Shown here: one piece after another, positions 1 through 64,000 of the stretch | How positions within the stretch are numbered: the first letter of the stretch is position 1 | How the letters are laid out: each line of letters starts with the position of its first letter | From: Nitrospirota bacterium | GTDB taxonomy: Bacteria > Nitrospirota > UBA9217 | Direction of reading: 5' to 3' | Assembly: GCA_029858565.1 (NCBI GenBank) | Contig: JAOUEV010000008.1 | Coordinates: forward strand, 2,003 to 66,002 | Length of the DNA: 64,000 nucleotides | Made by a program: the position numbers and the translations under genes | The notes under the pieces: model-generated | Told to the model about the DNA's origin: nothing | Seen by the model: only the letters and a program-made list of their open reading frames with translations | Database searches by the model: none

Positions 1-118
1 TCACCTTTGACCAGCTGTAGCAGCAGGGCAGCACGGTCGTACACCCGCACTTCCCGTTCCTGAATTCCAGACCGTCCACGCTGATACCTCCGGCGATCTT
101 CTCGATCACTACTCCCAT
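1..118 (-). CDS. Small Cys-rich hypothetical protein, 5' part only (runs off window edge)
   Basis: Manual translation MGVVIEKIAGGISVDGLEFRNGKCGCTTVLPCCYSWSKV; AGGAGG RBS just upstream of the ATG at 118; co-oriented with the perR operon. Confidence 0.6.
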   Translation of the reverse strand, partial: MGVVIEKIAGGISVDGLEFRNGKCGCTTVLPCCYSWSKV

Positions 119-137
119 GCTCCCTCCTGTCGTCAGA

Positions 138-329
138 TCAATGCAGCGTGCGCTGCTTGCGGTATATTTCGTGGTCGCATTCTTCGCACCGCGTCGCGTC
201 ATCAGCGGTCCAGATATCCATCTCATTGCCGCAGGCCGGACACTGGATGACCGTCGCCGGGACAGGAATGGTTACGAAGTTCCGTTGCGGCACGTTACGC
301 CGCGTTCTTTGCTTTTCTCCAGCCTTCAT
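138..329 (-). CDS. Small zinc-ribbon protein
   Basis: 63 aa with CPAC and CEEC motif pairs; co-oriented with and overlapping the upstream gene. Confidence 0.6.
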   Translation of the reverse strand: MKAGEKQRTRRNVPQRNFVTIPVPATVIQCPACGNEMDIWTADDATRCEECDHEIYRKQRTLH

Positions 330-732
330 CTTTCAGCTTCTCCGTCCGCTCCACCGCCCAGGTCTTGAGCTTCCTGATGTACTCCATAGGATTCGTTTTT
401 GCCATTGACGTGATCTGCTCCCGTTCGCGAACGCTGTCGAGATGGTCGCCGGGGTACATGCCGTTCCAGGTGCAGAATCCTTCGTCGAACAGGACCGCCG
501 GTGTAACTTCACCGGGTATCTTTCCGTTCGCCGAGAACCGGGCAAGCTCCATGTTATACCGGATGACCCAGCCGTTATCGGCCACCATTGACTGCTCGTC
601 AAAGGGCGCGGTCTTTGCGCATGCGGGACAGTAAAGATCGGTTATCGCTTTTTCCGTGATGATGTTGTCATTGAAGTGGAACGAAGCAGTTCCTGCCCCG
701 CACACACAATTCCTTTCATATGCCATGCACAT
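295..732 (-). CDS. Hypothetical Cys-containing protein in PerR operon
   Basis: AAGGAGG RBS before ATG 732; CVC and CPAC motifs; directly downstream of the Fur-family gene. Confidence 0.7.
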   Translation of the reverse strand: MCMAYERNCVCGAGTASFHFNDNIITEKAITDLYCPACAKTAPFDEQSMVADNGWVIRYNMELARFSANGKIPGEVTPAVLFDEGFCTWNGMYPGDHLDSVREREQITSMAKTNPMEYIRKLKTWAVERTEKLKDEGWRKAKNAA

Positions 733-757
733 CGCTATATCCTCCTTGAAAGTTCGG

Positions 758-1168
758 TTATCTCTTTCTTTGACAATCCGGGCACAGGCCCGTGAATTCA
801 ATGTGGTTTCCCATTATCTGGAATCCCGCCTGATCCGCCGCTTTCAGCGTTAAGTTGAACTCGGTCTTCAGATCAACTATCTTCCTGCACCCGGTGCAGA
901 TCAGGTGGTGGTGAGGCCTTATATTGGGGTCAAAGCGCTTCTTGTCGGGATCTCCGGTCAGCTCGACCACCTTGCCGCGCTTCTTCAGCATCTCCAGGGT
1001 GTTATAGACCGTGGCAAAAGACATGGTCGGGAAACGTCTCCTGACCGCGCGGAACACGTCCTCAGCCGATGGGTGCAGGATATTTCCCTCCAAATAGGCC
1101 AGGATTGCCATTCGCTGGGGAGTGAGCTTCAGCCCGGACTCGCGATATTGTTCTTGTGAGAGCGCCAT
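758..1168 (-). CDS. perR: Fur-family transcriptional regulator, PerR-like
   Basis: LTPQR..IL, HPSAEDV, ATVYNTL, RFD..HHHLICxxC and C-terminal CPDC motifs. Confidence 0.85.
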   Translation of the reverse strand: MALSQEQYRESGLKLTPQRMAILAYLEGNILHPSAEDVFRAVRRRFPTMSFATVYNTLEMLKKRGKVVELTGDPDKKRFDPNIRPHHHLICTGCRKIVDLKTEFNLTLKAADQAGFQIMGNHIEFTGLCPDCQRKR

Positions 1169-1414
1169 ATTCTTTATATGGAATATATATCACATTAGAA
1201 TTGTTCTTGTCAAGATAAATATACAACTTTATTTGTCCTCATTCCAGCGCCGGGGACTTTGAAAATACCGGCTTTCGACAAACCCCTGCACCGAGTCTCC
1301 ATGTTCATGAAGAAAATGCCCGTTCGGGGAGGATTCCTTCCCGTTTCTCCGGCTTTTAATGCCTGTCGAGAGATGCTCCTTGACAACCATGCTTCCTTTC
1401 TTTACCCTGTACCT

Positions 1415-2122
1415 ATGAGCAGGATCCTTGTGGTCGATGACGAGCCCGATATCAGGTCTCTCCTTGAATATAATCTCAAAAAAGCCGGATACAGGGTCTC
1501 CTCTGCAGCGGATGGAGAGGACGCCCTCAGTATTCTGCGGACCGGGAATATCGATCTCATCATCCTCGACCTCATGCTGCCCGGTCTGAACGGACTGGAG
1601 ATCTGCCAGATCATCCGCCAGAATCCTAAAATGCGTGACATCCCGGTCATCATGCTCACTGCCCGCGGCGAGGAGGAGGACCGTGTTCGAGGTCTCGAGA
1701 CCGGCGCGGACGACTATCTGACCAAACCGTTCAGCCCGCGCGAACTGATGGCACGGGTAAAAGCGGTTCTCCGTCGTTCTCTTGAACGGGGATCGGCTCA
1801 CGGACTCATCACCCTTGGCGAGCTCTCGATCAACAAGGATACTGTCGAGGTTCGGAAAAAGGACCGGCTTTTGCAGCTCAGCGCCACTGAGTTCAGGTTG
1901 TTGACCTATCTGGCAGAACGAAAAGGAAGGGTCTTCAGCCGCGAACAACTCCTCGACGCGGTATGGGAGGATGACCGCGCGGTGGAGCCGCGGACCGTGG
2001 ATGTGCATATCCGCAGGCTGCGGATGGAGATAGAGGATGATCCTGCGCAGCCGTCCTATGTTAAGACCAGGAGAGGCACGGGCTACTATGTGGATAGTGG
2101 CGACGACAGCAGGACGAAATGA
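1415..2122 (+). CDS. phoB: Phosphate regulon response regulator (OmpR/PhoB family)
   Basis: ILVVDDE receiver, LDLMLPG, DDYLTKPFS, C-terminal RTVDVHIRRLR winged helix; overlaps phoR; pst operon in window. Confidence 0.9.
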   Translation: MSRILVVDDEPDIRSLLEYNLKKAGYRVSSAADGEDALSILRTGNIDLIILDLMLPGLNGLEICQIIRQNPKMRDIPVIMLTARGEEEDRVRGLETGADDYLTKPFSPRELMARVKAVLRRSLERGSAHGLITLGELSINKDTVEVRKKDRLLQLSATEFRLLTYLAERKGRVFSREQLLDAVWEDDRAVEPRTVDVHIRRLRMEIEDDPAQPSYVKTRRGTGYYVDSGDDSRTK

Positions 2123-3912
2123 ACACTGAAAATCTCCCGCCCATAAAGCAAGGTCTGTTCAGACGAATTTTTGCGCTCTACGGGATGCTTCTCGTACTGT
2201 CCATTATCGGCACGGAACTCTATGTCGCAGGAACAGTCCGGGAAAGCCGCACCAGGGACCTGCGGAAGAGCCTGTCAGTGCAGGCAGACCTGATCGGCCA
2301 GAACGTCCCCTTCCGCGACCCGGCAGTGCTCGATGAGCTTTGCCGAAGGCTCAAGGATGCCACCGGCTCCCGGGTTACCATAATCACCCTTGCTGGCAAG
2401 GTACAGGGAGATTCCGACCATGCGTCTGCAAGCATGGACAATCATCTCACCAGGGTCGAAGTACAGCAGGCCATCCTCTCCGGGACCGGGTCCGTTGTTC
2501 GTCACAGCGATACACTCGACTCGAATATGATCTACCTCGCCCGGAAGATCACTCAAAAGGGCCGTGCTGCCGGCATCGTTCGCCTGAGCATGCCACTGGG
2601 CGATGTGGATGCCTCGGTCAGGACCCTCAGGATCAGGATGCTTTTGGCAGTCGTTGCGATCCTCCTTATGACGGGATTATTCTCCCTCTGGCAGATCGAG
2701 CGGGTCCGGAGGCTCACGGTCCAGATCCGTGATTTTGCCCGGGCCCTCGCAAAAGGCGACCTCGGGCAGCGGTTGTTCCTTGGCCGCGCCGGCGAGTTCG
2801 ACGAGATCGCAGACAGCCTGAACAGCATGTCACTGGACCTGAAGCACAGCATCGCGGCGACCGAGGAGGAAAGGAACAGGCTCAGCGTCATCCTCTCGAG
2901 CATCCCCGACGCGCTCCTGATCAGCGACGCACAGGGCATTATCCGGCTGACCAGCGCCGCGTCACGGACGTTCTTCGGCGATCTGCCGCTGACAGGGCGC
3001 CAGTTCATCGAGGTCGTACGGGACCGTCATTTTCTTGCCGCTCTGGACATCGTACGGCGCGAGCATCGATCCGAGACTGCCGAGGTCACGCTCGACCGAC
3101 CGTCGGAGCAGCACTGCATTGTCCGCATCTCCCCGCTCTTTTACCGGGCAGGCGAGCTTTCCGGCATGGTCGCCGTGTTCCACGATGTCACCCAGCTCAA
3201 GAAGCTTGAGCAGGTCAGGAAAGACTTTGTGGCGAACATTTCCCATGAGATCAGGACCCCGATAACGGCTATTCAGGGATTCGCGGAAACACTGCTCGAC
3301 GGAGCGATCGATGACCGGGAGAACAGCAGAAAGTTCGTTGAAACCATCAGGGAGAACAGCAAACGCATCAACAGCCTTGTGGAAGACCTGATGACGATCT
3401 CGAAGATCGAGCTGGGGGTCATCTCGGTGGAAAGGTCCGTTGTGGCTTTCCAGGATGCGGCGGATGCGGTATTTGCCGTGCTCCGAGACAAGGCTGTTGA
3501 CAAGGGACTGGAACTCCGGCGGGATATCCCGCCGGGCATCGGGGTGATACAGGCTGACCGGGACCGTCTTATACAGGTACTGACGAACCTGGTCGAGAAC
3601 GCGATCAAGTTCACGGACAGGGGGAGCGTTACCCTGGGGATCACCGAAAATAACGACAGAACCTCCATCTACGTGTCTGACACGGGCATCGGGATCCAGG
3701 AAAAGCATCTGCCCCGCCTGGGTGAGCGGTTCTACCGGGTCGACGCGGCACGCTCGCGCACCATGGGAGGAACAGGCCTGGGACTGGCGATCGTGAAGCA
3801 CCTGGTCAAGGCGCACGGATGGGAGATGCGGATCAAAAGCACCCTGGGGAAAGGCACGACCGTGACGATACTTCTTGAGCCGGATCAGGGCGATGCGGCA
3901 CAGATGGACTGA
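2119..3912 (+). CDS. phoR: Phosphate regulon sensor histidine kinase (TM-HAMP-PAS-HisKA-HATPase)
   Basis: FVANISHEIRTP H-box, NLVENAIKF N-box, DTGIGI, FYRVD.ARSR..GGTGLGLAIVKH. Confidence 0.92.
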   Translation: MNTENLPPIKQGLFRRIFALYGMLLVLSIIGTELYVAGTVRESRTRDLRKSLSVQADLIGQNVPFRDPAVLDELCRRLKDATGSRVTIITLAGKVQGDSDHASASMDNHLTRVEVQQAILSGTGSVVRHSDTLDSNMIYLARKITQKGRAAGIVRLSMPLGDVDASVRTLRIRMLLAVVAILLMTGLFSLWQIERVRRLTVQIRDFARALAKGDLGQRLFLGRAGEFDEIADSLNSMSLDLKHSIAATEEERNRLSVILSSIPDALLISDAQGIIRLTSAASRTFFGDLPLTGRQFIEVVRDRHFLAALDIVRREHRSETAEVTLDRPSEQHCIVRISPLFYRAGELSGMVAVFHDVTQLKKLEQVRKDFVANISHEIRTPITAIQGFAETLLDGAIDDRENSRKFVETIRENSKRINSLVEDLMTISKIELGVISVERSVVAFQDAADAVFAVLRDKAVDKGLELRRDIPPGIGVIQADRDRLIQVLTNLVENAIKFTDRGSVTLGITENNDRTSIYVSDTGIGIQEKHLPRLGERFYRVDAARSRTMGGTGLGLAIVKHLVKAHGWEMRIKSTLGKGTTVTILLEPDQGDAAQMD

Positions 3913-4076
3913 AAAAGCGGCTTCATTCCCGAAGGGTTTTTCACATCAGCGTTCACTGCGGACAATGAATTAGCAGCAAAGCTTTTTGCCGCGGAAGAGG
4001 CGGATAACATCCTGAAGAAACAGCGCTGAGCTTGAGGTTTATCAGATGTTCATCAGCGTCCTCGCTCCAGTTCCAC

Positions 4077-4616
4077 TCACTCCCTGAAGAGCTTCACATA
4101 CTGCCCGTACCCTTCCTTTTCCAGGTCCTCCTTGGGAATGAACCGGAGCGATGCCGAATTCATGCAGTAGCGAAGCCCTGTTGGCCGCGGGCCGTCATTG
4201 AACACATGACCAAGATGAGAGTCAGCATACTTGCTCCTCACCTCGGTCCGGACCGAGAAGAAGCTCCGGTCCTCTCGTGTCGTAATGTTTTCCGGCTCCA
4301 GGGGTTTCGTAAAGCTCGGCCAACCTGTTCCTGAATCATATTTATCAGTTGAACTGAACAGCGGCTCACCGGAAACGATATCCACGTAAATACCTTCTTT
4401 CTTATTGTCCCAGTATTCGTTCCTGAACGCCGGCTCAGTCCCCTCTTCCTGCGTCACCTTATACTGCAGCGCAGTCAGCTTGTTCTTCAGCTCTTCCTTT
4501 GATAGCTTCATATATTTACCCTCCACGGCGTCCCGTGTCCCGAACTTGTCGCCTCCGAGCGCGGGAAGGGCAACCAGCATCAGCGTGATCAGTACTGATC
4601 CTATTAACACGTTCAT
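4077..4616 (-). CDS. msrB: Peptide-methionine (R)-S-oxide reductase with N-terminal signal peptide
   Basis: [39 protein letters not shown]; hydrophobic leader from the ATG at 4616. Confidence 0.93.
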
Positions 4617-4680
4617 CCTCACGGCCAGCACCTCACTTTCACTAATGCAATTATACACTTGCAATAAGATCGCCGGGATT

Positions 4681-5334
4681 TCAGGGAAAGACCGCACCCT
4701 GGGCAGCTCCGTGGCCTGATACCCTGTCGTATCGCTCCTGGTCATCCTGAAGCTGCTTGACCTTTTCATCGCAAAGACACCGTACCGCCCGGTCCAGTTC
4801 CTCGCAGGTCGCAGCAGGAGGGAGCATGGAGACCGCGTGGGTAAGTTCATCAGCCGCCTGCACGACCTGATAACTGTGCAATGATTCGTGGTCCATGAGG
4901 CTCTGCAGGTAAGCGCGCCATTTTGTCACAAGCTCCGGCGGGGCATTCTCCGCGGTAATCCATTTTGGATACCGGTAGACAATATTGACGTCCACGGAAA
5001 AGGAGTCTACTGAGCACGATCCTTTGCCGTTGTTATACCCGTAATCCCATTTGAGTTCCCAGTCGGTGAGGGCATCGTATTTTCCGCCCGCTACCCGGAT
5101 GTTGCCGTTCTGCTTCATCTGGCGCCGGAGATCGTTCTCGCAGGTGCCGGTGATCTCGTAGTACTCGACTGATTCCTTTATTTTTGGACGGTTGCATCGG
5201 CACTCGTGTGTCTGCCGGGAAACATGACCCAAAGACGCGATCCTTGAGCTCTCCTCTGCCTCTGCGGTCGCGACGCAAAGGATGAGAAGCGGAAACATAA
5301 CGATCTTGCCGCGCATACCGGTGACTATCTGCAT
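4681..5334 (-). CDS. DUF922-like putative secreted Zn-dependent protease
   Basis: Signal-like N-terminus, HESLH (HExxH) motif, YPKW segment typical of DUF922. Confidence 0.7.
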
Positions 5335-5422
5335 AAAAGATGACCTTCGTCCACAGAGTCTACTTTACATGATACCTCTGACGATCGCATCTTTTCAAGA
5401 GTCTTTTGGACCGAAATGGCGG

Positions 5423-5941
5423 CTAACCATCTCCCTTCTGGCCGACAAAATGGTCCTTCTTGTCCTTGAACAGGATGTTGAAGGTCGTAAGCGAGCCGTA
5501 GATGCGTGTGATGTACTGCTGCAACTCCACCTTCTCGGTATCGCTCAGAGTCTTATGACTATTGATCTGCTGTTCCATCACCCGCAGACGGTCGCGGACC
5601 AATACGATCTTGTGGAAAAAAGTCTCGATCGGGACAGCCTTCGATGCCTGTCCGGCGTCCGCCGGCTTCATGACCAGTTCCCCGCCCTGCCAGCGCGTTC
5701 CGATCTCTATTGCGGGCAGGTCCTCCTCGGTCATTTCCCGGGCAGCAAGCTTCACCATCTCGTAGGCCGCTGTCTCGGCATCGGAAAGGCCCACCAGATC
5801 GTCACTGGAAACCACGGTCTGTTTGCCAAGACGGGGAAAATAGACCTCGCATTCCGGGTTCCCGCCTTTGGGACTTTCTTCGACCCGGCCTATGCCGAAC
5901 CGCTCGTGCCGCACCAGGTCGCCTTTCATGAAATCAGCCAT
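5423..5941 (-). CDS. Conserved hypothetical protein
   Basis: GGAG RBS, host-like codon usage, SH3-like N-terminus (VRHERFGIGRV). Confidence 0.7.
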   Translation of the reverse strand: MADFMKGDLVRHERFGIGRVEESPKGGNPECEVYFPRLGKQTVVSSDDLVGLSDAETAAYEMVKLAAREMTEEDLPAIEIGTRWQGGELVMKPADAGQASKAVPIETFFHKIVLVRDRLRVMEQQINSHKTLSDTEKVELQQYITRIYGSLTTFNILFKDKKDHFVGQKGDG

Positions 5942-6039
5942 GAGCTCCTCCTCTAACCAGATTGAAATAATAGCACCGGAATGCCTTTGCCACGGAAGAT
6001 TTTGTTATCCGCCTCTTCCGTGGCAAAAAAGCAATAAGC

Positions 6040-6609
6040 TCAGATCCACTTCACTTTCGCGTCCTTCTTGGGCGGCCGCTGGGGTTCTCCCTTGGGATAC
6101 CCGAGCAGGATCGGGCCGAAGACCGCGTCGCCGTCCTTGAGTTCAAGCAGAGCTTTTACGTCCGGCTCTTCCACCGCCATGGCGCCGAAGCCCACCCAGC
6201 AGGTCCCGAGCCCGAGCGAATGAGCAGCAACCATCATGTTCTCACAGGCAAGGGGGCAGGAATGCGCCGCGTATCGTCCGGTGCCGATCACGAAGATGAC
6301 CGTGGGAGCGGAATAGTACACCGGGTCAGGAAGCTCTGCATAGCGCTTCTTGATCATCTCGTACCGTTCAGGGTCCACGTCCTTCACCTGTTCAGTGATC
6401 TCTTTGGCCCTGGGCAGGGCAGCGGCAAGGAGTTCCTTCCTCGCAGCCCCGTCCTCCACCACCACGAACCGCCAGGGCTGGCTGTTCATGGCCGACGGCG
6501 CTTCGTTGCCCGCGTTGATCACCTCCCGCACCAGGTCCCGGGGGACCGGCTTCGGTTCATAGGCCCTGATGGAACGCCGTCTGTTGATTGCTTCGATGAC
6601 CGGATTCAT
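6040..6609 (-). CDS. Nitroreductase family protein
   Basis: RRSIRAY, APSAMNSQPWRF, GLGTCWVG motifs. Confidence 0.9.
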   Translation of the reverse strand: MNPVIEAINRRRSIRAYEPKPVPRDLVREVINAGNEAPSAMNSQPWRFVVVEDGAARKELLAAALPRAKEITEQVKDVDPERYEMIKKRYAELPDPVYYSAPTVIFVIGTGRYAAHSCPLACENMMVAAHSLGLGTCWVGFGAMAVEEPDVKALLELKDGDAVFGPILLGYPKGEPQRPPKKDAKVKWI

Positions 6610-6675
6610 AAGGATCGCATGCTCCTTTCGTACCTATTTCCCCTCATTGTAGCTTAAGGATCCTTTTGTCTCTCG

Positions 6676-7197
6676 CTACACAAACAGGGCGACACTTTCC
6701 CGCGGCAGCCGCTTCTGAGCGCCCGGCGGGACCTTGCCGGGATAGCCCACGGGCACGATCGCAATGGGACGCAGATTGTCGGGCAGATCCAGCGTCTCGA
6801 TGACGTCGAACTCGTTGAACGCGCCTACCCAGCAGGTGCCGAGGCCCCGCGCCTGGGCAAGGAGCATGAGATTCATCACTGCCGCGGATGTGTCCTGGAT
6901 GGCATACAGGTTCACGCCCCGATCCCCGTAGCGGACCGATATGGTTCGGTCAAGACAGGCCACGATAACCAGCGGCGCCTGCGCTATGAACCGCTGGTCC
7001 AGCGCCGCCTTTGCCAGGGACCTGCGCACAGCAGCGTTCTGGATAAAATAGAAGCGCCTGCTCTGCAGATTGCCTGCGCTCGGCGTCCAGCGGATCGCCT
7101 CGATCATTTCCTCGACGACCTCAGTCGGCACCTCCCGCTCAATGAAATCGCGCACGCTCCTCCGCTGACGGATGATGTCGAGGATATCCATGTGCAT
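6676..7197 (-). CDS. Nitroreductase family protein
   Basis: RRSVRDF, PSAGNLQ, GLGTCWVGAF, VPVGYP motifs. Confidence 0.9.
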   Translation of the reverse strand: MHMDILDIIRQRRSVRDFIEREVPTEVVEEMIEAIRWTPSAGNLQSRRFYFIQNAAVRRSLAKAALDQRFIAQAPLVIVACLDRTISVRYGDRGVNLYAIQDTSAAVMNLMLLAQARGLGTCWVGAFNEFDVIETLDLPDNLRPIAIVPVGYPGKVPPGAQKRLPRESVALFV

Positions 7198-7278
7198 TGC
7201 TCCTTTGCAGCCTACGTTCAGCGGCGCCTCACCCTACCTCGTGCCCTCCGGCGCACCGCCTGCCGGATACGGTGGAAT

Positions 7279-7989
7279 CTACTTTCGCCGCAACAGGCGC
7301 TCCATGCCCTTTTCGAGCAGGAAAGCGCCTCCGGCCTTGCCAACCTCTTTGCTTACTTCTCCGAGCACTTCGGACAGGATCTCCTTGCCTACCTGCTCGG
7401 GCGTGCCGCCGTTCTTGCCGCCAATATCATTCATCTCAAGCCGCCTGAGCATCAGCACCCGGGGTTTGTCCTCAAGACCGCGCACTTCCACTTTCGCGTT
7501 CTCGACCACCAGCTTTCTGATTCGCAGACGCTTTGCAGGTTCCTTCGCTTTCTTCTCAGACTGCTTCTTTGCCGCAGGCTCCGGAGCGCCCAGGTTCTTC
7601 TTCAGCACATCCACGTTCGACGTGCGCGATTCGTTCATTTCGTAGACCACCAGCGGAGCCGTGATGCGGATATCGTCGATCACCACGGGATTGGAGGCGA
7701 CGGTCTTGGGAGCAAGTTTGATGCTGACAGCGCCGAGTGAGAGCAGGTTGCGGGACTCGAATCCCGGAGGGTTCGCCACGGTCAGCCCCTCGATCGCGCC
7801 CTTGCCCTGCGCCGGTTTAAGGGAAACGGACCTGACGCGCACCGCGGTATTCGTGGCCTTCGACCCGAACTTTTCGATCGCGTTCTTCACGATCCAGTCG
7901 AGGTTCGTCCAAAGGAAGACAATGGCGCCGGCGAGAAGCAGGATCGCGGCAATGACTATATATATAACACGTCGTTTTGTCATGGACAT
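7279..7989 (-). CDS. AsmA-like/DUF748-like membrane-anchored hypothetical protein
   Basis: Single N-terminal TM helix followed by a beta-rich periplasmic region (GLTVANPPGF). Confidence 0.6.
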   Translation of the reverse strand: MSMTKRRVIYIVIAAILLLAGAIVFLWTNLDWIVKNAIEKFGSKATNTAVRVRSVSLKPAQGKGAIEGLTVANPPGFESRNLLSLGAVSIKLAPKTVASNPVVIDDIRITAPLVVYEMNESRTSNVDVLKKNLGAPEPAAKKQSEKKAKEPAKRLRIRKLVVENAKVEVRGLEDKPRVLMLRRLEMNDIGGKNGGTPEQVGKEILSEVLGEVSKEVGKAGGAFLLEKGMERLLRRK

Positions 7990-8080
7990 ACTTTCGCACA
8001 CCAGCAGGAGGGATGTCAATCTTGTTCCTCTGTTTTCCCGGGAAACAGGATCGACGATCTCGCAAGAAGCCACCTGCACT

Positions 8081-8114
8081 GTCATTGCAGGGAGCGAAGC
8101 AACGCAGCGATCTC
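8081..8114. repeat. REP-like intergenic element (GTCATTGC...GAAGCAA...ATCTC type)
   Basis: Resembles a REP class common in environmental bacteria; recognised by eye. Confidence 0.45.
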
Positions 8115-8341
8115 GTAGTTGTTTGTATCTTTCAACTGCGGGTTTTCATTACCTTGTTAAGGCAATGCATCTGCATCGGAGACTGCGCAAAACACAGGAA
8201 AGGTCGGAGTCATGATCACTCCGGCCTCTTTTGTTCGTAGGCGATGCAACGGGAACGATGACAGCCCTTCTCCGCTTGAATGCCACGGGTAAAGACCTGA
8301 CCACGCTCCGGGTATTCTTATTATCAGGCTATTCTCACGTA

Positions 8342-8821
8342 TTACTTCTGGCTTGCCGCATCCATGCAGCTTTTATAGGAATAAGCGTTTGTCAGCACAC
8401 CGGCAAAGATCCCTATCGTTGCCACACAGGCAGCTATGCCGGAGTAGACCAATGCCGCAACAGCTGCCTCCATTGCTACTCCGATCAAAGCAAGGATCCA
8501 GCTGGAGATAAATGCCAGGGCTGTCAGTTGAAGCAGCGCGGCAACAGTAAATGCCACAACGGAGAGTATGCTTGCCGCCTGACCCAATGTGTTGATCGCA
8601 TAGGATATTGAACATTTGTCTGATGCGCCTCTGCATTCCGCGTACGCGATCAGGGCGTTCTTGATCGCAGGGATCATTCCAAATGATACGGCCGCGACCA
8701 AAGCGGCGGCCCCAAAGAGAGGATATGCAGTCGGCCAGTAGTAGGCAAGCGCTATCGCTGCTAAAAGAAGAGCAGTGGCGCCGGCGATGAGAGCTGTGAC
8801 TGTGTCGAGTTTGCAGTTCAT
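8342..8821 (-). CDS. Hypothetical multi-pass membrane protein (Ala-rich)
   Basis: AAGGAG RBS; several long hydrophobic segments; more AT-rich than neighbours. Confidence 0.7.
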   Translation of the reverse strand: MNCKLDTVTALIAGATALLLAAIALAYYWPTAYPLFGAAALVAAVSFGMIPAIKNALIAYAECRGASDKCSISYAINTLGQAASILSVVAFTVAALLQLTALAFISSWILALIGVAMEAAVAALVYSGIAACVATIGIFAGVLTNAYSYKSCMDAASQK

Positions 8822-9253
8822 AATGGTCTCCTTTTTTATTGATCATTACTGACAAGCAAGCGACGCTGTAAAGCCTCCGTGTCGTGCGCGGGCGCCTCCT
8901 TACCGCCCCAACGAACCTGACCAGTGCTTAGACCATTCAAGGACGTTGCTGACCTTGCGTACTCCCGGGCGATGACGAACGTATTGACACCACGCGACCT
9001 GTCCCAGCAAGCGTCGCAAGACCCTGTGCTCCCCCGGTCCGGAGCAAGTCAACTGTATATGAATTTGCTGCCTTTGGGAACTACCCATAAGGGTAGCTTG
9101 AATAGGCTTTTCTATCTCCGCGACCAGGGATTGCATCCTGCGGTTCCGGAAGCGCTGTCATCATATGGGAATACACCCTCAGCGGCAGCTCGGATATCTA
9201 TGGACAGAGGGTGGGTTTCGACGGCGTGTTATACGCGCATACTTCATACTATG

Positions 9254-9295
9254 CAAAGCAAAAGGCCTGTCAGGAATGACAGGCCTTTTGCTTTG
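9254..9295. terminator. Perfect 19-bp hairpin, possible bidirectional intrinsic terminator
   Basis: CAAAGCAAAAGGCCTGTCA-ggaa-TGACAGGCCTTTTGCTTTG. Confidence 0.7.
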
Positions 9296-9586
9296 GAGGA
9301 CCGGTGCTGTCTTGCTCATCATTGCACCCGCGTCAGGGATCATCGAGTACTCTCAAGGTGCTTTCAGCAGAAACATGTCAAGTCGCAAGATCCGACCCTA
9401 TGAGGTCTGGGACCGATGAGGGATGGTGGGAGAGGAGGAGAGTTCTTCATGTGACAAGGGTACAGCAGAACCGACGTCAATAACTGCAATCAAGCCTGCC
9501 CCCGGTTCTCGCGGTCTCAGAATGCATATTTCTGATCATGGGCCTGCTTCTTCGACGCCGGAGGGGACGTAGTTGCACCCGTTGCG

Positions 9587-9874
9587 TCAGGCTGCCTTCC
9601 TCGTCACCACCTTATAGTCGATCCCGAGTTCTACCAGCATGTTGAAGAGCACATCAAAGGTGACCTTCGCCGTGCCCACACCGGACTCGATCTGCGCCAC
9701 CCGGGCCTGGCTGATCCCGAGCTTCTTTGCAAGAGCAGCCTGCGACAGGTCCTTGTCCTTCCGCGCCTTGACAATCAATTTGACCAGCCGCTGCTTCTCG
9801 CGGACCTCGGCGACATTTGCGCCCAGCGACTTAGCCAGTTCTTCAACGGTCACTTCCTTCCATGCCATGATCAA
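9587..9874 (-). CDS. XRE-family HTH antitoxin (HigA-like)
   Basis: LSQAALAKKLGISQARVAQIESG HTH; overlaps toxin stop by 4 bp. Confidence 0.85.
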   Translation of the reverse strand: MIMAWKEVTVEELAKSLGANVAEVREKQRLVKLIVKARKDKDLSQAALAKKLGISQARVAQIESGVGTAKVTFDVLFNMLVELGIDYKVVTRKAA

Positions 9875-10203
9875 ATCTCCTTCAGTCTCTTATGGATAAT
9901 ATCCAGCTCGCGCCGGGGAATGATCCGCGTCTTCTTCCGGAAGGCGTGGACCAGGTAGATGGCGTCGCCCTTCTTTAGATAGTAGATGACCCGGACCTGG
10001 CCGGCCTTGTCGCGGAACCTGAGCTCATGCAATCCGGGACGGATGCCTGCAAGATTCCGGCTCAGCGGCATCTCCAGCGCCCGGCCGCTCTCCAGCAGCA
10101 AAAGCGCATCGGCGACCTCAAACCGCGTCGCTTCCGGCAGGCCAAGCAGAAAGTCCTCTACCGGACTCCTGCCGCCGGACGTTTGATAATATCGTATCTT
10201 CAT
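9871..10203 (-). CDS. RelE/ParE-superfamily toxin (HigB/Gp49-like)
   Basis: GRSPVEDFL, GLHELR, RVIYY, LVHAFRKKT motifs; toxin-before-antitoxin order. Confidence 0.85.
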   Translation of the reverse strand: MKIRYYQTSGGRSPVEDFLLGLPEATRFEVADALLLLESGRALEMPLSRNLAGIRPGLHELRFRDKAGQVRVIYYLKKGDAIYLVHAFRKKTRIIPRRELDIIHKRLKEI

Positions 10204-10209
10204 CTGATT

Positions 10210-10243
10210 ATAAGCTATTGCTTATTATAAGGCAAACCTTATA
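10210..10243. promoter_or_regulatory. Two adjacent palindromic operators of the TA promoter
   Basis: ATAAGC-tatt-GCTTAT (10210-10225) and TATAAGG-caaa-CCTTATA (10226-10243) immediately upstream of the toxin ATG. Confidence 0.65.
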
Positions 10244-10321
10244 TTCGGCCGGTTTTGCCATGCTGGGGGTCTTTCTCCGGATATCTTCGCGTCTCAGGGT
10301 CCCCGCAGATTCATCTCGACC

Positions 10322-11683
10322 CTACCCCCGCGGCACATACACCGCATACCCTCTCGGCGGAGCGGAGAACTCACCCCTTCCGTCCCCCTGGGTCTTCAGT
10401 TCCTTCGGATCGCGTGCATCGCGGCCGTTCCATGCCACCGGGGCAAAGGTCCTGTTGTTCCACTGCGTCGTGACCCATGCCTTGTTCCAGGCATCACCCC
10501 GGTTGTTCAGCACAAAGACCAGCCCCTTTTGATACCCAAAACCGTTCCGCTGCATGATGTAGAGATCGTCGTCCGCGTGGAGAACGGTCGTTCCGCCGCC
10601 TGCGTGGTCCTCATGGGCCTTGACGAGCGCCGCGATGCCGGTCGGTTCTCCCGGCCTGCCCAGTCCCCAGGCGAAATAGTCCTGCCAGAACACGCAGGGA
10701 TAACCCTCATGGGTGAGGATGAAGGCGTAGGCGAGCAGTTTGTCGTTCGTGATCCCCGGGGTGTCTCCGCCGCGGAAGTCGTGGTTGTCCACGAAGGTCA
10801 CGGCCTCGAACGGCCGGTCCGTCATGAGCACGCCGCCCACGGTCAGCCGCCGCAGGCTGAAGCCGTAGGAATCGCACAGGTCCTTCAGACGGTAGCGCAG
10901 CGGAAAATCGAAAGCGCCAACTCGGTTCGTCGCCCAGGAGTTCACGTCGTCGAGCCAGCTGTCGATGAACGCGTCGCCTGCCCAGCATTCGCCCACGCCG
11001 AAGATGTCCACGGGTTTGCCCTGCCGCGTATAGGTCCGGTCGTGGATCGCCCGGACGATCCAGCCGCCGAAGCCCTTGACGAAGTCATAGCGGAAGCCGT
11101 CGAAGCCGATCTCCTCGATCATCCACTTGGCGTGGTTCAGGATGCCGGTGGAGACGCGGGGGTTGATGTGGCAGAGGTCGGGCATGTCGCAGAAAGCGTT
11201 CGTATCGATGGCGCGGTAGGGCGAAGGATTGAAGCAGGTCCAGTCGCGGGTGAAGAGCCCGCTCATGGGCGTGAAGCGCGTCCACCACATGCGCCGCGTG
11301 ATCGGGTTGTACTCTTCCCCGTCCGCTCCGTTGTTGTGGTTCAGGACCAGGTCCGCGTAGACCTTGAAGTCCTTTGCGTGCGCCGCGCTGATCAGGGCCT
11401 TGAGCTCTTCTTCCGAACCGTACCAGGTCCGCACCTCGTCCCTGCCGTCCACCTTCCTGATTGCCTTCTGCGGGTACTTGCCCAGGTCGTAGTAGTCGTA
11501 GACGTCGTACCCCATGGACATGCCGCCCACGTTCGCGGCCTTGGAAGCCGGTGGCAGCCAGAGCGCGGTAAAGCCCGCGGCCTTGAGGCCCGGAACCTCG
11601 GCGGCCACGTGGGTCCACCAGGCGTATTCCTTTCCTTCGATCCTCGGACAGTCCCAGTAAAAAGCCTGCATGATGACGCCCAT
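10322..11683 (-). CDS. Alpha-amylase, GH13 family (no signal peptide seen)
   Basis: ADLVLNH, DGFRYDFVKG (nucleophile D), VGECW (acid/base E), FVDNHD. Confidence 0.92.
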   Translation of the reverse strand: MGVIMQAFYWDCPRIEGKEYAWWTHVAAEVPGLKAAGFTALWLPPASKAANVGGMSMGYDVYDYYDLGKYPQKAIRKVDGRDEVRTWYGSEEELKALISAAHAKDFKVYADLVLNHNNGADGEEYNPITRRMWWTRFTPMSGLFTRDWTCFNPSPYRAIDTNAFCDMPDLCHINPRVSTGILNHAKWMIEEIGFDGFRYDFVKGFGGWIVRAIHDRTYTRQGKPVDIFGVGECWAGDAFIDSWLDDVNSWATNRVGAFDFPLRYRLKDLCDSYGFSLRRLTVGGVLMTDRPFEAVTFVDNHDFRGGDTPGITNDKLLAYAFILTHEGYPCVFWQDYFAWGLGRPGEPTGIAALVKAHEDHAGGGTTVLHADDDLYIMQRNGFGYQKGLVFVLNNRGDAWNKAWVTTQWNNRTFAPVAWNGRDARDPKELKTQGDGRGEFSAPPRGYAVYVPRG

Positions 11684-11742
11684 GGGTGCCTCCGCTCAAA
11701 GAACGACGAAGCAACGTTGTTCAATCCATGCTTTCTCCCCGT

Positions 11743-12183
11743 TCACATCCTCATCCTGGTCAGCATCGGAATGGCGACGGCCGCCACGATGCCCAGCAAC
11801 CCTATGATGATCCCGATCAGCGCCGTGATCCCCGTGAATTTCCAGAACGACTTCTGATGGCTGAATGCGGCCTCCAGGTCCGCGACGCCGTACCCTTCGA
11901 GAAAGCGGCCGATGGCGGATGAATACCGGTACAGATACAGAGCCGGAATGAAATAGAAAACCGAAATAACGATATAGAACAGCCCGAGGAACGCAGTCGG
12001 TGCGCCCTTCTGGGTCTGGAGCATGCGCGCAAACACCGTGACGCCGACCCCCAGCAGCACCATGAATCCCACGGCGATGAAACCCAGGACCGCCAAGAGC
12101 TTTGTCCACGGTTTGATCGAACGCATCGATTCCACCATACCCCCGGTTACCGCAACACCGTTCTCCGCTGCTTCGTTGTTCAT
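11743..12183 (-). CDS. DUF5362-like membrane protein
   Basis: KPWTKLLAV...QKSFWKFTG pattern with three TM segments. Confidence 0.7.
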   Translation of the reverse strand: MNNEAAENGVAVTGGMVESMRSIKPWTKLLAVLGFIAVGFMVLLGVGVTVFARMLQTQKGAPTAFLGLFYIVISVFYFIPALYLYRYSSAIGRFLEGYGVADLEAAFSHQKSFWKFTGITALIGIIIGLLGIVAAVAIPMLTRMRM

Positions 12184-12376
12184 GACAATGTCCCCCTTCG
12201 CGTCAGCAGGTCTATTCACTGATACTGATAAAAGCTTTCTGTCTTCCGATCACGATGCTCTTTCAAAACGAATCTAGTACAGATAAATACAAATTGCAAG
12301 AAAGAACTGTCTCTGGCCGGTCTTTTTGGTGAAGATATTTCTACTACACTTTCGGGCAGGTAGGGCGCGGTGAAGC

Positions 12377-12493
12377 GGACAGTACAGCGACAGGAGGCAA
12401 CAAGATGGGGACGACATATGTTCGACAGAAAAGCGACAGAGGGGCGACAGACGGACGATAAATGGACGACAGAAAGGCGACAGGGTGCGACAG
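12377..12493. repeat. Helically phased array of CGACAG (reverse complement CTGTCG) at 11-bp period
   Basis: CGACA(G)-type cores at 12412, 12423, 12434, 12445, 12456 (CGATA), 12467, 12478, 12488; outlying copies at 12377 (GGACAG) and 12388. Confidence 0.85.
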
Positions 12494-12528
12494 AGAAAAC
12501 TGCGTGAGACGAACGGCAAGGACGGCTT

Positions 12529-12605
12529 GATCCCCGATGGAATCATTCGGGGATGACGGGCTAAACCACTGCCCCCTCACCCCTGCCCTCTCCCCAGAGG
12601 GTAGA
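12529..12605. repeat. REP cluster; second REP hairpin is interrupted by the mobile element
   Basis: TCCCCGA..TCGGGGATGAC hairpin, then CCCCTCACCCCTGCCCTCTCCCCAGAGGGTAGA whose missing GGG is found at 24426-24428. Confidence 0.7.
12601..12605. other. Left copy of 5-bp target-site duplication GTAGA
   Basis: Identical 5-mer at 24421-24425; bases on either side differ; joining the flanks restores CCCTCTCCCC-AGA-GGGTAGAGGG. Confidence 0.8.
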
Positions 12606-12611
12606 TATAAC

Positions 12612-12655
12612 TGCGCGTTTAGTTTTCCATTTTTTTGCACTCAGTTTGCCATTTT
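12612..12655 (+). repeat. Two tandem 22-bp putative transposase-binding sites (Mu R1/R2-like)
   Basis: TGCGCGTTTAGTTTTCCATTTT and TTTGCACTCAGTTTGCCATTTT, 16/22 identical; the first starts 6 bp inside the terminus. Confidence 0.75.
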
Positions 12656-12722
12656 ATAACCCAGAAAGCTCATTTTTTGTATGCTTAACGCCATATGACA
12701 AGTGCTTTATTCAAACTGTAGA

Positions 12723-12956
12723 TCAGGCTTCTTTCTCAAGCCCTTTAACTACCCGTGCCCGATAGTTATTGTATACGGTCTGAAAATTATCGCTGTTTTC
12801 CGTAGATGCGTAGAGGCCCCGCAACTGGTCGAGTAGCAGACTCCTATCCACGCCTGGGTGTTCTGCAAGCATACAAACAATATCGGTTAAGAGTACACCG
12901 ATCGCAGCAGTGGAATCAGCACAGGCAGTAACCGCGCTTTGTGTGTCTTTTTCCAT
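12723..12956 (-). CDS. Small hypothetical protein, last gene of the element's main operon
   Basis: CAGGAGG RBS before ATG 12956; 77 aa. Confidence 0.65.
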   Translation of the reverse strand: MEKDTQSAVTACADSTAAIGVLLTDIVCMLAEHPGVDRSLLLDQLRGLYASTENSDNFQTVYNNYRARVVKGLEKEA

Positions 12957-13011
12957 TTGTGATCCTCCTGGGAACAGCCGACTTGTCACGGTCAATAACG
13001 TGAATTAATAA

Positions 13012-15024
13012 TTATTGTCCGATTCCGAATGCACTTCTAACCGCTGGGCTTGTGTTTGCGAGTTTCAGTAATACGGTGGCAATATATCGCTCACCATCGA
13101 ACTGATGCTTGCCCACCTGCGCGTCCAGCTGAACGCCGGACTGGTTAATAACGCTTATCGAAACGTTTGGCATGTTGCCTACGTCGCCCTTGTTGATTCT
13201 GTCGAGGGCGGCCACGCCCTTGCGCGACACCACGTATTCACCGGTCTGCAGGATAGCGGGACGCTCGTCGGACGATAGCCCTCCCACATGGAACCGGGGG
13301 ATATATCCTCCGCTGTGCATGATCAGCCCGCCGGAATGTTTAAAATAAGGTCCAATAACCGGCGGTTGCCCGTACCCGGATCCTCCTACATTTGCACCTG
13401 GATCACTTATAAGTGCGCCGCCGACAGCGGTTGTTCCCGTTTTATTTTCGGCATTTTTAATACCTGTAATAGCAATCACAGATTGCTGCGCAAGAATATT
13501 TGAAATCGCGCGCGCCACGGAAAGCAAGAAACTTTTAATATATTGCCAGAAGCTCTTAAGTTTACCCGTCATTGCGTCAAAGAAAAATTCAGAGAACGCC
13601 TGTTCCATGCCGCGCGCGGTTTCCTGGGCGATATACACGCCTTCCTGGAAGCGGCTTCGAAGGCTGTCATTATACCGCTTTAAACCTTCGTCAATACCCT
13701 CTTGAAACGTGCCGTCCAACTCCCGCAGCGCCAACCTCAGGTCGGAGATTTTTCTGATGGTGTCATCGATCTCTTTTTGCTTCGCGGCCCGCTGGTTAGG
13801 ATCGTTGATCGGCTTCAGGTTCGCCTGCTGCACGCTGAGCAGCCGTTCCTCGATCCGTAGCCGCTCGCGGGCCGCATCAAGATGGGAAATATCGCGGTTT
13901 TTCTCTGCTATATCGAGGTAGGCCATCTCGCGCATGATCTCCGCTTCTCGCGCTTTCATGGCAACTTCATATTCCAATTGGGATTGTGCTCCCGTACCCC
14001 TGCCGCCTCCTGATCCGCTGAACGATGGATCGGTGCCGGTTCCGCCGCCGGAGAGCGGAGATTCCGCTTTTCCGAAGGCCGCCTTGAAGTACGTTGCGCT
14101 CAGGTTCTTCAGCTTCTCGAAGTCCGCCTTGGTCTTGGCCAGCGTCTCGTCGGAAACGATGCCGACCTTGTTCAAGGCCGTCTGCGCCAGGGTAGCCAGA
14201 CCCATGATGCCGGCGATGCCTCCGCTCATGAGCCCCATGACAATATCCACGGTCCCGAGCGCGAAACTCTTGATGCCGCTGCCGAAGCTCCAGATCGCGC
14301 TGCCGACGGTTTCCTTCAGATCGTTCCACCAGGCCTTGAGCTTCTGCATCTTTTCGGCGTTGTTGCCCTGGACATCGCCGAACTTTTCCATCTGCTTGCC
14401 CGCGTTCTCCATGGCCAGGGCATAGAGGTCCACATCGGTGATGCCCATGGACATGGCCTCGGACAGGAGCTGCACCTGTTCCTTGGAAACAAGACCGTAC
14501 TTCAGCAGCGCCCGCGGCATCTTGTTTGCGATCGCGTCAGTGATCGTCTCGTATGCCGTGCCCACGTCCTCGCCCGTGACTCGCGCGGAGATCCTCGCGG
14601 CCTCCATGATCTTCGTGAGCTGGTCGCCGTTGAGCCCCTGCATCATGCCCTTCACGGCCTTCTGCATGATGTCCGAGTCGTCCACGGTCCCGGCGGCCGC
14701 GCGCTTCATGTTTTCCAGGATCTCGTCCGCGCTCTCTCCGGACGCCTCGGCCACCTGGCGGAAAGACGCCTCGGCCTGCTCGGCCTTGGCTCCCAGCTCC
14801 ATGTACTCCAGCGCCTTGCTGATCGCGACGCCTGCGGCGGCAGCCGCGGCGGTGATGGCGATCCAGTTCTCTTTCATGGACTTCATAAAGGAGCCGGTCT
14901 GCTTGTCGGCCTTCCCGGTCTCGTCGCCGATGCCCTTGATCTGCTTCCCCAACTGGTCAAGGGTCCCCTTGGCCATGTTGTAGGCTTCGATGACGAGCTG
15001 TATTTTCTGGCGGTCGTTCGACAT
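13012..15024 (-). CDS. Phage tail tape-measure protein
   Basis: Ala/Gly-rich helical 670-aa protein; typical TMP N-terminus (IQLVIEAYN..KGTLDQL), central hydrophobic stretch, C-terminal FHVGGLSSDERPAILQTGEYV motif. Confidence 0.85.
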   Translation of the reverse strand: MSNDRQKIQLVIEAYNMAKGTLDQLGKQIKGIGDETGKADKQTGSFMKSMKENWIAITAAAAAAGVAISKALEYMELGAKAEQAEASFRQVAEASGESADEILENMKRAAAGTVDDSDIMQKAVKGMMQGLNGDQLTKIMEAARISARVTGEDVGTAYETITDAIANKMPRALLKYGLVSKEQVQLLSEAMSMGITDVDLYALAMENAGKQMEKFGDVQGNNAEKMQKLKAWWNDLKETVGSAIWSFGSGIKSFALGTVDIVMGLMSGGIAGIMGLATLAQTALNKVGIVSDETLAKTKADFEKLKNLSATYFKAAFGKAESPLSGGGTGTDPSFSGSGGGRGTGAQSQLEYEVAMKAREAEIMREMAYLDIAEKNRDISHLDAARERLRIEERLLSVQQANLKPINDPNQRAAKQKEIDDTIRKISDLRLALRELDGTFQEGIDEGLKRYNDSLRSRFQEGVYIAQETARGMEQAFSEFFFDAMTGKLKSFWQYIKSFLLSVARAISNILAQQSVIAITGIKNAENKTGTTAVGGALISDPGANVGGSGYGQPPVIGPYFKHSGGLIMHSGGYIPRFHVGGLSSDERPAILQTGEYVVSRKGVAALDRINKGDVGNMPNVSISVINQSGVQLDAQVGKHQFDGERYIATVLLKLANTSPAVRSAFGIGQ

Positions 15025-15057
15025 GGGTGTACTCCTTTCAGATAGTTCTACGTATAA

Positions 15058-15498
15058 TTAAACTCGCGAAGATGATCTGCTTTTCTGAAGGGTATATTTG
15101 AGCACGCTGTGTTGATCATCTTCGTTCATTTCTATCAAAATCTGTCTCACTTTTTCAATTAACGCTGTACCTCGAAGCATGCCTGGCATAGCTGATGGAG
15201 TCTCTATATTGTTTCGTACAAAGACATTATAGATGCCTGTCGGAGTCATTCCGTATTTTTTTGAAAGCTTCTGCAGTGTAAATTTGTTGGTATGATAATC
15301 CGCAATGATTTTGTTATCGCGTTCCTTCCTGCGCACGACAGTCAGGCACTCCAGCGTTTTCGGGAAATACACCTGTTCACCACGGAGCTCTGATCCAAGC
15401 TTCACCGTTGCACCGAGGCCGATGATTTTAGCGATCATCTGGTATGTTGGGTGAAGCTCGTTCTCCCGGATGCTAATTTGCTTTTCATCCATCAGCAC
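15058..15498 (-). CDS. Mor/C-family transcription activator (Mu middle-operon regulator-like)
   Basis: IAKIIGLGATVKL..ELRGEQVYFPK dimerisation segment and RDNKIIADY..LQKLSKKYGMT HTH. Confidence 0.8.
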   Translation of the reverse strand: MLMDEKQISIRENELHPTYQMIAKIIGLGATVKLGSELRGEQVYFPKTLECLTVVRRKERDNKIIADYHTNKFTLQKLSKKYGMTPTGIYNVFVRNNIETPSAMPGMLRGTALIEKVRQILIEMNEDDQHSVLKYTLQKSRSSSRV

Positions 15499-15516
15499 TT
15501 TACCTCCACAGTTACT

Positions 15517-16302
15517 TTAGACCGCGCAGTATTCGACACAGACGGTTTCCCGATTTTCGGTTATCAATGTAGGCTCTCCCATGAGCTCCCACCGCAGTTT
15601 TCTAAGGGCAGTAGCTTCAATTCGGGCGACACTGCTTATTGAAAGCCCAGCTTTTACACCAACTTCTTCCGGCATAAGATCACACCAGTATCTAAGAATT
15701 ATTATCTTACGTTCCCTGTCGTTAAGCTCCAGCAACGCTCTGCGAATATTATGGTTGAATGCCGATTTCTCAGCACTGCACTTGGTTTCAGCAGTTCTGA
15801 ATGAATTCCCATTTCTTCGCTTATCGAATATTTGCGGTATTATTGAACTATCCCCATCCGAAACGAACATGTCTTGCCGAGTAGCCGCGTCTTCTTTGTC
15901 GCCCAGAAGCTCATCTAACGAATTATGTTTGTTCTTATGGTAATCTTTGAGGCAGTCAATTATCTGACGGCTAATTGCTGGTTTCGCATAGGCAATAAGC
16001 CGGATCCCTCTTTCTGGATCGAACAGTTTAGCTGCTCTCATTAAACCCTGGCAACCTTCGGCAACCATGTCCATAAATGGCAATCCTGGGCGCCAATACT
16101 TCCTGACGATGAAAATAACGAACTTGATATTTGACTCTACGAGAAGTTCAGCTGCCGCTTCATCTCCGGATTGAGCCCTGCGAGCGATCCTGCTTTCATC
16201 CTCTCGTGATAATACTGGTCTTTGTTTAAGGTCTTCCCGAAGCATCCTGAGTAATTCCCAGTCTCCACCGCCATAACCGGAATTCTGTTTTTCCTCTTTC
16301 AT
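15517..16302 (-). CDS. Element-encoded sigma-70 family RNA polymerase sigma factor
   Basis: Region 1.2 (LSREDESRIARR), region 2 (LVESNIKFV, EGCQGLMRAAKLFDPERG), region 4 HTH (LNDRERKIIILRY..VARIEATALRKLR). Confidence 0.88.
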   Translation of the reverse strand: MKEEKQNSGYGGGDWELLRMLREDLKQRPVLSREDESRIARRAQSGDEAAAELLVESNIKFVIFIVRKYWRPGLPFMDMVAEGCQGLMRAAKLFDPERGIRLIAYAKPAISRQIIDCLKDYHKNKHNSLDELLGDKEDAATRQDMFVSDGDSSIIPQIFDKRRNGNSFRTAETKCSAEKSAFNHNIRRALLELNDRERKIIILRYWCDLMPEEVGVKAGLSISSVARIEATALRKLRWELMGEPTLITENRETVCVEYCAV

Positions 16303-16350
16303 GCGACCTCCCCGAGTGGTAATATCAACCAAGGAAGGATATCCCGCTCC

Positions 16351-16389
16351 AAAAGCCACGCCCTCCTGCCCAGGACGCGCGTGGCTTTT
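16351..16389 (-). terminator. Hairpin with U-tract between the 94-aa gene and the sigma gene
   Basis: AAAAGCCACGC-17 nt-GCGTGGCTTTT. Confidence 0.55.
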
Positions 16390-16673
16390 TATTTTGTCGC
16401 TGCTACGGGGATCTCTTTAAGTCCGTACGATGTTTCACGAATCAATGTTTCCAGTTCCTCGCATTTGGCGTGGGTTGCTTTTTGCAACCGACCAAGAATC
16501 GAAAATACCATTGACCATTCAATATCGATTTTGCGTCCTTCCCCGGAAGACAATGCAGTTATTTCTCCGAGCTTGATCATCGTTTCTATTTCATATAAGT
16601 GGTTTGTAATATCATTGCGCAGATGATCGAGTTTAACGTATGCGTTCTCTTTCTGTTTTGAAAGCTGATTCAT
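16389..16673 (-). CDS. Hypothetical protein (94 aa)
   Basis: GGGGG RBS-like run before ATG; co-oriented in the element operon. Confidence 0.6.
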   Translation of the reverse strand: MNQLSKQKENAYVKLDHLRNDITNHLYEIETMIKLGEITALSSGEGRKIDIEWSMVFSILGRLQKATHAKCEELETLIRETSYGLKEIPVAATK

Positions 16674-16753
16674 TGAAGCCCCCCTTGGTTAAGTTATAGC
16701 CACGCTTCCACCTGACAGCGTGGCTATTGATTTTATTATTTGCTGAACTCGTT

Positions 16754-17875
16754 CTACAGGTTGATCCCGATTGTTTGATACTTTGCTTTTATATCGTCAA
16801 CGGCTTTCTGGATCACAGCTCTGTCCTTGTACGGTCCAGAGAGAGAGCACACTGCTGCTATTTGACCATAGTTATGCTTATCCTCTAAACCTTCAAATGC
16901 TTTGAGGTTGAAGGTCGGTATTGCAAACCTGTCAGCATCGCCCCCCGTCCGCCGAATCGCAAAACCTTCAGCCCTGACTTCCTTCGACAGTCGAGCTGGA
17001 GAACCCATGATCTCATCCAAGGCCGTCAGCTCTTTGAACTTGTCGATGAGTTGAATAGAAAGCTTGATGTATTCCTGACCGACAAGTTCGGCCTGGCCCA
17101 TCAAAAACTCGTTGATGATTTCCTTCCGGCTGGACCGGAGCAGAGTCAGCTCATTCTCGGCTGCATCGAGTTTTCGCTGGAGGCCCGCGATGATTTGCTT
17201 CGCGTTGCCGGCAACCTTGTTGAATTCTTCAAGCGCTGCTTCCCGCGCCGCAATCTGCTCATCAAGCGCTTTGAGGTCTTTTCCCGTCGCAGTGCCCAGA
17301 GAGATGGCTGCAAGGATATCTTCTCTCTCTTGCAGCAGATCGTCTGCGGACTCGGGCACGGCCTGACGGGCCTTCTCGATCGTGCTTGTCTGATCCGAAA
17401 TGAGAGCCTGAAGTTCTGCGACGGTTCTTTCTGCCGCTGCAACATCCTCTTGATACTGAATAAGATCCTCGATGCCGAGTGAATGACCATAATTCGTCAG
17501 TTCTTTTTCGGCGTTCACGAGATCCTGATGTGTGCTCTGCGCGTGCTGCCGGGCATGTGCGGCCACTTCTTTGGCATCCGCAGCAGCCTTCTGAAGTTTG
17601 TCGAATTCATCTTTTTCCCAAGGGGTCATGCGCTCTACATCTTCTGCGTGGTGCCTCCCATTAAGGCGATTCACGCCTTCAATGGTGCTTTTAAATGAGT
17701 AGACCTGTCCTGTCGCCCGTGCTGCAATGTCCTCTTTGTCGTCGGCGACCTTGATAGCAGCAAGACATTTTTCTCTGAGCAACTGCGCACGACGACGAAG
17801 GTCTTCTCTCTTTGCCACCCGTTCCCTGTACGACACCTTCCCTGGGGCATCCTGTACGTCCGCTTTCTTAGCCAT
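16754..17875 (-). CDS. Coiled-coil protein of unknown function (373 aa)
   Basis: AGGAGG RBS; long Ala/Glu/Lys/Gln heptad-like runs. Confidence 0.8.
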   Translation of the reverse strand: MAKKADVQDAPGKVSYRERVAKREDLRRRAQLLREKCLAAIKVADDKEDIAARATGQVYSFKSTIEGVNRLNGRHHAEDVERMTPWEKDEFDKLQKAAADAKEVAAHARQHAQSTHQDLVNAEKELTNYGHSLGIEDLIQYQEDVAAAERTVAELQALISDQTSTIEKARQAVPESADDLLQEREDILAAISLGTATGKDLKALDEQIAAREAALEEFNKVAGNAKQIIAGLQRKLDAAENELTLLRSSRKEIINEFLMGQAELVGQEYIKLSIQLIDKFKELTALDEIMGSPARLSKEVRAEGFAIRRTGGDADRFAIPTFNLKAFEGLEDKHNYGQIAAVCSLSGPYKDRAVIQKAVDDIKAKYQTIGINL

Positions 17876-17968
17876 GTGCTTTCCTCCTATCGTTAATTTG
17901 ATGGTTCGTAAATTCTCACGAATGCTTTAGTGAGGGATTTCCTCGATGTCATCCGTGGAGTTATTTAT

Positions 17969-18178
17969 TTATCGCTTCGGCGATACCGATGCGATGTTTC
18001 GTACAATTTCATCAAGTTCGCTCTGTTCTTCTTTCGACACTTGTGCAGCAAATTCATTGGTATGTTCGCCTTCTGACAGATCAATAAAAAACACAGAGCC
18101 AGGGGACATGGGGACAAAGCGACATCCCGATATCTGGCGAAGTTTTTGTTGAAATTTATGATCGTCTATGCGTATCAT
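17969..18178 (-). CDS. Small hypothetical protein
   Basis: GGAG RBS before ATG 18178; 69 aa. Confidence 0.55.
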   Translation of the reverse strand: MIRIDDHKFQQKLRQISGCRFVPMSPGSVFFIDLSEGEHTNEFAAQVSKEEQSELDEIVRNIASVSPKR

Positions 18179-18230
18179 ATTTTCTCCACGAGGCTGCTGA
18201 TTATTCCCTAACGAGTTTTCTATCGAGCCT

Positions 18231-18599
18231 TTAGAGGGCAAATATATGTTTTGCCGCTCTCGTCAGTGCCAAAAGACGATCCCCAACAGTCGTATCCCTA
18301 CCGAACAGGATGAGATCGCGACGTTTGTCCTCCGGCACCATTTTCGAAGCACCTATTTTCCGAGCTTCCGAGTAGTAGAGCCGATGGCACGAACCGGATC
18401 CAAAACCACAGAAATCCTTCTGCCTCCCGGAAAGAGGCTTTCCACAGCGGCGGCAATGCCTCCCATTTGCCGCTTTATTAGCTGTGCGCAGCTCGCTGGG
18501 GGCCTCAGGGGGAGCAATATGGGGCATGGGGCTACCCTGGCACCCAAAACGCACATTTTCCTCCGTCGTATTCACCCCAGCACTGTCTAAACGTTGCAT
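18231..18599 (-). CDS. Hypothetical protein with putative Zn-finger
   Basis: GAGG RBS; CRRC-GKPL-x5-FC-x5-C motif common in phage early proteins. Confidence 0.6.
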   Translation of the reverse strand: MQRLDSAGVNTTEENVRFGCQGSPMPHIAPPEAPSELRTANKAANGRHCRRCGKPLSGRQKDFCGFGSGSCHRLYYSEARKIGASKMVPEDKRRDLILFGRDTTVGDRLLALTRAAKHIFAL

Positions 18600-18648
18600 T
18601 CCATGTTCCTCTCTACCTATCCGTCTGTAGCCCATCAACAACAGCCGT

Positions 18649-19170
18649 TTAAACGGTATTCGAAACCGGCTTACCCGTGTCCGGCGCGTCCGGTTTTCTT
18701 TCGCGTGCGCCGTCCTTTTTCCGCCTGACCATATTGTTCAATGTATGGATCACCTTCCGGGTTGTGACCGTATCCAGGAACCGAAGGTCTGAAACCTTGA
18801 AATGCCGATCTAAAAACGTGCGCAGGGCCTTTTCTCTTTTTTTATGATCCCTGATATCAACAGCATCACGCCAAAGGGCTTCGATCTTTCGGAGTTGAGA
18901 AGGCTGCGCCATATCTGCCCGATGACCAAGATTTTCAAACCGTTCTTTGCCCTCGAACTTATTCCACACGCCGCGCTCGATCGCGCTGTCTTCGAGTGCC
19001 GTAATGAGCGAGTTGGCTTGTTCGGATGTAAGCTGTTTTGAAGATGCCGCTTCAAAATTGATTGCGAGGGTACCCCGATACTCTTTTTCCGTCATCTTGA
19101 GGGCTGTTTTCAGCGTGTGAATTTTTTTGATCTGCCCTACGTCAATCATCTTATTTGCCGTGTTCAACAT
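18649..19170 (-). CDS. GemA / Mu gp16 family (DUF1018) protein
   Basis: QIKKIHTLKTALKM..YR..L..ASSKQLT and SQLRKIEALW..LRTFL..LRFL motifs. Confidence 0.82.
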   Translation of the reverse strand: MLNTANKMIDVGQIKKIHTLKTALKMTEKEYRGTLAINFEAASSKQLTSEQANSLITALEDSAIERGVWNKFEGKERFENLGHRADMAQPSQLRKIEALWRDAVDIRDHKKREKALRTFLDRHFKVSDLRFLDTVTTRKVIHTLNNMVRRKKDGARERKPDAPDTGKPVSNTV

Positions 19171-19501
19171 TGCCTGCTCCTTTCTCGTTCTTCTGAAACC
19201 AGTAACCTACTGTTCTGGGACATAGTCCAAGTCGCTTCGCTATTTTTTCGGCCGAAATCTTCGACTTTGTTCTGAGCCGCAATGCCAGCCGGTATGCATT
19301 AAGGTGAGGGGCAAGAACTCTAACAGTGTCTCCAGATGGTGTTTCCTGGAGCCAGTAACGAACTGTTCTTGGATTCATACCGATGCGTCGCGCTATTTCA
19401 ATTCCTGTTAACGCTTCACATTTCCTCAATCGCAAGGCTTCGAGATATTTGCTCTGGTGAGATAAATGAGCACGTATGTTACGCAGCCTGTCCTTTCTCA
19501 T
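19151..19501 (-). CDS. Tandem-HTH DNA-binding protein in the MuB position
   Basis: Two similar HTHs: GIEIARRIGMNPRTVRYW and AEKIAKRLGLCPRTVGYW; ATG 4 bp after the transposase stop. Confidence 0.7.
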   Translation of the reverse strand: MRKDRLRNIRAHLSHQSKYLEALRLRKCEALTGIEIARRIGMNPRTVRYWLQETPSGDTVRVLAPHLNAYRLALRLRTKSKISAEKIAKRLGLCPRTVGYWFQKNEKGAGNVEHGK

Positions 19502-19505
19502 GCGA

Positions 19506-22112
19506 TCAGTCCTCTTCAGAGAAAAAATATCCCGAGCCACGCTTAGTTAATACATAGCGTTCCGCTCCGACCTTTCGGAGTTTGATTCGCAGTCTTGTTA
19601 CGTGAACATCTATTGCCCGCAGCTCCATGGATAGGCCGTTTCGTGAGATGGCTTCCTTGATCGCGGCTCGTCCAAAAACTTTGCCTCGGTTTTCCATGAG
19701 AAGGCGAAGGAGTCTGAACTCCATGGGGAGGAGATCAACAATCTTGCCTTCAGCCACAACTCGCTCACGGTCCAGATCCATTAGTAGCGGGCCGGCGCTG
19801 ACTATTGATTTTTCAATAGCCGCGTTATATTCTTTCTTTTTCTCCAGGTAATCGGCCATGTCTCTTTGATATTGTGCTTCCGCATCTGCTTCATCACTCT
19901 CAAAAATGATAAGCGGTTTTTCCGGCCGAATCGGTCGTGAATCCTCCAGATATGAAATTTCCTGTAAAGTACTGTAGCCATCGGTGCCGGTTAGCTGCAT
20001 CTCGCGATCACGTCGAACGACTTCATCCATGGCAGTTTTTGCGAGACGAAGCACTTTGACTTTTTTCTTGTCGGTTGTCGTGCAACCGCGAGCAAGATTC
20101 ACTGCTACTATTCCTGCGGCAAGATGTTCTACGGTTTCAGATGGCGCAACGGCTCGATTGTCCTTCAAATATGATTTCGCGATTTTCCTTGTGCGGTGTT
20201 TATGGGCCAATGCTGCCTTGAGTTCCGCTCTTTCTATGTCCGTTTTAGCGAGCGCCTGGACTGCTCCCACCAAGTTGGCTTTCCCCAGGTACTCATCCGT
20301 TGTGGCATCAAAGACCCAAGCAGTCTGGTAGGCTTGCACATCCCGGCGTAAATAGACTTTGGTCCCTGTGAGGGCATACATGAATTCGCCAAAGTAAGTG
20401 ACCTGGAGTTCACTATCTCGCACGCCATTTCTGCCGATCGTGACTTCCTTACTGGTTCTCTGACAAAATAGTTTTAATGCATCGGCTCCGACCTTTCGCA
20501 TCTCCGATCGTTCAGCATTCCATACTTCATCCGGACATCTGCCCTGGAGCACCTTTCCATTTGACGGCATTTTATTAGCGACGGTCATGATATAGACATC
20601 CATCAACTTTAGATATTCGTCGTAGGAGAGAATGCGGCCGCTTTTAATTTCTCCGTCAAGGCTATCCGGTCTTTCGGTGACATTGCCGCCACGGTAGCCT
20701 GGCATGTGTTTGCTGAACCATTCCTTGTTGCGCAGAAAATCTCGTTCAATCGGTTTGGTCTGAGCATTGTATGGTAGTGCAAAATGAGGAGTGACGCCGA
20801 GAAGCGAAAGCATACTGGTCGTTTTCTTCTCGTCAACCGTCACCCGGCCGCGCTTCCGGCCTCCGGCAAAATCGCGCGATTTATAATCACGGCCATTGTC
20901 GATATAAAGCTCTTCCGGCAATCCGTTTTCTTTTACTGTGTAATAGAAGGATTGAAATATATGGTCGCTATTCGGCGGCTCAGGATGATGCAGCCAGCCA
21001 AGCCACTTGGAAGTTTTATAATCGCGCCATGCCGTGATCCATGGAAAACATGCCTTGCCGTTCGGCAGCATTACCGCGACATCGACTTGAGCGTGATCCC
21101 CTACAATGACTTGGCCGGGTTTTATCTGGCTGTAATCACGGTCCACATGCGATGCATATTTTCTATTCCAGGCCTCCGGACCAAAGCGAGCCAAAAAGAT
21201 TGAGCTTTTCGGTATTTCACGCTCGACGCGGCGAAGAAATGCGGACGGTGAGGGGAATCCTTCAAGTTGAAGCTGCGGATTGAGAGTCCGTGCATATCCG
21301 AGGGTACGAGTCCAACACGATTTAACGGAGGGCGCGCCTTCCTTCAGATATGCATTTTTGAAGTACTTATAATGGTCATCCTGCACTTTGCTGTTTCCGG
21401 CAGAATGACCGTATTTTGCGAGCAGTCCGGCAATGCCTTGCTCAGCATATTTATTTCGTGCATCGAGAACCGCGTCATAGGATGTTTTCAGGTCAGGCTG
21501 AGTGCCGTTCCACTCAGCTACAAATTGCCTGAGGCTTGCACCCTTGAGTCCAGCAGAGGCGCGAATGATTTGAAGATATTTATCAGCCTTCTGCCGAGCC
21601 CAGCCTGGCGCTGCCGCGTAGAGTTCACTCTCTATCTCTTCGTCGGTCATGGGCCGCAGCGCTGTGCCGATGTTTACGACTTCGCCTGTTGCGGTGTCGA
21701 TTAACTCGCCGCTTGCGATTTCTATATTCTTATTGGCATTCTCTGCGGTGATTGATAAAGAGTGCGCCGGTACAGAAGCAGATGGCACCTGACAAGGAGG
21801 AGGCTGCATCTGTACCGGCGCGAGTTGATCAGGGGTGCGGTCGCGAACCCGCTCCTGATCTATAGAAGATGCAACAGATGACCACAAAGGAGGTTTGTTT
21901 TCGCCATCTGTCACATCCATGCTGCCAGGTTGTAAGAAGAGTGCCTTGATGTCTTCGGCAAGACCATCAGTCTCAAATTCTTCGGCAACCTTATGGTTAA
22001 CGATTCTGGTACCGCACGACTGCCAACCTTCCTTTAGCTTGCGCTTTCGGATGGCATGCCAGGTGACGCCTTTTCGTTCGGCTATTTCTTTCAGTGTCGC
22101 CTTCATGCTCAT
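19506..22112 (-). CDS. MuA-like DDE transposase with C-terminal OmpR/PhoB-type winged-helix domain
   Basis: Mu-type N-terminal HTH (TLKEIAERKG..KEGW), catalytic D (GDHAQVD), D (IDNGRDY), E (KPIERDF), Mu-transposase C-terminal region, then EFRLLRLLMENRGKVF..IDVHVTRLR..TKRGSGY. Confidence 0.92.
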   Translation of the reverse strand: MSMKATLKEIAERKGVTWHAIRKRKLKEGWQSCGTRIVNHKVAEEFETDGLAEDIKALFLQPGSMDVTDGENKPPLWSSVASSIDQERVRDRTPDQLAPVQMQPPPCQVPSASVPAHSLSITAENANKNIEIASGELIDTATGEVVNIGTALRPMTDEEIESELYAAAPGWARQKADKYLQIIRASAGLKGASLRQFVAEWNGTQPDLKTSYDAVLDARNKYAEQGIAGLLAKYGHSAGNSKVQDDHYKYFKNAYLKEGAPSVKSCWTRTLGYARTLNPQLQLEGFPSPSAFLRRVEREIPKSSIFLARFGPEAWNRKYASHVDRDYSQIKPGQVIVGDHAQVDVAVMLPNGKACFPWITAWRDYKTSKWLGWLHHPEPPNSDHIFQSFYYTVKENGLPEELYIDNGRDYKSRDFAGGRKRGRVTVDEKKTTSMLSLLGVTPHFALPYNAQTKPIERDFLRNKEWFSKHMPGYRGGNVTERPDSLDGEIKSGRILSYDEYLKLMDVYIMTVANKMPSNGKVLQGRCPDEVWNAERSEMRKVGADALKLFCQRTSKEVTIGRNGVRDSELQVTYFGEFMYALTGTKVYLRRDVQAYQTAWVFDATTDEYLGKANLVGAVQALAKTDIERAELKAALAHKHRTRKIAKSYLKDNRAVAPSETVEHLAAGIVAVNLARGCTTTDKKKVKVLRLAKTAMDEVVRRDREMQLTGTDGYSTLQEISYLEDSRPIRPEKPLIIFESDEADAEAQYQRDMADYLEKKKEYNAAIEKSIVSAGPLLMDLDRERVVAEGKIVDLLPMEFRLLRLLMENRGKVFGRAAIKEAISRNGLSMELRAIDVHVTRLRIKLRKVGAERYVLTKRGSGYFFSEED

Positions 22113-22177
22113 CCTGTGTTTTAATAGTCGTTGCGTACTCGCTCAAAATACGATACAATCGTGTTCATTGCGGGCAA

Positions 22178-22426
22178 CTATGCCTTCTGTTGATTGCCAT
22201 CAGGCCACAGCTCGGAGATCCTCATCCGAAGTGCGGCCGCAATGGAGCGGCGTATTCGCTGCCCGCGCCTGCGCCCGTGAATAACAAAGGACACATATGC
22301 TTTTGTGACATGTTCTCTTTCTGCGATTTGGAGGCCAGTAACTCCCCTTAACACCATTATTGATTTTATGTTCCTCGCCCCCAGGACGCCGGAACGTGTG
22401 CTTTTTTTAAGTAGCTTTTTCGACAT
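22178..22426 (-). CDS. Ner/Cro-like HTH regulator
   Basis: 82 aa, IAAALRMRISELWP C-terminus resembles Mu Ner; lies between repressor and transposase. Confidence 0.75.
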   Translation of the reverse strand: MSKKLLKKSTRSGVLGARNIKSIMVLRGVTGLQIAEREHVTKAYVSFVIHGRRRGQRIRRSIAAALRMRISELWPDGNQQKA

Positions 22427-22477
22427 GTGTTTTTCCACCCTTGCTCCGTATGAATCGCTCCTGATGGCAATGTAGTA

Positions 22478-22548
22478 GTTAACCGATATACTATGGAATC
22501 TAACAACAAGCGGCTTGGGGTAAGCCACATTGTGTTAACCTGTATATC
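22478..22548. promoter_or_regulatory. Candidate operators in the divergent ner/repressor switch
   Basis: Direct repeat GTTAACC..TATA at 22478 and 22534. Confidence 0.4.
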
Positions 22549-22578
22549 ATGTTGTAGGTATGAATATAGTCACAAAAT

Positions 22579-23043
22579 ATGACAATGTCAACAACAAAAT
22601 TCATATTAACTGACATTATTAAACGCATCAAACAGCGCGAATTAATCCGCAGTGACGTTAAGGTCGCTGAATTACTAGGATTAGAGCGCACTGCATTTGC
22701 TGAGAGAAAGCGCAGGAATAGTATTCCGTACAAAGAATTAGTCATATATTGTGAACGAACCGGAACCAATATGCATTATCTTCTTACCGGAGAAGGTTTG
22801 GATATTAATGCTGCGCTTAGAACAGTTCCGTTAGAACTGCGAAATAAACAGCTGTACTACATTGGAAGATGGGTGGATGTGTTTTGGGAAAAAGCCACAG
22901 AAGAAGAGCGGGCATGGCTTTATGTGGAACTCCAAAGGGTATTCCCTGAATTTAAAAAATGGATACAGGAAGAAGAGGCAGAACTTGAAAGGTCTTTCAA
23001 TGAATTTTCGAACACTGAAAAACCGGAAGGTGGCGATCAATGA
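22579..23043 (+). CDS. Phage CI-type repressor (HTH)
   Basis: SDVKVAELLGL..RNSIPY..MHYLLTGEG, typical of the phage CI-repressor HTH family; divergent from ner. Confidence 0.82.
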   Translation: MTMSTTKFILTDIIKRIKQRELIRSDVKVAELLGLERTAFAERKRRNSIPYKELVIYCERTGTNMHYLLTGEGLDINAALRTVPLELRNKQLYYIGRWVDVFWEKATEEERAWLYVELQRVFPEFKKWIQEEEAELERSFNEFSNTEKPEGGDQ

Positions 23044-23666
23044 AGATAGTGATCTTCTGCATCATCACGACAATGTTTTTTTCGGGATGCGCGTCGAAGA
23101 GAACTTTCACTCAAGATGAATGGACCAGGATCACCACTCGGGAATATAGTGGTAGGTCAGCCACGGAAGTTTTTGATGCAATCGAAAAGGTTCTTCGCCT
23201 TGCCGATGAATCTGATGTGAAAATATACCGGTGGCCGGATCGCCTTATAGCAACGAGGTCATATCTTATCTACGCTGTGCTCGCAGCAACGAACGGACTA
23301 TATACATTCGACATTCATACAGTGCCAGGAGAATCAGGCACAAAAGTCGTTGCTATTATTACGCTCACCGCAGGAACAATAGCAGGAGCGCCGACAGCCT
23401 ACAATCCAACGATTATCACGACCCCTTCAGCGGGCGGCATGGTTATGGATAATCCGGAAACCTATGATCTGTTCTTCTCCCGAGTAAAGTATTTCCTCAA
23501 CGGGGGAGTCTGGGTAACCTGTGAGCGTGCCACAGAAATGTACCGAGATAGCCCATCCGGTGCACTCGATGGTTTATGTTTAATGAGTGATGATGACCTT
23601 CCGGAAGAAATGCGGCAGTCTACCGAAGGAAACAACTCCTGGCGATCTCGCCGCGCGCGTCGTTGA
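23040..23666 (+). CDS. Lipoprotein cargo, unknown function
   Basis: Signal peptide with lipobox FSG-C; overlaps the repressor stop by 4 bp. Confidence 0.75.
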   Translation: MKIVIFCIITTMFFSGCASKRTFTQDEWTRITTREYSGRSATEVFDAIEKVLRLADESDVKIYRWPDRLIATRSYLIYAVLAATNGLYTFDIHTVPGESGTKVVAIITLTAGTIAGAPTAYNPTIITTPSAGGMVMDNPETYDLFFSRVKYFLNGGVWVTCERATEMYRDSPSGALDGLCLMSDDDLPEEMRQSTEGNNSWRSRRARR

Positions 23667-23692
23667 TGTTTTAGTATTTAAAGGAGACATTC

Positions 23693-24007
23693 ATGGAACT
23701 GACAAAGCCAAGAGCGCAGGAGAAAAAGGTAAGAGATAAGATCATCGCAGCGCTACGAGAATATAGACCACAGGATGACATAGCTTTCTCAAAATTCACA
23801 AACGATAGAATCCCTGATGAGTTCTACCATAAAGAAATAACGAAAGCAGGGATTGAACAGGGATTAGAGTGTCTTCGTCTAATCAATAATATGAGCGGTC
23901 TCTCAGCAGGAGACTTTGATCTGCTCACGCTTTTGGAACACTACATTTTAAATCTTGATTCCCGCGATGCAATAAACAAGGTTCTCAATGCAAGGCGTGG
24001 ACGCTGA
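23693..24007 (+). CDS. Hypothetical cargo protein (104 aa)
   Basis: AAGGAG RBS; co-oriented with repressor and lipoprotein. Confidence 0.7.
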   Translation: MELTKPRAQEKKVRDKIIAALREYRPQDDIAFSKFTNDRIPDEFYHKEITKAGIEQGLECLRLINNMSGLSAGDFDLLTLLEHYILNLDSRDAINKVLNARRGR

Positions 24008-24114
24008 TTCTTTTTGGAACTGTGTACCTGGATCCCGACTGCTCATTACGCTTACATTCAGTGATGATCGTAGCGCCGCCTGCTCTCCCAGCCGATACCG
24101 TCCATATTCCTTGC

Positions 24115-24163
24115 AGGTTACATAGGTCACATAGGTTACAATGGGGCTATGTAACCAGTTACA
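24115..24163. repeat. Cluster of GTTACA/TGTAAC motifs
   Basis: AGGTTACAT-AGGTCACAT-AGGTTACAA (3 x 9 bp) then palindrome TGTAAC-CA-GTTACA. Confidence 0.8.
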
Positions 24164-24256
24164 AAGGTGAGTGCCGGAACAAGCGCGCTTAAATATTAAA
24201 AAGCCTTGCGTTAAACGATATTTAAACGGTCATCAAAATTTATCGCGCGATTTGAG

Positions 24257-24414
24257 AAAGTTGAAGACTGCCCGCGCAATAATGTAAAAAACGTGTACTT
24301 CCGGAAAAAAATGGCAAACTGATCCCGCCGCGTTTTTTTCTCGATTCCATCCTTAATATCAATACGTTATAAGCACACCTCCCTTTGTAACCAATAAAGA
24401 GAATTACCTGAAAA
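24257..24414 (-). repeat. Three putative transposase-binding sites (Mu L1/L2/L3-like), inverted relative to the left-end sites
   Basis: Reverse complement of 24308-24329 shares TCAGTTTGCCATTTT (15/15) with the second left site; 24257-24278 is 16/22 to the first left site; 24393-24414 is 12/22 to the second left site at the same offset from the terminus. Confidence 0.7.
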
Positions 24415-24420
24415 AGCATA

Positions 24421-24425
24421 GTAGA
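24421..24425. other. Right copy of target-site duplication GTAGA
   Basis: Matches 12601-12605 and is followed by the GGG completing the REP stem. Confidence 0.8.
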
Positions 24426-24446
24426 GGGCAGAAAATTTATCGTTGT

Positions 24447-24463
24447 TGTAATCTTCCTGTAAC
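24447..24463 (+). promoter_or_regulatory. Pho-box-like direct repeat in the pstS promoter
   Basis: TGTAAT (24447) and TGTAAC (24458) at 11-bp spacing about 55 bp upstream of the pstS ATG. Confidence 0.6.
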
Positions 24464-24515
24464 ATTCAGCGGTTATAACATTTCCATGATAAACTCATCA
24501 AGGAGGCATATACAT

Positions 24516-25523
24516 ATGAAGCATCTGTTGATCGCGATTGCGATTCTTTCGGCCTTAACCCTTTCCCCGGCAGCCCACGCCATCGAGACCCTGAACGGCG
24601 CTGGAGCCACGTTCCCCTATCCGGTCTACTCGGCCTGGGCCTATGACTACAGCAAGGTGGCGGGTATTCAGCTCAACTACCAGTCGATCGGTTCCGGCGG
24701 GGGTATCAAGCAGATCTCGGAGCGTACCGTGCATTTCGGCGCGTCCGACAAGCCGCTTACCCCCGAGGAACTTAAAAAGGACAACCTGCTCCAGTTCCCC
24801 GCGGTCATCGGCGGCGTGGTCCTGGTCGTGAACGTTCCGGGGGTGAAGTCCGGAGACCTGAAGCTTGATGGTTCCGCGACCTGCGGCATCTTCCTTGGGG
24901 AGATCAAGACCTGGAACGATCCCAGGATCAAGACCCTGAACCCGGGGCTCGGCCTGCCTGACTCGGCCATCACCGTGGTGCGCCGGTCCGACGGCTCCGG
25001 AACCACCTCCATATTCACCGACTATCTCACCAACGCCTGCCCGGCATGGAAAGCAAAGGTCGGCAGCGGCACCTCGGTCAACTGGCCCATAGGCATCGGC
25101 GGCAAAGGCAATGAAGGCGTGGCGAACTACGTGAAACGTTCGGCCAACTCCATCGGCTATGTGGAGTTCGCTTATGCAAAGCAGAACAAGATGGTCCACA
25201 CCAAGCTCAAGAACAAGGCCGGCTCGTTCGTTGAGCCGAACTTCGAGAGCTTCGAGGACGCGGCAAAGACCGGAGACTTTGATCCGAAAAAGGATTTTTT
25301 CCTCTGGCTCACCAACGCGCCGGGAAAGAACGCCTGGCCCATTGCCGGTGCGACCTTCATCCTGCTGGCCGGCGACAAGAAGGACGTGAACACCCGGGTT
25401 GTCAAGTTCTTTGACTGGGCATTCCAGAACGGCGATGCCAAGGCAAAGGAGCTGGTCTATGTGCCTCTGCCCAAGACGCTCAAGGACAAGGTGCGGCAGT
25501 ACTGGAAAATAAAGGGAATATAG
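24516..25523 (+). CDS. pstS: Phosphate ABC transporter substrate-binding protein
   Basis: GAGATFP, YQSIGSGGG, RSDGSGTT, IGYVE motifs; AAGGAGG RBS. Confidence 0.96.
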   Translation: MKHLLIAIAILSALTLSPAAHAIETLNGAGATFPYPVYSAWAYDYSKVAGIQLNYQSIGSGGGIKQISERTVHFGASDKPLTPEELKKDNLLQFPAVIGGVVLVVNVPGVKSGDLKLDGSATCGIFLGEIKTWNDPRIKTLNPGLGLPDSAITVVRRSDGSGTTSIFTDYLTNACPAWKAKVGSGTSVNWPIGIGGKGNEGVANYVKRSANSIGYVEFAYAKQNKMVHTKLKNKAGSFVEPNFESFEDAAKTGDFDPKKDFFLWLTNAPGKNAWPIAGATFILLAGDKKDVNTRVVKFFDWAFQNGDAKAKELVYVPLPKTLKDKVRQYWKIKGI

Positions 25524-25610
25524 AACCGACAATGGACAATAGCGACAGGTCGACAGCAAATCGACAACTGAAAAGGACGTTCTCGCGCTGAGGCGAACGT
25601 CAAACGATTA

Positions 25611-25767
25611 TCTCGCGCAAAGCCGCCAAGCCGCAAAGAAAGACCTATGCTTCGGTTTAAAAACGGACTTGGTAATTTCAGGTCGTCTTCGTAGAAGTAA
25701 AAAACGTATGTTGAGATTCCAGAACAAGATTCAGGTTTCCTTTGCGTCTTTGCGGCTTTGCGCGAGA
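25611..25767. repeat. REP-like inverted doublet (TCTCGCGCAAAGCCGC...GCGGCTTTGCGCGAGA) between pstS and pstC
   Basis: Inverted pair at 25611-25640 and 25740-25767; same family at 37859-37951. Confidence 0.7.
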
Positions 25768-25831
25768 CAGCCCTTGGCAGTTGATTTTCGCGCGGTCTTT
25801 GGTGAAACTGTTACAAGGATTTGAGGTCCCC

Positions 25832-26773
25832 GTGCCCATCTTCTCGAAAAAGAACTCCATCGACATCGCCTTCTCCACGATCACCGCGGTCGCGGCCCTG
25901 ACCGTCCTCGTCGTGATCTGCGGCATCGTCGCGGTTCTCTTCAAGGAGTCCTGGCCTGCTATCCAGAAGTTCGGGTTCTTCAGGTTCCTGTTCACGGTCG
26001 AGTGGAACCCCGTGACCTCGGTCTTCGGAGCTGCCAGCGCTGTCTACGGCACGATCGTGACGACCGGCATCGCCCTGCTCATAGCATTTCCGACGGCGGT
26101 AGGCATCGCCATCTTCGTGACCGAGATCGCGCCGAATGCGCTCAAGGGCCCCATCGGAGCGGCCATCGAGCTGCTCGCGGCCATACCGAGCATCATCTAC
26201 GGCATGTGGGGCCTTTTCACCCTCGCGCCGATCATGTCGCAGTACATTGAGCCTTTTCTCCAGAAGTATCTGGGCAACCTTCCGTTATTTAAAACGCTGC
26301 TCGCGGGAACGCCCATGGGCATCGACCTTTTGACAGCAAGCGTGATCCTGTCGATCATGATCATCCCCTTTACCGCCAGCATCGCCCGCGACGCGTTCAA
26401 CCTCACGCCGGGAGTGGTGAAGGAATCAGCCTATGCCATGGGCGCAACGCAGTGGGAAGTGGTAAAGGACGTGGTCATCCCCCATGCAAAGCTCGGGGTC
26501 TTCGGCGGTGCGGCGCTGTCCCTGGGCAGGGCGCTCGGCGAGACCATGGCCGTAGCTTTCGTGCTCGGGAACAACCACAAGATCGCAACCTCGCTCTTTG
26601 ACGCGGCCTCCACGATCACCGTGACCCTGGCGAACGAGTTCGCTGAAGCGGACAGCGATATGTATCTGTCGTCGCTTTATTATCTCGCGCTGGTGCTCTT
26701 CGGATTGAGTTTCATCACCCTGGCGGTGGCGAAGCTGTTCCTGCTCCGGGCCGAGGGAAAACATAGCCGTTGA
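25832..26773 (+). CDS. pstC: Phosphate ABC transporter permease
   Basis: ELLAAIPSIIYG, ESAYAMGAT.WE, GRALGETMAV; GTG start with GAGG RBS. Confidence 0.95.
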   Translation: MPIFSKKNSIDIAFSTITAVAALTVLVVICGIVAVLFKESWPAIQKFGFFRFLFTVEWNPVTSVFGAASAVYGTIVTTGIALLIAFPTAVGIAIFVTEIAPNALKGPIGAAIELLAAIPSIIYGMWGLFTLAPIMSQYIEPFLQKYLGNLPLFKTLLAGTPMGIDLLTASVILSIMIIPFTASIARDAFNLTPGVVKESAYAMGATQWEVVKDVVIPHAKLGVFGGAALSLGRALGETMAVAFVLGNNHKIATSLFDAASTITVTLANEFAEADSDMYLSSLYYLALVLFGLSFITLAVAKLFLLRAEGKHSR

Positions 26774-26784
26774 GGACCATTTTC

Positions 26785-26900
26785 ACCACGGAGTCACGGA
26801 GACACGGAGAACGGCAGCATCATCGACTGATATCCGGTCTTTATCTTTAAACACAAGTCCAAGGAAGTTGTTTCACTCCGTGTCGACCTGCCTCCGTGGT
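26785..26900. repeat. REP-like inverted doublet (CACCACGGAG...CTCCGTGG)
   Basis: CACGGAG triplet and inverted CTCCGTG copies between pstC and pstA. Confidence 0.55.
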
Positions 26901-26917
26901 TGATTAGTTTTGACGTT

Positions 26918-27760
26918 ATGAAAAGAGAACACTACAGAAAGATCATCAACTACTCCGCCCTCTCCCTGAGCGGCCTGGCGGCCCTGGCAGGGCTGTTCTG
27001 GCTCGTCTTCATCCTCGGGGACGTACTGGTCCACGGCATCGGCGCGCTCAGGTTCGAGCTGTTCCTGCAGGACCCGGTGCCCGCGGGCATGACCGGCGGT
27101 GGATTGCGGAACGCCTTTATCGGCCAGCTCATGATCACCTTCTTCGCAACGCTCATCGGCGTGCCGGTCGGCGTTCTCGGGGGGACTTTCCTTGCCGAGT
27201 ACGCCCGGGGAACCACGTTCGCCCGGGTGATCAGCGTGCTTTCGGACATCATGGTGAGCGTGCCATCCATCGTGATCGGCGCGTTCGTGTACGCGGTCCT
27301 GGTCAAGCCGCTGCACCACTTCAGCGGATGGGCCGGCGCGGTCGCACTGGCGGTCATCATGATACCGGTGGTGCTCAGGACGACCGAGGACATGCTGACC
27401 CTCGTGCCCTGGACCGTCCGCGAAGCTGCCTTCGCCCTCGGCGCTCCCTATTACAAAGTGATACTGCAGGTCGTGTACCGGGGCGCCGCGACCGGGATCC
27501 TGACCGGCGTGCTTCTCTCCATGGCCCGCGTGGCAGGCGAGACAGCACCGCTCCTGTTCACGTCCTTTAACAACACCTTTTACTCGACCGATATGAACGG
27601 CCCCGTGGCATCGCTCACGGTCACGATCTTTCAGTACGCCATGGGTCCTTATGATGACTGGCACCAGCAGGCCTGGGCAGCGTCCTTTGTCATCACGCTC
27701 TTCATCCTGATGCTCACGGTCTCGGGCAGGATGCTGCTTAAATGGAGGTACAAGAAGTGA
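26918..27760 (+). CDS. pstA: Phosphate ABC transporter permease
   Basis: [27 protein letters not shown] motifs. Confidence 0.95.
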
Positions 27761-28521
27761 CGCTACCTGTTGATCTTGAGGTAAAAAACCTCAACTTCTA
27801 CTACAACGGAAATGCCCATGCCTTGCGGGATATTTCCCTGCCCGTTTACAAGAACCGGGTGACAGCGTTGATCGGGCCGTCAGGCTGCGGGAAGACCACT
27901 CTGCTCCGCTGCTTTAACCGCATGCACGACCTCTACCCGCGCCACCGGTACGAGGGGGAGATCCTGTTCGAGGGGCGCAACATCCTCTCGGACAAGGAGG
28001 ACCTGATCAACCTGCGCGGCCGGATCGGCATGGTCTTCCAAAAGCCCACGCCCTTTCCCATGTCCATTGCCGAGAACATCGCCTACGGCCTCCGGCTCAA
28101 GGGCATCAAGAGCAGGACCGAGCTGTCCGGCAGGATCGAACAGGCCCTGAAGCACGCGGCGCTCTGGAACGAGGTGCGGGACAAATTGAACAACAGCGCC
28201 TACGACCTCTCGGGCGGCCAGCAGCAGCGGCTCGTGATCGCCCGCGCACTTGCCGTGGAGCCTGAAGTCTTGCTGTTCGACGAGCCGACATCGGCGCTGG
28301 ACCCGATCTCTACCGGCAAGATCGAGGAGCTGGTGGCGGAGCTCAAGCAGGATGTGACCATCATCATTGTGACCCATAACATGCAGCAGGCCGCGCGGGT
28401 TTCCGACATGACCGGGTTCATGTACCTTGGCGATCTTGTCGAGTTCGACACAACGGAAAAGATCTTCACCGCTCCGGAAAAGAAACAGACCGACGATTAT
28501 ATTACGGGAAGATTTGGGTAA
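27757..28521 (+). CDS. pstB: Phosphate ABC transporter ATP-binding protein
   Basis: [35 protein letters not shown]. Confidence 0.96.
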
Positions 28522-28609
28522 ATCCAGTGCGGAATGCGGAGTGCGAAGTGCGGAGCTGACCCCTTACCCCTAACGACTTACGCCTTACAGGTTTACGAAG
28601 GAGAGAACA

Positions 28610-29290
28610 ATGGCTCATCAGAAAGAACAGGACATCGAAGCGCTCAAGGAACGGATCCTCAAGATGGGAAGCCTCGTGGAAGATGCTATCCGCAAGGCGG
28701 TCAAGGCGCTCGTTGAGCGCGACCGGGACCTTGCCCTGGGGGTGATCGACGGCGACGCCATTGTGAACACGCTGGACGTGGAGATCGAGGAGGAGTGCAT
28801 CAGGTTTCTCGCCATCTGGCAGCCCTCGGGCAGCAACCTCCGTTTCGTGACCACGGCGATCAAGATCATCACGGACCTGGAGCGTATGGGAGACCTGGCC
28901 GTGGACATCTGCGAGCGCTCCGTGGAGCTCTTGGACGAACCGCAGCTGAAGCCCTACATCGACATCCCGCGCATGGCAGAGGCCAGCCAGAAAATGTTGA
29001 AGGACAGTCTCGATGCCTTCGTGGCCCGGGACGCGGACAAGGCCCTCGCGGTCTGCGCTGCCGATGATTTTGTGGACAACCTGAACAGCCAGATCTTCAA
29101 CGAGCTCCTGATCTACATGCTCCAGGACCCCAAGAACATCTCCCGCGCGGTCCGGCTCTCCTATATCACCAAATATCTCGAGCGGGTGGCCGACCATGCC
29201 ACGAACATCGCCGAGATGGTGGTCTACATGGTCAGGGGCAAGGTGATCAGGCACATGGCCTGCGAGATCCGGAACTCCGACAAGACCTGA
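28610..29290 (+). CDS. phoU: Phosphate signalling complex protein
   Basis: DLERMGDLAVDI and LERVADHATNIAE repeats. Confidence 0.95.
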   Translation: MAHQKEQDIEALKERILKMGSLVEDAIRKAVKALVERDRDLALGVIDGDAIVNTLDVEIEEECIRFLAIWQPSGSNLRFVTTAIKIITDLERMGDLAVDICERSVELLDEPQLKPYIDIPRMAEASQKMLKDSLDAFVARDADKALAVCAADDFVDNLNSQIFNELLIYMLQDPKNISRAVRLSYITKYLERVADHATNIAEMVVYMVRGKVIRHMACEIRNSDKT

Positions 29291-29365
29291 TCAACCGGGC
29301 ACTTTTCCCAAGAGCCCAAATTGTTTGACAAAACATGCGCCAGGGGCTAATATTGTGCTTCCACA

Positions 29366-31012
29366 ATGCGCCTGCGCGACCTCCTCATTCTGACACTTTT
29401 CCTCGCACTGTTCTTCGGGATCCTCCTCGGCAGCCGCCCCCTTTCTGTGCCCGACGAAGGACGGTATGTCGAGATCCCCCGCGAAATGGTCGTGAGCCAC
29501 GACTGGCTCACCCCGCGCCTGAACAGCGTAAAGTATTTTGAGAAGCCCCCGCTCTTCTACTGGATCGAGGCAATGCTGATCAGGCTGTTCGGCCTTTCCG
29601 AATGGTCGGTCCGCCTGGGGCCCGCGCTGCTCGCGCTCTTCGGATGTCTGGCGGTCTTCTTCGCCGGGAGCCGCATGTTCGGCCGGCTGACAGGCATATT
29701 TTCCGCGATCATTCTCGCCACAAGCATGCTCTATTTCGCCTTGAGCAGGCTCATCACCCTGGACATGCCGGTCTCGGTGCTCCTGACCGCTGCATTGCTG
29801 TCCTTCCTGGCCGCCACCCGCGAACCGGCCGGCAGGACAAGGGTGCTTTTCTTCCGGGGCTTCTACGCTTTTGCGGGACTGGCGGTCCTTACCAAGGGGC
29901 TTATCGGCATCGTATTCCCGGGCATGATCATCTTCTCCTGGATGCTCGTCACGGGAGAATGGCGCTTGCTCAGGTCAATGCATCTCTTGTCGGGATCGGT
30001 CATATTTTTCGCCATCGCCGCCCCCTGGCATATCCTCGTGGGCCGTGCCAATCCGGAGTTCTTCGATTTCTACTTCGTTCGCGAGCATTTCCAGCGCTAT
30101 CTCACCAAGGTCCATCACCACTACAAACCCTTCTGGTTCTTCATCCCCGTGGTCCTGGGAGGCCTTTTTCCCTGGTCGGCCTTCCTGGTCCAGGCTGTCC
30201 GCGACGCACTCCCGGCGACATGGAAGGACCGCCGTCAGCACAAGGAAACGCTCTTCCTTCTGCTCTGGGCAGCGCTGATCTTCCTGTTCTTCTCCGCGTC
30301 AAGTTCCAAGCTCATCCCCTATATCCTGCCCGTGCTGCCGCCCCTGGCGCTGCTTATCGGGAAATACCTGGCAGATGCTGTCGAGCGCGGTCGCACGGGA
30401 CTTCGTGCGGGCTTCAATGCATTCCTGGTCATGAGCGCCCTGATCGCGGTCGTGCTCGGAGCGCTTCCGTTCCGGCGGCCCGATGTGGCGCCGTCGGAGA
30501 TCGCGCCCTATCTCATGATAATGATCGCCGTACTTGCGTCCGGCGCCTTCGGCGCGTGGTATCTTTGGAAAAACCGCCGTCTGCTCCCTGCTTTGGCGGC
30601 AACAGCGGCAACAGCTGTTCTCTTCATGACAACTGTTTCCGCGGCCGTGCCCCAGGTGAACGCCAAGAGCAACAAGTCCCTGGCACTGGAGATCAGAAAG
30701 CGGCTCGGCCCGGACGACGAGATCGTCCACTACCGCAACTACTACCAGGACCTTCCGGTCTATCTGGAGCGGCGCATGACCATTGTGGACTGGCGCGGAG
30801 AGCTGGACTTCGGCATGGCCATCGAGAACACAAGCGGCTGGATGATAGACGAGGCAGAGCTCTGGAAGCGGTGGCAGGGCCCGCGCAGGATATTCCTTGC
30901 TGCCGGGACCAGGGATGCCGATGCGATCAGGCAGATACCGGGAAAACTTTTTTTTCTGATTGCGCAGAACAAAAATACCGTTATACTATCCAATAAAGAG
31001 GACCAGCAATGA
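29366..31012 (+). CDS. arnT: 4-amino-4-deoxy-L-arabinose transferase (GT39/ArnT-like)
   Basis: DEGRY..REM, YFEKPPLFYW, LTKG..GIV, SKLIPYILP; head of the arn cluster. Confidence 0.85.
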   Translation: MRLRDLLILTLFLALFFGILLGSRPLSVPDEGRYVEIPREMVVSHDWLTPRLNSVKYFEKPPLFYWIEAMLIRLFGLSEWSVRLGPALLALFGCLAVFFAGSRMFGRLTGIFSAIILATSMLYFALSRLITLDMPVSVLLTAALLSFLAATREPAGRTRVLFFRGFYAFAGLAVLTKGLIGIVFPGMIIFSWMLVTGEWRLLRSMHLLSGSVIFFAIAAPWHILVGRANPEFFDFYFVREHFQRYLTKVHHHYKPFWFFIPVVLGGLFPWSAFLVQAVRDALPATWKDRRQHKETLFLLLWAALIFLFFSASSSKLIPYILPVLPPLALLIGKYLADAVERGRTGLRAGFNAFLVMSALIAVVLGALPFRRPDVAPSEIAPYLMIMIAVLASGAFGAWYLWKNRRLLPALAATAATAVLFMTTVSAAVPQVNAKSNKSLALEIRKRLGPDDEIVHYRNYYQDLPVYLERRMTIVDWRGELDFGMAIENTSGWMIDEAELWKRWQGPRRIFLAAGTRDADAIRQIPGKLFFLIAQNKNTVILSNKEDQQ

Positions 31013-31244
31013 ACTATTTACCGCTCATCCTGCTCGGCGGGCTCACGTGCTATGTGATCAGCGTCGCGGTCTGGCTCCCGGTGCTTTCCCGCGTGGAAGT
31101 GAGCTTGCCTATCCGCTCCTGTCAGCGGGCTACATCGTGAACGCCGTGGCGGGCTACTTTTTGTTCCAGGAGAACCTTTCGGTCACGCGGATAACGGGCA
31201 TCGTGATCATCTGCGTGGGCGTGTATTTTGTGACAAGAAGGTGA
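31009..31244 (+). pseudogene. Undecaprenyl-Ara4N flippase (ArnE/F, SMR/EamA-like) with internal deletion and frameshift
   Basis: MNYLPLILLG joins directly to GLTCYVISVAVWL..SRVEVS, then shifts frame into AYPLLSAGYIV..QENLS..RITGIVIICVGV. Confidence 0.75.
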
Positions 31245-31264
31245 GATTCATGAACCGTTTATCG

Positions 31265-31340
31265 CACGAAGCCACAAAGGCGCGAAGTGACTTCAGAATC
31301 ACGTCATTCTTTTCTTCGTGTCTCCGTGGCTTCGTGCGAG
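31265..31340. repeat. REP-like inverted doublet (CACGAAGCCAC...GTGGCTTCGTG)
   Basis: Inverted repeat in the flippase-arnB intergenic region. Confidence 0.55.
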
Positions 31341-31398
31341 ATAGTCGTTGATGTTGTATTGGTTTCGGGTCTGATGCGGTAACCTATAAGAAAATCCG

Positions 31399-32562
31399 AT
31401 GACTAACGATTCAAAAGAACAGTTTCTTCCCTTTTCCCGGCCCACGATCAGCCAGGAGGCGATCGACGAGGTGGTGACCTGCCTGAAGTCCGGCTGGATC
31501 ACCACGGGACCAAGGGTGAAGCAGTTCGAGGAAGATCTTAAGAACTACCTCAATGCGCCCTACGCGCTCTGCCTTACCTCGGCGACAGCTGGCCTCCATC
31601 TGGCGCTGACTGCGCTCAAGCTCAAACCGGACGACGAGGTTATCACCACGCCCATGACCTTCGCGGCCACGCTGAACACCATCGTCCTCGCGGGCGGCAC
31701 GCCGGTGCTCGTGGATGTGGAGCCGGGCACCTATAATATGGATGTGACGAAGATCGCAAAGGCGGTCACAAAACGCACCCGGGCGATCATGCCGGTCCAT
31801 TTCGCCGGACTTCCGGTGGACCTGGACCCGCTCTACGACATCGCGAAGAAGCATAACCTCCGGGTGATCGAGGACGCGGCCCATGCCATCGGCGCGGAAT
31901 ATAAAGGCAAGCGCATCGGCAGTTTCGGCGACATCCAGGTCTTCAGCTTCCATCCCAACAAGAACATGACCACCGGCGAAGGCGGCTGCGTGGTGACCCG
32001 CGACGAGCAGCTGGCGTCGGAGGTGGCGCTCCTCCGGTTCCACGGTATGGACCGCGAGGCCTGGAACCGCTTCGGCAAGACCGGAAGCCAGCATTACGAG
32101 ATCATCGCCCCGGGATACAAGTACAACATGATGGACATCCAGGCCGCGCTGGGACTGCACCAGCTGAAAGCGCTCGACGGCTTCATCAAACGCAGAACAG
32201 ACCTGGCCCTGCGCTATCACGCCATTCTGAAAGACTGGCCGCAGCTTACGCTGACGACATCGCCGTCCTACGACCGTCTGCACGCATGGCATTTGTACAC
32301 ACCGCTCGTCAACCCCGAAAAAGCGGGAATGGACCGCAACGGGTTCATGGCCGCGCTCAAGGAGCGGAACATCGGCACAGGCCTCCACTACCGGGCCGCG
32401 CACCTGTACCCCTACTACCGCGAGAACTACGGGTTCAAGCCCGGAGATTTCCCGAATGCCGAGAAGATATCGGACCGCATCGTGAGTCTTCCGCTCTTCC
32501 CGTTGATGTCCAACTCGGACCAGGACCGGGTGATCTCGGCGATGAAGGATGTGTTTAAATGA
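31399..32562 (+). CDS. arnB: UDP-4-amino-4-deoxy-L-arabinose aminotransferase (DegT/DnrJ)
   Basis: SGWITTGP, EDAAHA, FSFHPNKNMTTGEGG, GYKYNM. Confidence 0.9.
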   Translation: MTNDSKEQFLPFSRPTISQEAIDEVVTCLKSGWITTGPRVKQFEEDLKNYLNAPYALCLTSATAGLHLALTALKLKPDDEVITTPMTFAATLNTIVLAGGTPVLVDVEPGTYNMDVTKIAKAVTKRTRAIMPVHFAGLPVDLDPLYDIAKKHNLRVIEDAAHAIGAEYKGKRIGSFGDIQVFSFHPNKNMTTGEGGCVVTRDEQLASEVALLRFHGMDREAWNRFGKTGSQHYEIIAPGYKYNMMDIQAALGLHQLKALDGFIKRRTDLALRYHAILKDWPQLTLTTSPSYDRLHAWHLYTPLVNPEKAGMDRNGFMAALKERNIGTGLHYRAAHLYPYYRENYGFKPGDFPNAEKISDRIVSLPLFPLMSNSDQDRVISAMKDVFK

Positions 32563-33503
32563 TGACAAAACCCTACATCAGCGTCGTCATCCCGGTCTAT
32601 AATGAGCAGGAGAACCTGCGGCAGCTCTTTGAGCGGCTGACCTCGACCATGGACGCTTTCGGCAGGCCCTGGGAGGTCCTGTTCACGAATGACGGCAGCC
32701 GGGACAACTCCATGGAGCTCCTGAAGAGCTTCCACAAACAGCGGCCGAAGCAGGTGCGCGTGATCGACTTTAGCGGCAACTTCGGCCAGCACATGGCCAT
32801 CATCGCGGCCTTCGAACACGTGCGGGGCGAGGTGATCGTGACTCTGGACGCGGACCTGCAGAACCCGCCCGAGGAGATCCCCAAGCTGCTTGCCGCGATC
32901 GAAGCGGGACACGACTCCGTGGGAGGATATCGCAGGAACCGGCAGGACACCTTCTTCCGCAAGTACGCTTCGAAGATCATCAACGGGATCCGGGCGAAGG
33001 TCACCAGGATCCGCATGAAGGACCAGGGCTGCATGCTCCGGGCGTACCGGAAGCACATCGTGGACAACATCGTAGCCAGCGGCGAAACCTCCACGTTTAT
33101 TCCCGCGCTGGCCTACAGCTATTCCGCGAACCCGGGAGACGTGGAAGTGGAGCATGCGGCGCGCGCGGCAGGGGAGTCCAAGTACCGGCTCTACGATCTC
33201 ATCCGGCTCAACTTCGACCTGATGACCGGATTTTCCATGGTGCCGCTCCAGGCCTTCACGCTATTCGGCATGATCGTGTCGGTATTCAGCTTCCTGTTCG
33301 TGGTGTTCCTGTTCATCCGCCGCATCGTGGTCGGCCCCGAGGCCGAGGGTTTGTTCACCCTCTTCGCCATCCTCTACTTCTTCGTCGGCATCGGCATCAT
33401 GGGCCTGGGCATCATCGGCGAGTACGTCGGACGCATCTACAAGGAAGTGCGGCGCAGGCCGCGCTTTATCATTCGAAATATCTACGAGGAGACCAATGAC
33501 TAA
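32559..33503 (+). CDS. arnC: Undecaprenyl-phosphate Ara4FN transferase (GT2)
   Basis: VVIPVYNE, NFGQH.A, TLDADLQNPPEEI, two C-terminal TM helices. Confidence 0.88.
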   Translation: MMTKPYISVVIPVYNEQENLRQLFERLTSTMDAFGRPWEVLFTNDGSRDNSMELLKSFHKQRPKQVRVIDFSGNFGQHMAIIAAFEHVRGEVIVTLDADLQNPPEEIPKLLAAIEAGHDSVGGYRRNRQDTFFRKYASKIINGIRAKVTRIRMKDQGCMLRAYRKHIVDNIVASGETSTFIPALAYSYSANPGDVEVEHAARAAGESKYRLYDLIRLNFDLMTGFSMVPLQAFTLFGMIVSVFSFLFVVFLFIRRIVVGPEAEGLFTLFAILYFFVGIGIMGLGIIGEYVGRIYKEVRRRPRFIIRNIYEETND

Positions 33504-34404
33504 ACCCGCAATTGTTGTCTTTGCCTACCACGAGGTAGGCTACGAGTGCCTCGACGCGCTCATTGAGAATGACGAGTACATCCTTGCCGTGGTCACCCAC
33601 CGTGACGACCGGGACGAGGAGATCTGGTTCCGGTCCGTGGCGCAGCTGGCACGGAAGTACGATATCCCCGTGTACACGCCCGAGACCGTCAACACCCCGG
33701 AATGGGCGGACCGCATCCGGGGATGGAATCCCGAGATCATCTTCTCCTTCTACTACCGGAACATGATCTCCGAGGACATCCTGAACATCCCCCGGCTCGG
33801 GGCGTACAACATGCACGGATCGCTCCTGCCGAAGTACCGCGGCCGGTCGCCGATCAACTGGGCCATCGTGAACGGGGAAAAAGAGACCGGCGTGACGCTC
33901 CACCACATGGTGAAAAAGGCCGATGCCGGCGATATCGTTGACCAGGAAAAGGTCGCGATCGGACCGGACGATACGGCCGTCGACGTGTTCAAGAAGTGCA
34001 CGGCAGCGGCGCGCGCGGTGCTCGAGCGCCAGATCGAGGCGATCACGTCCGGGACAGCGGCGCGCACGCCCCAGGACGAGTCGCAGGCGACCACCTTCGG
34101 AGGCAGAAAACCCGAGGACGGCAAGATCGACTGGACCCAAAGCGCGGGATCGATCTACAACCTCATCCGCGCAGTGACATTTCCCTATCCCGGCGCGTTT
34201 ACCACCGTGGATGACAAGAAGCTGTTCATCCTGTGGGCGAAGCCGGTCACCGGAAAGAGCGGCCCTGCAGCGGGCCAGGTCCTGTCGTCGGACCCGCTCA
34301 TTATCGCGGCCGGCACAGGCAGCCTCGAAATCCTGAACGCGGAATGGGATGGCGATGAGGACGAGGATGTACAGCTGAAGACAGGACAGATAGCAGGAAC
34401 GTAA
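33496..34404 (+). CDS. arnA: UDP-Ara4N formyltransferase (stand-alone ArnA N-terminal half)
   Basis: [31 protein letters not shown]. Confidence 0.85.
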
Positions 34405-34427
34405 TACATCAAAGAACGGGGCATCAC

Positions 34428-35465
34428 ATGAGCCTCAAGGTACTTATCCTCGGCGTCAACGGCTTTATCGGCAATAGCCTCACCGAGCAGATTCTCCGAC
34501 AGAAGGACTGGGAGGTCTACGGCATGGACGTGGCCTCGGACAAACTCGACCAGTGCCTGGACCATGAACGCTTCGGGTTCTTCGAAGGCGACATCACTAT
34601 CAACAAGGAGTGGATCGAGTACCACGTTGCGAAATGCGATGTCGTGATCCCGCTCGTTGCCATTGCCACACCGGCAAGCTATGTTCGGGACCCGCTCCGG
34701 GTCTTCGAGCTGGACTTCGAGGCGAACCTTGCCATCGTGAGAATGTGCGTAGCCTACGGCAAACGGGTCCTGTTCCCGTCCACTTCCGAGGTCTACGGCA
34801 TGTGCGGCGACCGGGAGTTCGACGAGGAAACATCGAGCATGATCTACGGCCCCATCGACAAGTCCCGCTGGATCTACGCCTGCTCCAAGCAGCTTCTGGA
34901 CCGGGTCATCCATGCCTATGGTCTTCAGCACGGGCTCAAGTACACGCTCTTCCGCCCCTTCAACTGGATCGGCCCGAAGCTCGACAACATCCTGGAGCCC
35001 AAGGAAGGCAGCTCCCGCGTGCTGACCCAGTTCATCGGCAACATCCTGCGGGGCAAGGACATCCAGCTCGTGGACGGCGGCGGCCAGCGCCGCAGCTTCA
35101 CCTACATCGACGACGGCATCGATGCGCTCATCCGGATCATCGAGAACAAGAACAACGCGGCTGACAGCCGGATCTTCAACATCGGGAACCCGAAGAACGA
35201 CGTGTCCATCAAGGAACTTGCCGAGACGCTCATCAAGCTCATCCGGACCTATCCGGCCTACGCCAAGATGGCCGATAGCGTTCAGATCGTGACCGTCAGC
35301 TCCGGCGACTATTACGGCAAGGGCTACCAGGACATCCAGACCCGCGTCCCCTCCATCAGGAACATGGAACAGTATCTCGGGTGGAAGCCGACCACGGACC
35401 TGACCACGGCGCTTAAGAAGACCCTGGACTATCACCTCGCGCGGCCGAACCAGCAGCTCGACTAG
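34428..35465 (+). CDS. arnA: UDP-glucuronic acid oxidase/decarboxylase (stand-alone ArnA C-terminal half)
   Basis: [36 protein letters not shown]. Confidence 0.88.
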
Positions 35466-35495
35466 CGCAAGCAACCGGATCAGCACAAACAGAAC

Positions 35496-35521
35496 GGGCG
35501 TGGTGGATATCCACCACGCCC
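35496..35521. terminator. Perfect 26-bp palindrome after the decarboxylase gene
   Basis: GGGCGTGGTGGAT-ATCCACCACGCCC followed by TGTTT. Confidence 0.6.
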
Positions 35522-35545
35522 TGTTTATTCCTCCTCCAGCAACTC

Positions 35546-35621
35546 GTAGATCGGGTAGAGTGCAGCGAAACCCGACGTAACTTGCAGCATGTCGGATTTC
35601 ACTTCGTCCTGGTCGACGTAC
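35546..35621. repeat. Degenerate REP doublet (GTAG..GGGTAGAGTGCAGCGAAACCC type)
   Basis: Inverted pair resembling RAYT-associated REPINs. Confidence 0.55.
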
Positions 35622-35687
35622 CAACTGCTCAGAACATAGCCAACGATATATGTCCATCAAATGATAGTCCAAATCTCTAGCGAAGAG

Positions 35688-36646
35688 CTATCGTTCCCGA
35701 CCAGCGCTATCAACGTTTGTGAACAGATTTTCCTTGAATTCCATGTTTCTTGTATAATCAGGATTCAGATAGTAAGTCATAAAAATCGCAGCAGTATGCT
35801 CGTAGCCTGGCTGGACTTTCATCTCACCCTGTATTTTTCCATACATTGCTCGAATCAATTTTCCATTGCGCTCTTCCGAACGCACACGAAAGAAATAGTT
35901 GTTATCTGCAGTTGTGTTCTTTGTATAAATGCTCGGGGATTCTTTCAATGTGCTAATTAACAATTTTGATAACCGTCTCCCGGAGCAAAGCGCGGCAATT
36001 TGAACGAACTCCCTGACCTGATGTCTTCCTTATAAAGTTGAATGCCATCAAACTTACCGGGAAAAGTTACCTTGAAAATATACTCACCCTCATCGTTCTT
36101 TACTGATTTCTTATCAATTTGAAATATAATATCAGCCCGTTTGCCGCTGCCATATGGCGAAACCCAATCATATTCGATTAAGTCAAAACCTACAGCTTTG
36201 CCCAAAATAGGGATTATGACCTCTTTCCCCAACACTGTATTCCTAACGTACATAGGAACAGGATGTTCAATTTTCCTCATGACGACCACAACCTCAGGGT
36301 TCCATGGCTCCCAACGACCATTTGATATTTCTTTAAAAGAATAACTTCCGCCCGACTTGTAGTAACCTTCTTTTGTGACATCAAAATTAACCTCGTCACC
36401 TGCAGTTGCGGATGCGGTGAAATGGCCATCTGAATCAGAATAGCCGTTTTCTTCGACCTCTTTAGTAGTTGAATAGATACGAATCATGAAACCAGCTCCG
36501 ATTTTTGCTCTTTCGACGGGCTTGCCTTCTTCATCGACGATCTTTAATGTTACTTTTGCGCTTGCTGTATCCATATATGATTTCGCATGTAACATGCTTG
36601 ACGAAGAGATTAACACAAAAACCGCAATCAGTATTCTATTCAGCAT
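35688..36646 (-). pseudogene. Low-GC secreted protein (carboxypeptidase-regulatory-like domain) split by a 1-bp frameshift near 35960
   Basis: ORFs 35957-36646 and 35688-35963 overlap and read as one protein (signal peptide, IVDEEGKPVE..A, PVPMY, GFDL..DWVSPYG, YYLNPD..RNMEF). Confidence 0.65.
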
Positions 36647-36839
36647 TATTTTGACTCTCCATTCCTATCATGAGGATCGTAGCAGGGACATTCGTGTATT
36701 TATTTGAATTGTGTTATATCGCGACAAACCCGAGTCTATCAGAAATAGATCGTCCTGTAAATTGAAATTGACTCGATCCGCTGATATCCTTATAGTAATT
36801 CATCATTCATATCACGAAAGGTCAAAATCTTAATAACTC

Positions 36840-37748
36840 ATGCCCGACATCACCCTCTCCATCAAGATCGACGTAGACACCGACCGCGGAACACGCATCG
36901 GCGTGCCGAACCTGCTGCGGCTTTTCGACGAATACGGGATCAAGGCGACATTCCTCTTTTCCCTCGGCCCGGACAACACCGGCCGCGCAATCAAGCGCAT
37001 CTTCCGTCCGGGGTTCTTCAGCAAGGTCTCGCGCACCAGCGTGGTCAGCACCTATGGCATCAGGACGCTCATGAACGGCGTGCTTTTGCCGGGTCCCCAT
37101 GTGGGCCGCAGGAACGAAGGCGTGATGCGACAAACCCGCGACCGGGGACACGAGGTTGGCATCCACTGCTACGATCACATACGGTGGCAGGACGGGCTGG
37201 CATCCATGAGCGCCTACGAAGTTCGGGAGGAGTTCGGCAAGGCGAAGAAGGAGTTCGAGCGCATCTTCGGCGAACCGGCGATGACGCACGGTGCAGCAGG
37301 ATGGCAAACGAACGCTTTCAACTGCTCTCTTGAGGATGAGGCAGAGCTGCTCTATGCCAGCGACTGCCGGGGCACACACCCCTTTTTCCCCCGCGTTGCC
37401 GGCACGGTCTTCAGGACCCTGCAGCTCCCCACGACCCTTCCCACGCTGGACGAACTGCTCGGAAGACCCGAATACCCTTACGACCGTATCGCTGACCATT
37501 ATTGTTCGCTCCTCAAGCCGGGTTTGAACGTTCTGACCATCCATGCTGAGATGGAAGGCATGCGTCATGAACCTTTTTTCCGGTCCCTCCTTGGCAGCCT
37601 GAAAGAAAAGAGCGTCACAATCGTCCTGTTGAAGGACGTTGCCGCCGGCCTTCTCAAAGACCGCTCCGCAATCCCGGTTTGCGACATGGTTGCGGGCACT
37701 GTTGACGGCCGCTCCGGTACCCTTGCGATCCAGGCGACCTGCGTCTAG
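36840..37748 (+). CDS. arnD: Undecaprenyl-Ara4FN deformylase (polysaccharide deacetylase family)
   Basis: KIDVDTDRGT..GVPNL, FSLGPDNTGR, HEVGIH..DH, TIHAEMEG. Confidence 0.88.
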   Translation: MPDITLSIKIDVDTDRGTRIGVPNLLRLFDEYGIKATFLFSLGPDNTGRAIKRIFRPGFFSKVSRTSVVSTYGIRTLMNGVLLPGPHVGRRNEGVMRQTRDRGHEVGIHCYDHIRWQDGLASMSAYEVREEFGKAKKEFERIFGEPAMTHGAAGWQTNAFNCSLEDEAELLYASDCRGTHPFFPRVAGTVFRTLQLPTTLPTLDELLGRPEYPYDRIADHYCSLLKPGLNVLTIHAEMEGMRHEPFFRSLLGSLKEKSVTIVLLKDVAAGLLKDRSAIPVCDMVAGTVDGRSGTLAIQATCV

Positions 37749-37858
37749 GCGCGAAAATTGCCCTCTTTTCCTAATTTATTTTGACAACCTCCGGCCCATC
37801 CGTTATAGTAGTACTAGGTCTTGTAACAAGAACACCCAACAACTGACCCTCAAAGGCA

Positions 37859-37951
37859 TCTCGCGCAAAGCCGCAAAGACGCCAAGAGGATCTTCCCAAA
37901 ACAGACCATCTTGCCTGTGCTTTCTTTGCGGCTTCGCGTCTTGGCGCGAGA
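37859..37951. repeat. REP-like inverted doublet, same family as 25611-25767
   Basis: TCTCGCGCAAAGCCGCAAAG ... CTTTGCGGC..GGCGCGAGA. Confidence 0.65.
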
Positions 37952-38009
37952 CCAGGCCGTTATCGTTGTCAGTTTTTTTACGCTCAGATCGGAAAAAGGA
38001 GACCCGTAC

Positions 38010-39074
38010 ATGATACCCACCGTCGAATGGAAAGACGGCATCGTCCGCATGCTCAACCAGACCAAGCTCCCGACCGAGGTGGTCTACGAGGATTGCAAGG
38101 ACTACCAGACCGTGGCGCGGGGCATCAAGGAGCTCTGGGTGCGCGGCGCGCCGGCCATCGGCGTCTCTGCTGCCATGGGCCTGGCACTCGGCGCCCGTCA
38201 GGTTGACGTGTCGGATTTCGATTCCTTCTGGCCCAAGTTCGAGGCGATCTGCGCAGAGATGGCGGCAACCCGCCCGACTGCAGTGAACCTGTTCTGGGCC
38301 ATCGAGCGGGTGAAGCAGTTCGTGCAGGCGAACAAGGACAAGAGCATCGACGCCATCCGTGAGCTCCTGGTAAAGGAGTCCCAGCGCATACACGACGAGG
38401 ACATCGCCGTGAACAAGCGCATCGGCGCCTACGGCGCTCCTTTCGTTTCCGACGACGACAACATCATCACCCACTGCAACGCCGGTTCCATTGCAACAGC
38501 GGGCTACGGCACTGCCGAGGGCGTGATGCGCGCGGCGGTAGAGGAAGGCAAGAAGATCCACGTCTATATGGACGAGACCCGGCCGGTACTCCAGGGAGCG
38601 CGGCTGACCGCCTGGGAACTGATGGAGGAGAAGATCCCCTGCACGCTCGTGACCGACAACATGGCGGGCTACCTCCTGTTCCACGACATGGTCGACCTGG
38701 CCATCGTGGGCGCAGACCGGATCGCAAAGAACGGCGATGTGGCAAACAAGATCGGCACCTATTCCCTTGCTGTCCTGTGCAAGGAGCACGGCATCCCGTT
38801 CTATGTTGCCGCTCCCTTCTCGACCATCGACTTCTCCACGGATTCGGGCGTTGATATTCCCATCGAGGAGCGGGACCCCCGCGAAGTGACCCACGTTTTC
38901 GGCAAGGTCCAGATCGCCCCCGACGGCGTGAACGTTCTCAATCCCGCCTTTGACGTGACCCCGGCGCGGTACATCACCGCCATCATCACGGAAAAAGGCG
39001 CTTTCCGGCCCCAGGACATCCACCACCTTTCCGATCCCAAGCGCGACACGGAACGTTTCCGCGTCCATCCGTAG
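38010..39074 (+). CDS. mtnA: S-methyl-5-thioribose-1-phosphate isomerase
   Basis: VRGAPAIG, TRPTAVNL, THCNAG, ETRPVLQGARLT, NPAFDVTP. Confidence 0.93.
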   Translation: MIPTVEWKDGIVRMLNQTKLPTEVVYEDCKDYQTVARGIKELWVRGAPAIGVSAAMGLALGARQVDVSDFDSFWPKFEAICAEMAATRPTAVNLFWAIERVKQFVQANKDKSIDAIRELLVKESQRIHDEDIAVNKRIGAYGAPFVSDDDNIITHCNAGSIATAGYGTAEGVMRAAVEEGKKIHVYMDETRPVLQGARLTAWELMEEKIPCTLVTDNMAGYLLFHDMVDLAIVGADRIAKNGDVANKIGTYSLAVLCKEHGIPFYVAAPFSTIDFSTDSGVDIPIEERDPREVTHVFGKVQIAPDGVNVLNPAFDVTPARYITAIITEKGAFRPQDIHHLSDPKRDTERFRVHP

Positions 39075-39159
39075 CAGCCCCGCAGTCCCCGGCCGTTCCC
39101 GCAGCCCTGGGAACGGCCAATTTGCCCGCGCCCCACAATCTTTTCCCGCGGAGGACCTG

Positions 39160-40251
39160 ATGAAACAGTCCATCGTTACACCTGTTCACACCCGGTCATC
39201 GGCAGTGATGACCGACTTTCAGGGCTGGCGCGTGCCCGCGCAGTACGGAGATCCGGCCGAGGAATATCACGCCGTCAGGAACAACTCCGGCCTCTTTGAT
39301 GTGTGCCACCTCGGAAGGCTGGAGGTGTCCGGTCCCGATGCACTCCAGGTTCTCCAGCCTCACTTTACCAGGAACATCGGCATTCTCGACGAAGGCAGCG
39401 CGCTCTTCGGCCTCCTGTGCAACGACCAGGGAGGGATCCTCGACGCGGTACTCCTTTTCCGCCTATTCAGCGAAAGCGCGGATCCGCGCTTTCTTGTCAC
39501 AACCAGCCCGGCTGCTTTTGACCGAGTCAGAAAGCAGCTCTCTTCTCGGGCCTACGATCGTACCAGGATCACCGATACCACCGAATCGACCGCGCAGTTC
39601 GCTCTCCAGGGCCCCGGCTCCGATGCCGTGCTTGAAGCTGCGTCCGGATCTTCGTTCAAGCGGCTCAAGCGCAAGAAGCTCAAGAAATGCGAGATCAACG
39701 GCGTTCCGGTCCTGGTCTCGCGCACCGGGTTCACCGGCGAGCGGGGTTTCGAGCTATTTCTTCCTGCTGACAAGGCCGCGGACATCTGGACGTCGCTCCT
39801 GTCCGGCGGCAAGGCCCACGGTATGCTGCCCTGCGGCATGACCTGCCGCGAAATGCTGCGGATTGAAGCGGGCTACTGCCTCTCGGGAAGCGAACTTGAC
39901 GGGACAAGGAACCCGGCGGAAGCCGGTCTCATGGCTTTTGTGGACCTGAATGCAGGGTTCCTTGCCAGGGACGCCGTCGCGGCATTCAAGACCTCTCCGC
40001 CCGCTTACCGGCTCATGGGATTCGAAGTCTTTGACAAGGGGATCCCCCGTCAGGGAGCGACCATCTTCTCCGAGGTCAAGGAAGTGGGCATCGTGACGAG
40101 CGGGATACACTCCATCTCCCGGCGGAAGGATATCGGCATGGGATATGCGCTCGAGCGCTACAGCCAGCCAGGACAGGAGATCGAGGTCGAGATCAAGGAC
40201 CGGGAGGTTGCGGCCAGGATCCTGGCAATGCCATTTTACCGGAAAAAGTAG
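39160..40251 (+). CDS. gcvT: Glycine cleavage T-protein / aminomethyltransferase family
   Basis: GLFDVCH, SRTGFTGERGFE, LRIEAG motifs. Confidence 0.75.
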   Translation: MKQSIVTPVHTRSSAVMTDFQGWRVPAQYGDPAEEYHAVRNNSGLFDVCHLGRLEVSGPDALQVLQPHFTRNIGILDEGSALFGLLCNDQGGILDAVLLFRLFSESADPRFLVTTSPAAFDRVRKQLSSRAYDRTRITDTTESTAQFALQGPGSDAVLEAASGSSFKRLKRKKLKKCEINGVPVLVSRTGFTGERGFELFLPADKAADIWTSLLSGGKAHGMLPCGMTCREMLRIEAGYCLSGSELDGTRNPAEAGLMAFVDLNAGFLARDAVAAFKTSPPAYRLMGFEVFDKGIPRQGATIFSEVKEVGIVTSGIHSISRRKDIGMGYALERYSQPGQEIEVEIKDREVAARILAMPFYRKK

Positions 40252-40270
40252 CCCGCGCCGTAATGCTAAA

Positions 40271-40301
40271 AAAAGCCCGGTTCTCATCGAACCGGGCTTT
40301 T
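40271..40301. terminator. Bidirectional intrinsic terminator between convergent genes
   Basis: AAAAGCCCGGTTC-tcatc-GAACCGGGCTTTT. Confidence 0.8.
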
Positions 40302-40318
40302 CCGTTCCAGACGGGACA

Positions 40319-41110
40319 TCAGAACTGCTTGGTAAAACTCAGCGTGTACAGATGGGTCTTGAATCCCGGCGTCTGCTCATCGGTTTTTTTCGCTTCCTGC
40401 AGTACCGAGCTGAGGGTCAGTCCCCAGGGAGTGTAAATGAGATCTGCGCCGTAGGATGTGGTCGTGTACGCGGGGACGTCGGTCTCGAAACTGTTCCCCT
40501 GGCTGTCGGTTATCGTCATGGTCCCCTGCATGCTCTGGGCCATGGCAAAAGGCGACAGGTTGAAATCTCCGAGCTTCACGCCGAGCTGCAGACCGGCCTG
40601 GGCGCCGTAATAAAATCCGAACAAGGTCGATGAATAGGTCTGGCCCATGATGGTCGTTTCCATGGAACCGGGAGTCATGATCATTGCGGGACCCAGGAAG
40701 ATGATCGTGCTCAGGATATCGCCTTTATAGGGCTGGACTTCCAGGTTCGCCGAGAACGGCATGTTCATCAAGGTCATGGTTGCATCTGAGCCTGTCGTCA
40801 GCGGATCGGTACTCTTGAATTCGGCGTTCATGAACAGGAAACCGAATGCGATGTCGCCCGCAAAATGCTCGCTGAACGCGGTTCTGCCGACAAAATCGAT
40901 ACCGCCGCCTTTCATGTCCATGCCCTGGCCTTCAATGGTCAGATAGGTGAATCGGAACTTTCCTTCCCCCTTGCCTGCCTCAAAATAGGGCGAGGCGATC
41001 GGCGGAGGCGCTACCGAAAAATTGGTCTGTTCGGCCCGCGCCGGAGCGCTTGCCAGGATGACGCAGAGCGTGAACAACAACACCGGCAGCAGGATCTTAT
41101 GATTCCTCAT
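40319..41110 (-). CDS. Putative outer-membrane beta-barrel protein
   Basis: Signal peptide, alternating beta-strand pattern, C-terminal Phe (LSFTKQF). Confidence 0.7.
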   Translation of the reverse strand: MRNHKILLPVLLFTLCVILASAPARAEQTNFSVAPPPIASPYFEAGKGEGKFRFTYLTIEGQGMDMKGGGIDFVGRTAFSEHFAGDIAFGFLFMNAEFKSTDPLTTGSDATMTLMNMPFSANLEVQPYKGDILSTIIFLGPAMIMTPGSMETTIMGQTYSSTLFGFYYGAQAGLQLGVKLGDFNLSPFAMAQSMQGTMTITDSQGNSFETDVPAYTTTSYGADLIYTPWGLTLSSVLQEAKKTDEQTPGFKTHLYTLSFTKQF

Positions 41111-41362
41111 ATTCAGTACCCCCTTTCGTGCGTTTCCAACTCGTCACGATTATTCGAAATATTCCGATCTTCGGTCACCGCCACACACATCCTGCGGGAC
41201 TCGCGGGAATCGCTATCCGGCTCAAGGCTATATCTATATATAACAAATTTCGGCGAAGAACTTCCCTCTTTTTTTCGTTGATCCTGATGATCCTTTTCGG
41301 GGAGCGACCGCACCGGAGCCAAACCGCTTGTTTTAGGAATTTGCGGGTTGTATATTAGAAAT

Positions 41363-43798
41363 ATGGAAACTAAAAAGACCGTTATCCCGGTAAAAGGAAT
41401 GACCTGCGTCAACTGCGCCGCAGCCATCCAGAAGGACATCTCCCGGCTCGCCGGCGTCATGAACGCTAACGTGAATTTCGCCAACGAGAAAGCGGTGGTC
41501 GAGTTCGATCCCGCGTCCGTGGGCCTGCCCAAGTTCATTGCCACGATCAACGAGCTCGGGTATAAGGCCGTGACCGAGACCGTGACCATCCCGGTCATTG
41601 ACCTTGACGCGACCCGCGTACCGGAGCTCGAACAGATCGCCGCGGGGATCGACGGCGTCATAAAAAGCCGGGTCAACGCCGGGGCAGGCTCCGTAGACAT
41701 CGAATACGTCCCCGGCCAGATAAGCCTGCGCGACATCCGCCGGACGATCCAGAAGGAAGGGTTCCGGCTTTTTGAACAGGCAGAAGGCCGCTCAGCTCTC
41801 GATATCGAGAAAGAAGCGCGTGAGCGGGAACTTTCCGAGCTCAAGACCAAGCTGGTCATCAGCGGCGTGCTTGCGGGGCTGGTGATGATCGGAAGCATGC
41901 AGGACATGTTCCCGGTCATTTCATTCCTTCCCCGCCGCACCATGTGGTTCGTTCTCCTGGCGCTCACCGCGCCGGTGCAGTTCTGGGCCGGCAGACATTT
42001 CTACCAGAACGCCTGGGCGTCGCTCAAGCACGGCAGTTCCAATATGAACACCCTGGTGGTTGTCGGCACCTCGGCTGCCTTCGGGTACAGCGCGGTCCTG
42101 ACGTTCTTCCCCGACCTCCTGGGCCATACCGCGGGCCACGGCGGGGTCTACTACGATACCTCGGCCACGATCATAACGCTCATCCTCTTCGGAAAGTTCA
42201 TGGAAGCACGCGCCAAGAGCCGGGCGGGAGAAGCTATCAAGAAGCTCATGGGCCTTCAGCCCCGCACTGCGCGGGTCCTGCGCGAGGGAGCGGAGCGCGA
42301 CATCCCGATCGAAGAGGTCGAGGCAGGCGATCTTATCATCGTGCGGCCCGGTGAGAAAGTCCCGGTGGACGGCGTCATCCGGAGCGGTTCCTCCTCCCTG
42401 GACGAGTCCATGCTCACCGGCGAAAGCCTGCCGGTTGATAAGCGGGCCGGGGATACGGTGATCGGCGCGACCCTGAACAAGACCGGATCCTTCACTTTCG
42501 AAGCGACCAAAGTGGGCATGGACACCATGCTGTCCCAGATCATCCGCATGGTCCAGGAGGCCCAGGGCTCCAAAGCCCCGATCCAGCGGCTTGCCGATTA
42601 CATCTCCAGCATCTTCGTGCCCACGGTCATCGGGATCAGCATCGTTACCTTCCTGGCCTGGTACTTCCTTGGACCTGTTGAGAACCGGTTCACCATGGCC
42701 CTGGTGAACTTCATCGCGGTCCTGATCATTGCCTGCCCCTGCGCCATGGGCCTGGCAACACCCACAGCCATCATGGTCGGCACCGGCAAGGGTGCCGAGC
42801 ACGGCATCCTGTTCAAAAACGCCGAAAGTCTCGAGCGGGCCCAGAAGATCGACACCATCGTGCTGGACAAGACCGGCACCCTGACGCGCGGCGAGCCCAA
42901 GGTGACCGATATCGTGCACTCGGGGTTCGACGAACGGGAGATCCTCTCACTTGCGGCGTCCGCGGAAAAGGGCTCCGAACACCCCCTGGGTGAGGCGATC
43001 GTTCGTGGCGCTGTCGAACGCGGCATATCACCGGACAGCGCGGACGAATTCGAGGCCCTGCCCGGTCATGGCATCCGAGCCATGGTCAGAGGCAAAGAGA
43101 TCGTTCTCGGCAATGAGAAGCTCTTCTCTGACCGCGGCATGGACCTTGGCACGCTCAGGACCGATGGGGAGCAGCTCTCCTCCCAGGGAAAAACACCCAT
43201 GTTCCTGGCCATTGACAATAGACCTGTGGGTATCATCGCGGTCGCGGATACGGTCAAGGAACATTCCCGTGAAGCGGTCGCCCGGCTCAAGGAAATGGGA
43301 CTTGAGGTCGTGATGCTCACCGGTGACAATCGCCGGACCGCCGAAGCCATCGCAAAGGAGCTGAATATCGACCGGGTGCTGGCAGAGGTTCTGCCCCAGG
43401 ATAAAATGGACAATGTGAAGAAGCTTCAGGCTGAGGGGCGGGTGGTGGCCATGGTAGGCGACGGGATCAATGACGCGCCCGCCCTTACCCAGGCGGACGT
43501 GGGCATCGCCATAGGAACAGGCACCGACGTGGCCATCGAGGCCTCGGACGTCACGCTCATCAAGGACGACCTCCGCGCTGTGGCAGACGCGATCAGGCTC
43601 TCAAAACGCACCATGGCGACGATCAAGCAGAACCTATTCTGGGCGTTCTTCTACAATATCATCGGAATACCGGTTGCCGCAGGGGCGCTCTACCCCTTCT
43701 TCCGCCTCCTGCTGAACCCGATGATCGCCTCGGCTGCCATGGCCTTCAGCTCCGTCAGCGTGGTGACCAACTCGCTCAGACTGAAGCGCTTCAGGTAG
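41363..43798 (+). CDS. copA: Copper-translocating P1B-type ATPase
   Basis: [37 protein letters not shown] and MAFSS motifs. Confidence 0.93.
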
Positions 43799-43963
43799 AT
43801 AAGTAAACTCTGAGATCCGCAGATTCCAAAAGTAGGCGCTTCTAAGCGACACAGATTACGCTGATTCAATCACCGAACAACATCATGTTGTTACGACCAA
43901 ATCTGCGTTAATCGGCGTAATCTGTGGATACATTTCTTTTCGCCTCTGCGGTAAAATAAGCTC

Positions 43964-44431
43964 ATGAAGTTCATTGCCGATGCCATGCTGGGCAAGCTCG
44001 AGAAACGGCTCAGGCTGCTCGGGTTCGATGTCCTCTATGATGCAGCCCTGCCGGACAATGAGATCATCATGCTTTCCCGGGAATCAGGCAGAACGATCCT
44101 GACACGGGACACAGGACTGGCCTCCCGGCCGCTGGCCGAGCATCACCTGCTCATTCTGAGCGATCATGTCAACGAGCAGATCGCCCAGGTTCTCAGCGCC
44201 TTCCCCGCTCCCCCTGCGGAGGAAGCGCTCACGCGCTGCTCTATGTGCAACGAAACTCTTCTTCCCATCGAGTTGAAAGATGCAGCCGACCGCATTCCAC
44301 AGTTCATCGCCCAATCGAAAAGGACCTATCTTTCCTGTCCGGTCTGCGAAAGGGTCTACTGGAGAGGGACCCATGTCCGGCGGTTGGAAGCATCCGGGAA
44401 CCTGCTGCATAAAAAAAGCCGGCGTCCCTGA
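43964..44431 (+). CDS. Mut7-C RNase domain protein (DUF82)
   Basis: FIADAMLGKL..LRLLGFD, ILTRD, RCSMCN..CPVCERVYWRGTH. Confidence 0.85.
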   Translation: MKFIADAMLGKLEKRLRLLGFDVLYDAALPDNEIIMLSRESGRTILTRDTGLASRPLAEHHLLILSDHVNEQIAQVLSAFPAPPAEEALTRCSMCNETLLPIELKDAADRIPQFIAQSKRTYLSCPVCERVYWRGTHVRRLEASGNLLHKKSRRP

Positions 44432-44445
44432 GGATGCAGGCTTTT
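44414..44445. terminator. Bidirectional terminator-like hairpin
   Basis: AAAAGCC.GC.TCC..GGATGC.GGCTTTT between convergent genes. Confidence 0.6.
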
Positions 44446-44469
44446 GCTCTGTTCTGGTTTCAACGACCT

Positions 44470-45006
44470 TTAGATGAAATGATAGGTGAACCCGAAATCA
44501 AGAGACGTGACCTTGCCGTCCTCATCCGTACCCGGGGTGTCGAAGGTGATATTTCTCCTTGTCAGTCCCGCGTTGAAGGACAGTTCGGGGAATAGATAAA
44601 TGTCCATCCCGATACCGAACTGTGTGCCAGTCCCGTTCACGCTCGCACTGCCGGTCTCAAGAGTATACCTGCCGAATCCCACGAGCACGTAAGGTTCGAT
44701 ATTGCTGCCGGACAGCGGCAGGTTGAGCTTCAAGTCCAGGGTCCCGGCCTTCAGGTCCGTTGACCCGCCTCCGGTCCTGTCATGCTCCGTCTTCCAGATG
44801 GCGCCCTCAAGGGCAAGATAACGGTTCAGACCGAAACCCGCGCGGAGCCCCAGTCCATTGCCCGCATCCAGGACCTCAGGGGAGTTGATCTCCCCGCTGA
44901 TATCATTGAACAGCATATTCACGCCAAGATAGAATCCGCTCTTTGCCGACGCAGGTGCGGCGATCAGCAAACAGGCGAGTACCGCCAGCATAAGGGTCTT
45001 TTTCAT
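44470..45006 (-). CDS. Outer-membrane beta-barrel protein (OmpA-like membrane domain)
   Basis: Signal peptide, GFYLG start, PYVLVGFG strand, C-terminal YHFI. Confidence 0.8.
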   Translation of the reverse strand: MKKTLMLAVLACLLIAAPASAKSGFYLGVNMLFNDISGEINSPEVLDAGNGLGLRAGFGLNRYLALEGAIWKTEHDRTGGGSTDLKAGTLDLKLNLPLSGSNIEPYVLVGFGRYTLETGSASVNGTGTQFGIGMDIYLFPELSFNAGLTRRNITFDTPGTDEDGKVTSLDFGFTYHFI

Positions 45007-45035
45007 GTTGATTCTCCTTTCAGGATAATGCGTGA

Positions 45036-45977
45036 TTATTGAACCGCTCCCGAAGGCTGCGTTGTTTCCAGCGGCCGCTCGGTCCCTGGAGATGCTGCGT
45101 TCACATCCCCGGAAGGCGCGACCGTGGACGGCGCTGTTGTTGTTGTGGCCTGGGGCTGGGAAATGGCCGGTTTTGGCTTTCGTGGCTTCGGCCGTTCTAT
45201 TTCAACTTTCGGAGCGATGATGCCTGCTGCGGTCACTGCTAGGTCGCGGACCACGGCATGCATCGGCATATTGAGCGCAAGTTCCTTGCCGTTGAGCTGA
45301 AGTTTTGCCGCGCCTGCGCTCGCAAAACTGACCAGAAACCGCTCATCTGCGCTCCAGGTAACGGTTTCACCTTTCTTCAGCACGGCTTTTTTCTGCGGAC
45401 TCGCATCGGTCCGTACCAGGACCCATACATCCTCCAATGCAGTCACTTCAAGATAGAGCTTGTCCTGCCTTACCGTTGCCGTTGAGGTGGAAACGACCGG
45501 TGCGGTATCAGACGGAGCAGTATGCAGGGGAACGGACACTTGCGGCTCCGAATGGATCCCGGGAAGGATGGCAAAAACAAGACTTGCGCAGACAATGACC
45601 ACCACGGCGCCCCACAGGTAGGTATCGAAACCGGTCCCGCTGGAATCATCGGCGATCCGGTCGCTCGGGGCGGCATCCTTCCTGGGCGGCGCGGAGTGTT
45701 CCTGTTTCGGCGCTCCGACGGCCGCGGCGGAAACCGGCGCCGAGGGCGCCCGCAGCTCAGCATACCGCCGCACGACCTCTTCCTCGGGCACTCCGAGAAA
45801 CCGCGCGTAGTTCTTCAAAAATCCTTTGACAAAGACCTCGCCCGGCAGTTTTGAGAAATCCTCGTTCTCGATCGCCGAGAGATAAGCGTAGCTGATCCTG
45901 GTCTGCTGGGCCGCCTCCCGCAGATCTAGGCCGCGCGTTTCCCGCGCGGTGCGCAGATATGTTCCTAGTGTTCCCAT
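45036..45977 (-). CDS. rodZ: RodZ-like protein (HTH + TM + DUF4115)
   Basis: LRTARETRGL..QTRIS..AIENEDF..VFVKGFLKNYARFLG; single TM; WSADERF..NGK. Confidence 0.8.
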   Translation of the reverse strand: MGTLGTYLRTARETRGLDLREAAQQTRISYAYLSAIENEDFSKLPGEVFVKGFLKNYARFLGVPEEEVVRRYAELRAPSAPVSAAAVGAPKQEHSAPPRKDAAPSDRIADDSSGTGFDTYLWGAVVVIVCASLVFAILPGIHSEPQVSVPLHTAPSDTAPVVSTSTATVRQDKLYLEVTALEDVWVLVRTDASPQKKAVLKKGETVTWSADERFLVSFASAGAAKLQLNGKELALNMPMHAVVRDLAVTAAGIIAPKVEIERPKPRKPKPAISQPQATTTTAPSTVAPSGDVNAASPGTERPLETTQPSGAVQ

Positions 45978-45992
45978 GGCCGCTCCTCGGCG

Positions 45993-46772
45993 CTACCTGT
46001 TCTTCTTGGTCTTGCTTTCGTCCTTCTCAAGCGTCGTCACGTAGTCCTGCGCCGTTCTGGCCATTTCGGTCTTTGGCGCAAGTTCGGTCACTTTTCTGAA
46101 CTCGGAAATCGCGGCCCGTTTGTTGCCGGACTTCAGATGCGCCATGGCGAGCGCAAACCGCATGTCCGGATTCTTTGGGGACAAGGCCGCGCCCTCCTGC
46201 AGTTCCGCGAGGGCCTCCCGCACATTCCCTGCGGCGATCATGGCCATGCCGAGCTTATATACCGCTATATCCTGATTCACGAGGCGCTTCGATTCCAGGT
46301 AGGCTTCAGTGGCCTTGCCGTATTCCCGCTGTGCCATGAACATATCACCCAAGTTCAGATAGGGAACATGAGGAGTAGAATAGATCTTGTTCTCCAGGGC
46401 CTTTTGAAAGGACTTTTGCGCGTTCTTCCATTTTTGCTGTTTCGTATAGATGACACCCAGAGCATTATGGGCTTCCGAAAATTCCGAGTCGATATCCAGG
46501 GCTTCCTCGTAAAACTTCTCCGCATCCGCATATTTGCCCATCATATCGTTCACAACGCCAAGGGCATAGTACGACAGCTTATACTTTGAATCGGTCTTGA
46601 TCGAGCGCTGGAATTCCACCAATGCATGTTCGAAATCCCGCATCTGCAGATAGTTTATTCCCCGGTCGTAATACCCCTGGGCCATCTTCGTTTTTGCAGA
46701 GAGTTCGTTCGTTCCCGTGCTGGCGCAGGCGGAAAGCAACAGGAGCAGAATCGGCAATAGTGTTCGTATCAT
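45993..46772 (-). CDS. TPR lipoprotein, PilF/PilW/Tgl-like
   Basis: Lipobox LSA-C, multiple TPR repeats, NNLG-like HNALG, YSTPHVPYLNLG; adjacent to rodZ. Confidence 0.75.
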   Translation of the reverse strand: MIRTLLPILLLLLSACASTGTNELSAKTKMAQGYYDRGINYLQMRDFEHALVEFQRSIKTDSKYKLSYYALGVVNDMMGKYADAEKFYEEALDIDSEFSEAHNALGVIYTKQQKWKNAQKSFQKALENKIYSTPHVPYLNLGDMFMAQREYGKATEAYLESKRLVNQDIAVYKLGMAMIAAGNVREALAELQEGAALSPKNPDMRFALAMAHLKSGNKRAAISEFRKVTELAPKTEMARTAQDYVTTLEKDESKTKKNR

Positions 46773-46789
46773 GAATATGTGCGCTCCTT

Positions 46790-47938
46790 TCAGAATGATG
46801 CCAACAACCGGGCCAAAGCTTCCTTGTCACGGGTGACCACGCCTGATGCAGGCTGAGCCACCCTTACTGTTTTCGGTTTCGGCGGCTTCACCACACCTTG
46901 TTTTATCGCTTCCTCAAATAGAGACCGCGGCTTCCGGTCGTGCTGCTCAACTTCGAATTCAACAGCGACCTCATCCTCGGTCTCCTCCTCCCGGACCGGC
47001 GGTGACACAGCTTTCGTGGCCGCTGGCTTCTTCTTTGCCGGTACTTTCGGCGGTGACGGCATCGTTGCCCGCGGTTCAGGTTTCTTCTCGGCCACCTGAT
47101 CTTCAGGATGCTCCAGCACGGGAGGTTCTTCCAGTACCGGCGGTGCATAGTGCTCCGCGGGAGAATGCGGCACCGGTGGTGTGTAACCCTGTTCAGGCTG
47201 ATACGTGTGAGCAACAGACTGCTTCGGAGGATATGCCTCCGCCGCCGGCGGTTGCTGTGGTTGAGCATGCGTCGGCGCTGGCGGATATCCTGCCGGGTAT
47301 TGCTGTGGAGGATGTTGATTGATCGGCTGCGCCGTTTGTGGAGGCATCGGCTGATATGCAGGCGGCTGCTGAGGGGCCGGTGTATACGGCGTGATCGGCG
47401 GCGTCTGCTGTATCTGCCCCTGCTGGGGAACCGGCTGCGGAGCGGGCGCGGGCGAAGCAGGTACTTCCACCTGCTCGATCACGGACGGAGCCTGTGGTTC
47501 TGACGCCGCGGCCGTCCGGGGCGCCGCAGCAGCCACCGGCTTTTCCTCCGGCGCAGTGCTTTTATAACCGAAGATCAGCTGTTCTTCGATCCAGTGGTTC
47601 CGATCGTCGACAGCCATGCCGCTCACGTTGATCTCATCGAGAAGAAAACCCATCTCTTCGGCAAAGTTCCTTGCCTCGTCCTCAACGTCCTGCTGCGCTT
47701 CAAAGGGAAAAGGGTTCGACGTGTAGGTGTAGAAGAACTTTTGGTCAACGTGGGTCAGATAAAGCCCGATGAAAGCGGAAAGGTTCGGTCCCTCGCTGAA
47801 AAAGAGGATATAGCACCGAGCTTCTTCGCTCGCATAGCCCGGCATGGCCACGGGATGGCTGTTCATCGAGTAAAGGATCTTGAAGATGTTCCGTTCCTTG
47901 ACCTTCAGATCCTTCAGGCTTTCATTGATGGTGAACAT
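46790..47938 (-). CDS. Hypothetical protein with globular N-domain and long Pro/Gln/Ala-rich tail
   Basis: 382-aa ORF co-oriented in operon; conserved-looking C-terminus EALARLLASF. Confidence 0.7.
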   Translation of the reverse strand: MFTINESLKDLKVKERNIFKILYSMNSHPVAMPGYASEEARCYILFFSEGPNLSAFIGLYLTHVDQKFFYTYTSNPFPFEAQQDVEDEARNFAEEMGFLLDEINVSGMAVDDRNHWIEEQLIFGYKSTAPEEKPVAAAAPRTAAASEPQAPSVIEQVEVPASPAPAPQPVPQQGQIQQTPPITPYTPAPQQPPAYQPMPPQTAQPINQHPPQQYPAGYPPAPTHAQPQQPPAAEAYPPKQSVAHTYQPEQGYTPPVPHSPAEHYAPPVLEEPPVLEHPEDQVAEKKPEPRATMPSPPKVPAKKKPAATKAVSPPVREEETEDEVAVEFEVEQHDRKPRSLFEEAIKQGVVKPPKPKTVRVAQPASGVVTRDKEALARLLASF

Positions 47939-48001
47939 GGGCCTACCTAAGTGGGAAAAGCATCCGCGCCGGACAGAGTCGCTCCGTTCCGGTCAGCGGT
48001 G

Positions 48002-48910
48002 TTAAATATCCTCGAAGTGCGTCAGTTTCTTGAACTCCCGGTACCGGGCCTCGATCTCCTTGTAGTCCAGGCTCCGGAGCCTGTCCAGACTGAAGGACTC
48101 GACATTCAGCGACGCCATCACGCTGCCGAAGACAACCGCCTGCCGCATGCTGGCCTCGGAGAAGTTCTGCGTATTCGCCAGGTATCCCATGAAACCGCCG
48201 GCAAAGGTATCGCCTGCACCCGTCGGATCGAACACATTCTCCAGCGGATACGCCGGAGCGCTGAACACGCTGTGGCCGCTGAACATGAGCGCTCCGTAGC
48301 TCCCCTGCTTCACCACGATGGTCTTCGGCCCCATGGCCTGGACCGCCCGGGCCGCCTTGACCAGGCTGGATTCTCCGGCAAGCTGCCTGATCTCGGCCTC
48401 GTTGATCGTCAGAAGATCGACTTCTTTGAGCGTACGTTTGAGCGCGTCAAGCTTGCTCGATATCCAGTAGTTCATGGTGTCGCAGGCGACCAGCTTCGGC
48501 CGCTTCACCTGGCGCAGCACATCGAGTTGGATATCGGGATCGATGTTCGCCAGGAACACCACCTCGGTCTTTTTGTAGTCATCAATAATGGTCGGCTTGA
48601 ACGTAGCCAGCACATTCAGGTCCGTCGCCAGCGTGCGCGCTTCGTTGAGGTCGAAACCATACTCGCCTTTCCAGCGAAAGGTCTCGCCTTTCTGCACTTC
48701 GAGACCGCGGACATCTACATTCCTGCTCTTTAGAAAGCTGATATGCTCCTTCGGAAAGTCCTCCCCGATCACCGCGACCAGACGGACATCGGTGAAATAG
48801 CTTGCGGACGTGGAAAAGTAGGTTGCTGATCCGCCCAGGGCATTGTCCACGTTCCCGAAAGGCGTTTTGACCGAATCCAGTGCGACCGTACCGACAACGA
48901 GCAAACTCAC
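48002..48910 (-). CDS. PfkB-family carbohydrate/nucleoside kinase
   Basis: GGSATY, DPTGAGDTFAGG signature. Confidence 0.9.
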   Translation of the reverse strand: MSLLVVGTVALDSVKTPFGNVDNALGGSATYFSTSASYFTDVRLVAVIGEDFPKEHISFLKSRNVDVRGLEVQKGETFRWKGEYGFDLNEARTLATDLNVLATFKPTIIDDYKKTEVVFLANIDPDIQLDVLRQVKRPKLVACDTMNYWISSKLDALKRTLKEVDLLTINEAEIRQLAGESSLVKAARAVQAMGPKTIVVKQGSYGALMFSGHSVFSAPAYPLENVFDPTGAGDTFAGGFMGYLANTQNFSEASMRQAVVFGSVMASLNVESFSLDRLRSLDYKEIEARYREFKKLTHFEDI

Positions 48911-48970
48911 TTGAAAACCCTCCAAAATGAACTGTGTTATTTGGAAGGGGTTGATGTACCCCCTTACCCC

Positions 48971-49867
48971 TTACCCCTTACGGCCCTTGAGGTATTTTCC
49001 GATGATCGGCGCAAGATCCTTCTTCGTTTTCGCCGGGATCAGCTTTGCCGGCGTCATGATCGCGAACTGAAGAGCCGATCCGCACGCACAGGTCCGCTCC
49101 TCCGGCAACATCCTGACAGCCTCCTTGATCATTGCCTTGGAAGTCTCGATATTATGCTTCATGACCTCGAGCACAGCCTCAACGGTAACAGCCTCTTCGC
49201 TATGATGCCAGCAGTCATAGTCCGTGGCCAGCGCGATGGTGCTGTAGCAGATCTCGGCCTCGCGCGCGAGCTTCGCTTCGGTGGCGTTGGTCATCCCGAT
49301 GACATTGACGCCCCACTGCCGGTAGATCAGCGACTCCGCCCGGGTGGAAAACTGGGGGCCTTCCATGCAGATATACGTGCCGCCCTCGTGGACCATCGCT
49401 CCTGCCCGCGCGCCTGCCTCGACCAGCACTTTGCACAGGTTGCCGCAGACCGGATCGGCCATGCCGACATGAGCGACCGCGCCATTCCCGAAAAATGTGC
49501 TGCGGCGATGCTTCGTGTGATCGTAGAACTGGTCGGGGATCACGATATCGCCGGGTTTGATCTCTTCCTTCATGCTGCCCACGGCGCTCACCGAGATGAT
49601 CCGCTCGACGCCCAGCTTCTTCATGCCGTAGATGTTCGCACGGTAATTGATGTCCGTGGGCATGACCCGGTGGCCCTTGCCGTGACGGGGCAGGAAAGCA
49701 ATACGCCGTCCATAGAGCGTACCCACGAGATATTCATCCGACGGTTTTCCGAAAGGCGTGGCGATCCGCACCTTCCTGATGTTCGTCAGGCCTTCCATTT
49801 CGTACAGTCCGCTGCCGCCGATGACGCCGATCGTCACGCGTTCAGTCTTTTTACTTCGCAGTGCCAT
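48971..49867 (-). CDS. mtnP: S-methyl-5'-thioadenosine phosphorylase
   Basis: GVIGGSGLY, TPFGKPSD, RHGKGH, EGPQFSTRAES, TDYDCW. Confidence 0.92.
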   Translation of the reverse strand: MALRSKKTERVTIGVIGGSGLYEMEGLTNIRKVRIATPFGKPSDEYLVGTLYGRRIAFLPRHGKGHRVMPTDINYRANIYGMKKLGVERIISVSAVGSMKEEIKPGDIVIPDQFYDHTKHRRSTFFGNGAVAHVGMADPVCGNLCKVLVEAGARAGAMVHEGGTYICMEGPQFSTRAESLIYRQWGVNVIGMTNATEAKLAREAEICYSTIALATDYDCWHHSEEAVTVEAVLEVMKHNIETSKAMIKEAVRMLPEERTCACGSALQFAIMTPAKLIPAKTKKDLAPIIGKYLKGRKG

Positions 49868-49991
49868 GAACGATTTCCTTTATGATGAGAATACGCCTGG
49901 AGTACCGATCGTGGGTGAAGTACTCGGGATGCGGAATATATTCCCGAACCGCAGGACGGTCGCATTCCGCATTCCGCACTCCCCGCAGGAT

Positions 49992-50264
49992 CTATCCCTG
50001 AGGTGTCACTGGCGCGGATTCGCCGTCCTTCTTCACGTCTCCGCTCTCCAGCAGATCAACAGGACGTTCAGGGATGATGGTGGAAATGGCGTGTTTGTAG
50101 ACCAGCTGCTGGTTCTCCTGCTTCAGGAGGATTACAAAGTTGTCGAAGCCTTTGATCGTTCCGGAGATGCGGGCGCCGTTCACCAGATACATGGTCACCG
50201 GGACCTTCTCCTTGCGCATCTGGTTCAAAAAAATGTCCTGAAGGTTCACTTGCGACTTGCCCAT
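49992..50264 (-). CDS. hfq: RNA chaperone Hfq
   Basis: [29 protein letters not shown]; follows miaA. Confidence 0.95.
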
Positions 50265-50324
50265 CCACCCCTCCGCTGACGCGGTCCATGTGACCGTCAG
50301 ACCTCGCACCAAATTTTTGAAATG

Positions 50325-51272
50325 TTATACCAAGTTGCCTGAAATATCAATGTTTTTCTTTATCTGCGACACAATTTCATTGGGGTCATCAAGTCCCGAA
50401 ATATCGATCCAGACGGCTTCAGGCTCTCTGCGGAACCAGGTGAACTGCCGTTTGGCAAAACGCCTCGTGTCCCGCTTGAGCAGTTCAACGGTTTCCTCGC
50501 GGCCCGTCTTGTTGTTGAAGTATCCCATGAAATGCTGGTACCCCAGCGCCTGCATGGATACCAGCTCCCTGCCGTATCCCTTCAGCATCAGGCCTTTCAC
50601 TTCGTCCTCCAGCCCTCCGGCGATCATGGCGTCGACACGCCGATCGATGCGGCTGTAGAGTTCCGCCCTGCCGCGGACCAGGAACAGGAGACGGAAGGCG
50701 AATGGCCGGTCGCTGAACCCGTGTTCCTGCTGGAGCGATGACATCTTCCTGTCGCGAATATGGAAGACCTCCAGCGCTCGCACGGTGCGGCGGAGATCAT
50801 TGGGGTGGATCTTGATGGCCGCCTCGGGATCGAGCCTCGCCAGGTCCGCGTACAGCGTTCCTTCGCCGTTCTCAGCCTCTTTGCTCAGCAGCCGTTCCCG
50901 GAGTTCCAGGTCCGCAGGCGGCCCGTGGAACAGGCCCTTCATGAGCGCCCGGATATAGAGCCCGGTCCCTCCCACCACGATGGGCGTGCCGCCGGTCTTC
51001 AGAATCGCGTCGATCGCCGCCCGGGCGTCGCGATAATAGTCGCCGACGCTGTAGGGCTGCGCCGGGTCCGCGACATCGATAAGATGATGATAAACGAGCT
51101 TCCGCTGCTCCGGTGCGGGCTTTGCCGTGCCGATATCCATGCCGCGATAGACCTGCATGGAATCCGCGCTCACGATCTCCGCGTCCTGCTCCCGCGCGAG
51201 CAGGATCGACGCATCGGTCTTGCCGACGGCCGTGGGTCCGGCGATGATGAGAATGGGCTTCGGTGAAGACAT
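50325..51272 (-). CDS. miaA: tRNA dimethylallyltransferase
   Basis: GPTAVGKT, SADSMQVYRGMDIGTAKP, GGTGLY, TRRFAKRQFTW. Confidence 0.96.
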   Translation of the reverse strand: MSSPKPILIIAGPTAVGKTDASILLAREQDAEIVSADSMQVYRGMDIGTAKPAPEQRKLVYHHLIDVADPAQPYSVGDYYRDARAAIDAILKTGGTPIVVGGTGLYIRALMKGLFHGPPADLELRERLLSKEAENGEGTLYADLARLDPEAAIKIHPNDLRRTVRALEVFHIRDRKMSSLQQEHGFSDRPFAFRLLFLVRGRAELYSRIDRRVDAMIAGGLEDEVKGLMLKGYGRELVSMQALGYQHFMGYFNNKTGREETVELLKRDTRRFAKRQFTWFRREPEAVWIDISGLDDPNEIVSQIKKNIDISGNLV

Positions 51273-51281
51273 AACTGAAAA

Positions 51282-52022
51282 TCAGTTCTCTTCTATCGAT
51301 TTGTGCAGCTTTATCGGTTTTGCTTTCTTCCGCATCCGTATGTTCAGCATCTCCACGACCGTGGAGAATGCCATGGCAAAATAGATGTATCCCCGTGGCA
51401 CATGCCAGTCAAAACCCTCGGCAATGAGCGCCACGCCGACCACGACCAGAAAGCTCAGGGCGAGCACTTTGATCGTCGGATGACGGTCCACGAAGTCCCC
51501 GATGGCTTTGGAAGCGAACATCATAACACCCACGGCGGCCATGATCGCCAGGATCATTACCGCCACCTCCTTCGCCAATCCAACCGCGGTTATCACGGAG
51601 TCGAGCGAGAAAATGATGTCAATGACCGCGATCTGGGCGATAGTGGCAGCGAACCCTGCCATGGCAGCGGTTGAACGCTCCTCCCCGGAGCCCTCAAGGC
51701 TCTCATGTATCTCCATAGTGCTCTTCCAGAGCAGGAACAGGCCTCCGCCGATCAGGATGATATCGCGGCCGGAGATTTCCCTGGCCATGACCGCGAAGAG
51801 CGGTTCGGTCAGCCGCATGACCCAGGTGATGGACAAAAGCAGCAGGATGCGGGTCACCATGGCGAAACCAAGGCCGAGCACGCGGCCCCGTGCCCGCTGG
51901 TGCTCCGGAAGCCTGCCCACGAGAATGGAGATGAATATGATGTTGTCGATTCCCAGCACGATCTCGAGTGCCGTCAGCGTCACCAGCGCGATCCATGCCT
52001 CGGGGTTGAAGATCCAGTCCAT
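51282..52022 (-). CDS. TerC-family membrane protein
   Basis: LEIVLGIDN, DIIFSLDSVITAVG, HVPRGYIYFAM. Confidence 0.92.
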   Translation of the reverse strand: MDWIFNPEAWIALVTLTALEIVLGIDNIIFISILVGRLPEHQRARGRVLGLGFAMVTRILLLLSITWVMRLTEPLFAVMAREISGRDIILIGGGLFLLWKSTMEIHESLEGSGEERSTAAMAGFAATIAQIAVIDIIFSLDSVITAVGLAKEVAVMILAIMAAVGVMMFASKAIGDFVDRHPTIKVLALSFLVVVGVALIAEGFDWHVPRGYIYFAMAFSTVVEMLNIRMRKKAKPIKLHKSIEEN

Positions 52023-52042
52023 TGCTTATGTTTCCTTTCCTC

Positions 52043-53827
52043 TCAGATCCTTTTGAACATCTTCCGGATCTCATCCATCGAGAACCGCACGATCGTCGGC
52101 CTGCCGTGTGGACAGGAGTGCGGCATGCGGCACACGAACAGGTCGCGGATCAGATCATCCATTTCACGGACCGTAAGGTGCCGGTGGACCTTGACCGCCG
52201 GATGGCAGGCCATGACGGACAGGACCTCGTTCCGGAGAACATCCATCCTGTTGCTGGACCCGTGCACCTTGAGCTCGTCGAGAATATCGTTCAGCAATTT
52301 CCGGGGATCTGCCTTGATCAGAAGAGCGGGCACTGCCTTGATGATGAACGTCCTTCCGCCGAAGGGTTCCATGACCAGTCCGAGCTTTTCCAGATCAAGC
52401 GCTGCCTCCGCCAGAAGTTCCTGCTCAGCAGGGCCGACCTCGATCTGCAGCGGGATCAGGAGGTTTTGAGCAGGCACCGTACCGCGAGCATGCTGGTCCT
52501 GGAGCTGCTCGAACAGTATCCGTTCATGGGCCGCGTGCTGGTCGATGAGGGCCATGCCGCTGCTTGACTGCGCGACAATGAAGGAATCATGCACCTGTGC
52601 CAAGGGTACGAGCACTTCTCCCAGGAAGGCAGGGAGCTGCTCCGGCGCAGACCGCTCCGGCGCATGTTCGTGGGGAAGCGCTGCGGATTGATCGGTCCGT
52701 CTCCGGCCGTAAGAATGCGGGTGCACGGTCTCATTCGGCTTACCGGACGATCCGACGTAGGGTGCCAAAGGGTCCGCCACAGCATCCATCGTCACCGCAG
52801 CGGGAGGCAAGGACCTGTCCCGGGACACAGAAGACCGGCTGCGGCTCAAGGCTTCGCGGACAGCATCCCGGACCAGGTCGTGTATCTGCGACTGGTTGCG
52901 GAAACGGACCTCGGTCTTGGCCGGATGGACATTCACGTCGACCAGCGCAGGGTCCAGATCGAGAAAGAGGATTGCCGCAGGATGGCGATCGCGCATCAGC
53001 AGATCAGCATATGCCTGATAGAGCCCATGGCTGAGCGAGGGATTCCTGACGAACCTGCCGTTCACGTAAAACTCCTGGCATGTCTTGTCCCCGCGGGAGT
53101 AGTTCGGTTTGCCGATCAGGCCGGACAGATGCACCGGCTCCCTTTGCGCTGAAAGTTCGATCAGGTTCTCTGTCAGTTCCTCACCGAACACCTGCCGGGC
53201 CCGTTCCCGAAGGGATTCTGCGGCCAGCAGATCGAATACCGTCTTCTTATTATGGGTCAGCTTGAAGCGGACAGCGGGATGGGCCATGGCCTGGTGCGAC
53301 AGGGCCGCGGAAATATGGGAGAACTCCGTGGCCGGACTCTTCAGGAACTTGAGCCGCGCCGGGGTGTTGAAGAACAAATGGCTCACCTCGATCGAGGTTC
53401 CGGGAGATGCCGGTGCAGCGGTGATGTTTCCGAGCGTTCCTCCGTCGATCTCGACCAGCGTCCCCTCACCGCCGCCGCGCCGCGCGGTGATCATGCGGAC
53501 CCGGGAGACTGCCGCGATGCTCGACAGGGCCTCGCCGCGGAATCCCATGGTCCGGATCGCCTCAAGGTCCGCTTCGGAGGATATCTTGCTCGTTGCGTGA
53601 CGTTCAAAGGCGAGCCGGGCATCCTCCCGCGCCATACCTGCACCATTGTCGCTTATGCGAATAAGCCGTTTACCGGCCTGTTCAATGTCGACAAGGACCT
53701 CAACAGCACCGGCATCCAGAGCGTTCTCGATCAGTTCCTTGACCACCGAGGAAGGCCGTTCAACGACTTCGCCGGCGGCGATCTTGTTGATAAGATTGTC
53801 TGGAAGAATTTTTATCACTGAGGACAT
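52043..53827 (-). CDS. mutL: DNA mismatch repair protein MutL
   Basis: IAAGEVVERP, KELIENALDAG, GFRGEAL, DQHAAHER, ACH, CPHGRP. Confidence 0.96.
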   Translation of the reverse strand: MSSVIKILPDNLINKIAAGEVVERPSSVVKELIENALDAGAVEVLVDIEQAGKRLIRISDNGAGMAREDARLAFERHATSKISSEADLEAIRTMGFRGEALSSIAAVSRVRMITARRGGGEGTLVEIDGGTLGNITAAPASPGTSIEVSHLFFNTPARLKFLKSPATEFSHISAALSHQAMAHPAVRFKLTHNKKTVFDLLAAESLRERARQVFGEELTENLIELSAQREPVHLSGLIGKPNYSRGDKTCQEFYVNGRFVRNPSLSHGLYQAYADLLMRDRHPAAILFLDLDPALVDVNVHPAKTEVRFRNQSQIHDLVRDAVREALSRSRSSVSRDRSLPPAAVTMDAVADPLAPYVGSSGKPNETVHPHSYGRRRTDQSAALPHEHAPERSAPEQLPAFLGEVLVPLAQVHDSFIVAQSSSGMALIDQHAAHERILFEQLQDQHARGTVPAQNLLIPLQIEVGPAEQELLAEAALDLEKLGLVMEPFGGRTFIIKAVPALLIKADPRKLLNDILDELKVHGSSNRMDVLRNEVLSVMACHPAVKVHRHLTVREMDDLIRDLFVCRMPHSCPHGRPTIVRFSMDEIRKMFKRI

Positions 53828-53925
53828 ACCGATAAGGACCGCGGTTCAACGCGGACGGAAAGCGGACCGCAAGCATACTCCCGTCGCCGCGATGGGCTCG
53901 CCCGTGATCATTCGGAGTTGCGAAA

Positions 53926-55317
53926 TCAGTACTTCAGCTGTATCTTTTCCTGGTTTCCCAGGACCACGATCGTCAGGTGTTCCGGATCCAGATATTTGGC
54001 AGCCACCCGCTGGAGCTCTTCGCGCGTGACCGCATTGATCAGGCGCGGATATTTCACAGGATAGTCCAGATCGAGTCCGTATATCTCGATGCTCGTGAGC
54101 ATCGACGCGATCTTCGCTTGCGTGTCCATGCGCAGGGGAAAGCTGCCGGTCAGGTATGCTTTGGCGTCGGCAAGTTCCTTCTCGCCCACCGGCTCCTGCC
54201 TGATGCGCCGTATCTCCGAGAAGATCTCATTGATCGCTTCGTTCGCAGATTCGCTCTTTGTCTGCACCCAGACACGGAAGGCGCCCGGTTCCTTCTGCGC
54301 CTGGAAGGAGCTGTGAACATCGTACGCCAGCCCCCGGTTGTCCCGGATATTGTCCATGAGCCGGGATGAGAACCCTCCTCCGCCGAGAATATAGTTCATG
54401 ACCGATATGGCGTAAAAGTCCGGGTTCTCCCTGCTGACGCCAAGATGTCCCAGTGCGATATTGGCCTGGGTGATGTTCTTGTCCAGCTTGAGAACCTCGA
54501 TCTTCTCTTTTTTCGGAGGCGCCGTGCGTGCCGGATCCTGACCGTCCACGTGACGCCAGTCCTTGAAATTCTCCCTGATCAGGCGACGGACCTCTTTTTC
54601 CGTGGTATCCCCGACCACGGCGATGATCACTCTGTTCGGGCCGTACCGAGTTGCGTGGAAATCAGCAACATCCTGACGGGTCAGGCGGGGAAGGTATGCG
54701 GCCACATCGTCGTTCGTTCTCCCGTAGGGATGGCCGCCGAACACCGCCTTGCTGAAGGCCTCGCCGGCGATCACTTCAGGTTCGTCCTTCTGCTGCCGGA
54801 TCGCCGCCAGGGTCTCCTTGACCTTCCGGTCGATCTCCTTCTGATCGAACACCGGGTTCGTCAGAACATCGGAAAGCAGATCGAATCCCTTGCGAACGTC
54901 CTTTTTCAGCACCCGGAGGCTGGCAACCGAGAAATCATCGCTGCCTGAAACCGACAGCGAACCTCCCACGAAATCGATCTCCTGGCTTATCTGCAGGGCG
55001 GTCCGTTTTTTCGTCCCCTGCATGAGCAGGGCCGCGGTCATGGAAGCCAGACCGGGCTTGTCGCCGGGCTCCACGATACTCCCCGCGCGGATCACCATAT
55101 TCACCGTGACCACGGGCAGTTCATGCCGCTCAGCGAGCAGCAGGACCATTCCGTTCTCCAGCACGATGCGCTTCCCGATCGGTTCGGCCGCATGAGCGAT
55201 GGAAACCAACCCGAGCAAGAGTGAGAGCATAATGCCGTAACGAACAATTCTTTGTATTTGACGTACAATCCGCAATCCGCAATCCGCAATCCGCAATGTG
55301 TTTATGTCATTTTGCAT
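53926..55317 (-). CDS. M16 (pitrilysin) family protein, non-catalytic type
   Basis: LENGM..L, GGGFSSRL; lacks HxxEH; start uncertain. Confidence 0.85.
   Translation of the reverse strand: MQNDINTLRIADCGLRIVRQIQRIVRYGIMLSLLLGLVSIAHAAEPIGKRIVLENGMVLLLAERHELPVVTVNMVIRAGSIVEPGDKPGLASMTAALLMQGTKKRTALQISQEIDFVGGSLSVSGSDDFSVASLRVLKKDVRKGFDLLSDVLTNPVFDQKEIDRKVKETLAAIRQQKDEPEVIAGEAFSKAVFGGHPYGRTNDDVAAYLPRLTRQDVADFHATRYGPNRVIIAVVGDTTEKEVRRLIRENFKDWRHVDGQDPARTAPPKKEKIEVLKLDKNITQANIALGHLGVSRENPDFYAISVMNYILGGGGFSSRLMDNIRDNRGLAYDVHSSFQAQKEPGAFRVWVQTKSESANEAINEIFSEIRRIRQEPVGEKELADAKAYLTGSFPLRMDTQAKIASMLTSIEIYGLDLDYPVKYPRLINAVTREELQRVAAKYLDPEHLTIVVLGNQEKIQLKY
55267..55296. repeat. Heptamer tandem repeat (AATCCGC)n family
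   Basis: Four copies here; related runs at 56669-56700, 63123-63147, 63179-63212, 28527-28556 and 49961-49988. Confidence 0.75.
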
Positions 55318-55318
55318 G

Positions 55319-56647
55319 TTATTTCTCCGAATCCTTCTTGATCGGCACCAATATCCCCACGGTCCGGCTGTCCTCGGTAAAGTAGGTTCGCGCCACACGC
55401 TGGACATCCTCCTTGGTGACCGATCGAACGCGTTCAACGTACGACTCGAGGAGCCTCCAGTTCGCGACCGTCTCGAACTGACCCAGCACCATGGCCTGGT
55501 AGAATACCGAATCCTGGCCCATGATGAAGCTCGCTTCTATCTGGTTCTTTGCCTTCTGGAGCTCCTCATCGGTCACCGGTTCGTTCTTGAACCGATCGAT
55601 CTCTGCGTAGAGCGCCTTTTCAACATCCTCGGTGTTCTTCCCGGGCATGACGCCCGCGTACAGATAGAACAGGTTGGCGTCGGTCGATACGTCGTCGTAG
55701 TCCCCGCCTGCGTACAGCGCCAGCTGCTTCTCATACACCAGCGAACGGTACAGACGGGAGCTCCTGCCTGACGAGAGGATCGACTGCAGTACGTTCAGCG
55801 CCTGGGAATCGGGGCTCTGCATGGTCGGCGCTTTGTAACCGGCAAAGATCGCCGGCAGTTCCGCTTCCTGCTTCACAACAAGCCGTTTTTCACCGAGCTG
55901 CTTCGGTTCGGCGGCAGCGACCTTCGGGACATCCGGGCCCCGGGGAATGGATCCGAAATACTTCTCCACCAGGGCCAGCACCTTCTTGATCTCGAAATCG
56001 CCGACCACGACGATCGTGGCATTGTTCGGCGCGTAGTACGTACGATAGTGGTTCTCCAGGTCATCGCGGGTGATGCTCCGGATGTCCGCCATCCAGCCGA
56101 TGACCGGCCACTGATAGGGATGGGCGGCGAATGCAGTGGCCATCATCTGCTCGACCATGGTGGCAGTAGGATCGTCCTCGGTGCGCATCCTGCGCTCTTC
56201 GGTGACCACGTCCCGTTCCGACAGAAAGTCCTTGGGATCAAGTATCAGGCCCTGCATCCGGTCGGACTCGAGGTCCATTGCCAGTTCCAGCCGGTCCGCT
56301 GCAAAGTTCTCGAAATAGGCGGTGTAATCCTTGCTGGTGAACGCGTTGTCATTTCCGCCGTTCTTCTGCACCATCCGGGAGAATTGTTTAGGACCGTACT
56401 TCTTCGAGCCCTTGAACATCATATGCTCCAGGAGGTGCGACATCCCGGTCTTGCCGAGCCGCTCGTTCCTCCCGCCGACGCGGTACCAGATCTGGAAGGT
56501 CACGACCGGCGATTTATGGTCTTCCTTGAGCAGGACTTTGAGTCCGTTCGGCAGCACTTTCTCCGTCACCTTCAGGTCCTGGGCAAAGCCGCTCGCCGCA
56601 ATAATGATCGATGCGATTATACATACAATAATTTTCATAAGTCTCAT
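55319..56647 (-). CDS. M16 (pitrilysin) family Zn-peptidase
   Basis: HLLEH inverted zincin motif, NAFTS, EERRMR; signal peptide. Confidence 0.92.
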   Translation of the reverse strand: MRLMKIIVCIIASIIIAASGFAQDLKVTEKVLPNGLKVLLKEDHKSPVVTFQIWYRVGGRNERLGKTGMSHLLEHMMFKGSKKYGPKQFSRMVQKNGGNDNAFTSKDYTAYFENFAADRLELAMDLESDRMQGLILDPKDFLSERDVVTEERRMRTEDDPTATMVEQMMATAFAAHPYQWPVIGWMADIRSITRDDLENHYRTYYAPNNATIVVVGDFEIKKVLALVEKYFGSIPRGPDVPKVAAAEPKQLGEKRLVVKQEAELPAIFAGYKAPTMQSPDSQALNVLQSILSSGRSSRLYRSLVYEKQLALYAGGDYDDVSTDANLFYLYAGVMPGKNTEDVEKALYAEIDRFKNEPVTDEELQKAKNQIEASFIMGQDSVFYQAMVLGQFETVANWRLLESYVERVRSVTKEDVQRVARTYFTEDSRTVGILVPIKKDSEK

Positions 56648-56701
56648 ATCGGTTCTCCGCTTTGATTTAATCCGCAATCCGAAATCTGCAATCCGAAATT
56701 A

Positions 56702-57151
56702 TTATCCCGTGTGTCCGAACCCGCCGCTCCCCCGTTTTGTTTCTGAAAGATCTGCTACGGTCAGGAAACGGGCCTTTTCGATCTTCACAAATACCATCTG
56801 GGCGATCCTGTCGCCGCGGCGGACCGGGAAGGGCTTGTCGCTGAAATTGAACAGGATCACGCCGATCTCGCCCCGGTAATCCGCATCGATCGTCCCCGGT
56901 CCGTTCAGCATCCCGATACCGTGCTTGAGCGCAAGACCGCTGCGCGGACGGACCTGGCCCTCGTATCCCTCGGGAATGGCGATGGAGATCCCCGTGGGGA
57001 TGAGCTTCCAGGAACCCGGCGCGATCTCAGTCTCGACGTCAACAGCAGCGTAGAGGTCGACACCGGCCGCGTGCTCGGTCTGATAATGAGGCACCGGGAG
57101 GCCGGCGCCATTCTGAAGTTGAAGGATTTCTACGGTAAAATGCTGAGACAT
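56702..57151 (-). CDS. dut: dUTP diphosphatase
   Basis: [36 protein letters not shown]. Confidence 0.96.
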
Positions 57152-57228
57152 TGTTCAAATAGGAGGCTATCCCTTACCCCTTGCTTATCTACTCCAGGCC
57201 ACCGGCTACTGGTTCCCGGCTACAGCAG

Positions 57229-58485
57229 CTATATTTCCAGCAGATCTTCCGGAAGATCCGTCTTCGCGATCGGCCCCAGGATGCTGAGCGCCATGTTCCC
57301 GGTCACGAATATCTGCTGCGCCACCCGGAGGACCTGTTCCCGGGTCACACTGTCAACTCCCTTGATTACCTCGTCGACCGAATGATATCTTCCGAAATAG
57401 ATCTCCTGCCGGGCCAGACGGCTCATATGGCTGTTGCTGCTCTCCAGGGAAAGGACCAGGTTCCCCTTGATCTGGTTCTTTACCCGCGTCTCTTCGGCAG
57501 GAGTGATGCCTTCCGCCTTTATCTTCCGGATCTCCTTCATGATCAGCTGAATGGCCTGGATCGCGTTCGCCGGGTCCGTGCCCGCGTAGATCGTCAGAAG
57601 TCCCGTATCCCGGTAGGCGGTCACATAGGAATAGATGGAATAGACCAGGGCGTTCTGCTCCCGAACTTCCTGGAAAAGCCGGGAACTCATGCTGTTCCCC
57701 AGGACCGTGTTGAGCGCCAGGATCACGAACCGGTCCTCGTGGGGATAGGGAATCCCGCCGCATCCGAGACAGACCTGGACCTGCTCCAGCTGTTTTTTCC
57801 TTACCGATACCGCCGGGGTGAAGGTCGGCACGACCTCCTGCTTCGGCGTTCCCGCGCGCTTCAATTTTCCGAAAGCCTGTTCGAGCAGTTCTATGAGGCG
57901 GCTATGCTCGAAATTTCCCGCTACGGAAATCACGATCTCCCGGGGACCGTAGTAGTTCTCGATATACTGCAGGATGTCCGTGTGCTTGAGGGACTTGATG
58001 GTGTCGCGGGTGCCGAGGATCGGCCTGCCGAGAGAATTCCCCTGCCACACCGTCCCCGTGAACAGCTCATGAATGTGGTCGTCGGGTGTGTCCTCGACGC
58101 CCTTGATCTCCTCAAGGATGACCTTGCGTTCCTTCTCCATGTCCGCCGGATCGAACCTGGACCCCAGGAGGATGTCCGACAGGATCTCGATGGCCAGGGG
58201 AAGATGCTCGTCGAGCACCTTCACGTAGTAGGTGGTGCTTTCCTGGGAGGTGAACGCGTTCATCTCTCCGCCCAGGGAATCGATCTCCGTGGCGATGTCC
58301 CGCGCCGTGCGCTTCTTCGTGCCCTTGAAGAACATGTGCTCGATGAAGTGCGATGCACCGCCGATCTCCGCGGGCTCGTGGCGGGACCCGACCTTGACCC
58401 AGACGCCGATGGAAACGGAACGTACTTTGGGCAGCGTTTCGGAGACAACGCGGATGCCGTTCGACAGGGTGTCTTTTCTATACAT
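57229..58485 (-). CDS. M16 family Zn-peptidase
   Basis: HFIEHMFFKGT, NAFTSQE, SSRLFQEVRE. Confidence 0.92.
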   Translation of the reverse strand: MYRKDTLSNGIRVVSETLPKVRSVSIGVWVKVGSRHEPAEIGGASHFIEHMFFKGTKKRTARDIATEIDSLGGEMNAFTSQESTTYYVKVLDEHLPLAIEILSDILLGSRFDPADMEKERKVILEEIKGVEDTPDDHIHELFTGTVWQGNSLGRPILGTRDTIKSLKHTDILQYIENYYGPREIVISVAGNFEHSRLIELLEQAFGKLKRAGTPKQEVVPTFTPAVSVRKKQLEQVQVCLGCGGIPYPHEDRFVILALNTVLGNSMSSRLFQEVREQNALVYSIYSYVTAYRDTGLLTIYAGTDPANAIQAIQLIMKEIRKIKAEGITPAEETRVKNQIKGNLVLSLESSNSHMSRLARQEIYFGRYHSVDEVIKGVDSVTREQVLRVAQQIFVTGNMALSILGPIAKTDLPEDLLEI

Positions 58486-58490
58486 GATGG

Positions 58491-60611
58491 CTACTTTTCT
58501 TTCCCGTGGTTCTGGCCGTGATGGCCCTGTTTATTTACCTGTTCCTGCATGATCTTCTGCGACAGGTGACTCGGAACATCTTCATATCCCGAGAATTCCA
58601 TGGTATACATGCCCCGGCCGCTGGTAAGGGAGTTGAGCGTGGGCGCATAGGACAGCATTTCCGCCATGGGCACCAGTGCCTTGATGGACTGGCCGTTGGC
58701 CTGGGGCGTCACGCCCTGGACCTTGCCGCGCCGCGAGTTCAGGTCGCCGATCACGGCTCCCAGGGTATCGTCAGGGGACACAACTTCCACGTTCATGATC
58801 GGCTCGAGCAGCACCGGCTTGGCTGCCTCGAGCGCCTTCTTGAATCCCATGCTCGCCGCGATCTTGAAGGACATTTCCGAGGAATCCACGGTGTGGTAGG
58901 AGCCGTCCACGACGATCGCCCGGATATCCACGAGCGGATAGCCGGCCAGAAATCCCTCGTGCATCGCCTCGACCACGCCCTTTTCCACGGCGGGAATGTA
59001 CTGCCGCGGGATCACGCCGCCGACGATCCGGTCAACGAACTCGAACCCGGTGCCGCGCGGCAGCGGTTCGATCTCGAGCCACGCGTCGCCGTACTGGCCG
59101 TGGCCTCCGGTCTGTTTCTTGTACTTGCCCTGGGCACGGGCACGGGCACGGATGGTCTCCTTGTACGGCACCTTCGGGGTCTTCATCTTCACATCCACGC
59201 CGAACTTCCGCTTGAGCTTCTCGATGGTCACTTCGATGTGCACCTGTCCCATGCCCGAGAGCACCATTTCATGGGTTTGATCGTCGTGCACGAAGCGCAG
59301 TGTCGGGTCTTCGTCAAGGATCTTATGCACCCCGGTGCTCACTTTGTCCTCGTCGCCCCGGGATTTCGGCTCGATGGCGTAGGACATGACCGGATCGGCG
59401 AACTTCGCGAATGGCAGCAGGATGGGGGCGTTCTCGGCGCAGAGCGTGTCGCCGGTAAGGGTGTCCTTCATCTTTGCAATGGCGCCTATCTGGCCGGGAC
59501 CGAGCGTCTGCGCGGCCACCTGCTTTTTCCCCTGCAGATAGAACAGGCTCCCAACTTTTTCCTTGATCTGGCGCGACGAATTGTAGATCGCCGAATCTGA
59601 CTTGAGCGTCCCGGAATAGACCCGCACAAGCGACAGTTTCCCGGCGAAAGGATCAATAATGGTCTTGAAGACCTCGGCCGCCAGCGGTTCGGTTGCCAGC
59701 GGTTTCCGGATGATCTCCGCGCCTGTTTTCGGGTCGGTCCCTTTGATCTGGACGATACCTGCACGCTCCACAGGAGACGGCAGGCACAGGAGCATCGCGT
59801 CGAGCAGCTGCTGGATGCCGACACTCTTGACCGGTGATCCGCACAACACCGGAAGGAGCCCGCCCGCGAGCGTTCCGTGCTTCAATCCCCGGACGATATC
59901 CTCGTGAGGCAGGTCGCCCTTTTCGAGATATTTTTCGAGGAGGCTGTCGTCGGTCTCGGCAATGGCTTCCACCAGCTTCTTCCGGTAGACCGCCGCGTCC
60001 TGCTGCAGGTCCGCGGGAATGTCCTTTTCCGTGAATTTGCCGCTGCCGTCGTCGGAGAAGACCACGGCCTTCATCTTGATGAGGTCCACGAAGCCCGTGA
60101 ACTTGTCCTCGAGCCCCAGGGGCAGCTGCATGACAATTGCGTTCTTGCAGAAATACTTTTCCATGTCGCCCACAGCGCGGAAAAAGTCCGCCCGCTCCTT
60201 GTCGAGCTTGCTCACAAAGGCGATGCGGGGGATCTCGTAATCGCAGGCGAACTTGTAGATCTTCTCGGTCTCGGCCTTGACACCCGAGATGGCGGAAATG
60301 ATGAGTACTGCGCCGTCAACGGCGCGGAGGGTGCCGCGGGTCTCCTCAAGGAAGTTGATGTACCCGGGCGTATCGATGAGATTGATGCGGACGCCGTTCC
60401 AGTCGGCGAACCCGACCGCCGCGGTGATCGTTATCTTTCTGGCGATCTCCTCGGGTTCATGCATGAACACCGAAGAGTCCCCGTCCACGCTTCCGGCAAC
60501 ATCCACGGCTCCTGCCGTGAAGAGAATGGCGTCGGCAAGCGAGGTCTTGCCTGCGGACCCGTGGGAGAGGATGGCAACGTTCCGGACTTCCTTGACATCA
60601 GCGTTCGGCAT
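58491..60611 (-). CDS. fusA: Elongation factor G paralogue (EF-G2 type)
   Basis: AGKTSL, DTPG, KKQTGGHGQYG, GSYHTVDSSEMSF, LLEPIM; divergent G1/G4 (HGSAGKT, SKLD). Confidence 0.85.
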   Translation of the reverse strand: MPNADVKEVRNVAILSHGSAGKTSLADAILFTAGAVDVAGSVDGDSSVFMHEPEEIARKITITAAVGFADWNGVRINLIDTPGYINFLEETRGTLRAVDGAVLIISAISGVKAETEKIYKFACDYEIPRIAFVSKLDKERADFFRAVGDMEKYFCKNAIVMQLPLGLEDKFTGFVDLIKMKAVVFSDDGSGKFTEKDIPADLQQDAAVYRKKLVEAIAETDDSLLEKYLEKGDLPHEDIVRGLKHGTLAGGLLPVLCGSPVKSVGIQQLLDAMLLCLPSPVERAGIVQIKGTDPKTGAEIIRKPLATEPLAAEVFKTIIDPFAGKLSLVRVYSGTLKSDSAIYNSSRQIKEKVGSLFYLQGKKQVAAQTLGPGQIGAIAKMKDTLTGDTLCAENAPILLPFAKFADPVMSYAIEPKSRGDEDKVSTGVHKILDEDPTLRFVHDDQTHEMVLSGMGQVHIEVTIEKLKRKFGVDVKMKTPKVPYKETIRARARAQGKYKKQTGGHGQYGDAWLEIEPLPRGTGFEFVDRIVGGVIPRQYIPAVEKGVVEAMHEGFLAGYPLVDIRAIVVDGSYHTVDSSEMSFKIAASMGFKKALEAAKPVLLEPIMNVEVVSPDDTLGAVIGDLNSRRGKVQGVTPQANGQSIKALVPMAEMLSYAPTLNSLTSGRGMYTMEFSGYEDVPSHLSQKIMQEQVNKQGHHGQNHGKEK

Positions 60612-60681
60612 AGACACTCCTTTGTACGGGAATTTTGTTCAGCGGAGACGCAATGTCCGTTGGATCGCGGCGGGTGCGGCG

Positions 60682-60948
60682 CTACCAGATGTCAGATTTG
60701 ATCTTTCCTCCCTGTTTCAGCAGGACATCGATGACGGCCTCACTGAAGAGATTGGTACTGTCGCGCAGGTTCTGCTCGACCATGCTTTCGTAGTATTTCT
60801 TCCCTTCGGCAAGCTCCTCGGACAGGACATCGAAAAGGCTGTCCTTCTCGATACCTTCCTTTACCTTTGCCTGATTGTAGAGCACTATGTCGGACAGGAT
60901 GGTCCGCGCGAGACGCCTTGCCTGGTCTTCGTTCGTGATCAATTTCAT
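60682..60948 (-). CDS. Small conserved protein, RomX-like
   Basis: 88 aa, ARRLARTILSDIVLYN..EEL.EG..KSDIW resembles my recollection of myxobacterial RomX; not verified by search. Confidence 0.55.
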   Translation of the reverse strand: MKLITNEDQARRLARTILSDIVLYNQAKVKEGIEKDSLFDVLSEELAEGKKYYESMVEQNLRDSTNLFSEAVIDVLLKQGGKIKSDIW

Positions 60949-60976
60949 GCTGGGCCGTCCTCCGCCAGTGAGCGGG

Positions 60977-61411
60977 TCATTCGCCGAGGATCTCGACGAT
61001 GACCGGCTTGTACTCCTGCGTACGCTCGACCTTCTTATTATAACCGCGAATGAAAAAAAAGGAAACCAGCAATCCCAGGGAACCGGCAATGAACGCCCAA
61101 AGGTCGGAATCCGCCGCAGCTCCGGCGCTGACCGCAAGGTTCTTGGCAATGATCGCCGCGGTAATGAACACCGCCATGGGGATCCCGTACAGGATGATGG
61201 AAGCCTTCAGGTACATCTGCGGCGCGAGCACGACCTTCACCTTCTGCCCCTTTTTCGCGCCCAGGGGATTGGACGCTTCCATGAAGGAATCCTCGCCCTC
61301 AGGATGGCAAACACCGGCTGAAGCGCATTTTTCGCAGGCGCTCTTTGCCAGCACTGCGACCTTGGCAAGGCCGCCCTGCGTCTCCATCACAATGCCTTCT
61401 TCTTCGATCAT
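60977..61411 (-). CDS. RseC/MucC (SoxR reducing system) family
   Basis: SACEKC...C, GAKKGQKV, ILYGIP; two TM helices. Confidence 0.85.
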   Translation of the reverse strand: MIEEEGIVMETQGGLAKVAVLAKSACEKCASAGVCHPEGEDSFMEASNPLGAKKGQKVKVVLAPQMYLKASIILYGIPMAVFITAAIIAKNLAVSAGAAADSDLWAFIAGSLGLLVSFFFIRGYNKKVERTQEYKPVIVEILGE

Positions 61412-61478
61412 GGGAACCTCAACGTCGTGAGGAGTGAGGGGTGAACAGTCAGGGGTGTCAGGTCTGACCCCTGACCCC

Positions 61479-63083
61479 TTACCCTTTACGGATTTTCTTC
61501 TTCGCCGTTCTCAGCAGTTTATACTCAATACTGTCCACCAACGCCTGCCAGGACGCCTCGATCACGTTCTCCGAAACACCGACAGTGCCCCATTTGGCAG
61601 ATCCGTCACCGGACTCGATCAGCACACGCACCCGCGCTGCCGTTCCCTCGGCGGCGGTCAGCACCCGCACCTTGTAATCCAGCAAGCGCATGGATTCGAG
61701 GCCTCTTCCGGGAAAGTACTTGGGCAGGACCTTGCGAAGCGCCTTGTCAAGGGCGTTCACCGGACCGTTGCCCCAGGCGGCTGTGTGTTCCACTGTCCCC
61801 TTATACTCAACGGTCACCGTGGCTTCGCTCACCGGATGCGGGTCCACCTTGCGCTTCTCGGTCAGCACGCGATAATCAATGCGGTCGAACATATTAAAGA
61901 CCGATTCGTAGCTGTGGCGCGCCCGAAGCATCAGGAGCTCCAGCGAGCCCTCGGCGCCCTCAAATTCGAAGCCTTCATTTTCCAGCTGCTTGACGCGTTT
62001 CAGGATCTCCTGAAGCTCCGGACTGTCCTTGGTCAGGCCGATCCCGAGTTCCGAGGCTTTCTGGACGATATTGCTTTTCCCTGCCAGATCGGACACAAGG
62101 ATCCTGCGCCTGTTCCCCACCTGCTCCGGCGTGATATGTTCGTAGGTAAGCGGATTCTTGACTACCGCGTCCACATGCACGCCGCCCTTGTGCGCGAAAG
62201 CGCTGTCGCCCACATAGGCCTGCCATTTCCGGTGCGGCAAGTTGGCAAGTTCGTCAACATAGCGAGAGACCTCGCGGAGCTTCCTGAGTCCCGCTTCGGA
62301 AACGCAATCGATCCCCATCTTGAGTTTGAGCGACGGGATGATGGCGCAGAGGTTGGCGTTGCCGCACCTTTCGCCATATCCGTTGATCGTACCGTGGACC
62401 TGCGTTGCGCCGAGCCGGATCGCGGTCAGCGAATTGGCAACGGCCATTTCCGCATCGTTGTGGCTATGGATGCCGAAGGGGATCTCGATGCGGCGCTTCA
62501 CCTGGGAAATGATCATTTCCAGGTCCTGCGTCAGGGTACCGCCGTTGGTATCGCACAGGACAAGGCAATCGGCTCCGCCGTCCTGGGCAGCGAGCAGTGT
62601 CTTGACCGCGTACTCGGGATTGGCCTTGTACCCGTCGAAAAAATGTTCAGCGTCGTACATGACCTCGTCCATGTGCCGTTTCAGAAACGCTACGGAATCG
62701 CGGATCAGATCAAGGTTCTCGTCAAGCGATATCCTGAGCGCCTTCTGTACATGGAAGTCCCAGGTCTTGCCAAAGATGGTGGAGACCGAGACTCCGGACG
62801 CGACCAGGGACCTGAGGTTCGGGTCCTCGGAAGCCTTCAGTTTGGCGCGCCGCGTGGCGCCAAAGGCCACGAGCTTCGCCTTCTTGAGCTTGACCCGCCG
62901 CATTTCCCGGAAGAACTCCACATCCCGGGGATTGGAGCCCGGCCACCCGCCTTCGATGTAGTGCACCCCGAACTCATCGAGCTTCCGGCAGACCCGGACC
63001 TTGTCCTCGACCGAGAAGTTCAGGTCCTCGGCCTGGGAACCATCCCGGAGGGTGGTGTCGTATATCTGTACTCGTGGTTTCAT
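61479..63083 (-). CDS. cimA: Citramalate synthase (LeuA/CimA family)
   Basis: YDTTLRDGSQ, EGGWPGSNP, TIFGKTW, YDAEHFFDG, HSHND, GERCGNANL. Confidence 0.9.
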   Translation of the reverse strand: MKPRVQIYDTTLRDGSQAEDLNFSVEDKVRVCRKLDEFGVHYIEGGWPGSNPRDVEFFREMRRVKLKKAKLVAFGATRRAKLKASEDPNLRSLVASGVSVSTIFGKTWDFHVQKALRISLDENLDLIRDSVAFLKRHMDEVMYDAEHFFDGYKANPEYAVKTLLAAQDGGADCLVLCDTNGGTLTQDLEMIISQVKRRIEIPFGIHSHNDAEMAVANSLTAIRLGATQVHGTINGYGERCGNANLCAIIPSLKLKMGIDCVSEAGLRKLREVSRYVDELANLPHRKWQAYVGDSAFAHKGGVHVDAVVKNPLTYEHITPEQVGNRRRILVSDLAGKSNIVQKASELGIGLTKDSPELQEILKRVKQLENEGFEFEGAEGSLELLMLRARHSYESVFNMFDRIDYRVLTEKRKVDPHPVSEATVTVEYKGTVEHTAAWGNGPVNALDKALRKVLPKYFPGRGLESMRLLDYKVRVLTAAEGTAARVRVLIESGDGSAKWGTVGVSENVIEASWQALVDSIEYKLLRTAKKKIRKG

Positions 63084-63212
63084 GAAGTCAGTCACTATTC
63101 CTGAATTATTTTGCGTTAACCTATTGCGGATTTCGGATTGCGGATTAAAGCCATCACGGCATATCGGATGCAGCATTTCAATCCGCAATCCGCAATCTAC
63201 AATCCGCAATCG

Positions 63213-64000
63213 TTATGCCGCTTTCTCCAGCCCGAAGGTCTCATGCAGCACCCGGACCGCGAGCTCGGTGTACTTGGCGTCGATAACGATGGAGATCTTT
63301 ATCTCCGAAGTGCTGATCATCATGATATTGATGCCTTCCTTGGCCATGGACGAGAACATCTTGGCTGCAACGCCGGAGTGAGAGCGCATGCCCACGCCGA
63401 CGATCGATATCTTGGAGATGTCTTCCTTGATATTGACGTTCTTCGCGCCGATCTCGGCAACGACCTTCTTCATGATCTCCATGGTCTTCTTCGCGTCGGT
63501 CTTGGGGACCGTGAACGACATGTCCGTGAGCCCGCCCTCGCCGATGTTCTGGATGATCATGTCCACCACCACGTTGTTGTCCGAGATGGTATTGAAGATC
63601 TTCGCCGCCACGCCCGGCTTGTCCGGCACGCCCTGCACCGTTACTTTCACCTGGTTCTTGTCGTATGCCACGCCGGACACCACTACCTTCTCCATATCCG
63701 CATCCTCCTTGGTCACCAGGGTGCCCGGATTGTCATTGAAGCTCGAGAGCACCCGCACGGGAACATTGTATTTTTTCGCGAACTCGACCGACCGGGTCTG
63801 GAGCACCTTGGCGCCCAGGCTCGCCAGTTCGAGCATTTCGTCATAGGATATCTTGTCCAGCTTCCGCGCCTGCGGCACCATGTTCGGGTCCGTGGTGTAC
63901 ACGCCGTCCACGTCCGTGTAGATGTCGCAGAAGTCCGCCTTGAGCGCCGCTGCCACGGCCACGGCCGTGAGATCGGAACCGCCCCGCCCCAGGGTCGAGA
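63213..64000 (-). CDS. lysC: Aspartate kinase, 3' part (5' end outside window)
   Basis: [36 protein letters not shown], two ACT domains. Confidence 0.93.

Follow-up and report, generated by a model that had tools for sequence, protein, structure and literature searches.

Mu is the standard example of transposition into near-random sites: MuB delivers the targets, and bent target DNA is favored. To our knowledge, other bacterial examples of site-specific DDE transposition come mainly from Tn7-like systems, which combine a separate selector with an AAA+ adaptor. In Tn7 itself (TnsABC+TnsD, with attTn7 downstream of glmS), the selector TnsD (TniQ) works through the AAA+ adaptor TnsC, the transposase is a heteromer of TnsA and TnsB, and insertion occurs in one orientation. 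A different kind of preference is found in the Mu-like Pseudomonas saltovirus Ab30, where about 5% of insertions fall 55–61 bp from a REP-like palindrome (PMC5977238). The element described here shares features with each of these systems.

The window, the whole 64,000-nt stretch of Nitrospirota DNA that was analyzed, holds a compact 11,815-bp transposable element (12606–24420, minus strand), with attR at the low-coordinate end, attL at the high-coordinate end, and termini of the form 5′-TA...TA-3′. The element is a genuine and complete transposon of the Mu family, and its boundaries and 5-bp duplication are observed directly. The two copies of the duplication, GTAGA, are read in the sequence at 12601–12605 and 24421–24425; the repeat is exactly 5 bp, and the bases flanking each copy differ. 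An earlier note on this DNA had recorded both copies and had described the unit as complete and transposed, with both ends intact. Both claims hold, and independent confirmation of the boundaries comes from the related elements, whose termini are conserved from TAT and ATA inward. In the aligned termini (six attL, five attR), conservation stops exactly at TAT (12606) and ATA (24420), and the flanks beyond are unrelated; the blastn homology of two related loci, L086 and L093, to the window begins at base 24420. In another Nitrospirota genome, the related element L086/L087 is flanked on both sides, at the homologous termini, by a different exact duplication of 5 bp, GATTG. In L091 both termini are present and the duplication is absent (ATAAG versus ACCGT), which means that rearrangement or misassembly has affected at least one member.

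The ends of the element are built much like those of Mu, with several putative transposase-site repeats of about 22 bp in inverted orientation, L1 set apart from L2 and R1 contiguous with R2. The attR terminus (12606–12658, plus strand) opens with an invariant TATAACT followed by two contiguous repeats, R1 (12613–12636) and R2 (12637–12658), with the core AGTTTkCCATTTT. At attL, the terminal site L1 (24391–24420, minus strand) reads TATGCTTTTTCAGGTAATTCTCTTTATTGG inward, and the internal site L2 (24305–24328, minus strand), GATCAGTTTGCCATTTTTTT, lies about 92 nt in from the terminus and copies the attR repeats in inverted orientation. The TCCA core of L1 in the window differs from that in five relatives, where the core is otherwise conserved; given these substitutions, the window copy may be less active. 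Unlike Mu, with its canonical 5′-TG...CA-3′ termini, every aligned terminus starts with TAT and finishes with ATA.

The early region also follows the order found in Mu: a divergent repressor, a Ner-like gene, the transposase, and then GemA and Mor. A CI-type repressor (Phage_CI_repr; 22579–23043, plus strand) is transcribed toward attL, as in Mu, and the remaining genes lie on the minus strand. These encode a small Ner/Cro-like repressor (22178–22528; phrog_1468, E 5e-9), an 868-aa MuA-family DDE transposase with a C-terminal extension (19506–22112), a double-HTH protein (19151–19540) in the position that MuB occupies in relatives whose transposase lacks the fusion described below, a GemA homologue (18649–19170; E 1e-18), a sigma-70-family factor (15517–16359), a Mor-family activator (15058–15498), and a 670-aa tape-measure protein (13012–15024), the sole clear virion-type gene of the element. 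The transposase matches the Pfam families DDE_2, HTH_Tnp_Mu_2, and Mu-transpos_C (PF02914, E 8e-15; PF09039, E 6e-8; PF09299, E 9e-5), and the columns of its DDE motif are invariant in the transposase alignment. These DDE_2, I-gamma, and C-terminal Mu domains bear out the earlier reading of the 5-bp duplication as a Mu signature. A duplication of this length is shared with Tn7 as well; Pfam scans of all element ORFs found no TnsA, TnsC/TniB, or TniQ/TnsD.

The main departure from Mu lies at the C terminus of the transposase. Residues 791–864 (19521–19742, minus strand) form a PhoB-type winged-helix domain on a linker of about 100 aa (PF00486, E 6.7e-17; score 61.8 bits, cutoff 26.2). Its best matches among solved structures are to the E. 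coli PhoB DNA-binding domain (1QQI/1GXP/3T72, E 2e-11), and the best NCBIfam model for the window domain and that of L179 alike is TIGR02154 PhoB. Among solved structures and NCBIfam response-regulator models, PhoB is the top match in both transposase lineages. Unlike PhoB/OmpR-family regulators, the domain has no receiver and is attached to a transposase, and it is only 34% identical to the DNA-binding domain of the host PhoB. PF00486 is carried by all of the transposases P0002–P0008 (60–72% identity) and likewise by the L179 transposase, which is only 29% identical; the majority of related transposases, of about 650 aa, lack it. The presence of the domain parallels the absence of the Mu target-capture ATPase. 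A MuB-like AAA_22 ATPase adjoins the transposase in the nonfused loci L083–L085 and is found nowhere in the fused clade, and a Pfam scan of the ORFs of the window element detected no MuB-type AAA+ ATPase.

The element sits in a divergent intergenic region between a DUF5362 membrane-protein gene on the left (11743–12183, minus strand) and pstS, encoding the phosphate-binding protein, on the right (24516–25523, plus strand). The host phoB (1259–2122) and phoR (2119–3912) genes lie on the plus strand at 1259–3912, and in most relatives they adjoin pstS. Just upstream of the pstS −10 region are direct hexamers with an 11-bp period at 24436–24463 (plus strand): TTTATC at 24436, TGTAAT at 24447, and TGTAAC at 24458. 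This is the architecture of a Pho box, and by analogy with the Pho boxes of E. coli and Bacillus we infer that it is bound by PhoB and phosphate regulated. The pair TGTAAY-N5-TGTAAC occurs once in the window (0.07 expected). Of 46 relatives without an insertion, 33 have the pair upstream of pstS; elsewhere it occurs 10 times in 756 kb.

The insertion lies 21 bp upstream of the proximal hexamer pair, about one helical turn past the third hexamer, and this position is shared to within 1 bp with related elements in four other Nitrospirota genomes, in either orientation. The terminus-to-hexamer offset is 27 nt in the window, L091, and L177 and 26 nt in L086 and L179 (for L177 and L179, only the pstS-adjacent ends are seen). 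Two of these five pstS-side insertions have attL proximal to the gene and three have attR. Compared with Tn7-like attachment-site insertion, the distance is thus fixed at 26–27 nt across five loci while the orientation varies. For three further loci (L088, L090, and L093), the contig contains attL but not attR, and no Pho box lies near this attL end. These comparisons, all at the level of sequence, indicate that the element lands at a set distance from the phosphate-regulator sites before pstS and not at the hairpin discussed below. Ab30 is likewise Mu-like, with a preferred position at a set distance from a motif and no orientation bias; unlike that case, the distance here is 21 bp and is measured from a Pho box of direct repeats, which is used at all five pstS-side junctions that were mapped.

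The element is probably guided to this site by the PhoB-like domain fused to its transposase, a tethering mechanism that we infer to work as follows. In the fused clade, which lacks MuB, the transposase would bear a winged-helix selector in place of the target-capture ATPase. By binding the Pho box, the C-terminal domain would hold the transpososome in place and allow MuB-independent transposition, and strand transfer would fall just outside the PhoB-binding array. The strand transfer itself, Mu-type with a 5-bp stagger into the intergenic region upstream of pstS, is recorded by the duplicated GTAGA. The pstS promoter is kept intact, making the site a safe harbor that occurs once in nearly all hosts. 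As with Tn7, the element would be placed a short distance from a selector-recognized sequence beside a conserved housekeeping locus that is left undamaged; unlike Tn7, the proposed selector is fused to the transposase, there is no AAA+ adaptor, and both orientations are used. Such site-specific insertion also differs from the near-random insertion of Mu. We regard it as likely that the parts of this account hold jointly, i.e., a complete compact transposon, Pho-box tethering by the fused domain, and mobility at small size. With somewhat more reserve, we favor the view that these elements form a natural MuB-less lineage of Mu type, whose DDE transposase has its own PhoB-like selector and delivers 9–14 kb of cargo to one predictable site about 21 bp upstream of the pstS Pho box, i.e., protein-guided site-specific DDE transposition by a single polypeptide. 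Within this lineage, the fusion is found in two transposase lineages.

The strongest alternative accepts the site and gives the choice to the host: promoter-bound host PhoB, or the DNA bend that it makes, would attract the transpososome, in keeping with the general preference of Mu for bent targets. Under this alternative, the winged helix would have some other role, for example binding the element's own TGTAAC/GTTACA hexamers as an enhancer or operator, or regulating element genes. A conserved cluster of these hexamers does lie inside the element at 24118–24165, and a GGTTACA motif is found inside attL; as the same hexamer occurs within the element, the fused domain could indeed have an internal enhancer or operator role. 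Several observations nevertheless make host choice unlikely. Gain of the domain coincides with loss of MuB, the two transposase lineages that carry it share a target although only 29% identical, and none of the ordinary Mu-like relatives without the domain was seen at pstS.

Unlike Mu, the family measures 9–13.5 kb and has no head, terminase, or lysis genes, with only the tape-measure gene present. Complete or near-complete elements are 8,952, 11,815, and 13,463 bp long, and L179 exceeds 13.7 kb. No terminase, portal, capsid, or tail module was found in the window element beyond the tape-measure gene; the same holds for the related loci examined, apart from an unrelated phage contig (L180), and head genes are missing from all related loci examined. 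In the window, L089, and L179, the Mor/regulatory region is followed by the tape-measure gene; L086, in which no Mor was detected, has this gene after the same early region. Compact size without head genes is a family trait, and as such it indicates that the unit was most likely mobile at about its present size and did not shrink in place. The earlier note had left both options standing; the relatives, with complete elements of 9.0, 11.8, and 13.5 kb, favor the first. A decayed full-length Mu-like prophage, inserted at random and deleted internally in place, with the pstS site reflecting one ancient insertion inherited vertically, is quite improbable. It could draw on tape-measure homologues (40–51% identity) in contigs of 30–38 kb, one of which, L180, was looked up and carries a complete tail module, as well as on gene content that varies among members and a nested second attR-like copy in L179. 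Against a single inherited insertion stand the two orientations and the different duplications, the 46 relatives of similar PstS divergence with no element upstream of pstS, and the host PstS proteins, which are only 72–84% identical. Decay in place also fits poorly with the lack of head genes in every member and with a tape-measure gene set directly after the early/regulatory region in diverged members.

The insertion did split a hairpin, which the earlier note had called a REP and had offered as a competing model of targeting. Joining the flanks with a single GTAGA rebuilds CTGCCCTCTCCCC-AGA-GGGTAGAGGGCAG, with the one mismatch described before (C/T) and a stem of 13 bp, not the 10 bp first reported. 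The undisrupted portion lies at 12583–12605 (plus strand; 5′ arm 12583–12595, loop 12596–12598, first 7 nt of the 3′ arm 12599–12605), and the insertion has parted the remainder of the 3′ arm, GGGCAG (24426–24431, plus strand), from its partner, CTGCCC (12583–12588), at the far end of the element. The folding energy is −15.4 kcal/mol for the rebuilt site (z = −3.7; 0 of 200 shuffles equally stable) and −9.6 kcal/mol for the occupied junction (z = −2.1). The empty allele proposed as a check was sought as a gapped pattern, which gave 0 matches in metagenome contigs; SRR7132115, the only other source of reads-based contigs of the organism, has the occupied left junction.

A transposase preference for palindromic REP-like DNA, with the site picked for its hairpin, is less probable still and already disfavored. 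The insertion does interrupt a strong hairpin, within its 3′ arm, the Ab30 hotspots offer a precedent, and similar CCCTCTCCCC/GGGGAGAGGG hairpins recur in other Nitrospirota loci, including the pstS–pstC spacer of L086. These occurrences are only sporadic, and the L086 spacer hairpin was not used as a target. Although the rebuilt structure is an extragenic imperfect palindrome, as REPs are, it is present in a single copy in the 64 kb searched, not the many copies expected of a REP, a count with which a low-density family is compatible; the REP label is not supported. Apart from the window's own target, a target can be rebuilt only for L086, and it has no significant hairpin (z = −1.05); around L091, L177, and L179, where targets cannot be rebuilt and the Pho-box spacing is kept, the flanks showed no noted hairpin motif.

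That the repeat is a coincidence and the real ends lie elsewhere is effectively refuted: with ends known only to about 20 nt, some 1.6 chance 5-mer matches would be expected, so that the 5-mer alone would not be significant, and the termini lack TG...CA, but the hairpin-arm pairing just past the right GTAGA (chance about 1/4096), together with the terminus alignments and blastn, fixes the ends to the base, where the chance of an exact 5-bp match is about 1/1024, and a second exact duplication is found in L086/L087.

The 5-bp duplication alone is textbook Mu behavior; the base-exact junction is what exposed the regularity of five insertions, in two orientations, at one position relative to a Pho box. 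If the proposed mechanism is true, a transposase in which the DNA-binding domain of a response regulator has replaced the MuB-interaction end would illustrate, in minimal form, target specificity evolving through domain fusion, and the element would offer a natural template, compact in size, for programmable insertion. The findings suggest that the pstS promoter serves as a safe-harbor attachment site in Nitrospirota for a family of compact, phage-derived elements, possibly satellites or else remnants that have been domesticated.

The element (12606-24420, 11,815 bp) is a Mu-type insertion with a 5-bp stagger, and its placement relative to a pair of Pho-box hexamers upstream of pstS is precise and recurs in related elements. 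GTAGA stands on both sides (12601-12605 and 24421-24425), and the adjoining bases are unlike, making the repeat exactly 5 bp. Its ends are fixed by relatives on contigs traced from the closest transposase homologues (P0002-P0008). When six attL (high-coordinate) and five attR (low-coordinate) ends are aligned with those of the window, the terminal TAT is exactly where conservation starts, and beyond it the flanks are unrelated; in blastn of two of these loci (L086 and L093) against the window, homology begins at base 24420. A 13,463-bp relative in the paired loci L086/L087 (GCA_040960975.1, GCA_040961345.1) has an exact GATTG on both sides of homologous termini. With ends known to the base, an exact 5-bp match has a chance of about 1/1024 in each case, so the duplication and both element boundaries are, on the sequence evidence, real, and the complete unit with an exact 5-bp target duplication proposed in the earlier note stands. 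The duplication was testable at these two loci only. Another relative, L091, provides a counter-example, with termini 8,952 bp apart and differing flanking pentamers (ATAAG versus ACCGT), which points to later rearrangement or a chimeric contig. In this locus (128-9079), attL lies the usual 27 nt from a pstS-type promoter and attR is directly next to an LPG-synthase gene, at its 3' end, a layout that suggests adjacent deletion, inversion or chimeric assembly.

The insertion split a hairpin. Deleting 12606-24425 in silico rebuilds CTGCCCTCTCCCC-AGA-GGGTAGAGGGCAG, with a 13-bp stem and one C/T mismatch; the 10-bp stem described previously is its inner part. Folded as single-stranded DNA, the rebuilt site reaches -15.4 kcal/mol (z = -3.7, 0/200 shuffles as stable), and the occupied left junction has only a 9-bp remnant (-9.6 kcal/mol). 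GGGCAG, the six bases immediately right of the right-hand GTAGA, pairs with CTGCCC at 12583-12588 to complete the stem, which is independent evidence that both flanks were formerly contiguous. The predicted empty site reads ...CCCCAGAGGGTAGAGGGCAGAAAATTT..., and a gapped pattern, TGCCCTCTCCCCAG-N(0-30)-AGAAAATTTATCGTTG, had no match in metagenome_contigs. Exact-protein look-up of PstS and the DUF5362 protein encoded in the left flank returned only short Logan contigs of SRR7132115, none of them empty: one is the occupied left junction and ends 35 nt into attR, and the other begins 25 nt outside the right (attL) junction. These independent short-read contigs of the same organism (L082, 1-40, and L001, 1-30) break near both element ends, which is compatible with repeats, alternative junctions in the sample or simply low coverage. 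The nearest PstS among GTDB representatives is 78% identical, so GTDB genomes hold no nucleotide-level empty allele. The left-flank genes (amylase and DUF5362) were found upstream of pstS in none of the relatives checked.

The ends are organized like those of Mu. The attR end consists of TATAACT followed by two contiguous ~22-bp repeats with the core CAGTTTTCCATTTTT, and attL has a terminal site and an inverted second copy of the repeat ~92 nt further in, the same arrangement as in Mu, where L1 is apart from L2 and R1-R2 are contiguous. However, the termini are TA...TA (TATAACT... at 12606-12612 and ...GCATA at 24414-24420), as is every related terminus, instead of the TG...CA of Mu, Tn7 and retroviral-type elements. 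The terminal attL site of the window (24391-24410) reads TTCTCTTTATT, with substitutions in a core that five relatives keep as TTCTCCAyTT, and this copy may be weakened. Comparable ends were found neither in the IMG/VR transposase relatives (L083-L085) nor in a phage contig with a tape-measure homologue (L180); the attR double-site pattern gave two matches in IMG/VR, both unrelated. The more distant locus L179 (JBFONC010000339.1) carries a second, internal attR-like copy with one repeat that ends in GTTACG. This copy has the tape-measure gene on one side and a Collar-domain (tail-fibre-like) gene on the other, with the true attR 1.7 kb later (the two are at ~12050-12102 and 13741-13815), and may be a nested or tandem remnant.

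The common feature of the insertion sites is the hexamer pair. TGTAAY-N5-TGTAAC occurs upstream of pstS in 33 of 46 uninserted Nitrospirota relatives and elsewhere in the same loci only 10 times in 756 kb. In many cases TTTAAC and a further TGTAAC stand ahead of it in 11-bp phase and a -10-like TATAAT comes after it, an arrangement that has the sequence hallmarks of Pho-box architecture; by analogy, this putative Pho box would be bound by PhoB. The window has a single pair (24447-24463; 0.07 expected). Counted from the end of the element up to the pair's first hexamer, the distance is 27 nt in the window and L091, where attL faces pstS, and where attR faces pstS it is 26 nt in L086/L087, 27 nt in the paired loci L177/L178 and 26 nt in L179, the last ambiguous by 2 because of a TA run. 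One position is thus held within 1 bp across five loci, two orientations and two transposase lineages, in hosts that share only 72-84% identity in PstS. The 5-bp target stands just outside the array, upstream of the third hexamer by roughly one helical turn, so the pstS promoter is left intact. The element itself contains a cluster, GGTTACAtaGGTCACAtaGGTTACA...TGTAACCaGTTACA, at 24118-24165, 260-300 nt from attL; it is built on the hexamer of the host Pho box, is 89-91% conserved in two relatives (L088 and L090), and may act as an operator or enhancer or may let PhoB act on the element.

The insertion lies between a DUF5362 membrane-protein gene (11743-12183, minus strand) and pstS (24516-25523, plus strand) of a Nitrospirota/Thermodesulfovibrionales member. 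Most relatives have phoR directly next to pstS; in the window, phoR and the element are 8.7 kb apart (3913-12600), with a Gp49/HTH_37 toxin-antitoxin-like pair, an alpha-amylase gene, the DUF5362 gene and others in between, which suggests a general hotspot of integration in the phoR-pstS spacer. The left flank gave no match in Rfam and terminator scans. An array of 8-9 CGACAG hexamers in 11-bp phase (12377-12493; six pair matches versus 0.45 expected) lies upstream of the DUF5362 gene, ending 107 nt short of the insertion on its left side. These look like candidate sites for binding of an OmpR-type regulator; they differ in hexamer from the pstS Pho box, and the other insertion sites lack the array.

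Read from attL, the gene order is Mu-like. A CI-type repressor gene (22579-23043, plus strand), then two small ORFs, is followed on the minus strand by genes for a Ner/Cro-like repressor (22178-22528), an 868-aa MuA-family transposase (19506-22112), a double-HTH protein (19151-19540) and GemA (18649-19170). After an interval with four ORFs without a family match come, also on the minus strand, a sigma-70-type factor (15517-16359), Mor (15058-15498), a 670-aa tape-measure protein (13012-15024) and a 90-aa ORF (12723-12995). No MuB-like ATPase, terminase, portal, capsid or lysis gene was found in the element, and no head genes were found in related element loci. Complete members measure 8,952 bp (L091), 11,815 bp (window) and 13,463 bp (L086), and L179 exceeds 13.7 kb. 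In the window, L089 and L179, the tape-measure gene comes after the Mor/regulatory region, either immediately or with up to three small ORFs in between; in L086 no Mor was detected, and there the gene comes after the early region. These members are far apart, and with head genes lacking throughout, the compact layout looks ancestral to the clade. The earlier note had left undecided whether the unit moved at this size or shrank afterwards; given the layout of the relatives and their independent sites, it most likely transposed at this size. Tape-measure homologues of 40-51% identity are found on 30-38 kb contigs, and the one inspected, L180, is an ordinary siphovirus-type phage with the gene inside a normal tail module. 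Of the virion genes, the window, L086, L089, L177 and L179 retain only a full-length tape-measure gene, and its retention may relate to a satellite lifestyle.

The transposase carries a PhoB-type domain. Residues 791-864 match Trans_reg_C, the OmpR/PhoB winged helix (61.8 bits), within a C-terminal extension of ~130 aa common to all seven close homologues (60-72% identity); the family majority (~650 aa) stops before it. The best solved-structure matches of the domain are the E. coli PhoB DNA-binding domain (1QQI, 1GXP, 3T72; E ~2e-11), TIGR02154 PhoB is its top NCBIfam response-regulator model, and it is 34% identical to the domain of the window's own PhoB. The L179 transposase (898 aa, 29% identical to that of the window) likewise ends in a PhoB-type domain. 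In the nearest nonfused relatives (L083-L085), a MuB-like AAA_22 ATPase gene directly follows the transposase gene; the fused clade has a small HTH protein in its place. A metagenome scan with the winged-helix alignment returned only ordinary OmpR-family regulators (~40% identity), a protein search with the C-terminal 174 aa gave no scored match, and transposase matches upstream of pstS in two relatives (L002 and L004) were the winged helix matching host PhoB. No description of such a fusion was found in the searchable literature.

The main rival explanation is that host PhoB or the geometry of the promoter DNA draws the transpososome, with the fused domain serving the element's own TGTAAC/GTTACA cluster; the presence of that cluster favors it. 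Preference for REP hairpins, raised in the earlier note, fares less well. Hairpins of the CCCTCTCCCC/GGGGAGAGGG type are scattered in other genomes, including the L086 pstS-pstC spacer, and repeated in some alpha-proteobacterial loci, which gives the REP label a basis, but the hairpin occurs once in the 64-kb window. (A near-match to the 13-mer at 35553 seems coincidental.) The L086 target, once rebuilt, shows no significant structure (z = -1.05), and a hairpin motif was likewise not noticed beside the L091, L177 and L179 insertions, whose targets are not rebuildable. Such targeting has a precedent in a Pseudomonas Mu-like phage, where insertion hotspots lie 55-61 bp away from a REP-like palindrome (PMC5977238); what the insertions here share, however, is the Pho box, and in this genome the hairpin simply happens to stand 21 bp upstream of it. 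A single old insertion inherited vertically is unlikely, since both orientations occur, the duplications differ and 46 relatives have no element upstream of pstS.

Targeting by the transposase itself is the reading we prefer. MuB is absent and a PhoB-type domain is present on the transposase; this domain would bind the hexamer repeats and tether the transpososome beside them, with the long acidic linker permitting either orientation. Tethering by the fused domain would then replace MuB-mediated target capture in this family.

Follow-up and report, generated by a model that had tools for sequence, protein, structure and literature searches.

A reduced Mu-type element that carries its own tape-measure protein and a transposase with a PhoB-like domain, inserted beside pstS: a candidate transposable phage satellite

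The 64-kb window (the whole stretch of Nitrospirota DNA that was analysed) contains an 11.8-kb Mu-like element that adjoins the phosphate uptake gene pstS on the upstream side (Table 1). Its assignment to the Mu type is based on a MuA-family DDE transposase, a 5-bp target duplication, divergently oriented repressor and ner genes, GemA, and Mor. The G+C content of the element is mostly 0.44 to 0.52, rising to 0.62 over 14 to 15 kb, within the gene for the tape-measure protein (TMP), and the flanks are at 0.55 to 0.62. Searches detected no RNA family, no tRNA, and, in the element, no known defence family (PADLOC).

The left end was delimited by aligning the left ends of the window element and of related elements on three other contigs (L050, L051, and L052). 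Termini at the inner repeats (positions 12613 and 24328) were considered and rejected, as this alignment of four left ends places the left terminus ~90 bp farther outward and exposes the duplication. On the element strand, the termini read 5'-TATGC...GTTATA-3', and the 5'-TG...CA-3' termini of the Mu type are absent. The element on contig L050 has a separate 5-bp target duplication, GATTG, at the equivalent positions, and the TG that precedes TATGC there belongs to this duplication. As in Mu, each end carries several transposase sites, namely, L1 with the spaced L2 and L3 on the left and the adjacent R1 and R2 on the right; the right-end repeat pair is also found at the right ends of the elements on L005 and L050.

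Table 1. Features of the Mu-like element and its insertion site, in window coordinates
Feature	Position	Strand	Remarks
Target-site duplication, copy 1	12601..12605	.	GTAGA; same 5-mer flush against both termini
Whole Mu-like element	12606..24420	(-)	11,815 bp; homology with the ends of L005, L050, L051, and L052 stops at these bases
Right end	12606..12660	(-)	Two adjoining transposase-site repeats AAAATGG[A/C]AAACTG, 22-nt spacing
Small ORF, 77-90 aa	12723..12995	(-)	Downstream of TMP; no Pfam, PHROG, or PADLOC match, no sister-element homologue
Tape-measure protein, 670 aa	13012..15024	(-)	Intact; ATG start; AAGGAG ribosome-binding site; homologues in complete phages
Mor-family transcription activator	15058..15498	(-)	Pfam Mor, 37.6 bits; phrog_532/836, late transcriptional activator
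Sigma-70-family sigma factor	15517..16359	(-)	Pfam Sigma70_r2 and r4; phrog_351, 132 bits
Second Mor/C-like activator, 94 aa	16389..16673	(-)	hhalign probability 98.7% against Mor family
Coiled-coil protein, 373 aa	16754..17875	(-)	L051 homologue, 32% identity; AlphaFold model of long helices, low-confidence C-terminus
ORF, 90 aa	17969..18241	(-)	No matches
Cys-rich (CxxC...C) protein, 136 aa	18231..18641	(-)	Conserved in small elements L050, L052, L005, and L012
GemA	18649..19170	(-)	Pfam GemA, 68.8 bits
Double-HTH protein	19151..19540	(-)	Pfam HTH_23 twice; occupies usual MuB position; kept in L005, L050, L051, and L052
MuA-type DDE transposase, 868 aa, with fused C-terminal PhoB-like winged helix (~765-868)	19506..22112	(-)	Pfam DDE_2, HTH_Tnp_Mu_2, Mu-transpos_C; phrog_310, 271 bits
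Ner-like small repressor	22178..22528	(-)	phrog_1468
Early promoter candidate	22563..22591	(-)	TTGACA-17-TATATT, 11/12; placed as in Mu, where repressor and ner-like genes diverge
CI-type repressor	22579..23043	(+)	Pfam Phage_CI_repr; L051 homologue 64% identical
Lipoprotein, lipobox FSGC	23040..23666	(+)	Co-oriented with repressor; no family match; AlphaFold pLDDT 51, unusable
ORF, 104 aa	23693..24007	(+)	No family match
Cluster of four TGTAAC motifs inside left end	24117..24163	.	Motif scan of window
Left end	24250..24420	(-)	L3 24256-24271, L2 24308-24322, diverged L1 24394-24410; Mu-like spacing
Target-site duplication, copy 2	24421..24425	.	GTAGA; perfect 5-bp match to copy 1
Host Pho-type boxes	24447..24464	(+)	TGTAAT-N5-TGTAAC, 11-bp register; 26 bp from insertion point; ~50 bp upstream of pstS

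The identity of the TMP is settled by gene context, direct family searches being weak. The protein matches Pfam Tape_meas_lam_C at 23.9 bits (cut-off 23), with no PHROG match and no significant NCBIfam match; a tblastn search found no match among 50,697 GenBank phages, and searches of the PDB by sequence and by profile returned no relative, only insignificant hits or coiled-coil noise. However, full-length homologues with 41 to 51% identity are encoded by the complete Mu-like siphoviruses on contigs L001, L003, L009, L010, L053, and L054, where they follow the tube and chaperone genes and precede genes for gpM-, gpL-, gpK-, and gpJ-like proteins. Because these homologues hold the TMP slot of complete tail modules, this ORF is assigned as a TMP gene, exactly the full-length one called by the first-pass annotation. 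The window protein also agrees with an 18-member alignment of phage-borne and small-element TMPs at each of its 62 invariant columns, and it has hydrophobic segments near residue 54 and at residues 255 to 280.

The first-pass annotation also described the element as having no recognisable structural gene apart from the TMP, with Mor directly upstream, and both statements hold now that the ends have been mapped. The gap to Mor is 33 nt. The 15 ORFs inside the element were compared with Pfam, PHROGs, NCBIfam, and/or PADLOC, and phage head and tail markers were used in tblastn searches; no capsid, portal, terminase, tube, baseplate, or lysis gene was detected, nor any further virion or packaging gene. 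Homologues of the sigma factor are found on L005, L012, and L124, and a 12-kb stretch downstream of MuA in the complete phage L055 yielded none. The 94-aa activator has homologues on L005, L050, and L012; this family was considered as a possible tail chaperone and rejected, having no profile similarity to phage chaperones and being Mor-like instead. The same lack of similarity led to the rejection, as a chaperone, of a family of 130-aa ORFs located ahead of the TMP on L005, L050, L012, L051, and L008 and absent from the window element. No tail chaperone is recognizable in the window element, none of whose small ORFs resembles the phage chaperone in profile comparisons, nor does it contain the module of TMP, own chaperone, and hub typical of the Vibrio PLEs. 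The 373-aa coiled-coil protein, with two relatives altogether (one on L051 and one among 5.8 billion proteins), was rejected as a scaffold for want of profile similarity to the head protease/scaffold, and the double-HTH protein was rejected as a small terminase, showing no similarity to phage TerS.

The reduced layout recurs on four further contigs (L005, L050, L051, and L012), each with a TMP, the single virion gene that all members have retained; on L012 the order runs from the sigma factor through Mor to the TMP with other genes between, and on L051 the last ORF is the TMP N-terminus. The first-pass annotation had suggested searching for other elements of 10 to 14 kb that share this gene set but differ in their duplications, and such elements do exist: besides the window element with its GTAGA repeats there is the 13.5-kb one on L050, and the lineage as a whole spans ~12 to 13.5 kb, with backbone proteins that are 29 to 72% identical between members. 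The reduced form has itself been mobile, as seen from the distinct 5-bp duplications, distinct insertion points, and opposite orientation. Sister elements carry further intact ORFs, for a decoration-like protein, the C-terminal half of a head protease/scaffold gene, a tail-completion protein, and a terminator-like protein, as well as one fibre gene, and fragments of the head protease gene are found on L050, L051, and L012. Candidates for redirecting the assembly or packaging of a helper comprise the TMP alone in the window element; the decoration-like protein and the scaffold half occur only in sister elements. The family is known from metagenome contigs only, and a single-protein search of genome contigs returned just two distant tail modules.

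The closest relatives of these TMPs belong to complete Mu-like siphoviruses, on contigs of ~37 to 43 kb whose modules for head, tail, and lysis are complete. The phage with the closest TMP, the sole complete one with its early region seen, has an ordinary MuA with MuB and a different repressor, and the end motif of the small elements is absent from the complete-phage loci. Judged by their fused MuA, missing MuB, and own end motif, the small elements are a lineage separate from the complete phages sampled. On L005, a 36-aa gpM stump is fused to right-end sequence directly after the TMP, and the right end is duplicated. The stump reads as a deletion signature, and, since L005 carries this scar, the lineage arose by reduction of complete phages.

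Selection on the TMP was estimated from dN/dS ratios (NG86) of 0.18 to 0.34, including 0.19 between L050 and L012, both of them small elements; these ratios are rough, with dS of 1.2 to 2.0 being near saturation. The TMP is under purifying selection, to the extent that such rough ratios tell and with a possible contribution of gene conversion from phages. Small-element TMPs form no clade in the TMP tree and interleave with those of complete phages; the C-terminal part of the L050 protein is 79% identical to that of phage L010, and the N-terminal part of the window protein is 65% identical to that of phage L054, so that TMP segments appear to have been exchanged between small elements and complete phages, producing mosaics. 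Because of this interleaving, the intactness of the TMP could come partly from recent gene conversion by functional phages rather than from selection within the element.

These observations bear on the possibility that the element is a decaying prophage, a defective Mu-like siphovirus remnant that has lost the head and most tail genes and in which the TMP, now without a role, stays intact through recency or through gene conversion by co-resident phages. While the nearest TMP relatives in complete phages, the interleaved tree, the head protease fragments, and the L005 stump with its duplicated right end are all consistent with this explanation, five diverged elements have kept the TMP (on L051, as the N-terminal last ORF) despite differing deletion end points, under a dN/dS of ~0.2 that extends to the comparison between two small elements. 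Moreover, the regulators and the transposase are all intact, the target duplications are perfect, the reduced form has been inserted independently in different genomes, and the backbone differs from that of the sampled complete phages. Simple decay is unlikely. Of the findings that the first-pass annotation had named as speaking against its own interpretation, complete phages as the closest TMP relatives and a deletion scar in a sister element have indeed turned up, but the alternative sign, a dN/dS near 1, has not.

The most unusual feature of the element, overlooked in the first-pass annotation, is the PhoB-type domain on its transposase combined with insertion beside the Pho boxes of pstS. 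The C-terminal domain matches Pfam Trans_reg_C at 61.8 bits, with PhoB as the best NCBIfam match (74 bits), and its recognition helix reads RAIDVHVTRLR, versus RTVDVHIRRLR in the host PhoB. The domain is present in all four elements with a visible transposase, and a full-length match to the fused C-terminus came from one 50%-identity cluster only, among 1.84 billion representatives. No MuB was found in the window element or on L005, L050, L051, and L052; MuB adjoins four of four ordinary MuA genes (L055 to L058) versus none of the four fused ones. All three visible insertions lie 4 to 26 bp upstream of Pho-type boxes of pstS, the same paired boxes being found upstream of this gene on L005 and L050; the three are independent, with different duplications, positions, and orientation (both orientations occur). 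Six of the 13 occurrences of TGTAAC in the window fall within positions 24117 to 24463, and L005 and L050 have equivalent clusters; an 11-bp array lies at positions 12378 to 12494. From the insertion sites and these clusters we infer that the fused domain binds Pho boxes. It would then replace MuB as the target selector and tether the transpososome to PhoB-type boxes, whose neighbourhood would be a safe place to insert, with pstS and its boxes left undamaged.

With the transposition machinery, ends, and target selector complete and no packaging gene in the element, it might be viewed as an autonomous targeted transposon that spreads without virions, through transformation, conjugative carriers, or vesicles, and has put a TMP-like protein with two hydrophobic segments to a non-virion, membrane-associated use. 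We know of no precedent for a non-virion function of a TMP, which argues against this scenario, as do the retention of late-gene regulators (Mor, the Mor/C-like activator, and the sigma factor), the apparent exchange of TMP segments with complete phages, and the presence of further virion-assembly pieces in sister elements; it is very unlikely.

The window element belongs to a rare and small lineage of reduced transposable elements of the Mu type, which have the marks of satellites: they lack a particle-building gene set, encode their own integration/replication and immunity, and recur as conserved small elements. The chances appear about even that the window element is a transposable phage satellite contributing its own TMP to helper tails, as the Vibrio PLEs do. 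Once induced, or once a related complete phage infects, it would replicate by transposition; the activators and the sigma factor that it encodes would express the TMP and possibly switch on the late genes of the helper; the element would be packaged into helper capsids; and its TMP would enter helper-built tails, yielding chimeric tails like those made with the PLEs. The likely benefit would be a device for the tail and for DNA entry that tolerates TMP-directed blocks. A fuller and more tentative version, possible though on balance doubtful, would recognize an as yet undescribed class of Mu-transposon-based satellites that home to Pho boxes through a PhoB domain replacing MuB and ride in the particles of Mu-like siphoviruses with their own TMP substituted. 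The helper, packaging, and incorporation, like satellite status itself, are what we infer, and the earlier satellite interpretation as a whole is partly supported.

Several observations count against a satellite. A tblastn search with phage markers found no helper phage in the 64-kb window, and the window element yielded neither a pac site nor a small terminase nor a factor for capsid size. With headful packaging, a Mu-type element of 12 kb would take along ~25 kb of host DNA, except in a capsid of reduced size. Also counted on this side are the missing 130-aa ORF and chaperone, the ordinary length of the TMP, and the scar on L005. Remodelling of tail length, which had been part of the first-pass annotation, was rejected: at 642 to 670 aa, the TMPs of small elements are about as long as those of complete phages (628 to 721 aa).

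A further alternative is that the TMP serves defence, being expressed when a related phage infects, for example, via the Mor/C of the invader, and poisoning or misdirecting tail assembly to the benefit of the host population, so that particle transfer would be unnecessary. The TMP is a battleground, as Tab and Rta show, both in Mu-like siphophages and in the case of PLE11 (PMC10884400, PMC12987554), its similarity to phage TMPs (45 to 65%, and up to 79% on L050) is sufficient to compete for partners, and the retained Mor-type activators make cross-activation by a related phage possible. Nevertheless, the element contains no defence family known to PADLOC, defence alone leaves the spread between genomes unexplained, and a TMP that is full length and keeps every family-invariant residue resembles a functional component more than a decoy. 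A purely defensive role is improbable.

To our knowledge, the known satellite families use integrases. Satellites that supply their own tail parts, as assumed in the first-pass annotation, have been published for the TMP itself in 2025-26, in the PLEs (PMC12987554) and in the EPIPs (PMC12822802), and are thus already known; what is new is a backbone of the Mu type and the putative targeting of Pho boxes. If the satellite interpretation is true, it would extend phage satellites to transposable phages, and tail hijacking by a satellite TMP, experimentally shown only in the Vibrio PLEs (PMC12987554), would have arisen independently in a siphovirus system of uncultured bacteria. A Mu-family transposase equipped with the output domain of a response regulator and inserting beside Pho boxes would represent a natural form of programmable, tethered target choice; it bears on how Mu-type elements without MuB pick their targets and can be tested in vitro.

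Among known systems, the PLEs of Vibrio cholerae (PLE11, PLE1, and PLE4, satellites of ICP1) resemble the window element in having their own TMP while lacking most virion genes. Their TMPs are selectively built into tails made by the helper, giving chimeric tails in an assembly-level arms race over this protein (PMC12987554). In contrast to the window element, with its Mu-type backbone, siphovirus relatives, and no recognizable chaperone, PLEs have integrases, a lytic myovirus as the host phage, and a tail chaperone and baseplate hub, and their chimeric tails were demonstrated by experiment. EPIPs, described in a preprint as helper-dependent satellites of a Mycolicibacterium prophage, likewise carry a TMP (PMC12822802). 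They differ in having a serine integrase, a small terminase, head-tail connectors, and scaffold/capsid genes, none of them found in the window element, and in making longer tails, whereas the window TMP is of about complete-phage length. In Mu-like siphophages, the TMP C-terminus is the target of Tab (PMC10884400). Phages of this kind (the D3112/DMS3/JBD26 type, as well as L001/L055, L003, L009, L010, L053, and L054) share with the window element the TMP family and an early region with repressor, MuA, GemA, and Mor.

Laboratory mini-Mu elements (Mud), of ~10 to 17 kb, combine Mu ends and transposase; they transpose by themselves, obtain heads, tails, and lysis from a helper Mu, and undergo headful packaging that takes in flanking host DNA. 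Unlike these engineered constructs, which carry no virion gene, the small elements are natural and recurrent, encode a TMP of their own along with additional regulators, and differ in the target selector. P4, with its helper P2, is also small and brings its own immunity and replication, and the activators cross-talk with late promoters of the helper; however, it relies on an integrase and a primase and on cos packaging, and what it remodels is the capsid (Sid, Psu), not the tail. In Tn7, the sequence-specific DNA-binding module TnsD sends insertions to attTn7, a fixed harmless site beside a conserved gene, and other transposons also select targets by such tethering. The corresponding module of the window element is the output domain of a PhoB-type response regulator borne on the transposase itself, its presumed target is an array of promoter boxes, and insertion occurs in both orientations.

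The reduced element is a family, not an accident, and the tape-measure protein (TMP) is the sole virion gene common to all its members. In the window it measures 11,815 bp (12606-24420) between perfect 5-bp GTAGA duplications; an alignment of the window, L050, L051, and L052 left ends places its left terminus outward of the inner repeats. The ends are built as in Mu, with L1 close to the left terminus, L2 and L3 lying ∼100 and ∼150 bp inward, and a side-by-side pair of sites at the right end, but read TATGC...GTTATA rather than TG...CA. Other small elements with the same gene set, which the first-pass annotation had suggested seeking, are present on contigs L005, L050, L051, and L012, and their duplications can differ (GATTG around the 13,463-bp L050 element). 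The L005 element, with TMP homologue P0009 (47% identity), encodes in order repressor, fused MuA (a transposase with a C-terminal PhoB-like domain), HTH, GemA, RadC, sigma, Mor, three small ORFs, and TMP. L050 (TMP of 667 aa) and L051, whose last ORF is the N-terminus of a TMP, have the same layout, as does L052 as far as its early-ending contig goes; metagenome contig L012 carries RadC, sigma, and Mor, followed by two small ORFs and the TMP. The C-terminal fusion is common to seven transposases (60-72% identity). The neighbors of the TMP vary: a small downstream ORF only in the window, a gpM stump and fibre gene in L005, and tail-completion and terminator-like genes in L050. A 130-aa ORF precedes the TMP in the sisters but is missing from the window element, and decoration-like and/or head protease/scaffold gene pieces occur in L005, L050, L051, and L012. 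Two other compact loci with a TMP, L008 and L124, are listed in the table.

Family searches found no capsid, portal, terminase, tube, baseplate, lysis, or defence match among the genes of the window element, in agreement with the earlier description of a lone, full-length TMP. The gene is intact, with 670 codons, an ATG start, and the ribosome-binding site AAGGAG, and hydrophobic segments of its product lie around residues 54 and 255-280. By direct annotation the call is weak (23.9 bits for Pfam Tape_meas_lam_C; cut-off, 23), with no match in PHROG or in tblastn against 50,697 GenBank phages and no relative in PDB. The ORF is called a TMP because of the genomic context of its homologues. A search of 5.8 billion proteins returned ∼24 full-length homologues (41-51% identity), and those on long contigs lie within complete Mu-like siphovirus modules (L001, L003, L009, L010, L053, and L054) in the order Mu-type protease, capsid, Gp36, terminator, tube, chaperone, TMP, gpM/L/K/J-like, fibre, Dam. 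An IMG/VR scan added ∼79 TMP loci, nearly all with flanking tail genes, and in an alignment of 18 family members the window protein agrees at 62 of 62 invariant columns. All six complete relatives also carry a cold-shock-domain gene within the structural module, and two have an Acb2/Tad1-hairpin gene (anti-defence nucleotide sponge family) beside terminase.

Pairwise NG86 dN/dS values for the TMPs are 0.18-0.34, not near 1, at dS of 1.2-2.0, near saturation; under the same near-saturated dS, the ratio is 0.19 for L050 versus L012, both small elements, and 0.26 between two complete phages. Gene conversion could be the source of part of the TMP's intactness. The small-element TMPs form no single cluster: the C-terminal part in L050 shares 79% identity with complete phage L010, the N-terminal part in the window is nearest to phage L054 (65%), and the C-terminal part in L005 is nearest to L053 (57%). 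These TMPs are interleaved with those of phages; the element backbone is therefore one lineage whose TMP has been swapped with complete phages, and the swapping shows that the small elements come into contact with them.

The first-pass annotation had held that close relatives in the form of complete prophages (∼35-40 kb) with deletion scars around the TMP would undo its proposal, and half of that scenario was found. Complete phages gave rise to the lineage by reduction, as L005 shows: there, 36 gpM codons are fused to right-end sequence immediately after the TMP; the fibre gene lies between inner and outer right-end copies, which suggests a deletion or nested-insertion history. That origin favors a decaying remnant, yet the conservation, mobility, and constraint of the reduced form make decay alone improbable. 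The closest TMP belongs to a complete phage (L001/L055, on a single 152-kb contig) that encodes an S24 repressor, an ordinary MuA of 738 aa, MuB, Dam, and GemA; over 12 kb downstream of this MuA, no sigma factor was found. MuB follows the ordinary MuA in L055-L058 and is absent from four of four elements with the fused transposase; the small-element end motif was not found in complete-phage loci.

The least expected feature is the Mu transposase fused to a PhoB domain and predicted to seek Pho boxes. The last ∼105 residues of the window MuA are a winged helix of the OmpR/PhoB type (Pfam, 61.8 bits; top NCBIfam match PhoB, 74 bits), whose recognition helix, RAIDVHVTRLR, is close to RTVDVHIRRLR of host PhoB; among 1.84 billion representatives, a match spanning the entire fused region occurs in just one 50%-identity cluster. 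Host phoB-phoR lies at 1.3-3.9 kb and pstSCAB-phoU at 24.5-29.3 kb of the window. Paired TGTAAY boxes in an 11-bp register precede pstS, 26 (window), ∼25 (L005), and 4 bp (L050) downstream of the element. These three insertions are independent, targeted events, because the duplications differ and the window orientation is opposite. We infer that the fused domain anchors the transpososome at PhoB-type sites, replacing MuB in target capture. Inside the left end there is also a cluster of TGTAAC (6 of 13 window copies within 350 bp), and GGTTACA is a further conserved motif in the L1-L2 spacer; the fused domain, host PhoB, or the repressor could bind at both, and an alternative reading of the internal TGTAAC sites is that host PhoB regulates the element. 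A separate host intergenic array of ∼ten tandem 11-bp units begins 105 bp and ends 230 bp away from the site of insertion, and a DUF5362 membrane-protein gene lies downstream of it. Each unit has TGTCG on the minus strand, resembling the E. coli Pho-box half-site CTGTCAT, and the whole may be a large PhoB-binding array.

Features of the window element (gene order from the high-coordinate end, minus strand), of its surroundings, and of related loci
Locus	Feature	Position	Strand	Remark
Window	CI-type repressor, lipoprotein, 104-aa ORF		+	heading toward left end
Window	Ner-like repressor		-
Window	MuA transposase, 868 aa		-	PhoB-like domain at 19506-19826
Window	double-HTH protein		-
Window	GemA		-
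Window	Cys-rich 136-aa protein, 90-aa ORF		-
Window	coiled-coil protein, 373 aa		-
Window	Mor/C-like activator, 94 aa		-
Window	sigma-70-family factor	15517-16359	-	adjoins Mor
Window	Mor		-
Window	TMP	13012-15024	-
Window	77-90-aa ORF		-	last gene of element
L005; L012	sigma-70-family factor	7772-8479; 1567-2430		beside Mor
Window; L005; L050	paired pstS boxes	24447-24464; 13815-13860; 20633-20680
Window; L005; L050	left-end TGTAAC clusters and GGTTACA motif	24117-24163 and 24386; 150-215; 7420-7460		some palindromic, some direct repeat
L005	gpM stump on degenerate inner right-end copy; Collar-domain fibre gene, then outer right end	11938-12100 and 13742-13815
L008	different small island: several tyrosine recombinases, toxin-antitoxin genes, lone TMP (P0017, 43% identity)	4956-13200		same 130-aa ORF family before TMP, fibre N-terminus-like gene after; tube or capsid gene not found in island
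L124 (IMG/VR UViG_3300001567_000192)	compact Mu-like contig, unusual order: MuB, GemA, sigma factor, 729-aa protein ending in capsid domain, Mor, chaperone, 875-aa TMP	81-10867		may be another reduced element type
L003; L053	Acb2/Tad1-hairpin gene	239-448; 1244-1453
L001; L003; L009; L010; L053; L054	cold-shock genes	5215-5418; 6015-6212; 9773-9982; 3525-3725; 5950-6147; 6126-6326
Window	host tandem array	12378-12494
Window	DUF5362 gene	11743-12219	-
Window	GC dip (0.43-0.52)	35000-37600		may be another foreign insert
Window	ORFs in GC dip	35957-36646; 36822-37568	-	no Pfam match
Window	Gp49-like toxin gene (DUF891, HigB/RelE-type)	9871-10203	-	small ORF directly downstream, same strand; probably a toxin-antitoxin pair (9587-10203)

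The best fit, to which we give about an even chance, is a transposable satellite whose own TMP would be built into tails made by a helper phage. Following the P4 analogy, the extra activators and the sigma factor could act on helper late genes, and the helper's headful packaging would take up the element plus host DNA, as with laboratory mini-Mu. The recurrent reduced elements and the constrained TMP support the earlier proposal in part, but TMP length gives no hint of the tail remodelling that it also envisaged. Phage-marker tblastn found no helper in the 64-kb window, and the element yielded neither a pac site nor a capsid-size factor. A transposon that moves independently of virions is very unlikely. 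A tail-poisoning defence is unlikely too; the family searches matched no defence family. For the satellite reading, the idea of a TMP-carrying satellite is already known: EPIP satellites carry a TMP (PMC12822802). Among Mu-like siphophages of Pseudomonas, a further precedent is Tab, a prophage protein that acts through the TMP C-terminus to block rivals (PMC10884400). PLEs encode TMP, chaperone, and hub and build chimeric tails, which let PLE11 deploy an anti-TMP weapon without self-harm (PMC12987554).

Follow-up and report, generated by a model that had tools for sequence, protein, structure and literature searches.

A compact Mu-family element with a PhoB effector domain appended to its MuA-type transposase, inserted beside the putative Pho box of pstS

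The DNA analyzed here, a 64-kb stretch referred to as the window, contains a compact Mu-family element that has no MuB gene and whose MuA-type transposase carries a PhoB effector domain, and in our judgment this domain fairly probably tethers the transposase at Pho boxes. The stronger reading, that the element represents a natural single-polypeptide, sequence-directed DDE transposase in which the AAA+ partner is replaced by a cis-fused DNA-binding domain and a 25- to 26-nt operator offset is set without TnsC/TniQ adaptors or guide RNA, is about evenly balanced. We infer that the domain binds Pho boxes, that it has a causal role in target choice, and that it works independently of MuB. Insertions beside pstS boxes at three loci in different bacteria suggest that this natural transposase guides itself to a single address. 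The literature searched contained no account of such a fusion, in keeping with the initial annotation of this DNA, which had known of no system of this kind. The features of the window are as follows.

1415-3912, plus strand: host phoB and phoR (NCBIfam: PhoB, 284 bits; PhoR and PnpS families)
12377-12494, minus strand: host array of about nine CTGTCG half-sites with an 11-bp period, about 110 to 230 bp past the right end of the element
12601-12605 (right-end copy) and 24421-24425 (left-end copy), no strand: target-site duplication GTAGA, identical copies
12606-24420, minus strand: Mu-like transposable element of 11,815 bp, left (repressor) end at 24420 and right end at 12606 (homology, duplication)
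12606-12660, plus strand: right end, with tip TATAACTG followed by repeats TAGTTTTCCATTTTT at 12620 and CAGTTTGCCATTTTA at 12642, 22 bp apart
13012-15024, minus strand: tape-measure-like protein, 670 amino acids (Pfam Tape_meas_lam_C, weak; homologues in full-size relatives)
15058-15498, minus strand: Mor-family activator (Pfam Mor, E 2.4e-9)
15517-16359, minus strand: element-encoded sigma-70 family factor (Pfam Sigma70_r2 and Sigma70_r4)
18649-19170, minus strand: GemA homologue (Pfam GemA, E 1e-18)
19151-19540, minus strand: small double-HTH protein, 129 amino acids, at the MuB position of relatives (Pfam HTH_23, two stretches)
19506-22112, minus strand: transposase gene, MuA-type DDE with an appended PhoB-type effector domain (Pfam, homologue alignment, NCBIfam, PDB 4FCY)
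19509-19814, minus strand: PhoB-type effector (winged-helix) domain, residues 767 to 868 (NCBIfam, PDB, AF2)
22579-23043, plus strand: CI-type repressor, divergent from the transposase gene (Pfam Phage_CI_repr)
23040-24007, plus strand: two left-end genes of 208 and 104 amino acids (no Pfam family found)
24100-24170: TGTAACC cluster of inverted and 9-bp-spaced repeats, 255 to 300 bp from the left end
24220-24420, minus strand: left end, with tip TATGCTTTTTCAGGTAATTCTC (L1), CAGTTTGCCATTTTT at 24307-24321 (L2, +100) and a weaker copy at about +151
24447-24468, plus strand: putative host Pho box TGTAATcttccTGTAACattc, 26 nt from the element end, with a -10-like TATAAC at 24474-24479 (only match in 64 kb)
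24516-25523, plus strand: pstS, probable start ATG at 24516 after the ribosome-binding site AAGGAGG (NCBIfam PstS, 401 bits)

The transposase ORF comprises 868 amino acids from its first ATG and 866 amino acids (P0001) in the version of the gene callers, which starts two codons later. It encodes an intact MuA-type (DDE_2) transposase with an RNase-H-fold core and a D-D-E triad. Pfam detected HTH_Tnp_Mu_2 at residues 238 to 321 (E 6e-8, 33.1 bits against a cut-off of 20.5), DDE_2 at residues 334 to 516 (E 8e-15), Mu-transpos_C at residues 552 to 609 (22.8 bits against a cut-off of 21.7, a marginal match), and Trans_reg_C at residues 791 to 864 (E 6.7e-17, 61.8 bits against a cut-off of 26.2). 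The I-gamma end-binding domain and, marginally, domain II-beta are represented by HTH_Tnp_Mu_2 and Mu-transpos_C, respectively. D269, D336, and E392 of MuA (PDB 4FCY) align with D337, D403, and E454 of the transposase, and this triad was invariant across 15 homologues. The match to TnsB was weak (E 3e-4). A full-length AF2 model was of moderate confidence (pLDDT 62.7, pTM 0.34) and was used for domain topology only. The initial annotation had described an intact MuA-type transposase joined to a PhoB-type winged helix and had proposed an HMM scan for the corresponding families; DDE_2, Mu-transpos_C, and Trans_reg_C were all found, and NCBIfam, PDB, and the alignments confirmed the description.

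The last ~100 residues of the transposase form a complete OmpR/PhoB effector domain, and its sequence relationships mark it as of PhoB origin. The top NCBIfam family was TIGR02154 PhoB (68.8 bits, profile positions 128 to 226), by a modest margin over the best non-PhoB family (59.7 bits), and the top PDB match was 1GXP (E 3e-11). The closest named full-length relatives are annotated as PhoB; the best of them (P0126, 52% identical), annotated as from a Nitrospirota bacterium, has a C-terminal SEED in common with the fused domain. Identity to the PhoB of the window itself (1415-2122) was 34%, close to the one third estimated in the initial annotation. Aligned with E. coli PhoB, the domain retains R193, V197, H198, R201, R203, and the wing residue R219 and has Ala in place of T194; the earlier calls for V197, R201, R219, and T194 therefore hold for the window protein. 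V197 and R201, both kept, are what we take to be base-contacting residues of E. coli PhoB. Among the seven of eight fusions with the wing on the contig (P0003 is cut off before it), R219 is lost in two, being His in P0004 and Val in P0005. The recognition-helix motif is RxxDVHxxRLR. The AF2 domain, at moderate confidence (pLDDT about 72 to 81), consists of an N-terminal beta-sheet, three helices, and a beta-hairpin wing (E774-790, H794-805, H813-820, H829-844, and E852-862). The dN/dS ratio was 0.08 to 0.29 for the domain and 0.03 to 0.15 for the transposase core, values that indicate purifying selection on the fused domain. Pfam found no Response_reg in the fusion protein, in which the domain follows a transposase and not a receiver; because there is no receiver domain, phosphorylation control is absent.

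The initial annotation had also proposed a search for homologues of the same architecture, and seven more proteins (P0002 to P0008) from independent assemblies were found to share it, with 59 to 83% identity; all eight fusion ORFs are intact. The fusion family is rare: with 1.84 billion representative proteins clustered at 50% identity, it makes up a single cluster. No further fusions emerged when contig collections from genomes, metagenomes, and viruses were scanned with an alignment of the fusion C-terminus, which returned only ordinary OmpR-family regulators of ~40% identity. Other long proteins that contain a comparable winged helix, P0153 and P0132 among them, were rejected as candidates, being tandem Trans_reg_C arrays and not transposases. 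The non-fused relatives terminate at about residue 750 with the conserved tail PPERxxKKIxLFExD, which the fusions retain as RPIRPEKPLIIFESDEAD, followed by a helix of ~30 residues and the domain of ~100 residues. The PhoB domain is thus appended after the ancestral C-terminal tail, with the tail kept. This differs from the initial annotation, which had the domain replacing a MuB-binding tail; it is the MuB gene that has been lost. The retained tail may be the MuB-contact region, and because it is kept, the element could still use the MuB of a helper.

The two relatives examined that lack the fusion, L010 and L011, carry an AAA_22 gene (~295 amino acids) immediately after the transposase gene. 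No AAA+ (MuB-type) match was obtained in any ORF of the element, scanned with Pfam and NCBIfam, or in six related fusion elements, and the loss of MuB coincides with the fusion when the fusion elements are compared with L010 and L011. All six of the other fusion elements in which this region can be seen carry the small double-HTH gene, and L010 and L011 lack it. Its products range from 113 to 134 amino acids, with identities of 38 to 60%. The possibility that the small protein is a truncated MuB was rejected, as it showed no similarity to MuB-like proteins. Gene order across these elements indicates that the MuB gene was lost and that the double-HTH gene stands in its place. The absence of TnsC, TnsD, and RNA guidance, claimed in the initial annotation, agrees with our searches: no TnsC, TnsD, or TniQ homologue was found in the element with Pfam and NCBIfam, and no CRISPR array was seen.

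Comparison with five homologous elements, together with the 5-bp duplication, fixed the ends of the element, and the GC content is about 0.44 to 0.52 in the element versus about 0.55 to 0.61 in the flanks. Each end carries several transposase sites in inverted orientation, with a 5-bp duplication outside (GTAGA in the window and GATTG in L004), and the layout of the right end is CAGTTTTCCAT-N7-CAGTTTTCCAT-N6-CAGTTATA. In the 64-kb window, the transposase-site motif is confined to the two element ends (3 hits versus 0.11 expected). Since the ends are Mu-like and not Pho-box-like, the extra domain would not be needed for reading them. The TGTAACC cluster was considered as an internal site of the fused domain and was rejected as specific evidence for one because of its 9-bp spacing and inverted repeat and because the non-fused relative L010 has a counterpart with TGAACC half-sites; given this counterpart, the cluster is an ancestral feature, independent of the fused domain. 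Within the elements themselves, no 11-bp-phased Pho box was found.

The phased pair TGTAAT-N5-TGTAAC is located 26 nt from the element end in the window. In 221 kb of related sequence, the box pattern gave 8 hits, all upstream of pstS or psiE, and the two psiE promoters carry the same pattern as the pstS promoters. In all five pstS promoters read (the window, L001, L004, L173, and L174), a -10-like hexamer lies 10 nt past the second TGTAAC (TGTAAC-N10-TATAAN); L173 is an unoccupied pstS promoter, and L174 is the genome that encodes the PhoB most similar to the fused domain. Across genomes, the -35 position is occupied by conserved 7-bp direct repeats that recur every 11 bp. Because the pair is restricted in the 221 kb to regions upstream of pstS and psiE and occupies the -35 position, we read TGTAAT-N5-TGTAAC as the local Pho box. 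With the ends, the duplication, and the box pair located, the element indeed lies at the pstS promoter beside 11-bp-phased Pho-box repeats, as the initial annotation had stated. The second fragment it had put forward, 12370-12500, is not what the insertion sites have in common. Its CTGTCG array (6 hits versus 0.46 expected; period 11/22) was rejected as a part of the element or a shared target, since it is host DNA outside the right end (12606), was seen only in this host, and is missing at the other insertion sites.

The insertion sites of the fusion elements were then compared. In the window, where the duplication is GTAGA, the left end lies 26 nt from TGTAATcttccTGTAAC and the element 95 bp upstream of pstS. 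In L004/L005, where the transposase is about 64% identical and PstS 72% identical to those of the window, the duplication is GATTG and it is the right end that lies 25 nt from TGTAACattccTGTAAC. In L001, the left end lies 26 nt from TGTAACattttTGTAAC, with no matching duplication and a right flank without a box. The distance from the element end to the pstS start varies among the three loci (95, 93, and 103 bp), but the distance from the end to the box is constant (25 to 26 nt). The orientation of the L004 element relative to pstS is opposite to that of the window element, each with its own perfect 5-bp duplication, and the far flanks are nonhomologous, with a DUF5362 gene and the CTGTCG array in the window versus DUF3047, phoR, and phoB in L004. 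The documented independent insertion events number only two or three; the window and L001 insertions, which have the same orientation, could come from one event. Tabulating the insertion neighbors of homologues, as the initial annotation had proposed, placed the window, L004, and L001 elements at pstS boxes; the left flanks of L003, L006, and L008 are 3' ends of a response-regulator or kinase gene and have no box. The elements of L003, L006/L007, and L008 come from SRR18214521, from SRR26809231 and SRR26809232, and from GCA_040961345.1, respectively. These three loci are uninformative because their right flanks are off the contigs, and they may be exceptions to box-adjacent insertion. The two non-fused relatives examined (L010 and L011) are not beside pst genes. 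Altogether, the sequence comparisons fit Pho-box-directed insertion in both orientations by three diverged elements. A look-up with the PstS of the window for an empty allele gave only an uninformative 1.2-kb contig that begins 71 bp upstream of pstS.

In the mechanism that we propose, the conserved N-terminal and core domains would read the Mu-like multi-site ends (CAGTTTTCCAT repeats) and catalyze strand transfer of the DDE type, with cuts staggered by 5 bp. The appended domain, carried on the long helix, would bind host Pho boxes (TGTAAC(A)-N4 direct repeats with an 11-bp period) and tether the transpososome, and strand transfer would take place 25 to 26 nt from the box pair, on its promoter-distal side and with the element in either orientation. 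An insertion at this position keeps pstS connected to both the boxes and the -10 region, and the site would therefore act as a safe harbor. Several observations weigh against the mechanism: the small number of independent insertions, the box-less left flanks of L003, L006, and L008, the missing duplication and right-flank box of L001, the loss of wing R219 in two homologues and the Ala at T194, the perfect co-occurrence of the double-HTH gene with the fusion, and the retention of the ancestral tail.

Against this mechanism stands the view that the PhoB domain has a regulatory or assembly role and that the pstS site was inherited from a single old insertion or is a hotspot of other cause, which we regard as unlikely. 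The domain might then bind element-internal DNA, make transposase expression phosphate-coupled or repressed, or interact with a sigma factor. The element has its own sigma-70 factor, and region 4 of sigma is a contact point of PhoB domains; in addition, the left flanks of L003, L006, and L008 have no box, and PstS and the transposase have diverged to a similar degree between the window and L004, as in vertical descent. However, a single old insertion does not agree with the opposite orientations and separate perfect duplications of the window and L004 elements or with their nonhomologous other flanks, and the site does not track the element phylogeny, as P0004 is nearer to P0002 (76%) than to P0006 (65%) but has the flank type of P0006. 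Binding within the element is opposed by the lack of an 11-bp-phased Pho box in any element and by the presence of the TGTAACC cluster in a non-fused relative as well.

A different selector is conceivable in the small double-HTH protein (19151-19540), which would dock on the retained tail and leave the PhoB domain auxiliary or unrelated. Its gene occupies the MuB position and co-occurs perfectly with the fusion, being missing from non-fused relatives; its two HTH units could read a direct repeat, and the ancestral transposase tail is there in the fusions. This explanation is nevertheless very unlikely, because the small protein has no known tie to Pho boxes and evolves faster, whereas the fused domain stems from the regulator that reads the boxes at the insertion sites. 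As for the fusion being an artefact, either an assembly chimera, which the initial annotation had itself raised, or a read-through of two genes, there is virtually no chance of it: the same continuous ORF with a conserved linker in eight independent assemblies refutes it, the domain is under purifying selection, and no point in favor was found.

Mu is the textbook near-random transposon, with target choice delegated to the ATPase MuB. The element resembles phage Mu in its DDE_2 core with the D-D-E triad, I-gamma end-binding domain, and domain II-beta (Mu-transpos_C), in a winged-helix-like N-terminal domain, in the left sites at the tip, +100, and +151 and the two adjacent 22-bp-spaced right sites with a 5-bp duplication, and in the divergent CI-type repressor, GemA, and Mor. 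Unlike Mu, it has no MuB gene, carries a PhoB effector domain after the normal C-terminus, spans 9 to 13 kb across the fusion elements with no head or tail module except the tape-measure-like gene, and appears to insert site-selectively. To our knowledge, site selectivity in the bacterial DDE transposons described so far, Tn7 and CASTs, depends on a separate selector together with an AAA+ adaptor. As in Tn7 TnsABC+TnsD and other Tn7-like protein-guided selectors, a sequence-specific module apparently sets the insertion at a fixed ~25 bp aside, harmless to the host gene (PMC10293859). In Tn7 the selector is separate and signals via the AAA+ adaptor TnsC, and orientation is fixed. The present element carries its DNA-binding domain within the transposase itself and encodes neither an AAA+ adaptor nor TniQ, and insertions in both orientations are seen. 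The fused domain shares with PhoB the full effector domain (beta-sheet, three helices, and wing), RxxDVHxxRLR, and the presumed Pho-box target, but it differs in having no receiver domain, Ala in place of T194, and a long helix linking it to the transposase. In engineered transposases, zinc-finger or Gal4 domains have been joined to ISY100, Mos1, and piggyBac, and chromovirus integrases carry a chromodomain. In these cases also, a cis-fused targeting module biases a DDE recombinase to nearby sites; they are synthetic, or eukaryotic and reading chromatin marks, whereas the element would be a natural bacterial fusion reading DNA sequence.

If the proposed mechanism is true, an operator-reading domain borrowed into the transposase would constitute a third, simpler evolutionary route to a safe-harbor address and a minimal natural model of tethered target capture. 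The 25- to 26-nt offset would then measure the geometry between the bound domain and the active site, and a domain swap might change target specificity. Fusions of DNA-binding domains to transposases, a long-discussed engineering idea, would become testable in a system tuned by evolution.

In addition to the transposition genes, the remaining content of the window and its relatives was inspected. No tRNA genes or Rfam matches were found in the window. The virion module of the compact fusion elements is incomplete, consisting of the tape-measure-like gene alone, to which L004 adds tail_S and Gp37-like genes. A search with the tape-measure-like protein returned ~50% identical homologues from full-size non-fused relatives, and the gene is therefore not specific to fusion elements. 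A Nitrospirota host is a tentative guess, as the relatives of PhoB and the tape-measure protein that carry names come from Nitrospirota/Nitrospirae MAGs.

The transposase ORF (window 19506-22112, minus strand) encodes 868 aa, or 866 aa from the gene-caller start, and four domains were found in it with Pfam:

Residues 238-321, Mu I-gamma end-binding domain
Residues 334-516, Mu DDE core
Residues 552-609, Mu-transpos_C, barely over the cut-off
Residues 791-864, Trans_reg_C (E 6.7e-17)

In an alignment with PDB 4FCY, D337, D403 and E454 matched the MuA catalytic residues, and they did not vary across 15 homologues. Thus, the transposase looks enzymatically active as judged from its sequence, and the initial annotation of an intact DDE transposase holds. 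In the AF2 model, of moderate confidence overall, residues 1-58 formed a winged-helix-like N-terminal domain resembling MuA I-alpha.

The last ~100 residues make up an entire OmpR/PhoB effector domain. Its top NCBIfam family was PhoB TIGR02154 (68.8 bits, profile positions 128-226 of 226), and its top PDB match was 1GXP, the E. coli PhoB DNA-binding domain (E 3e-11). The nearest full-length relatives were proteins annotated PhoB (52% identity), and one protein so annotated, P0126, has the unusual C-terminal ...SEED in common with the fusions. By alignment, the domain was 34% identical to the PhoB encoded at 1415-2122 in the window, in agreement with the one third estimated by eye, and the residues said to be equivalent to those of E. 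coli PhoB were correctly assigned for the window protein; the wing Arg is substituted in two homologues. AF2 predicted, with moderate confidence, a beta-sheet, three helices and a hairpin at residues 774-862, as expected for an effector domain, and a further feature directly N-terminal of the domain:

19815-19910, minus strand, single long helix of ~30 residues (736-767)

This predicted helix could be a spacer, or a dimerizing coiled coil setting two domains on tandem boxes.

The transposase-PhoB fusion is genuine, old and constrained. A search of 5.8 billion clustered proteins found the same architecture in seven other proteins (P0002-P0008) from independent assemblies, with pairwise identity among the fusion proteins of 59-83%. 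In an exhaustive search of the C-terminal 160 residues against 1.84 billion representatives, a single 50%-identity cluster was recovered at E < 1e-30; the remaining long matches proved to be winged-helix domains in tandem rather than transposases. For pairs with computable dS, the dN/dS of the PhoB-type domain was 0.08-0.29, similar to that of the catalytic core (0.03-0.15), with dS close to saturation in these estimates.

The tips of the element were set by homology among six elements, and the tips and gene content were as follows:

12606-24420, element of 11,815 bp, delimited by this homology and a 5-bp duplication
12601-12605 and 24421-24425, perfect 5-bp duplication GTAGA
15058-15498, minus strand, Mor homologue, beside the sigma factor
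15517-16359, minus strand, element-encoded sigma-70 family factor with regions 2 and 4
L001 128-9079 and L004 7171-20633, related fusion elements

The left tip is TATGCTTTTTCAGGTAATTCTC and the right tip is ...CAGTTATA. In the right end there are two CAGTTTTCCAT(T) sites (+15 and +37, spaced by 22 bp), and the left end carries a tip site with further copies at +100 and about +151, a multi-site layout like that of Mu attL/attR. The motif was found nowhere in the 64 kb besides the element ends. Because these end sites are unlike Pho boxes, end recognition can be explained by the conserved N-terminal domains alone. In addition to the transposase, the element encodes a divergent CI-type repressor, two small left-end genes, a double-HTH gene, GemA, several unknowns, the sigma factor, Mor and a tape-measure-like gene, though no head, tail or lysis genes were detected in it by Pfam/NCBIfam. 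The fusion elements (9-13 kb) have a common reduced layout in which a tape-measure-like gene accompanies the early and middle genes of Mu, and none has a head, tail or lysis module. Since this layout is common to members only 59-75% identical, the elements may be satellite-like or live purely as transposons instead of being decayed prophages. PhoB effector domains activate transcription through contact with sigma region 4, so a link between the sigma-70 factor and the fused domain is conceivable. One related element (L008) has extra left-end cargo at 543-3153, between the left tip and repressor region, consisting of two genes, one for a Ser/Thr protein kinase (Pkinase) and one of 393 aa.

Three loci could be read from the element end to a pstS or pstS-like start:

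Window, P0001: left end faces pstS; duplication GTAGA; box pair TGTAATcttccTGTAACattc (24447-24468) 26 nt from the end; probable pstS start (24516) at 95 bp
L004/L005, P0007: right end faces pstS; duplication GATTG; box TGTAACattccTGTAAC at 25 nt; pstS start at 93 bp
L001, P0002: left end faces a pstS-like start; no matching duplication; box TGTAACattttTGTAAC at 26 nt; start, known from MKKIVAMA alone with the rest beyond the contig, at 103 bp

The insertion at the pstS promoter reported initially is thus confirmed. P0007 and P0002 are about 64% and 74% identical to the window transposase, respectively, and PstS of the window and L004/L005 hosts is 72% identical. The L004/L005 element is flanked by phoB-phoR-DUF3047 and pstS-pstC, and the L001 right flank is unrelated. 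The end-to-box offset was constant, whereas the end-to-gene-start offset varied. Given the opposite orientation, the different duplications and the lack of homology between the distal flanks, insertion at this one position, to within 1 bp, probably happened independently at least twice. The box pattern occurs once in the window, and the probability of landing by chance within about 30 bp of the sole box pair in 64 kb is about 1e-3 per event. The complete 9-kb L001 element has flanks ATAAG (123-127) and ACCGT (9080-9084), a mismatch consistent with a rearrangement, with replicative transposition within one molecule, with two copies having recombined, or with an assembly path that runs through two copies.

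No box was found in the left flanks of the elements in L003, L006 and L008; their right flanks are unassembled, so these loci speak neither for nor against targeting. In L003 (about 7188-7204) and L006 (about 5104-5161), whose transposases are only 65% identical, the element sits immediately downstream of similar response-regulator clusters, made up of genes for histidine kinases and single receivers; insertion may thus recur at a second type of locus. Neither of the two non-fused relatives examined was near pst genes.

The box pairs at the insertion sites are read as local Pho boxes. L173, closely related to the L004 host, has a pstS promoter that is unoccupied and contains three TGTAAY units in phase, and its psiE box TGTCATActccTGTAACA combines half-sites of the E. 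coli and the local type. In L174, the genome whose PhoB is nearest to the fused domain, CTGTAATattcCTGTAAC precedes pstS and GGTAACAgcgcTGTAACA precedes psiE. All eight occurrences of a relaxed box pattern in 221 kb (both strands) were upstream of pstS or psiE. In five of five pstS promoters read (window, where it is TATAAC, L001, L004, L173 and L174), a -10-like hexamer follows the second TGTAAC by 10 nt, the classic arrangement of Pho promoters in E. coli.

Altogether, Pho-box targeting through the fused domain, with binding inferred, is somewhat favored. One or more C-terminal PhoB domains would tether the end-bound transpososome to the Pho box, with strand transfer upstream of it at a distance of about 2.5 helical turns. 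Both orientations would be allowed by the tether, and insertion would leave the Pho box, -10 region and pstS intact. The non-fused relatives (~650 aa, 50-59% identical) have a conserved tail ending at about residue 750; the fusions retain it, followed by the helix and PhoB domain. Therefore, the tail was not replaced, contrary to the initial annotation of a substituted MuB-binding tail. Both non-fused relatives examined (n = 2) carry a MuB-like AAA_22 gene (~295 aa) directly downstream of the transposase, and Pfam/NCBIfam domain searches detected no AAA+ gene anywhere in the window element. This absence of MuB fits a takeover of target capture by the fused domain. MuB's position is occupied by another gene:

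Window 19151-19540, minus strand, small protein with two HTH units
L003 12007-12357 and L006 11370-11774, its counterparts

This 113-134 aa protein, rejected as a MuB relative because it is unrelated to MuB, is present in the window element and in the six related elements showing the region and is missing from the non-fused relatives. Taking MuB's place in this way, it could serve as a co-factor or might itself be what selects the target.

A literature search found no account of any MuA-family transposase that carries a fused OmpR/PhoB domain, in line with the initial statement that no such system was described. The fusions described in a survey of Tn7 target selectors involve TniQ rather than the transposase. 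The novelty lies in the probable target-selection module of this Mu-like element.

Two repeat clusters were also identified, one inside the element and one in the host DNA beside it:

24100-24170 (about 3780-3830 in the non-fused relative L010), conserved cluster 255-300 bp inside the left end
12377-12494, minus strand, about nine CTGTCG(C) half-sites arrayed in host DNA at an 11-bp period

The left-end cluster consists of TGTAACC-N2-3-GGTTACA, AGCCCC and then TGTAACC repeats at 9-bp spacing, and has one hexamer in common with the host Pho box. L010 has the same architecture with TGAACC half-sites, and the cluster is probably ancestral, with a regulatory or enhancer role. The host array (6 pattern matches versus 0.46 expected) lies about 110-230 bp from the right end, is oriented towards a DUF5362-like gene (11743-12219) and resembles E. 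coli-type Pho half-sites (CTGTCAT); it was not found at the other pstS loci examined. The insertion splits a GC-rich inverted repeat, CTGCCCTCT cccc AGAGGGtAGAGGGCAG, within which the reconstituted target falls (12580-12605 plus 24421-24432). Elsewhere, GC falls to 0.43 at 36000-37000, against a background of about 0.59.

Follow-up and report, generated by a model that had tools for sequence, protein, structure and literature searches.

Mu is the textbook case of near-random transposition, in which the choice of target is left to MuB, a nonspecific target-capturing ATPase. Site-specific transposition is known to be reached by other routes, either through separate selector proteins (TnsD/TniQ in Tn7) or through guide RNAs (CASTs, IS110). 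The DDE transposase of Tn7 is distantly related to the MuA type, and TnsB also bears the PF09299 domain. In engineered fusions, such as ISY100-Zif268 and transposases tethered through Gal4 or zinc fingers, insertion is biased to a short fixed distance from the binding site, and engineered transposase and integrase fusions are usually leaky. In the searchable literature, we found no natural fusion of MuA with a DNA-binding domain and no Mu-like element targeted to pstS.

Here, we describe a Mu-type element of a Nitrospirota bacterium whose transposase ends in a PhoB-type DNA-binding domain and whose insertion site lies at the upstream edge of a putative Pho operator. The locus is contained in a stretch of 64,000 nucleotides (assembly GCA_029858565.1, contig JAOUEV010000008.1, positions 2,003 to 66,002 of the forward strand). 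We refer to this whole stretch as the window and number positions from its first letter.

Junction of the Element with the pstS Promoter

As read from its sequence, window segment 24421-24515 is the junction of the repressor-side end of a Mu-type element with a putative PhoB-dependent pstS promoter. The first-pass annotation had described here a Pho-box-like repeat that begins 21 bp beyond the target-site duplication (TSD), followed by a TATAAC hexamer, a ribosome-binding site (RBS), and the pstS start codon, and rereading 24100-24800 returned the same coordinates throughout. The direct repeat occupies 24447-24463 on the forward strand and consists of TGTAAT (box A, 24447-24452) and TGTAAC (box B, 24458-24463) with an 11-bp period. 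On the same strand follow the −10 hexamer TATAAC (24474-24479), which lies 10 nt past box B and has no accompanying −35 hexamer, the RBS AAGGAGG (24500-24506, from reading of the sequence), and the ATG of pstS at 24516. The right copy of the TSD, the 5-bp GTAGA at 24421-24425, flanks the repressor-side (c) end of the element, and the gap from there to box A is exactly 21 bp (24426-24446). This gap contains a weak phased half-site at position −11, TTTATC (24436-24441, forward strand), where the family consensus is TTTAAT. The pstS start at 24486 given in the list of open reading frames is an in-frame ATG farther upstream that has no RBS. The pstS gene for the phosphate-binding protein is intact (24516-25523, forward strand; NCBIfam PRK10918, 401 bits), as are pstC, pstA, pstB, and phoU (25742-29290, forward strand).

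The left copy of GTAGA, at 12601-12605, falls within a REP-like hairpin, in its 3′ arm. When the two flanks of the element are rejoined, a REP-family hairpin, CTGCCCTCT...AGAGGGCAG, is restored (−22.9 kcal/mol), of which the genome has three other copies. Rebuilding of the hairpin thus fixes both element boundaries independently.

Other repeats occur in the vicinity. Two short repeat families, with gatccccgatggaatcattcgggg... and ccctcacccNNccctctcccc...gagggg hairpins, are dispersed across many genomes of the phylum, and the element interrupted one copy (window 12526-12605). To the left of the element and outside it, window 12377-12493 holds a noncoding phased array of ∼10 repeats with a GCGACAG core, which is not the TGTAAY motif.

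A Mu-Type Element Without MuB

The TSD-bounded element is 11,815 bp long (12606-24420) and Mu-like in gene content. Its minus strand encodes a tape-measure-like ORF, Mor, a sigma-70 family protein, two ORFs of no assigned family, GemA, a small double-HTH protein, an 868-aa MuA-type transposase, and a ner-like gene; a CI-like repressor and two ORFs of no assigned family are on the plus strand. The sigma-70 family gene, at 15517-16359 beside Mor, is also found in sister elements and is unusual for Mu-like elements.

The usual MuB slot is occupied by the small double-HTH protein (19151-19540, minus strand). None of the element ORFs matches an AAA family, and no frame longer than 34 aa contains a Walker A motif; we conclude that MuB is absent from the element. 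The TnsA, TnsC, and TniQ/TnsD families are likewise missing among the element ORFs. Terminase, portal, and capsid genes were sought in the same ORFs and not found, leaving the tape-measure-like ORF (PF09718, 23.9 bits) as the sole virion-type gene, and with one such gene in 11.8 kb, the element is not a complete phage. The closest relatives of the tape-measure-like ORF (47-51% identity) belong to Mu-like phages of full size, which have genes for terminase, tube, and tail (L051, L053, and L055). Should the small elements be satellites, phages of this type might act as their helpers.

The far end of the element begins 5′-TATAACT..., and the c end closes with ...AAAAAGCATA-3′. Read inward, the c-end terminus (24382-24420, minus strand) is 5′-TATGCTTTTTCAGGTAATTC...GGTTACAAAGG, in fuller form 5′-TATGCTTTTTCAGGTA...GGTTACAAAGG, and it is kept in sister elements. 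The termini are common to G001, L029, L032, L035, and L052, whose transposases carry the same fusion, and to L049, a relative whose transposase does not. As fixed by TSDs (window 12606/24420; L032 7171/20633; L049 6558/17083), they read TATAAC.../...GCATA and are thus 5′-TA...TA-3′, not TG...CA. Fusion and nonfusion relatives alike have TA...TA termini, and Mu and most DDE elements have TG...CA. The far-end terminal region (12606-12660, forward strand) contains two AGTTT(T/G)CCATTTT repeats, which are putative end-binding sites of the transposase.

The c end also holds a cluster of GTTACA/TGTAAC hexamers (24117-24163), which share their core with the pstS boxes but are spaced by 9 bp. All five TGTAAC/GTTACA hexamers of the element fall within the last 300 bp of this end (24117-24163 and 24386); the expectation for the 11.8-kb element is ∼5.8, spread over its length. 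Three of them belong to 9-bp tandem units of the form GGT(T/C)ACATA; a palindrome is made up of two. Equivalent clusters are present in L032 (7425-7450), L038 (8060-8110), and L052 (150-215). The hexamers may serve as operators for the repressor or as an enhancer, or they may be bound by PhoB or by the transposase domain. The repressor-side operon (22579-24420, forward strand) is directed at pstS, and its last ORF ends at 24007. From 24007 to the element end, prediction gave no terminator-like site on the plus strand, and read-through into pstS is therefore possible in the orientation seen in the window.

The Transposase Ends in a PhoB-Type Winged Helix

The transposase (868 aa; 19506-22112, minus strand) matches PF02914 (55.6 bits), PF09039 (33.1 bits), PF09299 (22.8 bits), and phrog_310 (271.7 bits), and carries PF00486 at its C terminus (61.8 bits against a cut-off of 26.2). 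This winged-helix domain, residues 767-868 (19509-19814, minus strand), is the proposed target selector. Its affinity is with PhoB: among NCBIfam families it matches TIGR02154 (PhoB) best, in the DNA-binding part, and the best PDB match by sequence is E. coli PhoB (1QQI/1GXP, E 1.4e-11). A single-sequence model (pLDDT 78) shows the topology expected of such a domain, a beta sheet with three helices and a wing, and is closest in fold to 1GXQ/1GXP. The domain shares 44-51% identity with PhoB-like regulators of the family, some of which are encoded beside pstS. The receiver domain PF00072 is absent from the 868-aa protein, and the winged helix comes after the transposase core.

In alignment with host PhoB, the recognition helix of the domain has two substitutions, T194A and R200T, and equivalents of PhoB V197, H198, R201, R203, and the wing residue R219 are retained. 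For the roles of these residues we rely on 1GXP, taking T194 and R200 to contact DNA in E. coli PhoB and R201, R203, and R219 to be the DNA-contact arginines. Given the two changed positions in the recognition helix, the specificity of the domain could differ from that of host PhoB.

A search of 5.8 billion proteins returned 718 relatives of the transposase. Among the best 120 of these, PF00486 is attached to a MuA core in 8, and the remaining matches are MuA proteins of ∼650 aa that lack PF00486. The L052 transposase (2337-5033, 898 aa) is only 29% identical overall to the window protein. It is a mosaic, with a similar N-terminal region of ∼110 residues and a similar C-terminal PhoB-like domain around a catalytic core that is ∼25-30% identical, and this pattern suggests that terminal modules exchange between Mu-type transposase lineages. 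In L032, the transposase as called (P0007) is missing most of the N-terminal region, and pstS is still the target.

The fusion clade is rare, as indicated by the few matches in genome searches: among 64 genomes of the family and 401 of the phylum, only the window genome (G000) and G001 were positive, and G001 was also the only close relative in genome contigs. The C-terminal 205-residue alignment retrieved only ordinary response regulators from metagenome contigs (29-36% identity) and no match from viral contigs.

The Repeat as a Putative Pho Box

Pho promoters have an established layout in which a −35 is replaced by direct repeats of 11-bp period, set 10 bp ahead of the −10 hexamer. The window promoter has this layout, with 11-bp direct repeats, 10 bp to the −10, no −35, and a Pho-regulon gene downstream; a sigma-70 −35/−10 pair was looked for in the pstS promoter region and not found. 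We aligned 14 pstS upstream regions, taken from 11 family genomes, the second pstS of the window genome (contig C2), and two metagenomic loci, anchoring each on the hexamer that precedes the −10 by 10 nt. The consensus is TGTAAc-N5-TGTAACAaT-N7-TATAa, in which TGTAAY-N5-TGTAAY ends 10 bp short of the −10. The array extends to as many as four phased half-site positions when a weaker TTTAAT (−11) and remnants of TnTnAC (−22) are counted; the window promoter is weak at −11 and has no half-site at −22.

Strict matches to TGTAAY-N5-TGTAAY number one in the 3.9-Mb genome, the window site itself (0.73 expected anywhere). With a 33-nt matrix trained on 11 pstS promoters, all from other genomes, only two sites in the whole genome exceed 14 bits, namely its two pstS promoters (31.3 and 25.9 bits). 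PhoB-like regulators are encoded by the host (TIGR02154 matches of 290 and 284 bits), and the one on C2 carries the recognition helix of E. coli PhoB, ERTVDVHIRRLR. We limit the PhoB assignment to pstS promoters, because a 20-nt box matrix applied to the wider Pho regulon gave six weak matches genome-wide, of which none besides pstS was clearly upstream of a phosphate gene. The region upstream of the C2 phoB-like gene contains GTTAC-type hexamers without the tandem arrangement. Conservation, phasing, and position across the pstS promoters of the family bear out the earlier assignment of the repeat as the putative Pho box of this lineage. The alignment thereby provides independent comparative evidence for Pho box identity in an uncultured Nitrospirota family.

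Independent Insertions at One Offset

Most contigs with fusion relatives were recovered by exact-protein look-ups, and L052 was recovered through its tape-measure gene. All of the fusion elements come from a few related uncultured Nitrospirota MAGs and metagenomes, three of them from one deposited assembly. Five have a readable pstS junction. In the window, the c end is next to pstS, GTAGA is present on both sides, and the TSD starts 26 bp from box A. In G001, which belongs to the same genus and is split over contigs L019 and L038, the far end is next to pstS, the duplication is GCGCC (found on both contigs), and the distance is 26 bp. L029 has its c end next to pstS with CTTAT at 26 bp and an RBS and pstS-like start downstream. 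The far end faces pstS in L032/L033 (GATTG on both sides, 25 bp) and in L052 (TATAT, one side only, 25 bp), where pstSCAB-phoU follows and the TA-rich junction carries an ambiguity of ∼2 bp in placement.

In all five elements, 20-21 bp separate the TSD from box A. The distance from the TSD to the −10 is 52-53 bp, and that to the start codon takes values between 87 and 103. Since the distance to the boxes and the −10 is steady and that to the start codon is variable, the reference point is the box/−10 core and not the gene. The first-pass annotation had expected both the distance and the orientation to be constant among homologous elements. The distance proved to be so, with the TSD starting 25-26 bp from box A in five elements; a fixed orientation was not seen, the c end being proximal in the window and L029 and the far end in G001, L032, and L052.

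For L031, L035, and L036, the c flank alone is available and the far junctions are missing. The c flank of L035 stops exactly at the position that corresponds by homology to −25..−21 of the empty promoter of G014. The c flanks of L031 and L036/37 contain CheY-like genes, and such genes lie directly upstream of pstS in G014, G024, G015, and C2 of the window genome. By sequence, these three flanks are consistent with the same pstS site. Among the fusion elements recovered, none was found away from it.

The upstream neighbors of the occupied sites vary (DUF5362/amylase, a 440-aa ORF, and DUF3047), and the occupied pstS genes of the window and G001 are paralogous (identity to G001, 79.8% for C2 and 74.8% for the window). 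The occurrence of both orientations, together with the differences in duplications, neighbors, and pstS paralogues, marks these as independent insertions. The second pstS of the window genome, on C2, is unoccupied, and empty sites are also present in related genomes.

The second pst locus of the window genome (G000 contig C2, ∼1017-7300) includes a PhoB-like regulator and CheY-like genes, and its pstS promoter has three phased boxes, TGTAAT, CGTAAT, and TGTAAC. The window genome has one transposase copy only. The L029 flanks (at 128 and 9079) share no 5-bp duplication, reading ATAAG and ACCGT; in the far flank is a match to a gene of lipid-synthase type, which in L031 lies ∼4 kb farther upstream of the site. 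The flanks of L029 are consistent with an adjacent deletion by intramolecular replicative transposition.

The nearest nonfusion relatives, L049 and L051, have a MuB-like AAA_22 gene immediately after the transposase. L049 is the one fully bounded nonfusion control. With the same termini and a 5-bp duplication on both sides (AAATC), it is inserted between unrelated genes, not beside pstS, and no box pair occurs in 22 kb around it.

How the Site May Be Chosen

We think it likely that elements of this clade select their own site, with the fused PhoB-type domain binding the Pho boxes and positioning the transpososome at the upstream edge of the operator. The MuB partner would have been lost, and the transposase would bear the C-terminal PhoB-type winged helix in its stead. 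Bound to the Pho boxes, the fused domain would hold the assembled transpososome such that the two strand transfers, 5 bp apart, are placed 25-26 bp upstream of box A. A transpososome that is two-fold symmetric at the target would allow either element end to face pstS. The operator, the −10, the RBS, and the operon stay on the gene side, so that the site would be a safe harbor. We infer that the domain binds the boxes and sets the offset, and that regulation of pstS is left unharmed.

The domain is tied to the target by two comparisons: L052, in which a similar domain on a divergent core goes with the same offset, and the contrast with L049. Two unrelated transposase cores with the same domain at the same site would make the selector a portable module. 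The cluster of the same hexamer in the c end is a point against, as the domain might mainly serve end or enhancer binding.

Host PhoB might instead be the landmark. Phosphorylated PhoB would sit on the boxes, and either the transposase domain would dock beside it, using the head-to-tail contacts by which PhoB effector domains line up on tandem half-sites, or the transpososome would prefer the PhoB-induced bend; targeting would then depend on phosphate starvation. Docking would suit a transposase domain that is PhoB-like in sequence and fold, the weak phased −11 and −22 positions of the family promoters could seat an extra subunit, and the TSD lies at the upstream edge of the phased array. However, the window itself offers no half-site at −22, and the retained equivalents of R201, R203, and R219 suggest that the domain binds DNA on its own. 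Direct binding would account for the same observations, and we regard a host-provided landmark as unlikely. It is quite unlikely that the site is chosen by a different element protein or by A/T-rich DNA structure, with the C-terminal domain serving in regulation or in binding to the ends or an enhancer. Such a division of labor would agree with the position of all TGTAAC/GTTACA hexamers of the element in the final 300 bp of its c end, with the A/T-rich tracts between the TSD and box A in most targets, and with the several HTH proteins that the element encodes. Yet the spacer sequences are poorly conserved, whereas the offset is counted from the boxes; the repressor-side genes vary among elements; and L052, which has little in common with the others beyond the N- and C-terminal transposase regions, keeps the same offset. 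The double-HTH protein was considered as a clade-specific selector and ruled out, because it is also present in the MuB-bearing, nontargeted L049, where it follows MuB (38% identity).

The pattern might also have arisen with no targeting at all, from one vertically inherited insertion or from random insertions filtered by selection. The hosts are related Nitrospirota, and they would tolerate insertions that leave the promoter whole. Selection, however, cannot yield 1-bp precision, and empty sites are found in related genomes. If insertion were uniform over only the 100 bp upstream of the boxes, four more events in the same 2-bp interval would have a probability of about (2/100)^4 = 1.6e-7. A single ancestral insertion is excluded by the two orientations and by the different duplications, upstream genes, and pstS paralogues. 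We consider an origin without targeting very improbable.

Returning to site selection by the fused domain, we lean toward viewing the protein as a natural self-targeting Mu-type transposase, which captured the DNA-reading domain of PhoB, dropped MuB, and homes to an operator at single-base resolution.

Discussion

The element shares with Mu the MuA-type domain set (PF02914, PF09039, and PF09299), the 5-bp duplication, repeated end-binding sites (putative here), and the c-like repressor, ner-like, GemA, and Mor genes. It differs from Mu in having no MuB or other ATPase, in its TA...TA termini, in the absence of a virion module, and in the extra PhoB-type domain. Moreover, whereas Mu inserts nearly at random, insertion of the element is site-specific.

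The resemblance to Tn7 lies in the fixed offset, ∼two helical turns from the recognized sequence, beside a conserved gene that is left intact. In contrast to Tn7, the element is without TnsA, TnsC, and TniQ/TnsD, and its proposed selector is in cis on the transposase rather than a separate protein acting via an ATPase. Its orientation is not fixed, and its landmark is a promoter operator, not a coding sequence. With no TnsA, TnsC, or TniQ, no ATPase, and variable orientation, membership of the Tn7-like elements was rejected. The proposal in the first-pass annotation of a safe-harbor site comparable to that of Tn7 therefore stands in one respect and falls in another: the offset is fixed, and the boxes, the −10, the RBS, and pstSCAB-phoU are kept on the gene side, but Tn7 does not serve as a model of the mechanism, given that TnsA, TnsC, TniQ/TnsD, and an ATPase are all lacking. 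The PhoB-type domain of the transposase, here the candidate selector, was not connected with the site in that annotation.

The effector domain of E. coli PhoB is the best match of the transposase domain in both sequence and fold, and E. coli PhoB likewise acts at 11-bp repeats located 10 bp upstream of the −10. Unlike PhoB, the transposase has no receiver and hence no control by phosphorylation, and its recognition helix has the two substitutions described above. The E. coli Pho box has the half-site TGTCAY, compared with TGTAAY here. Engineered fusions are artificial, whereas the fusion in this element would be natural, evolutionarily maintained, and apparently exclusive in its targeting.

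If the fused domain does select the site, a MuB-less Mu-type element that inserts within 1 bp beside an operator would represent a third natural route to site-specific transposition. It would be a natural counterpart of the engineered fusions in a compact one-protein format that is testable and possibly retargetable, and exchange of the domain could redirect the element. It may also be asked whether phosphate signaling is exploited by the element: given the hexamers in its own end, its activity or regulation might be coupled to the phosphate-starvation response.
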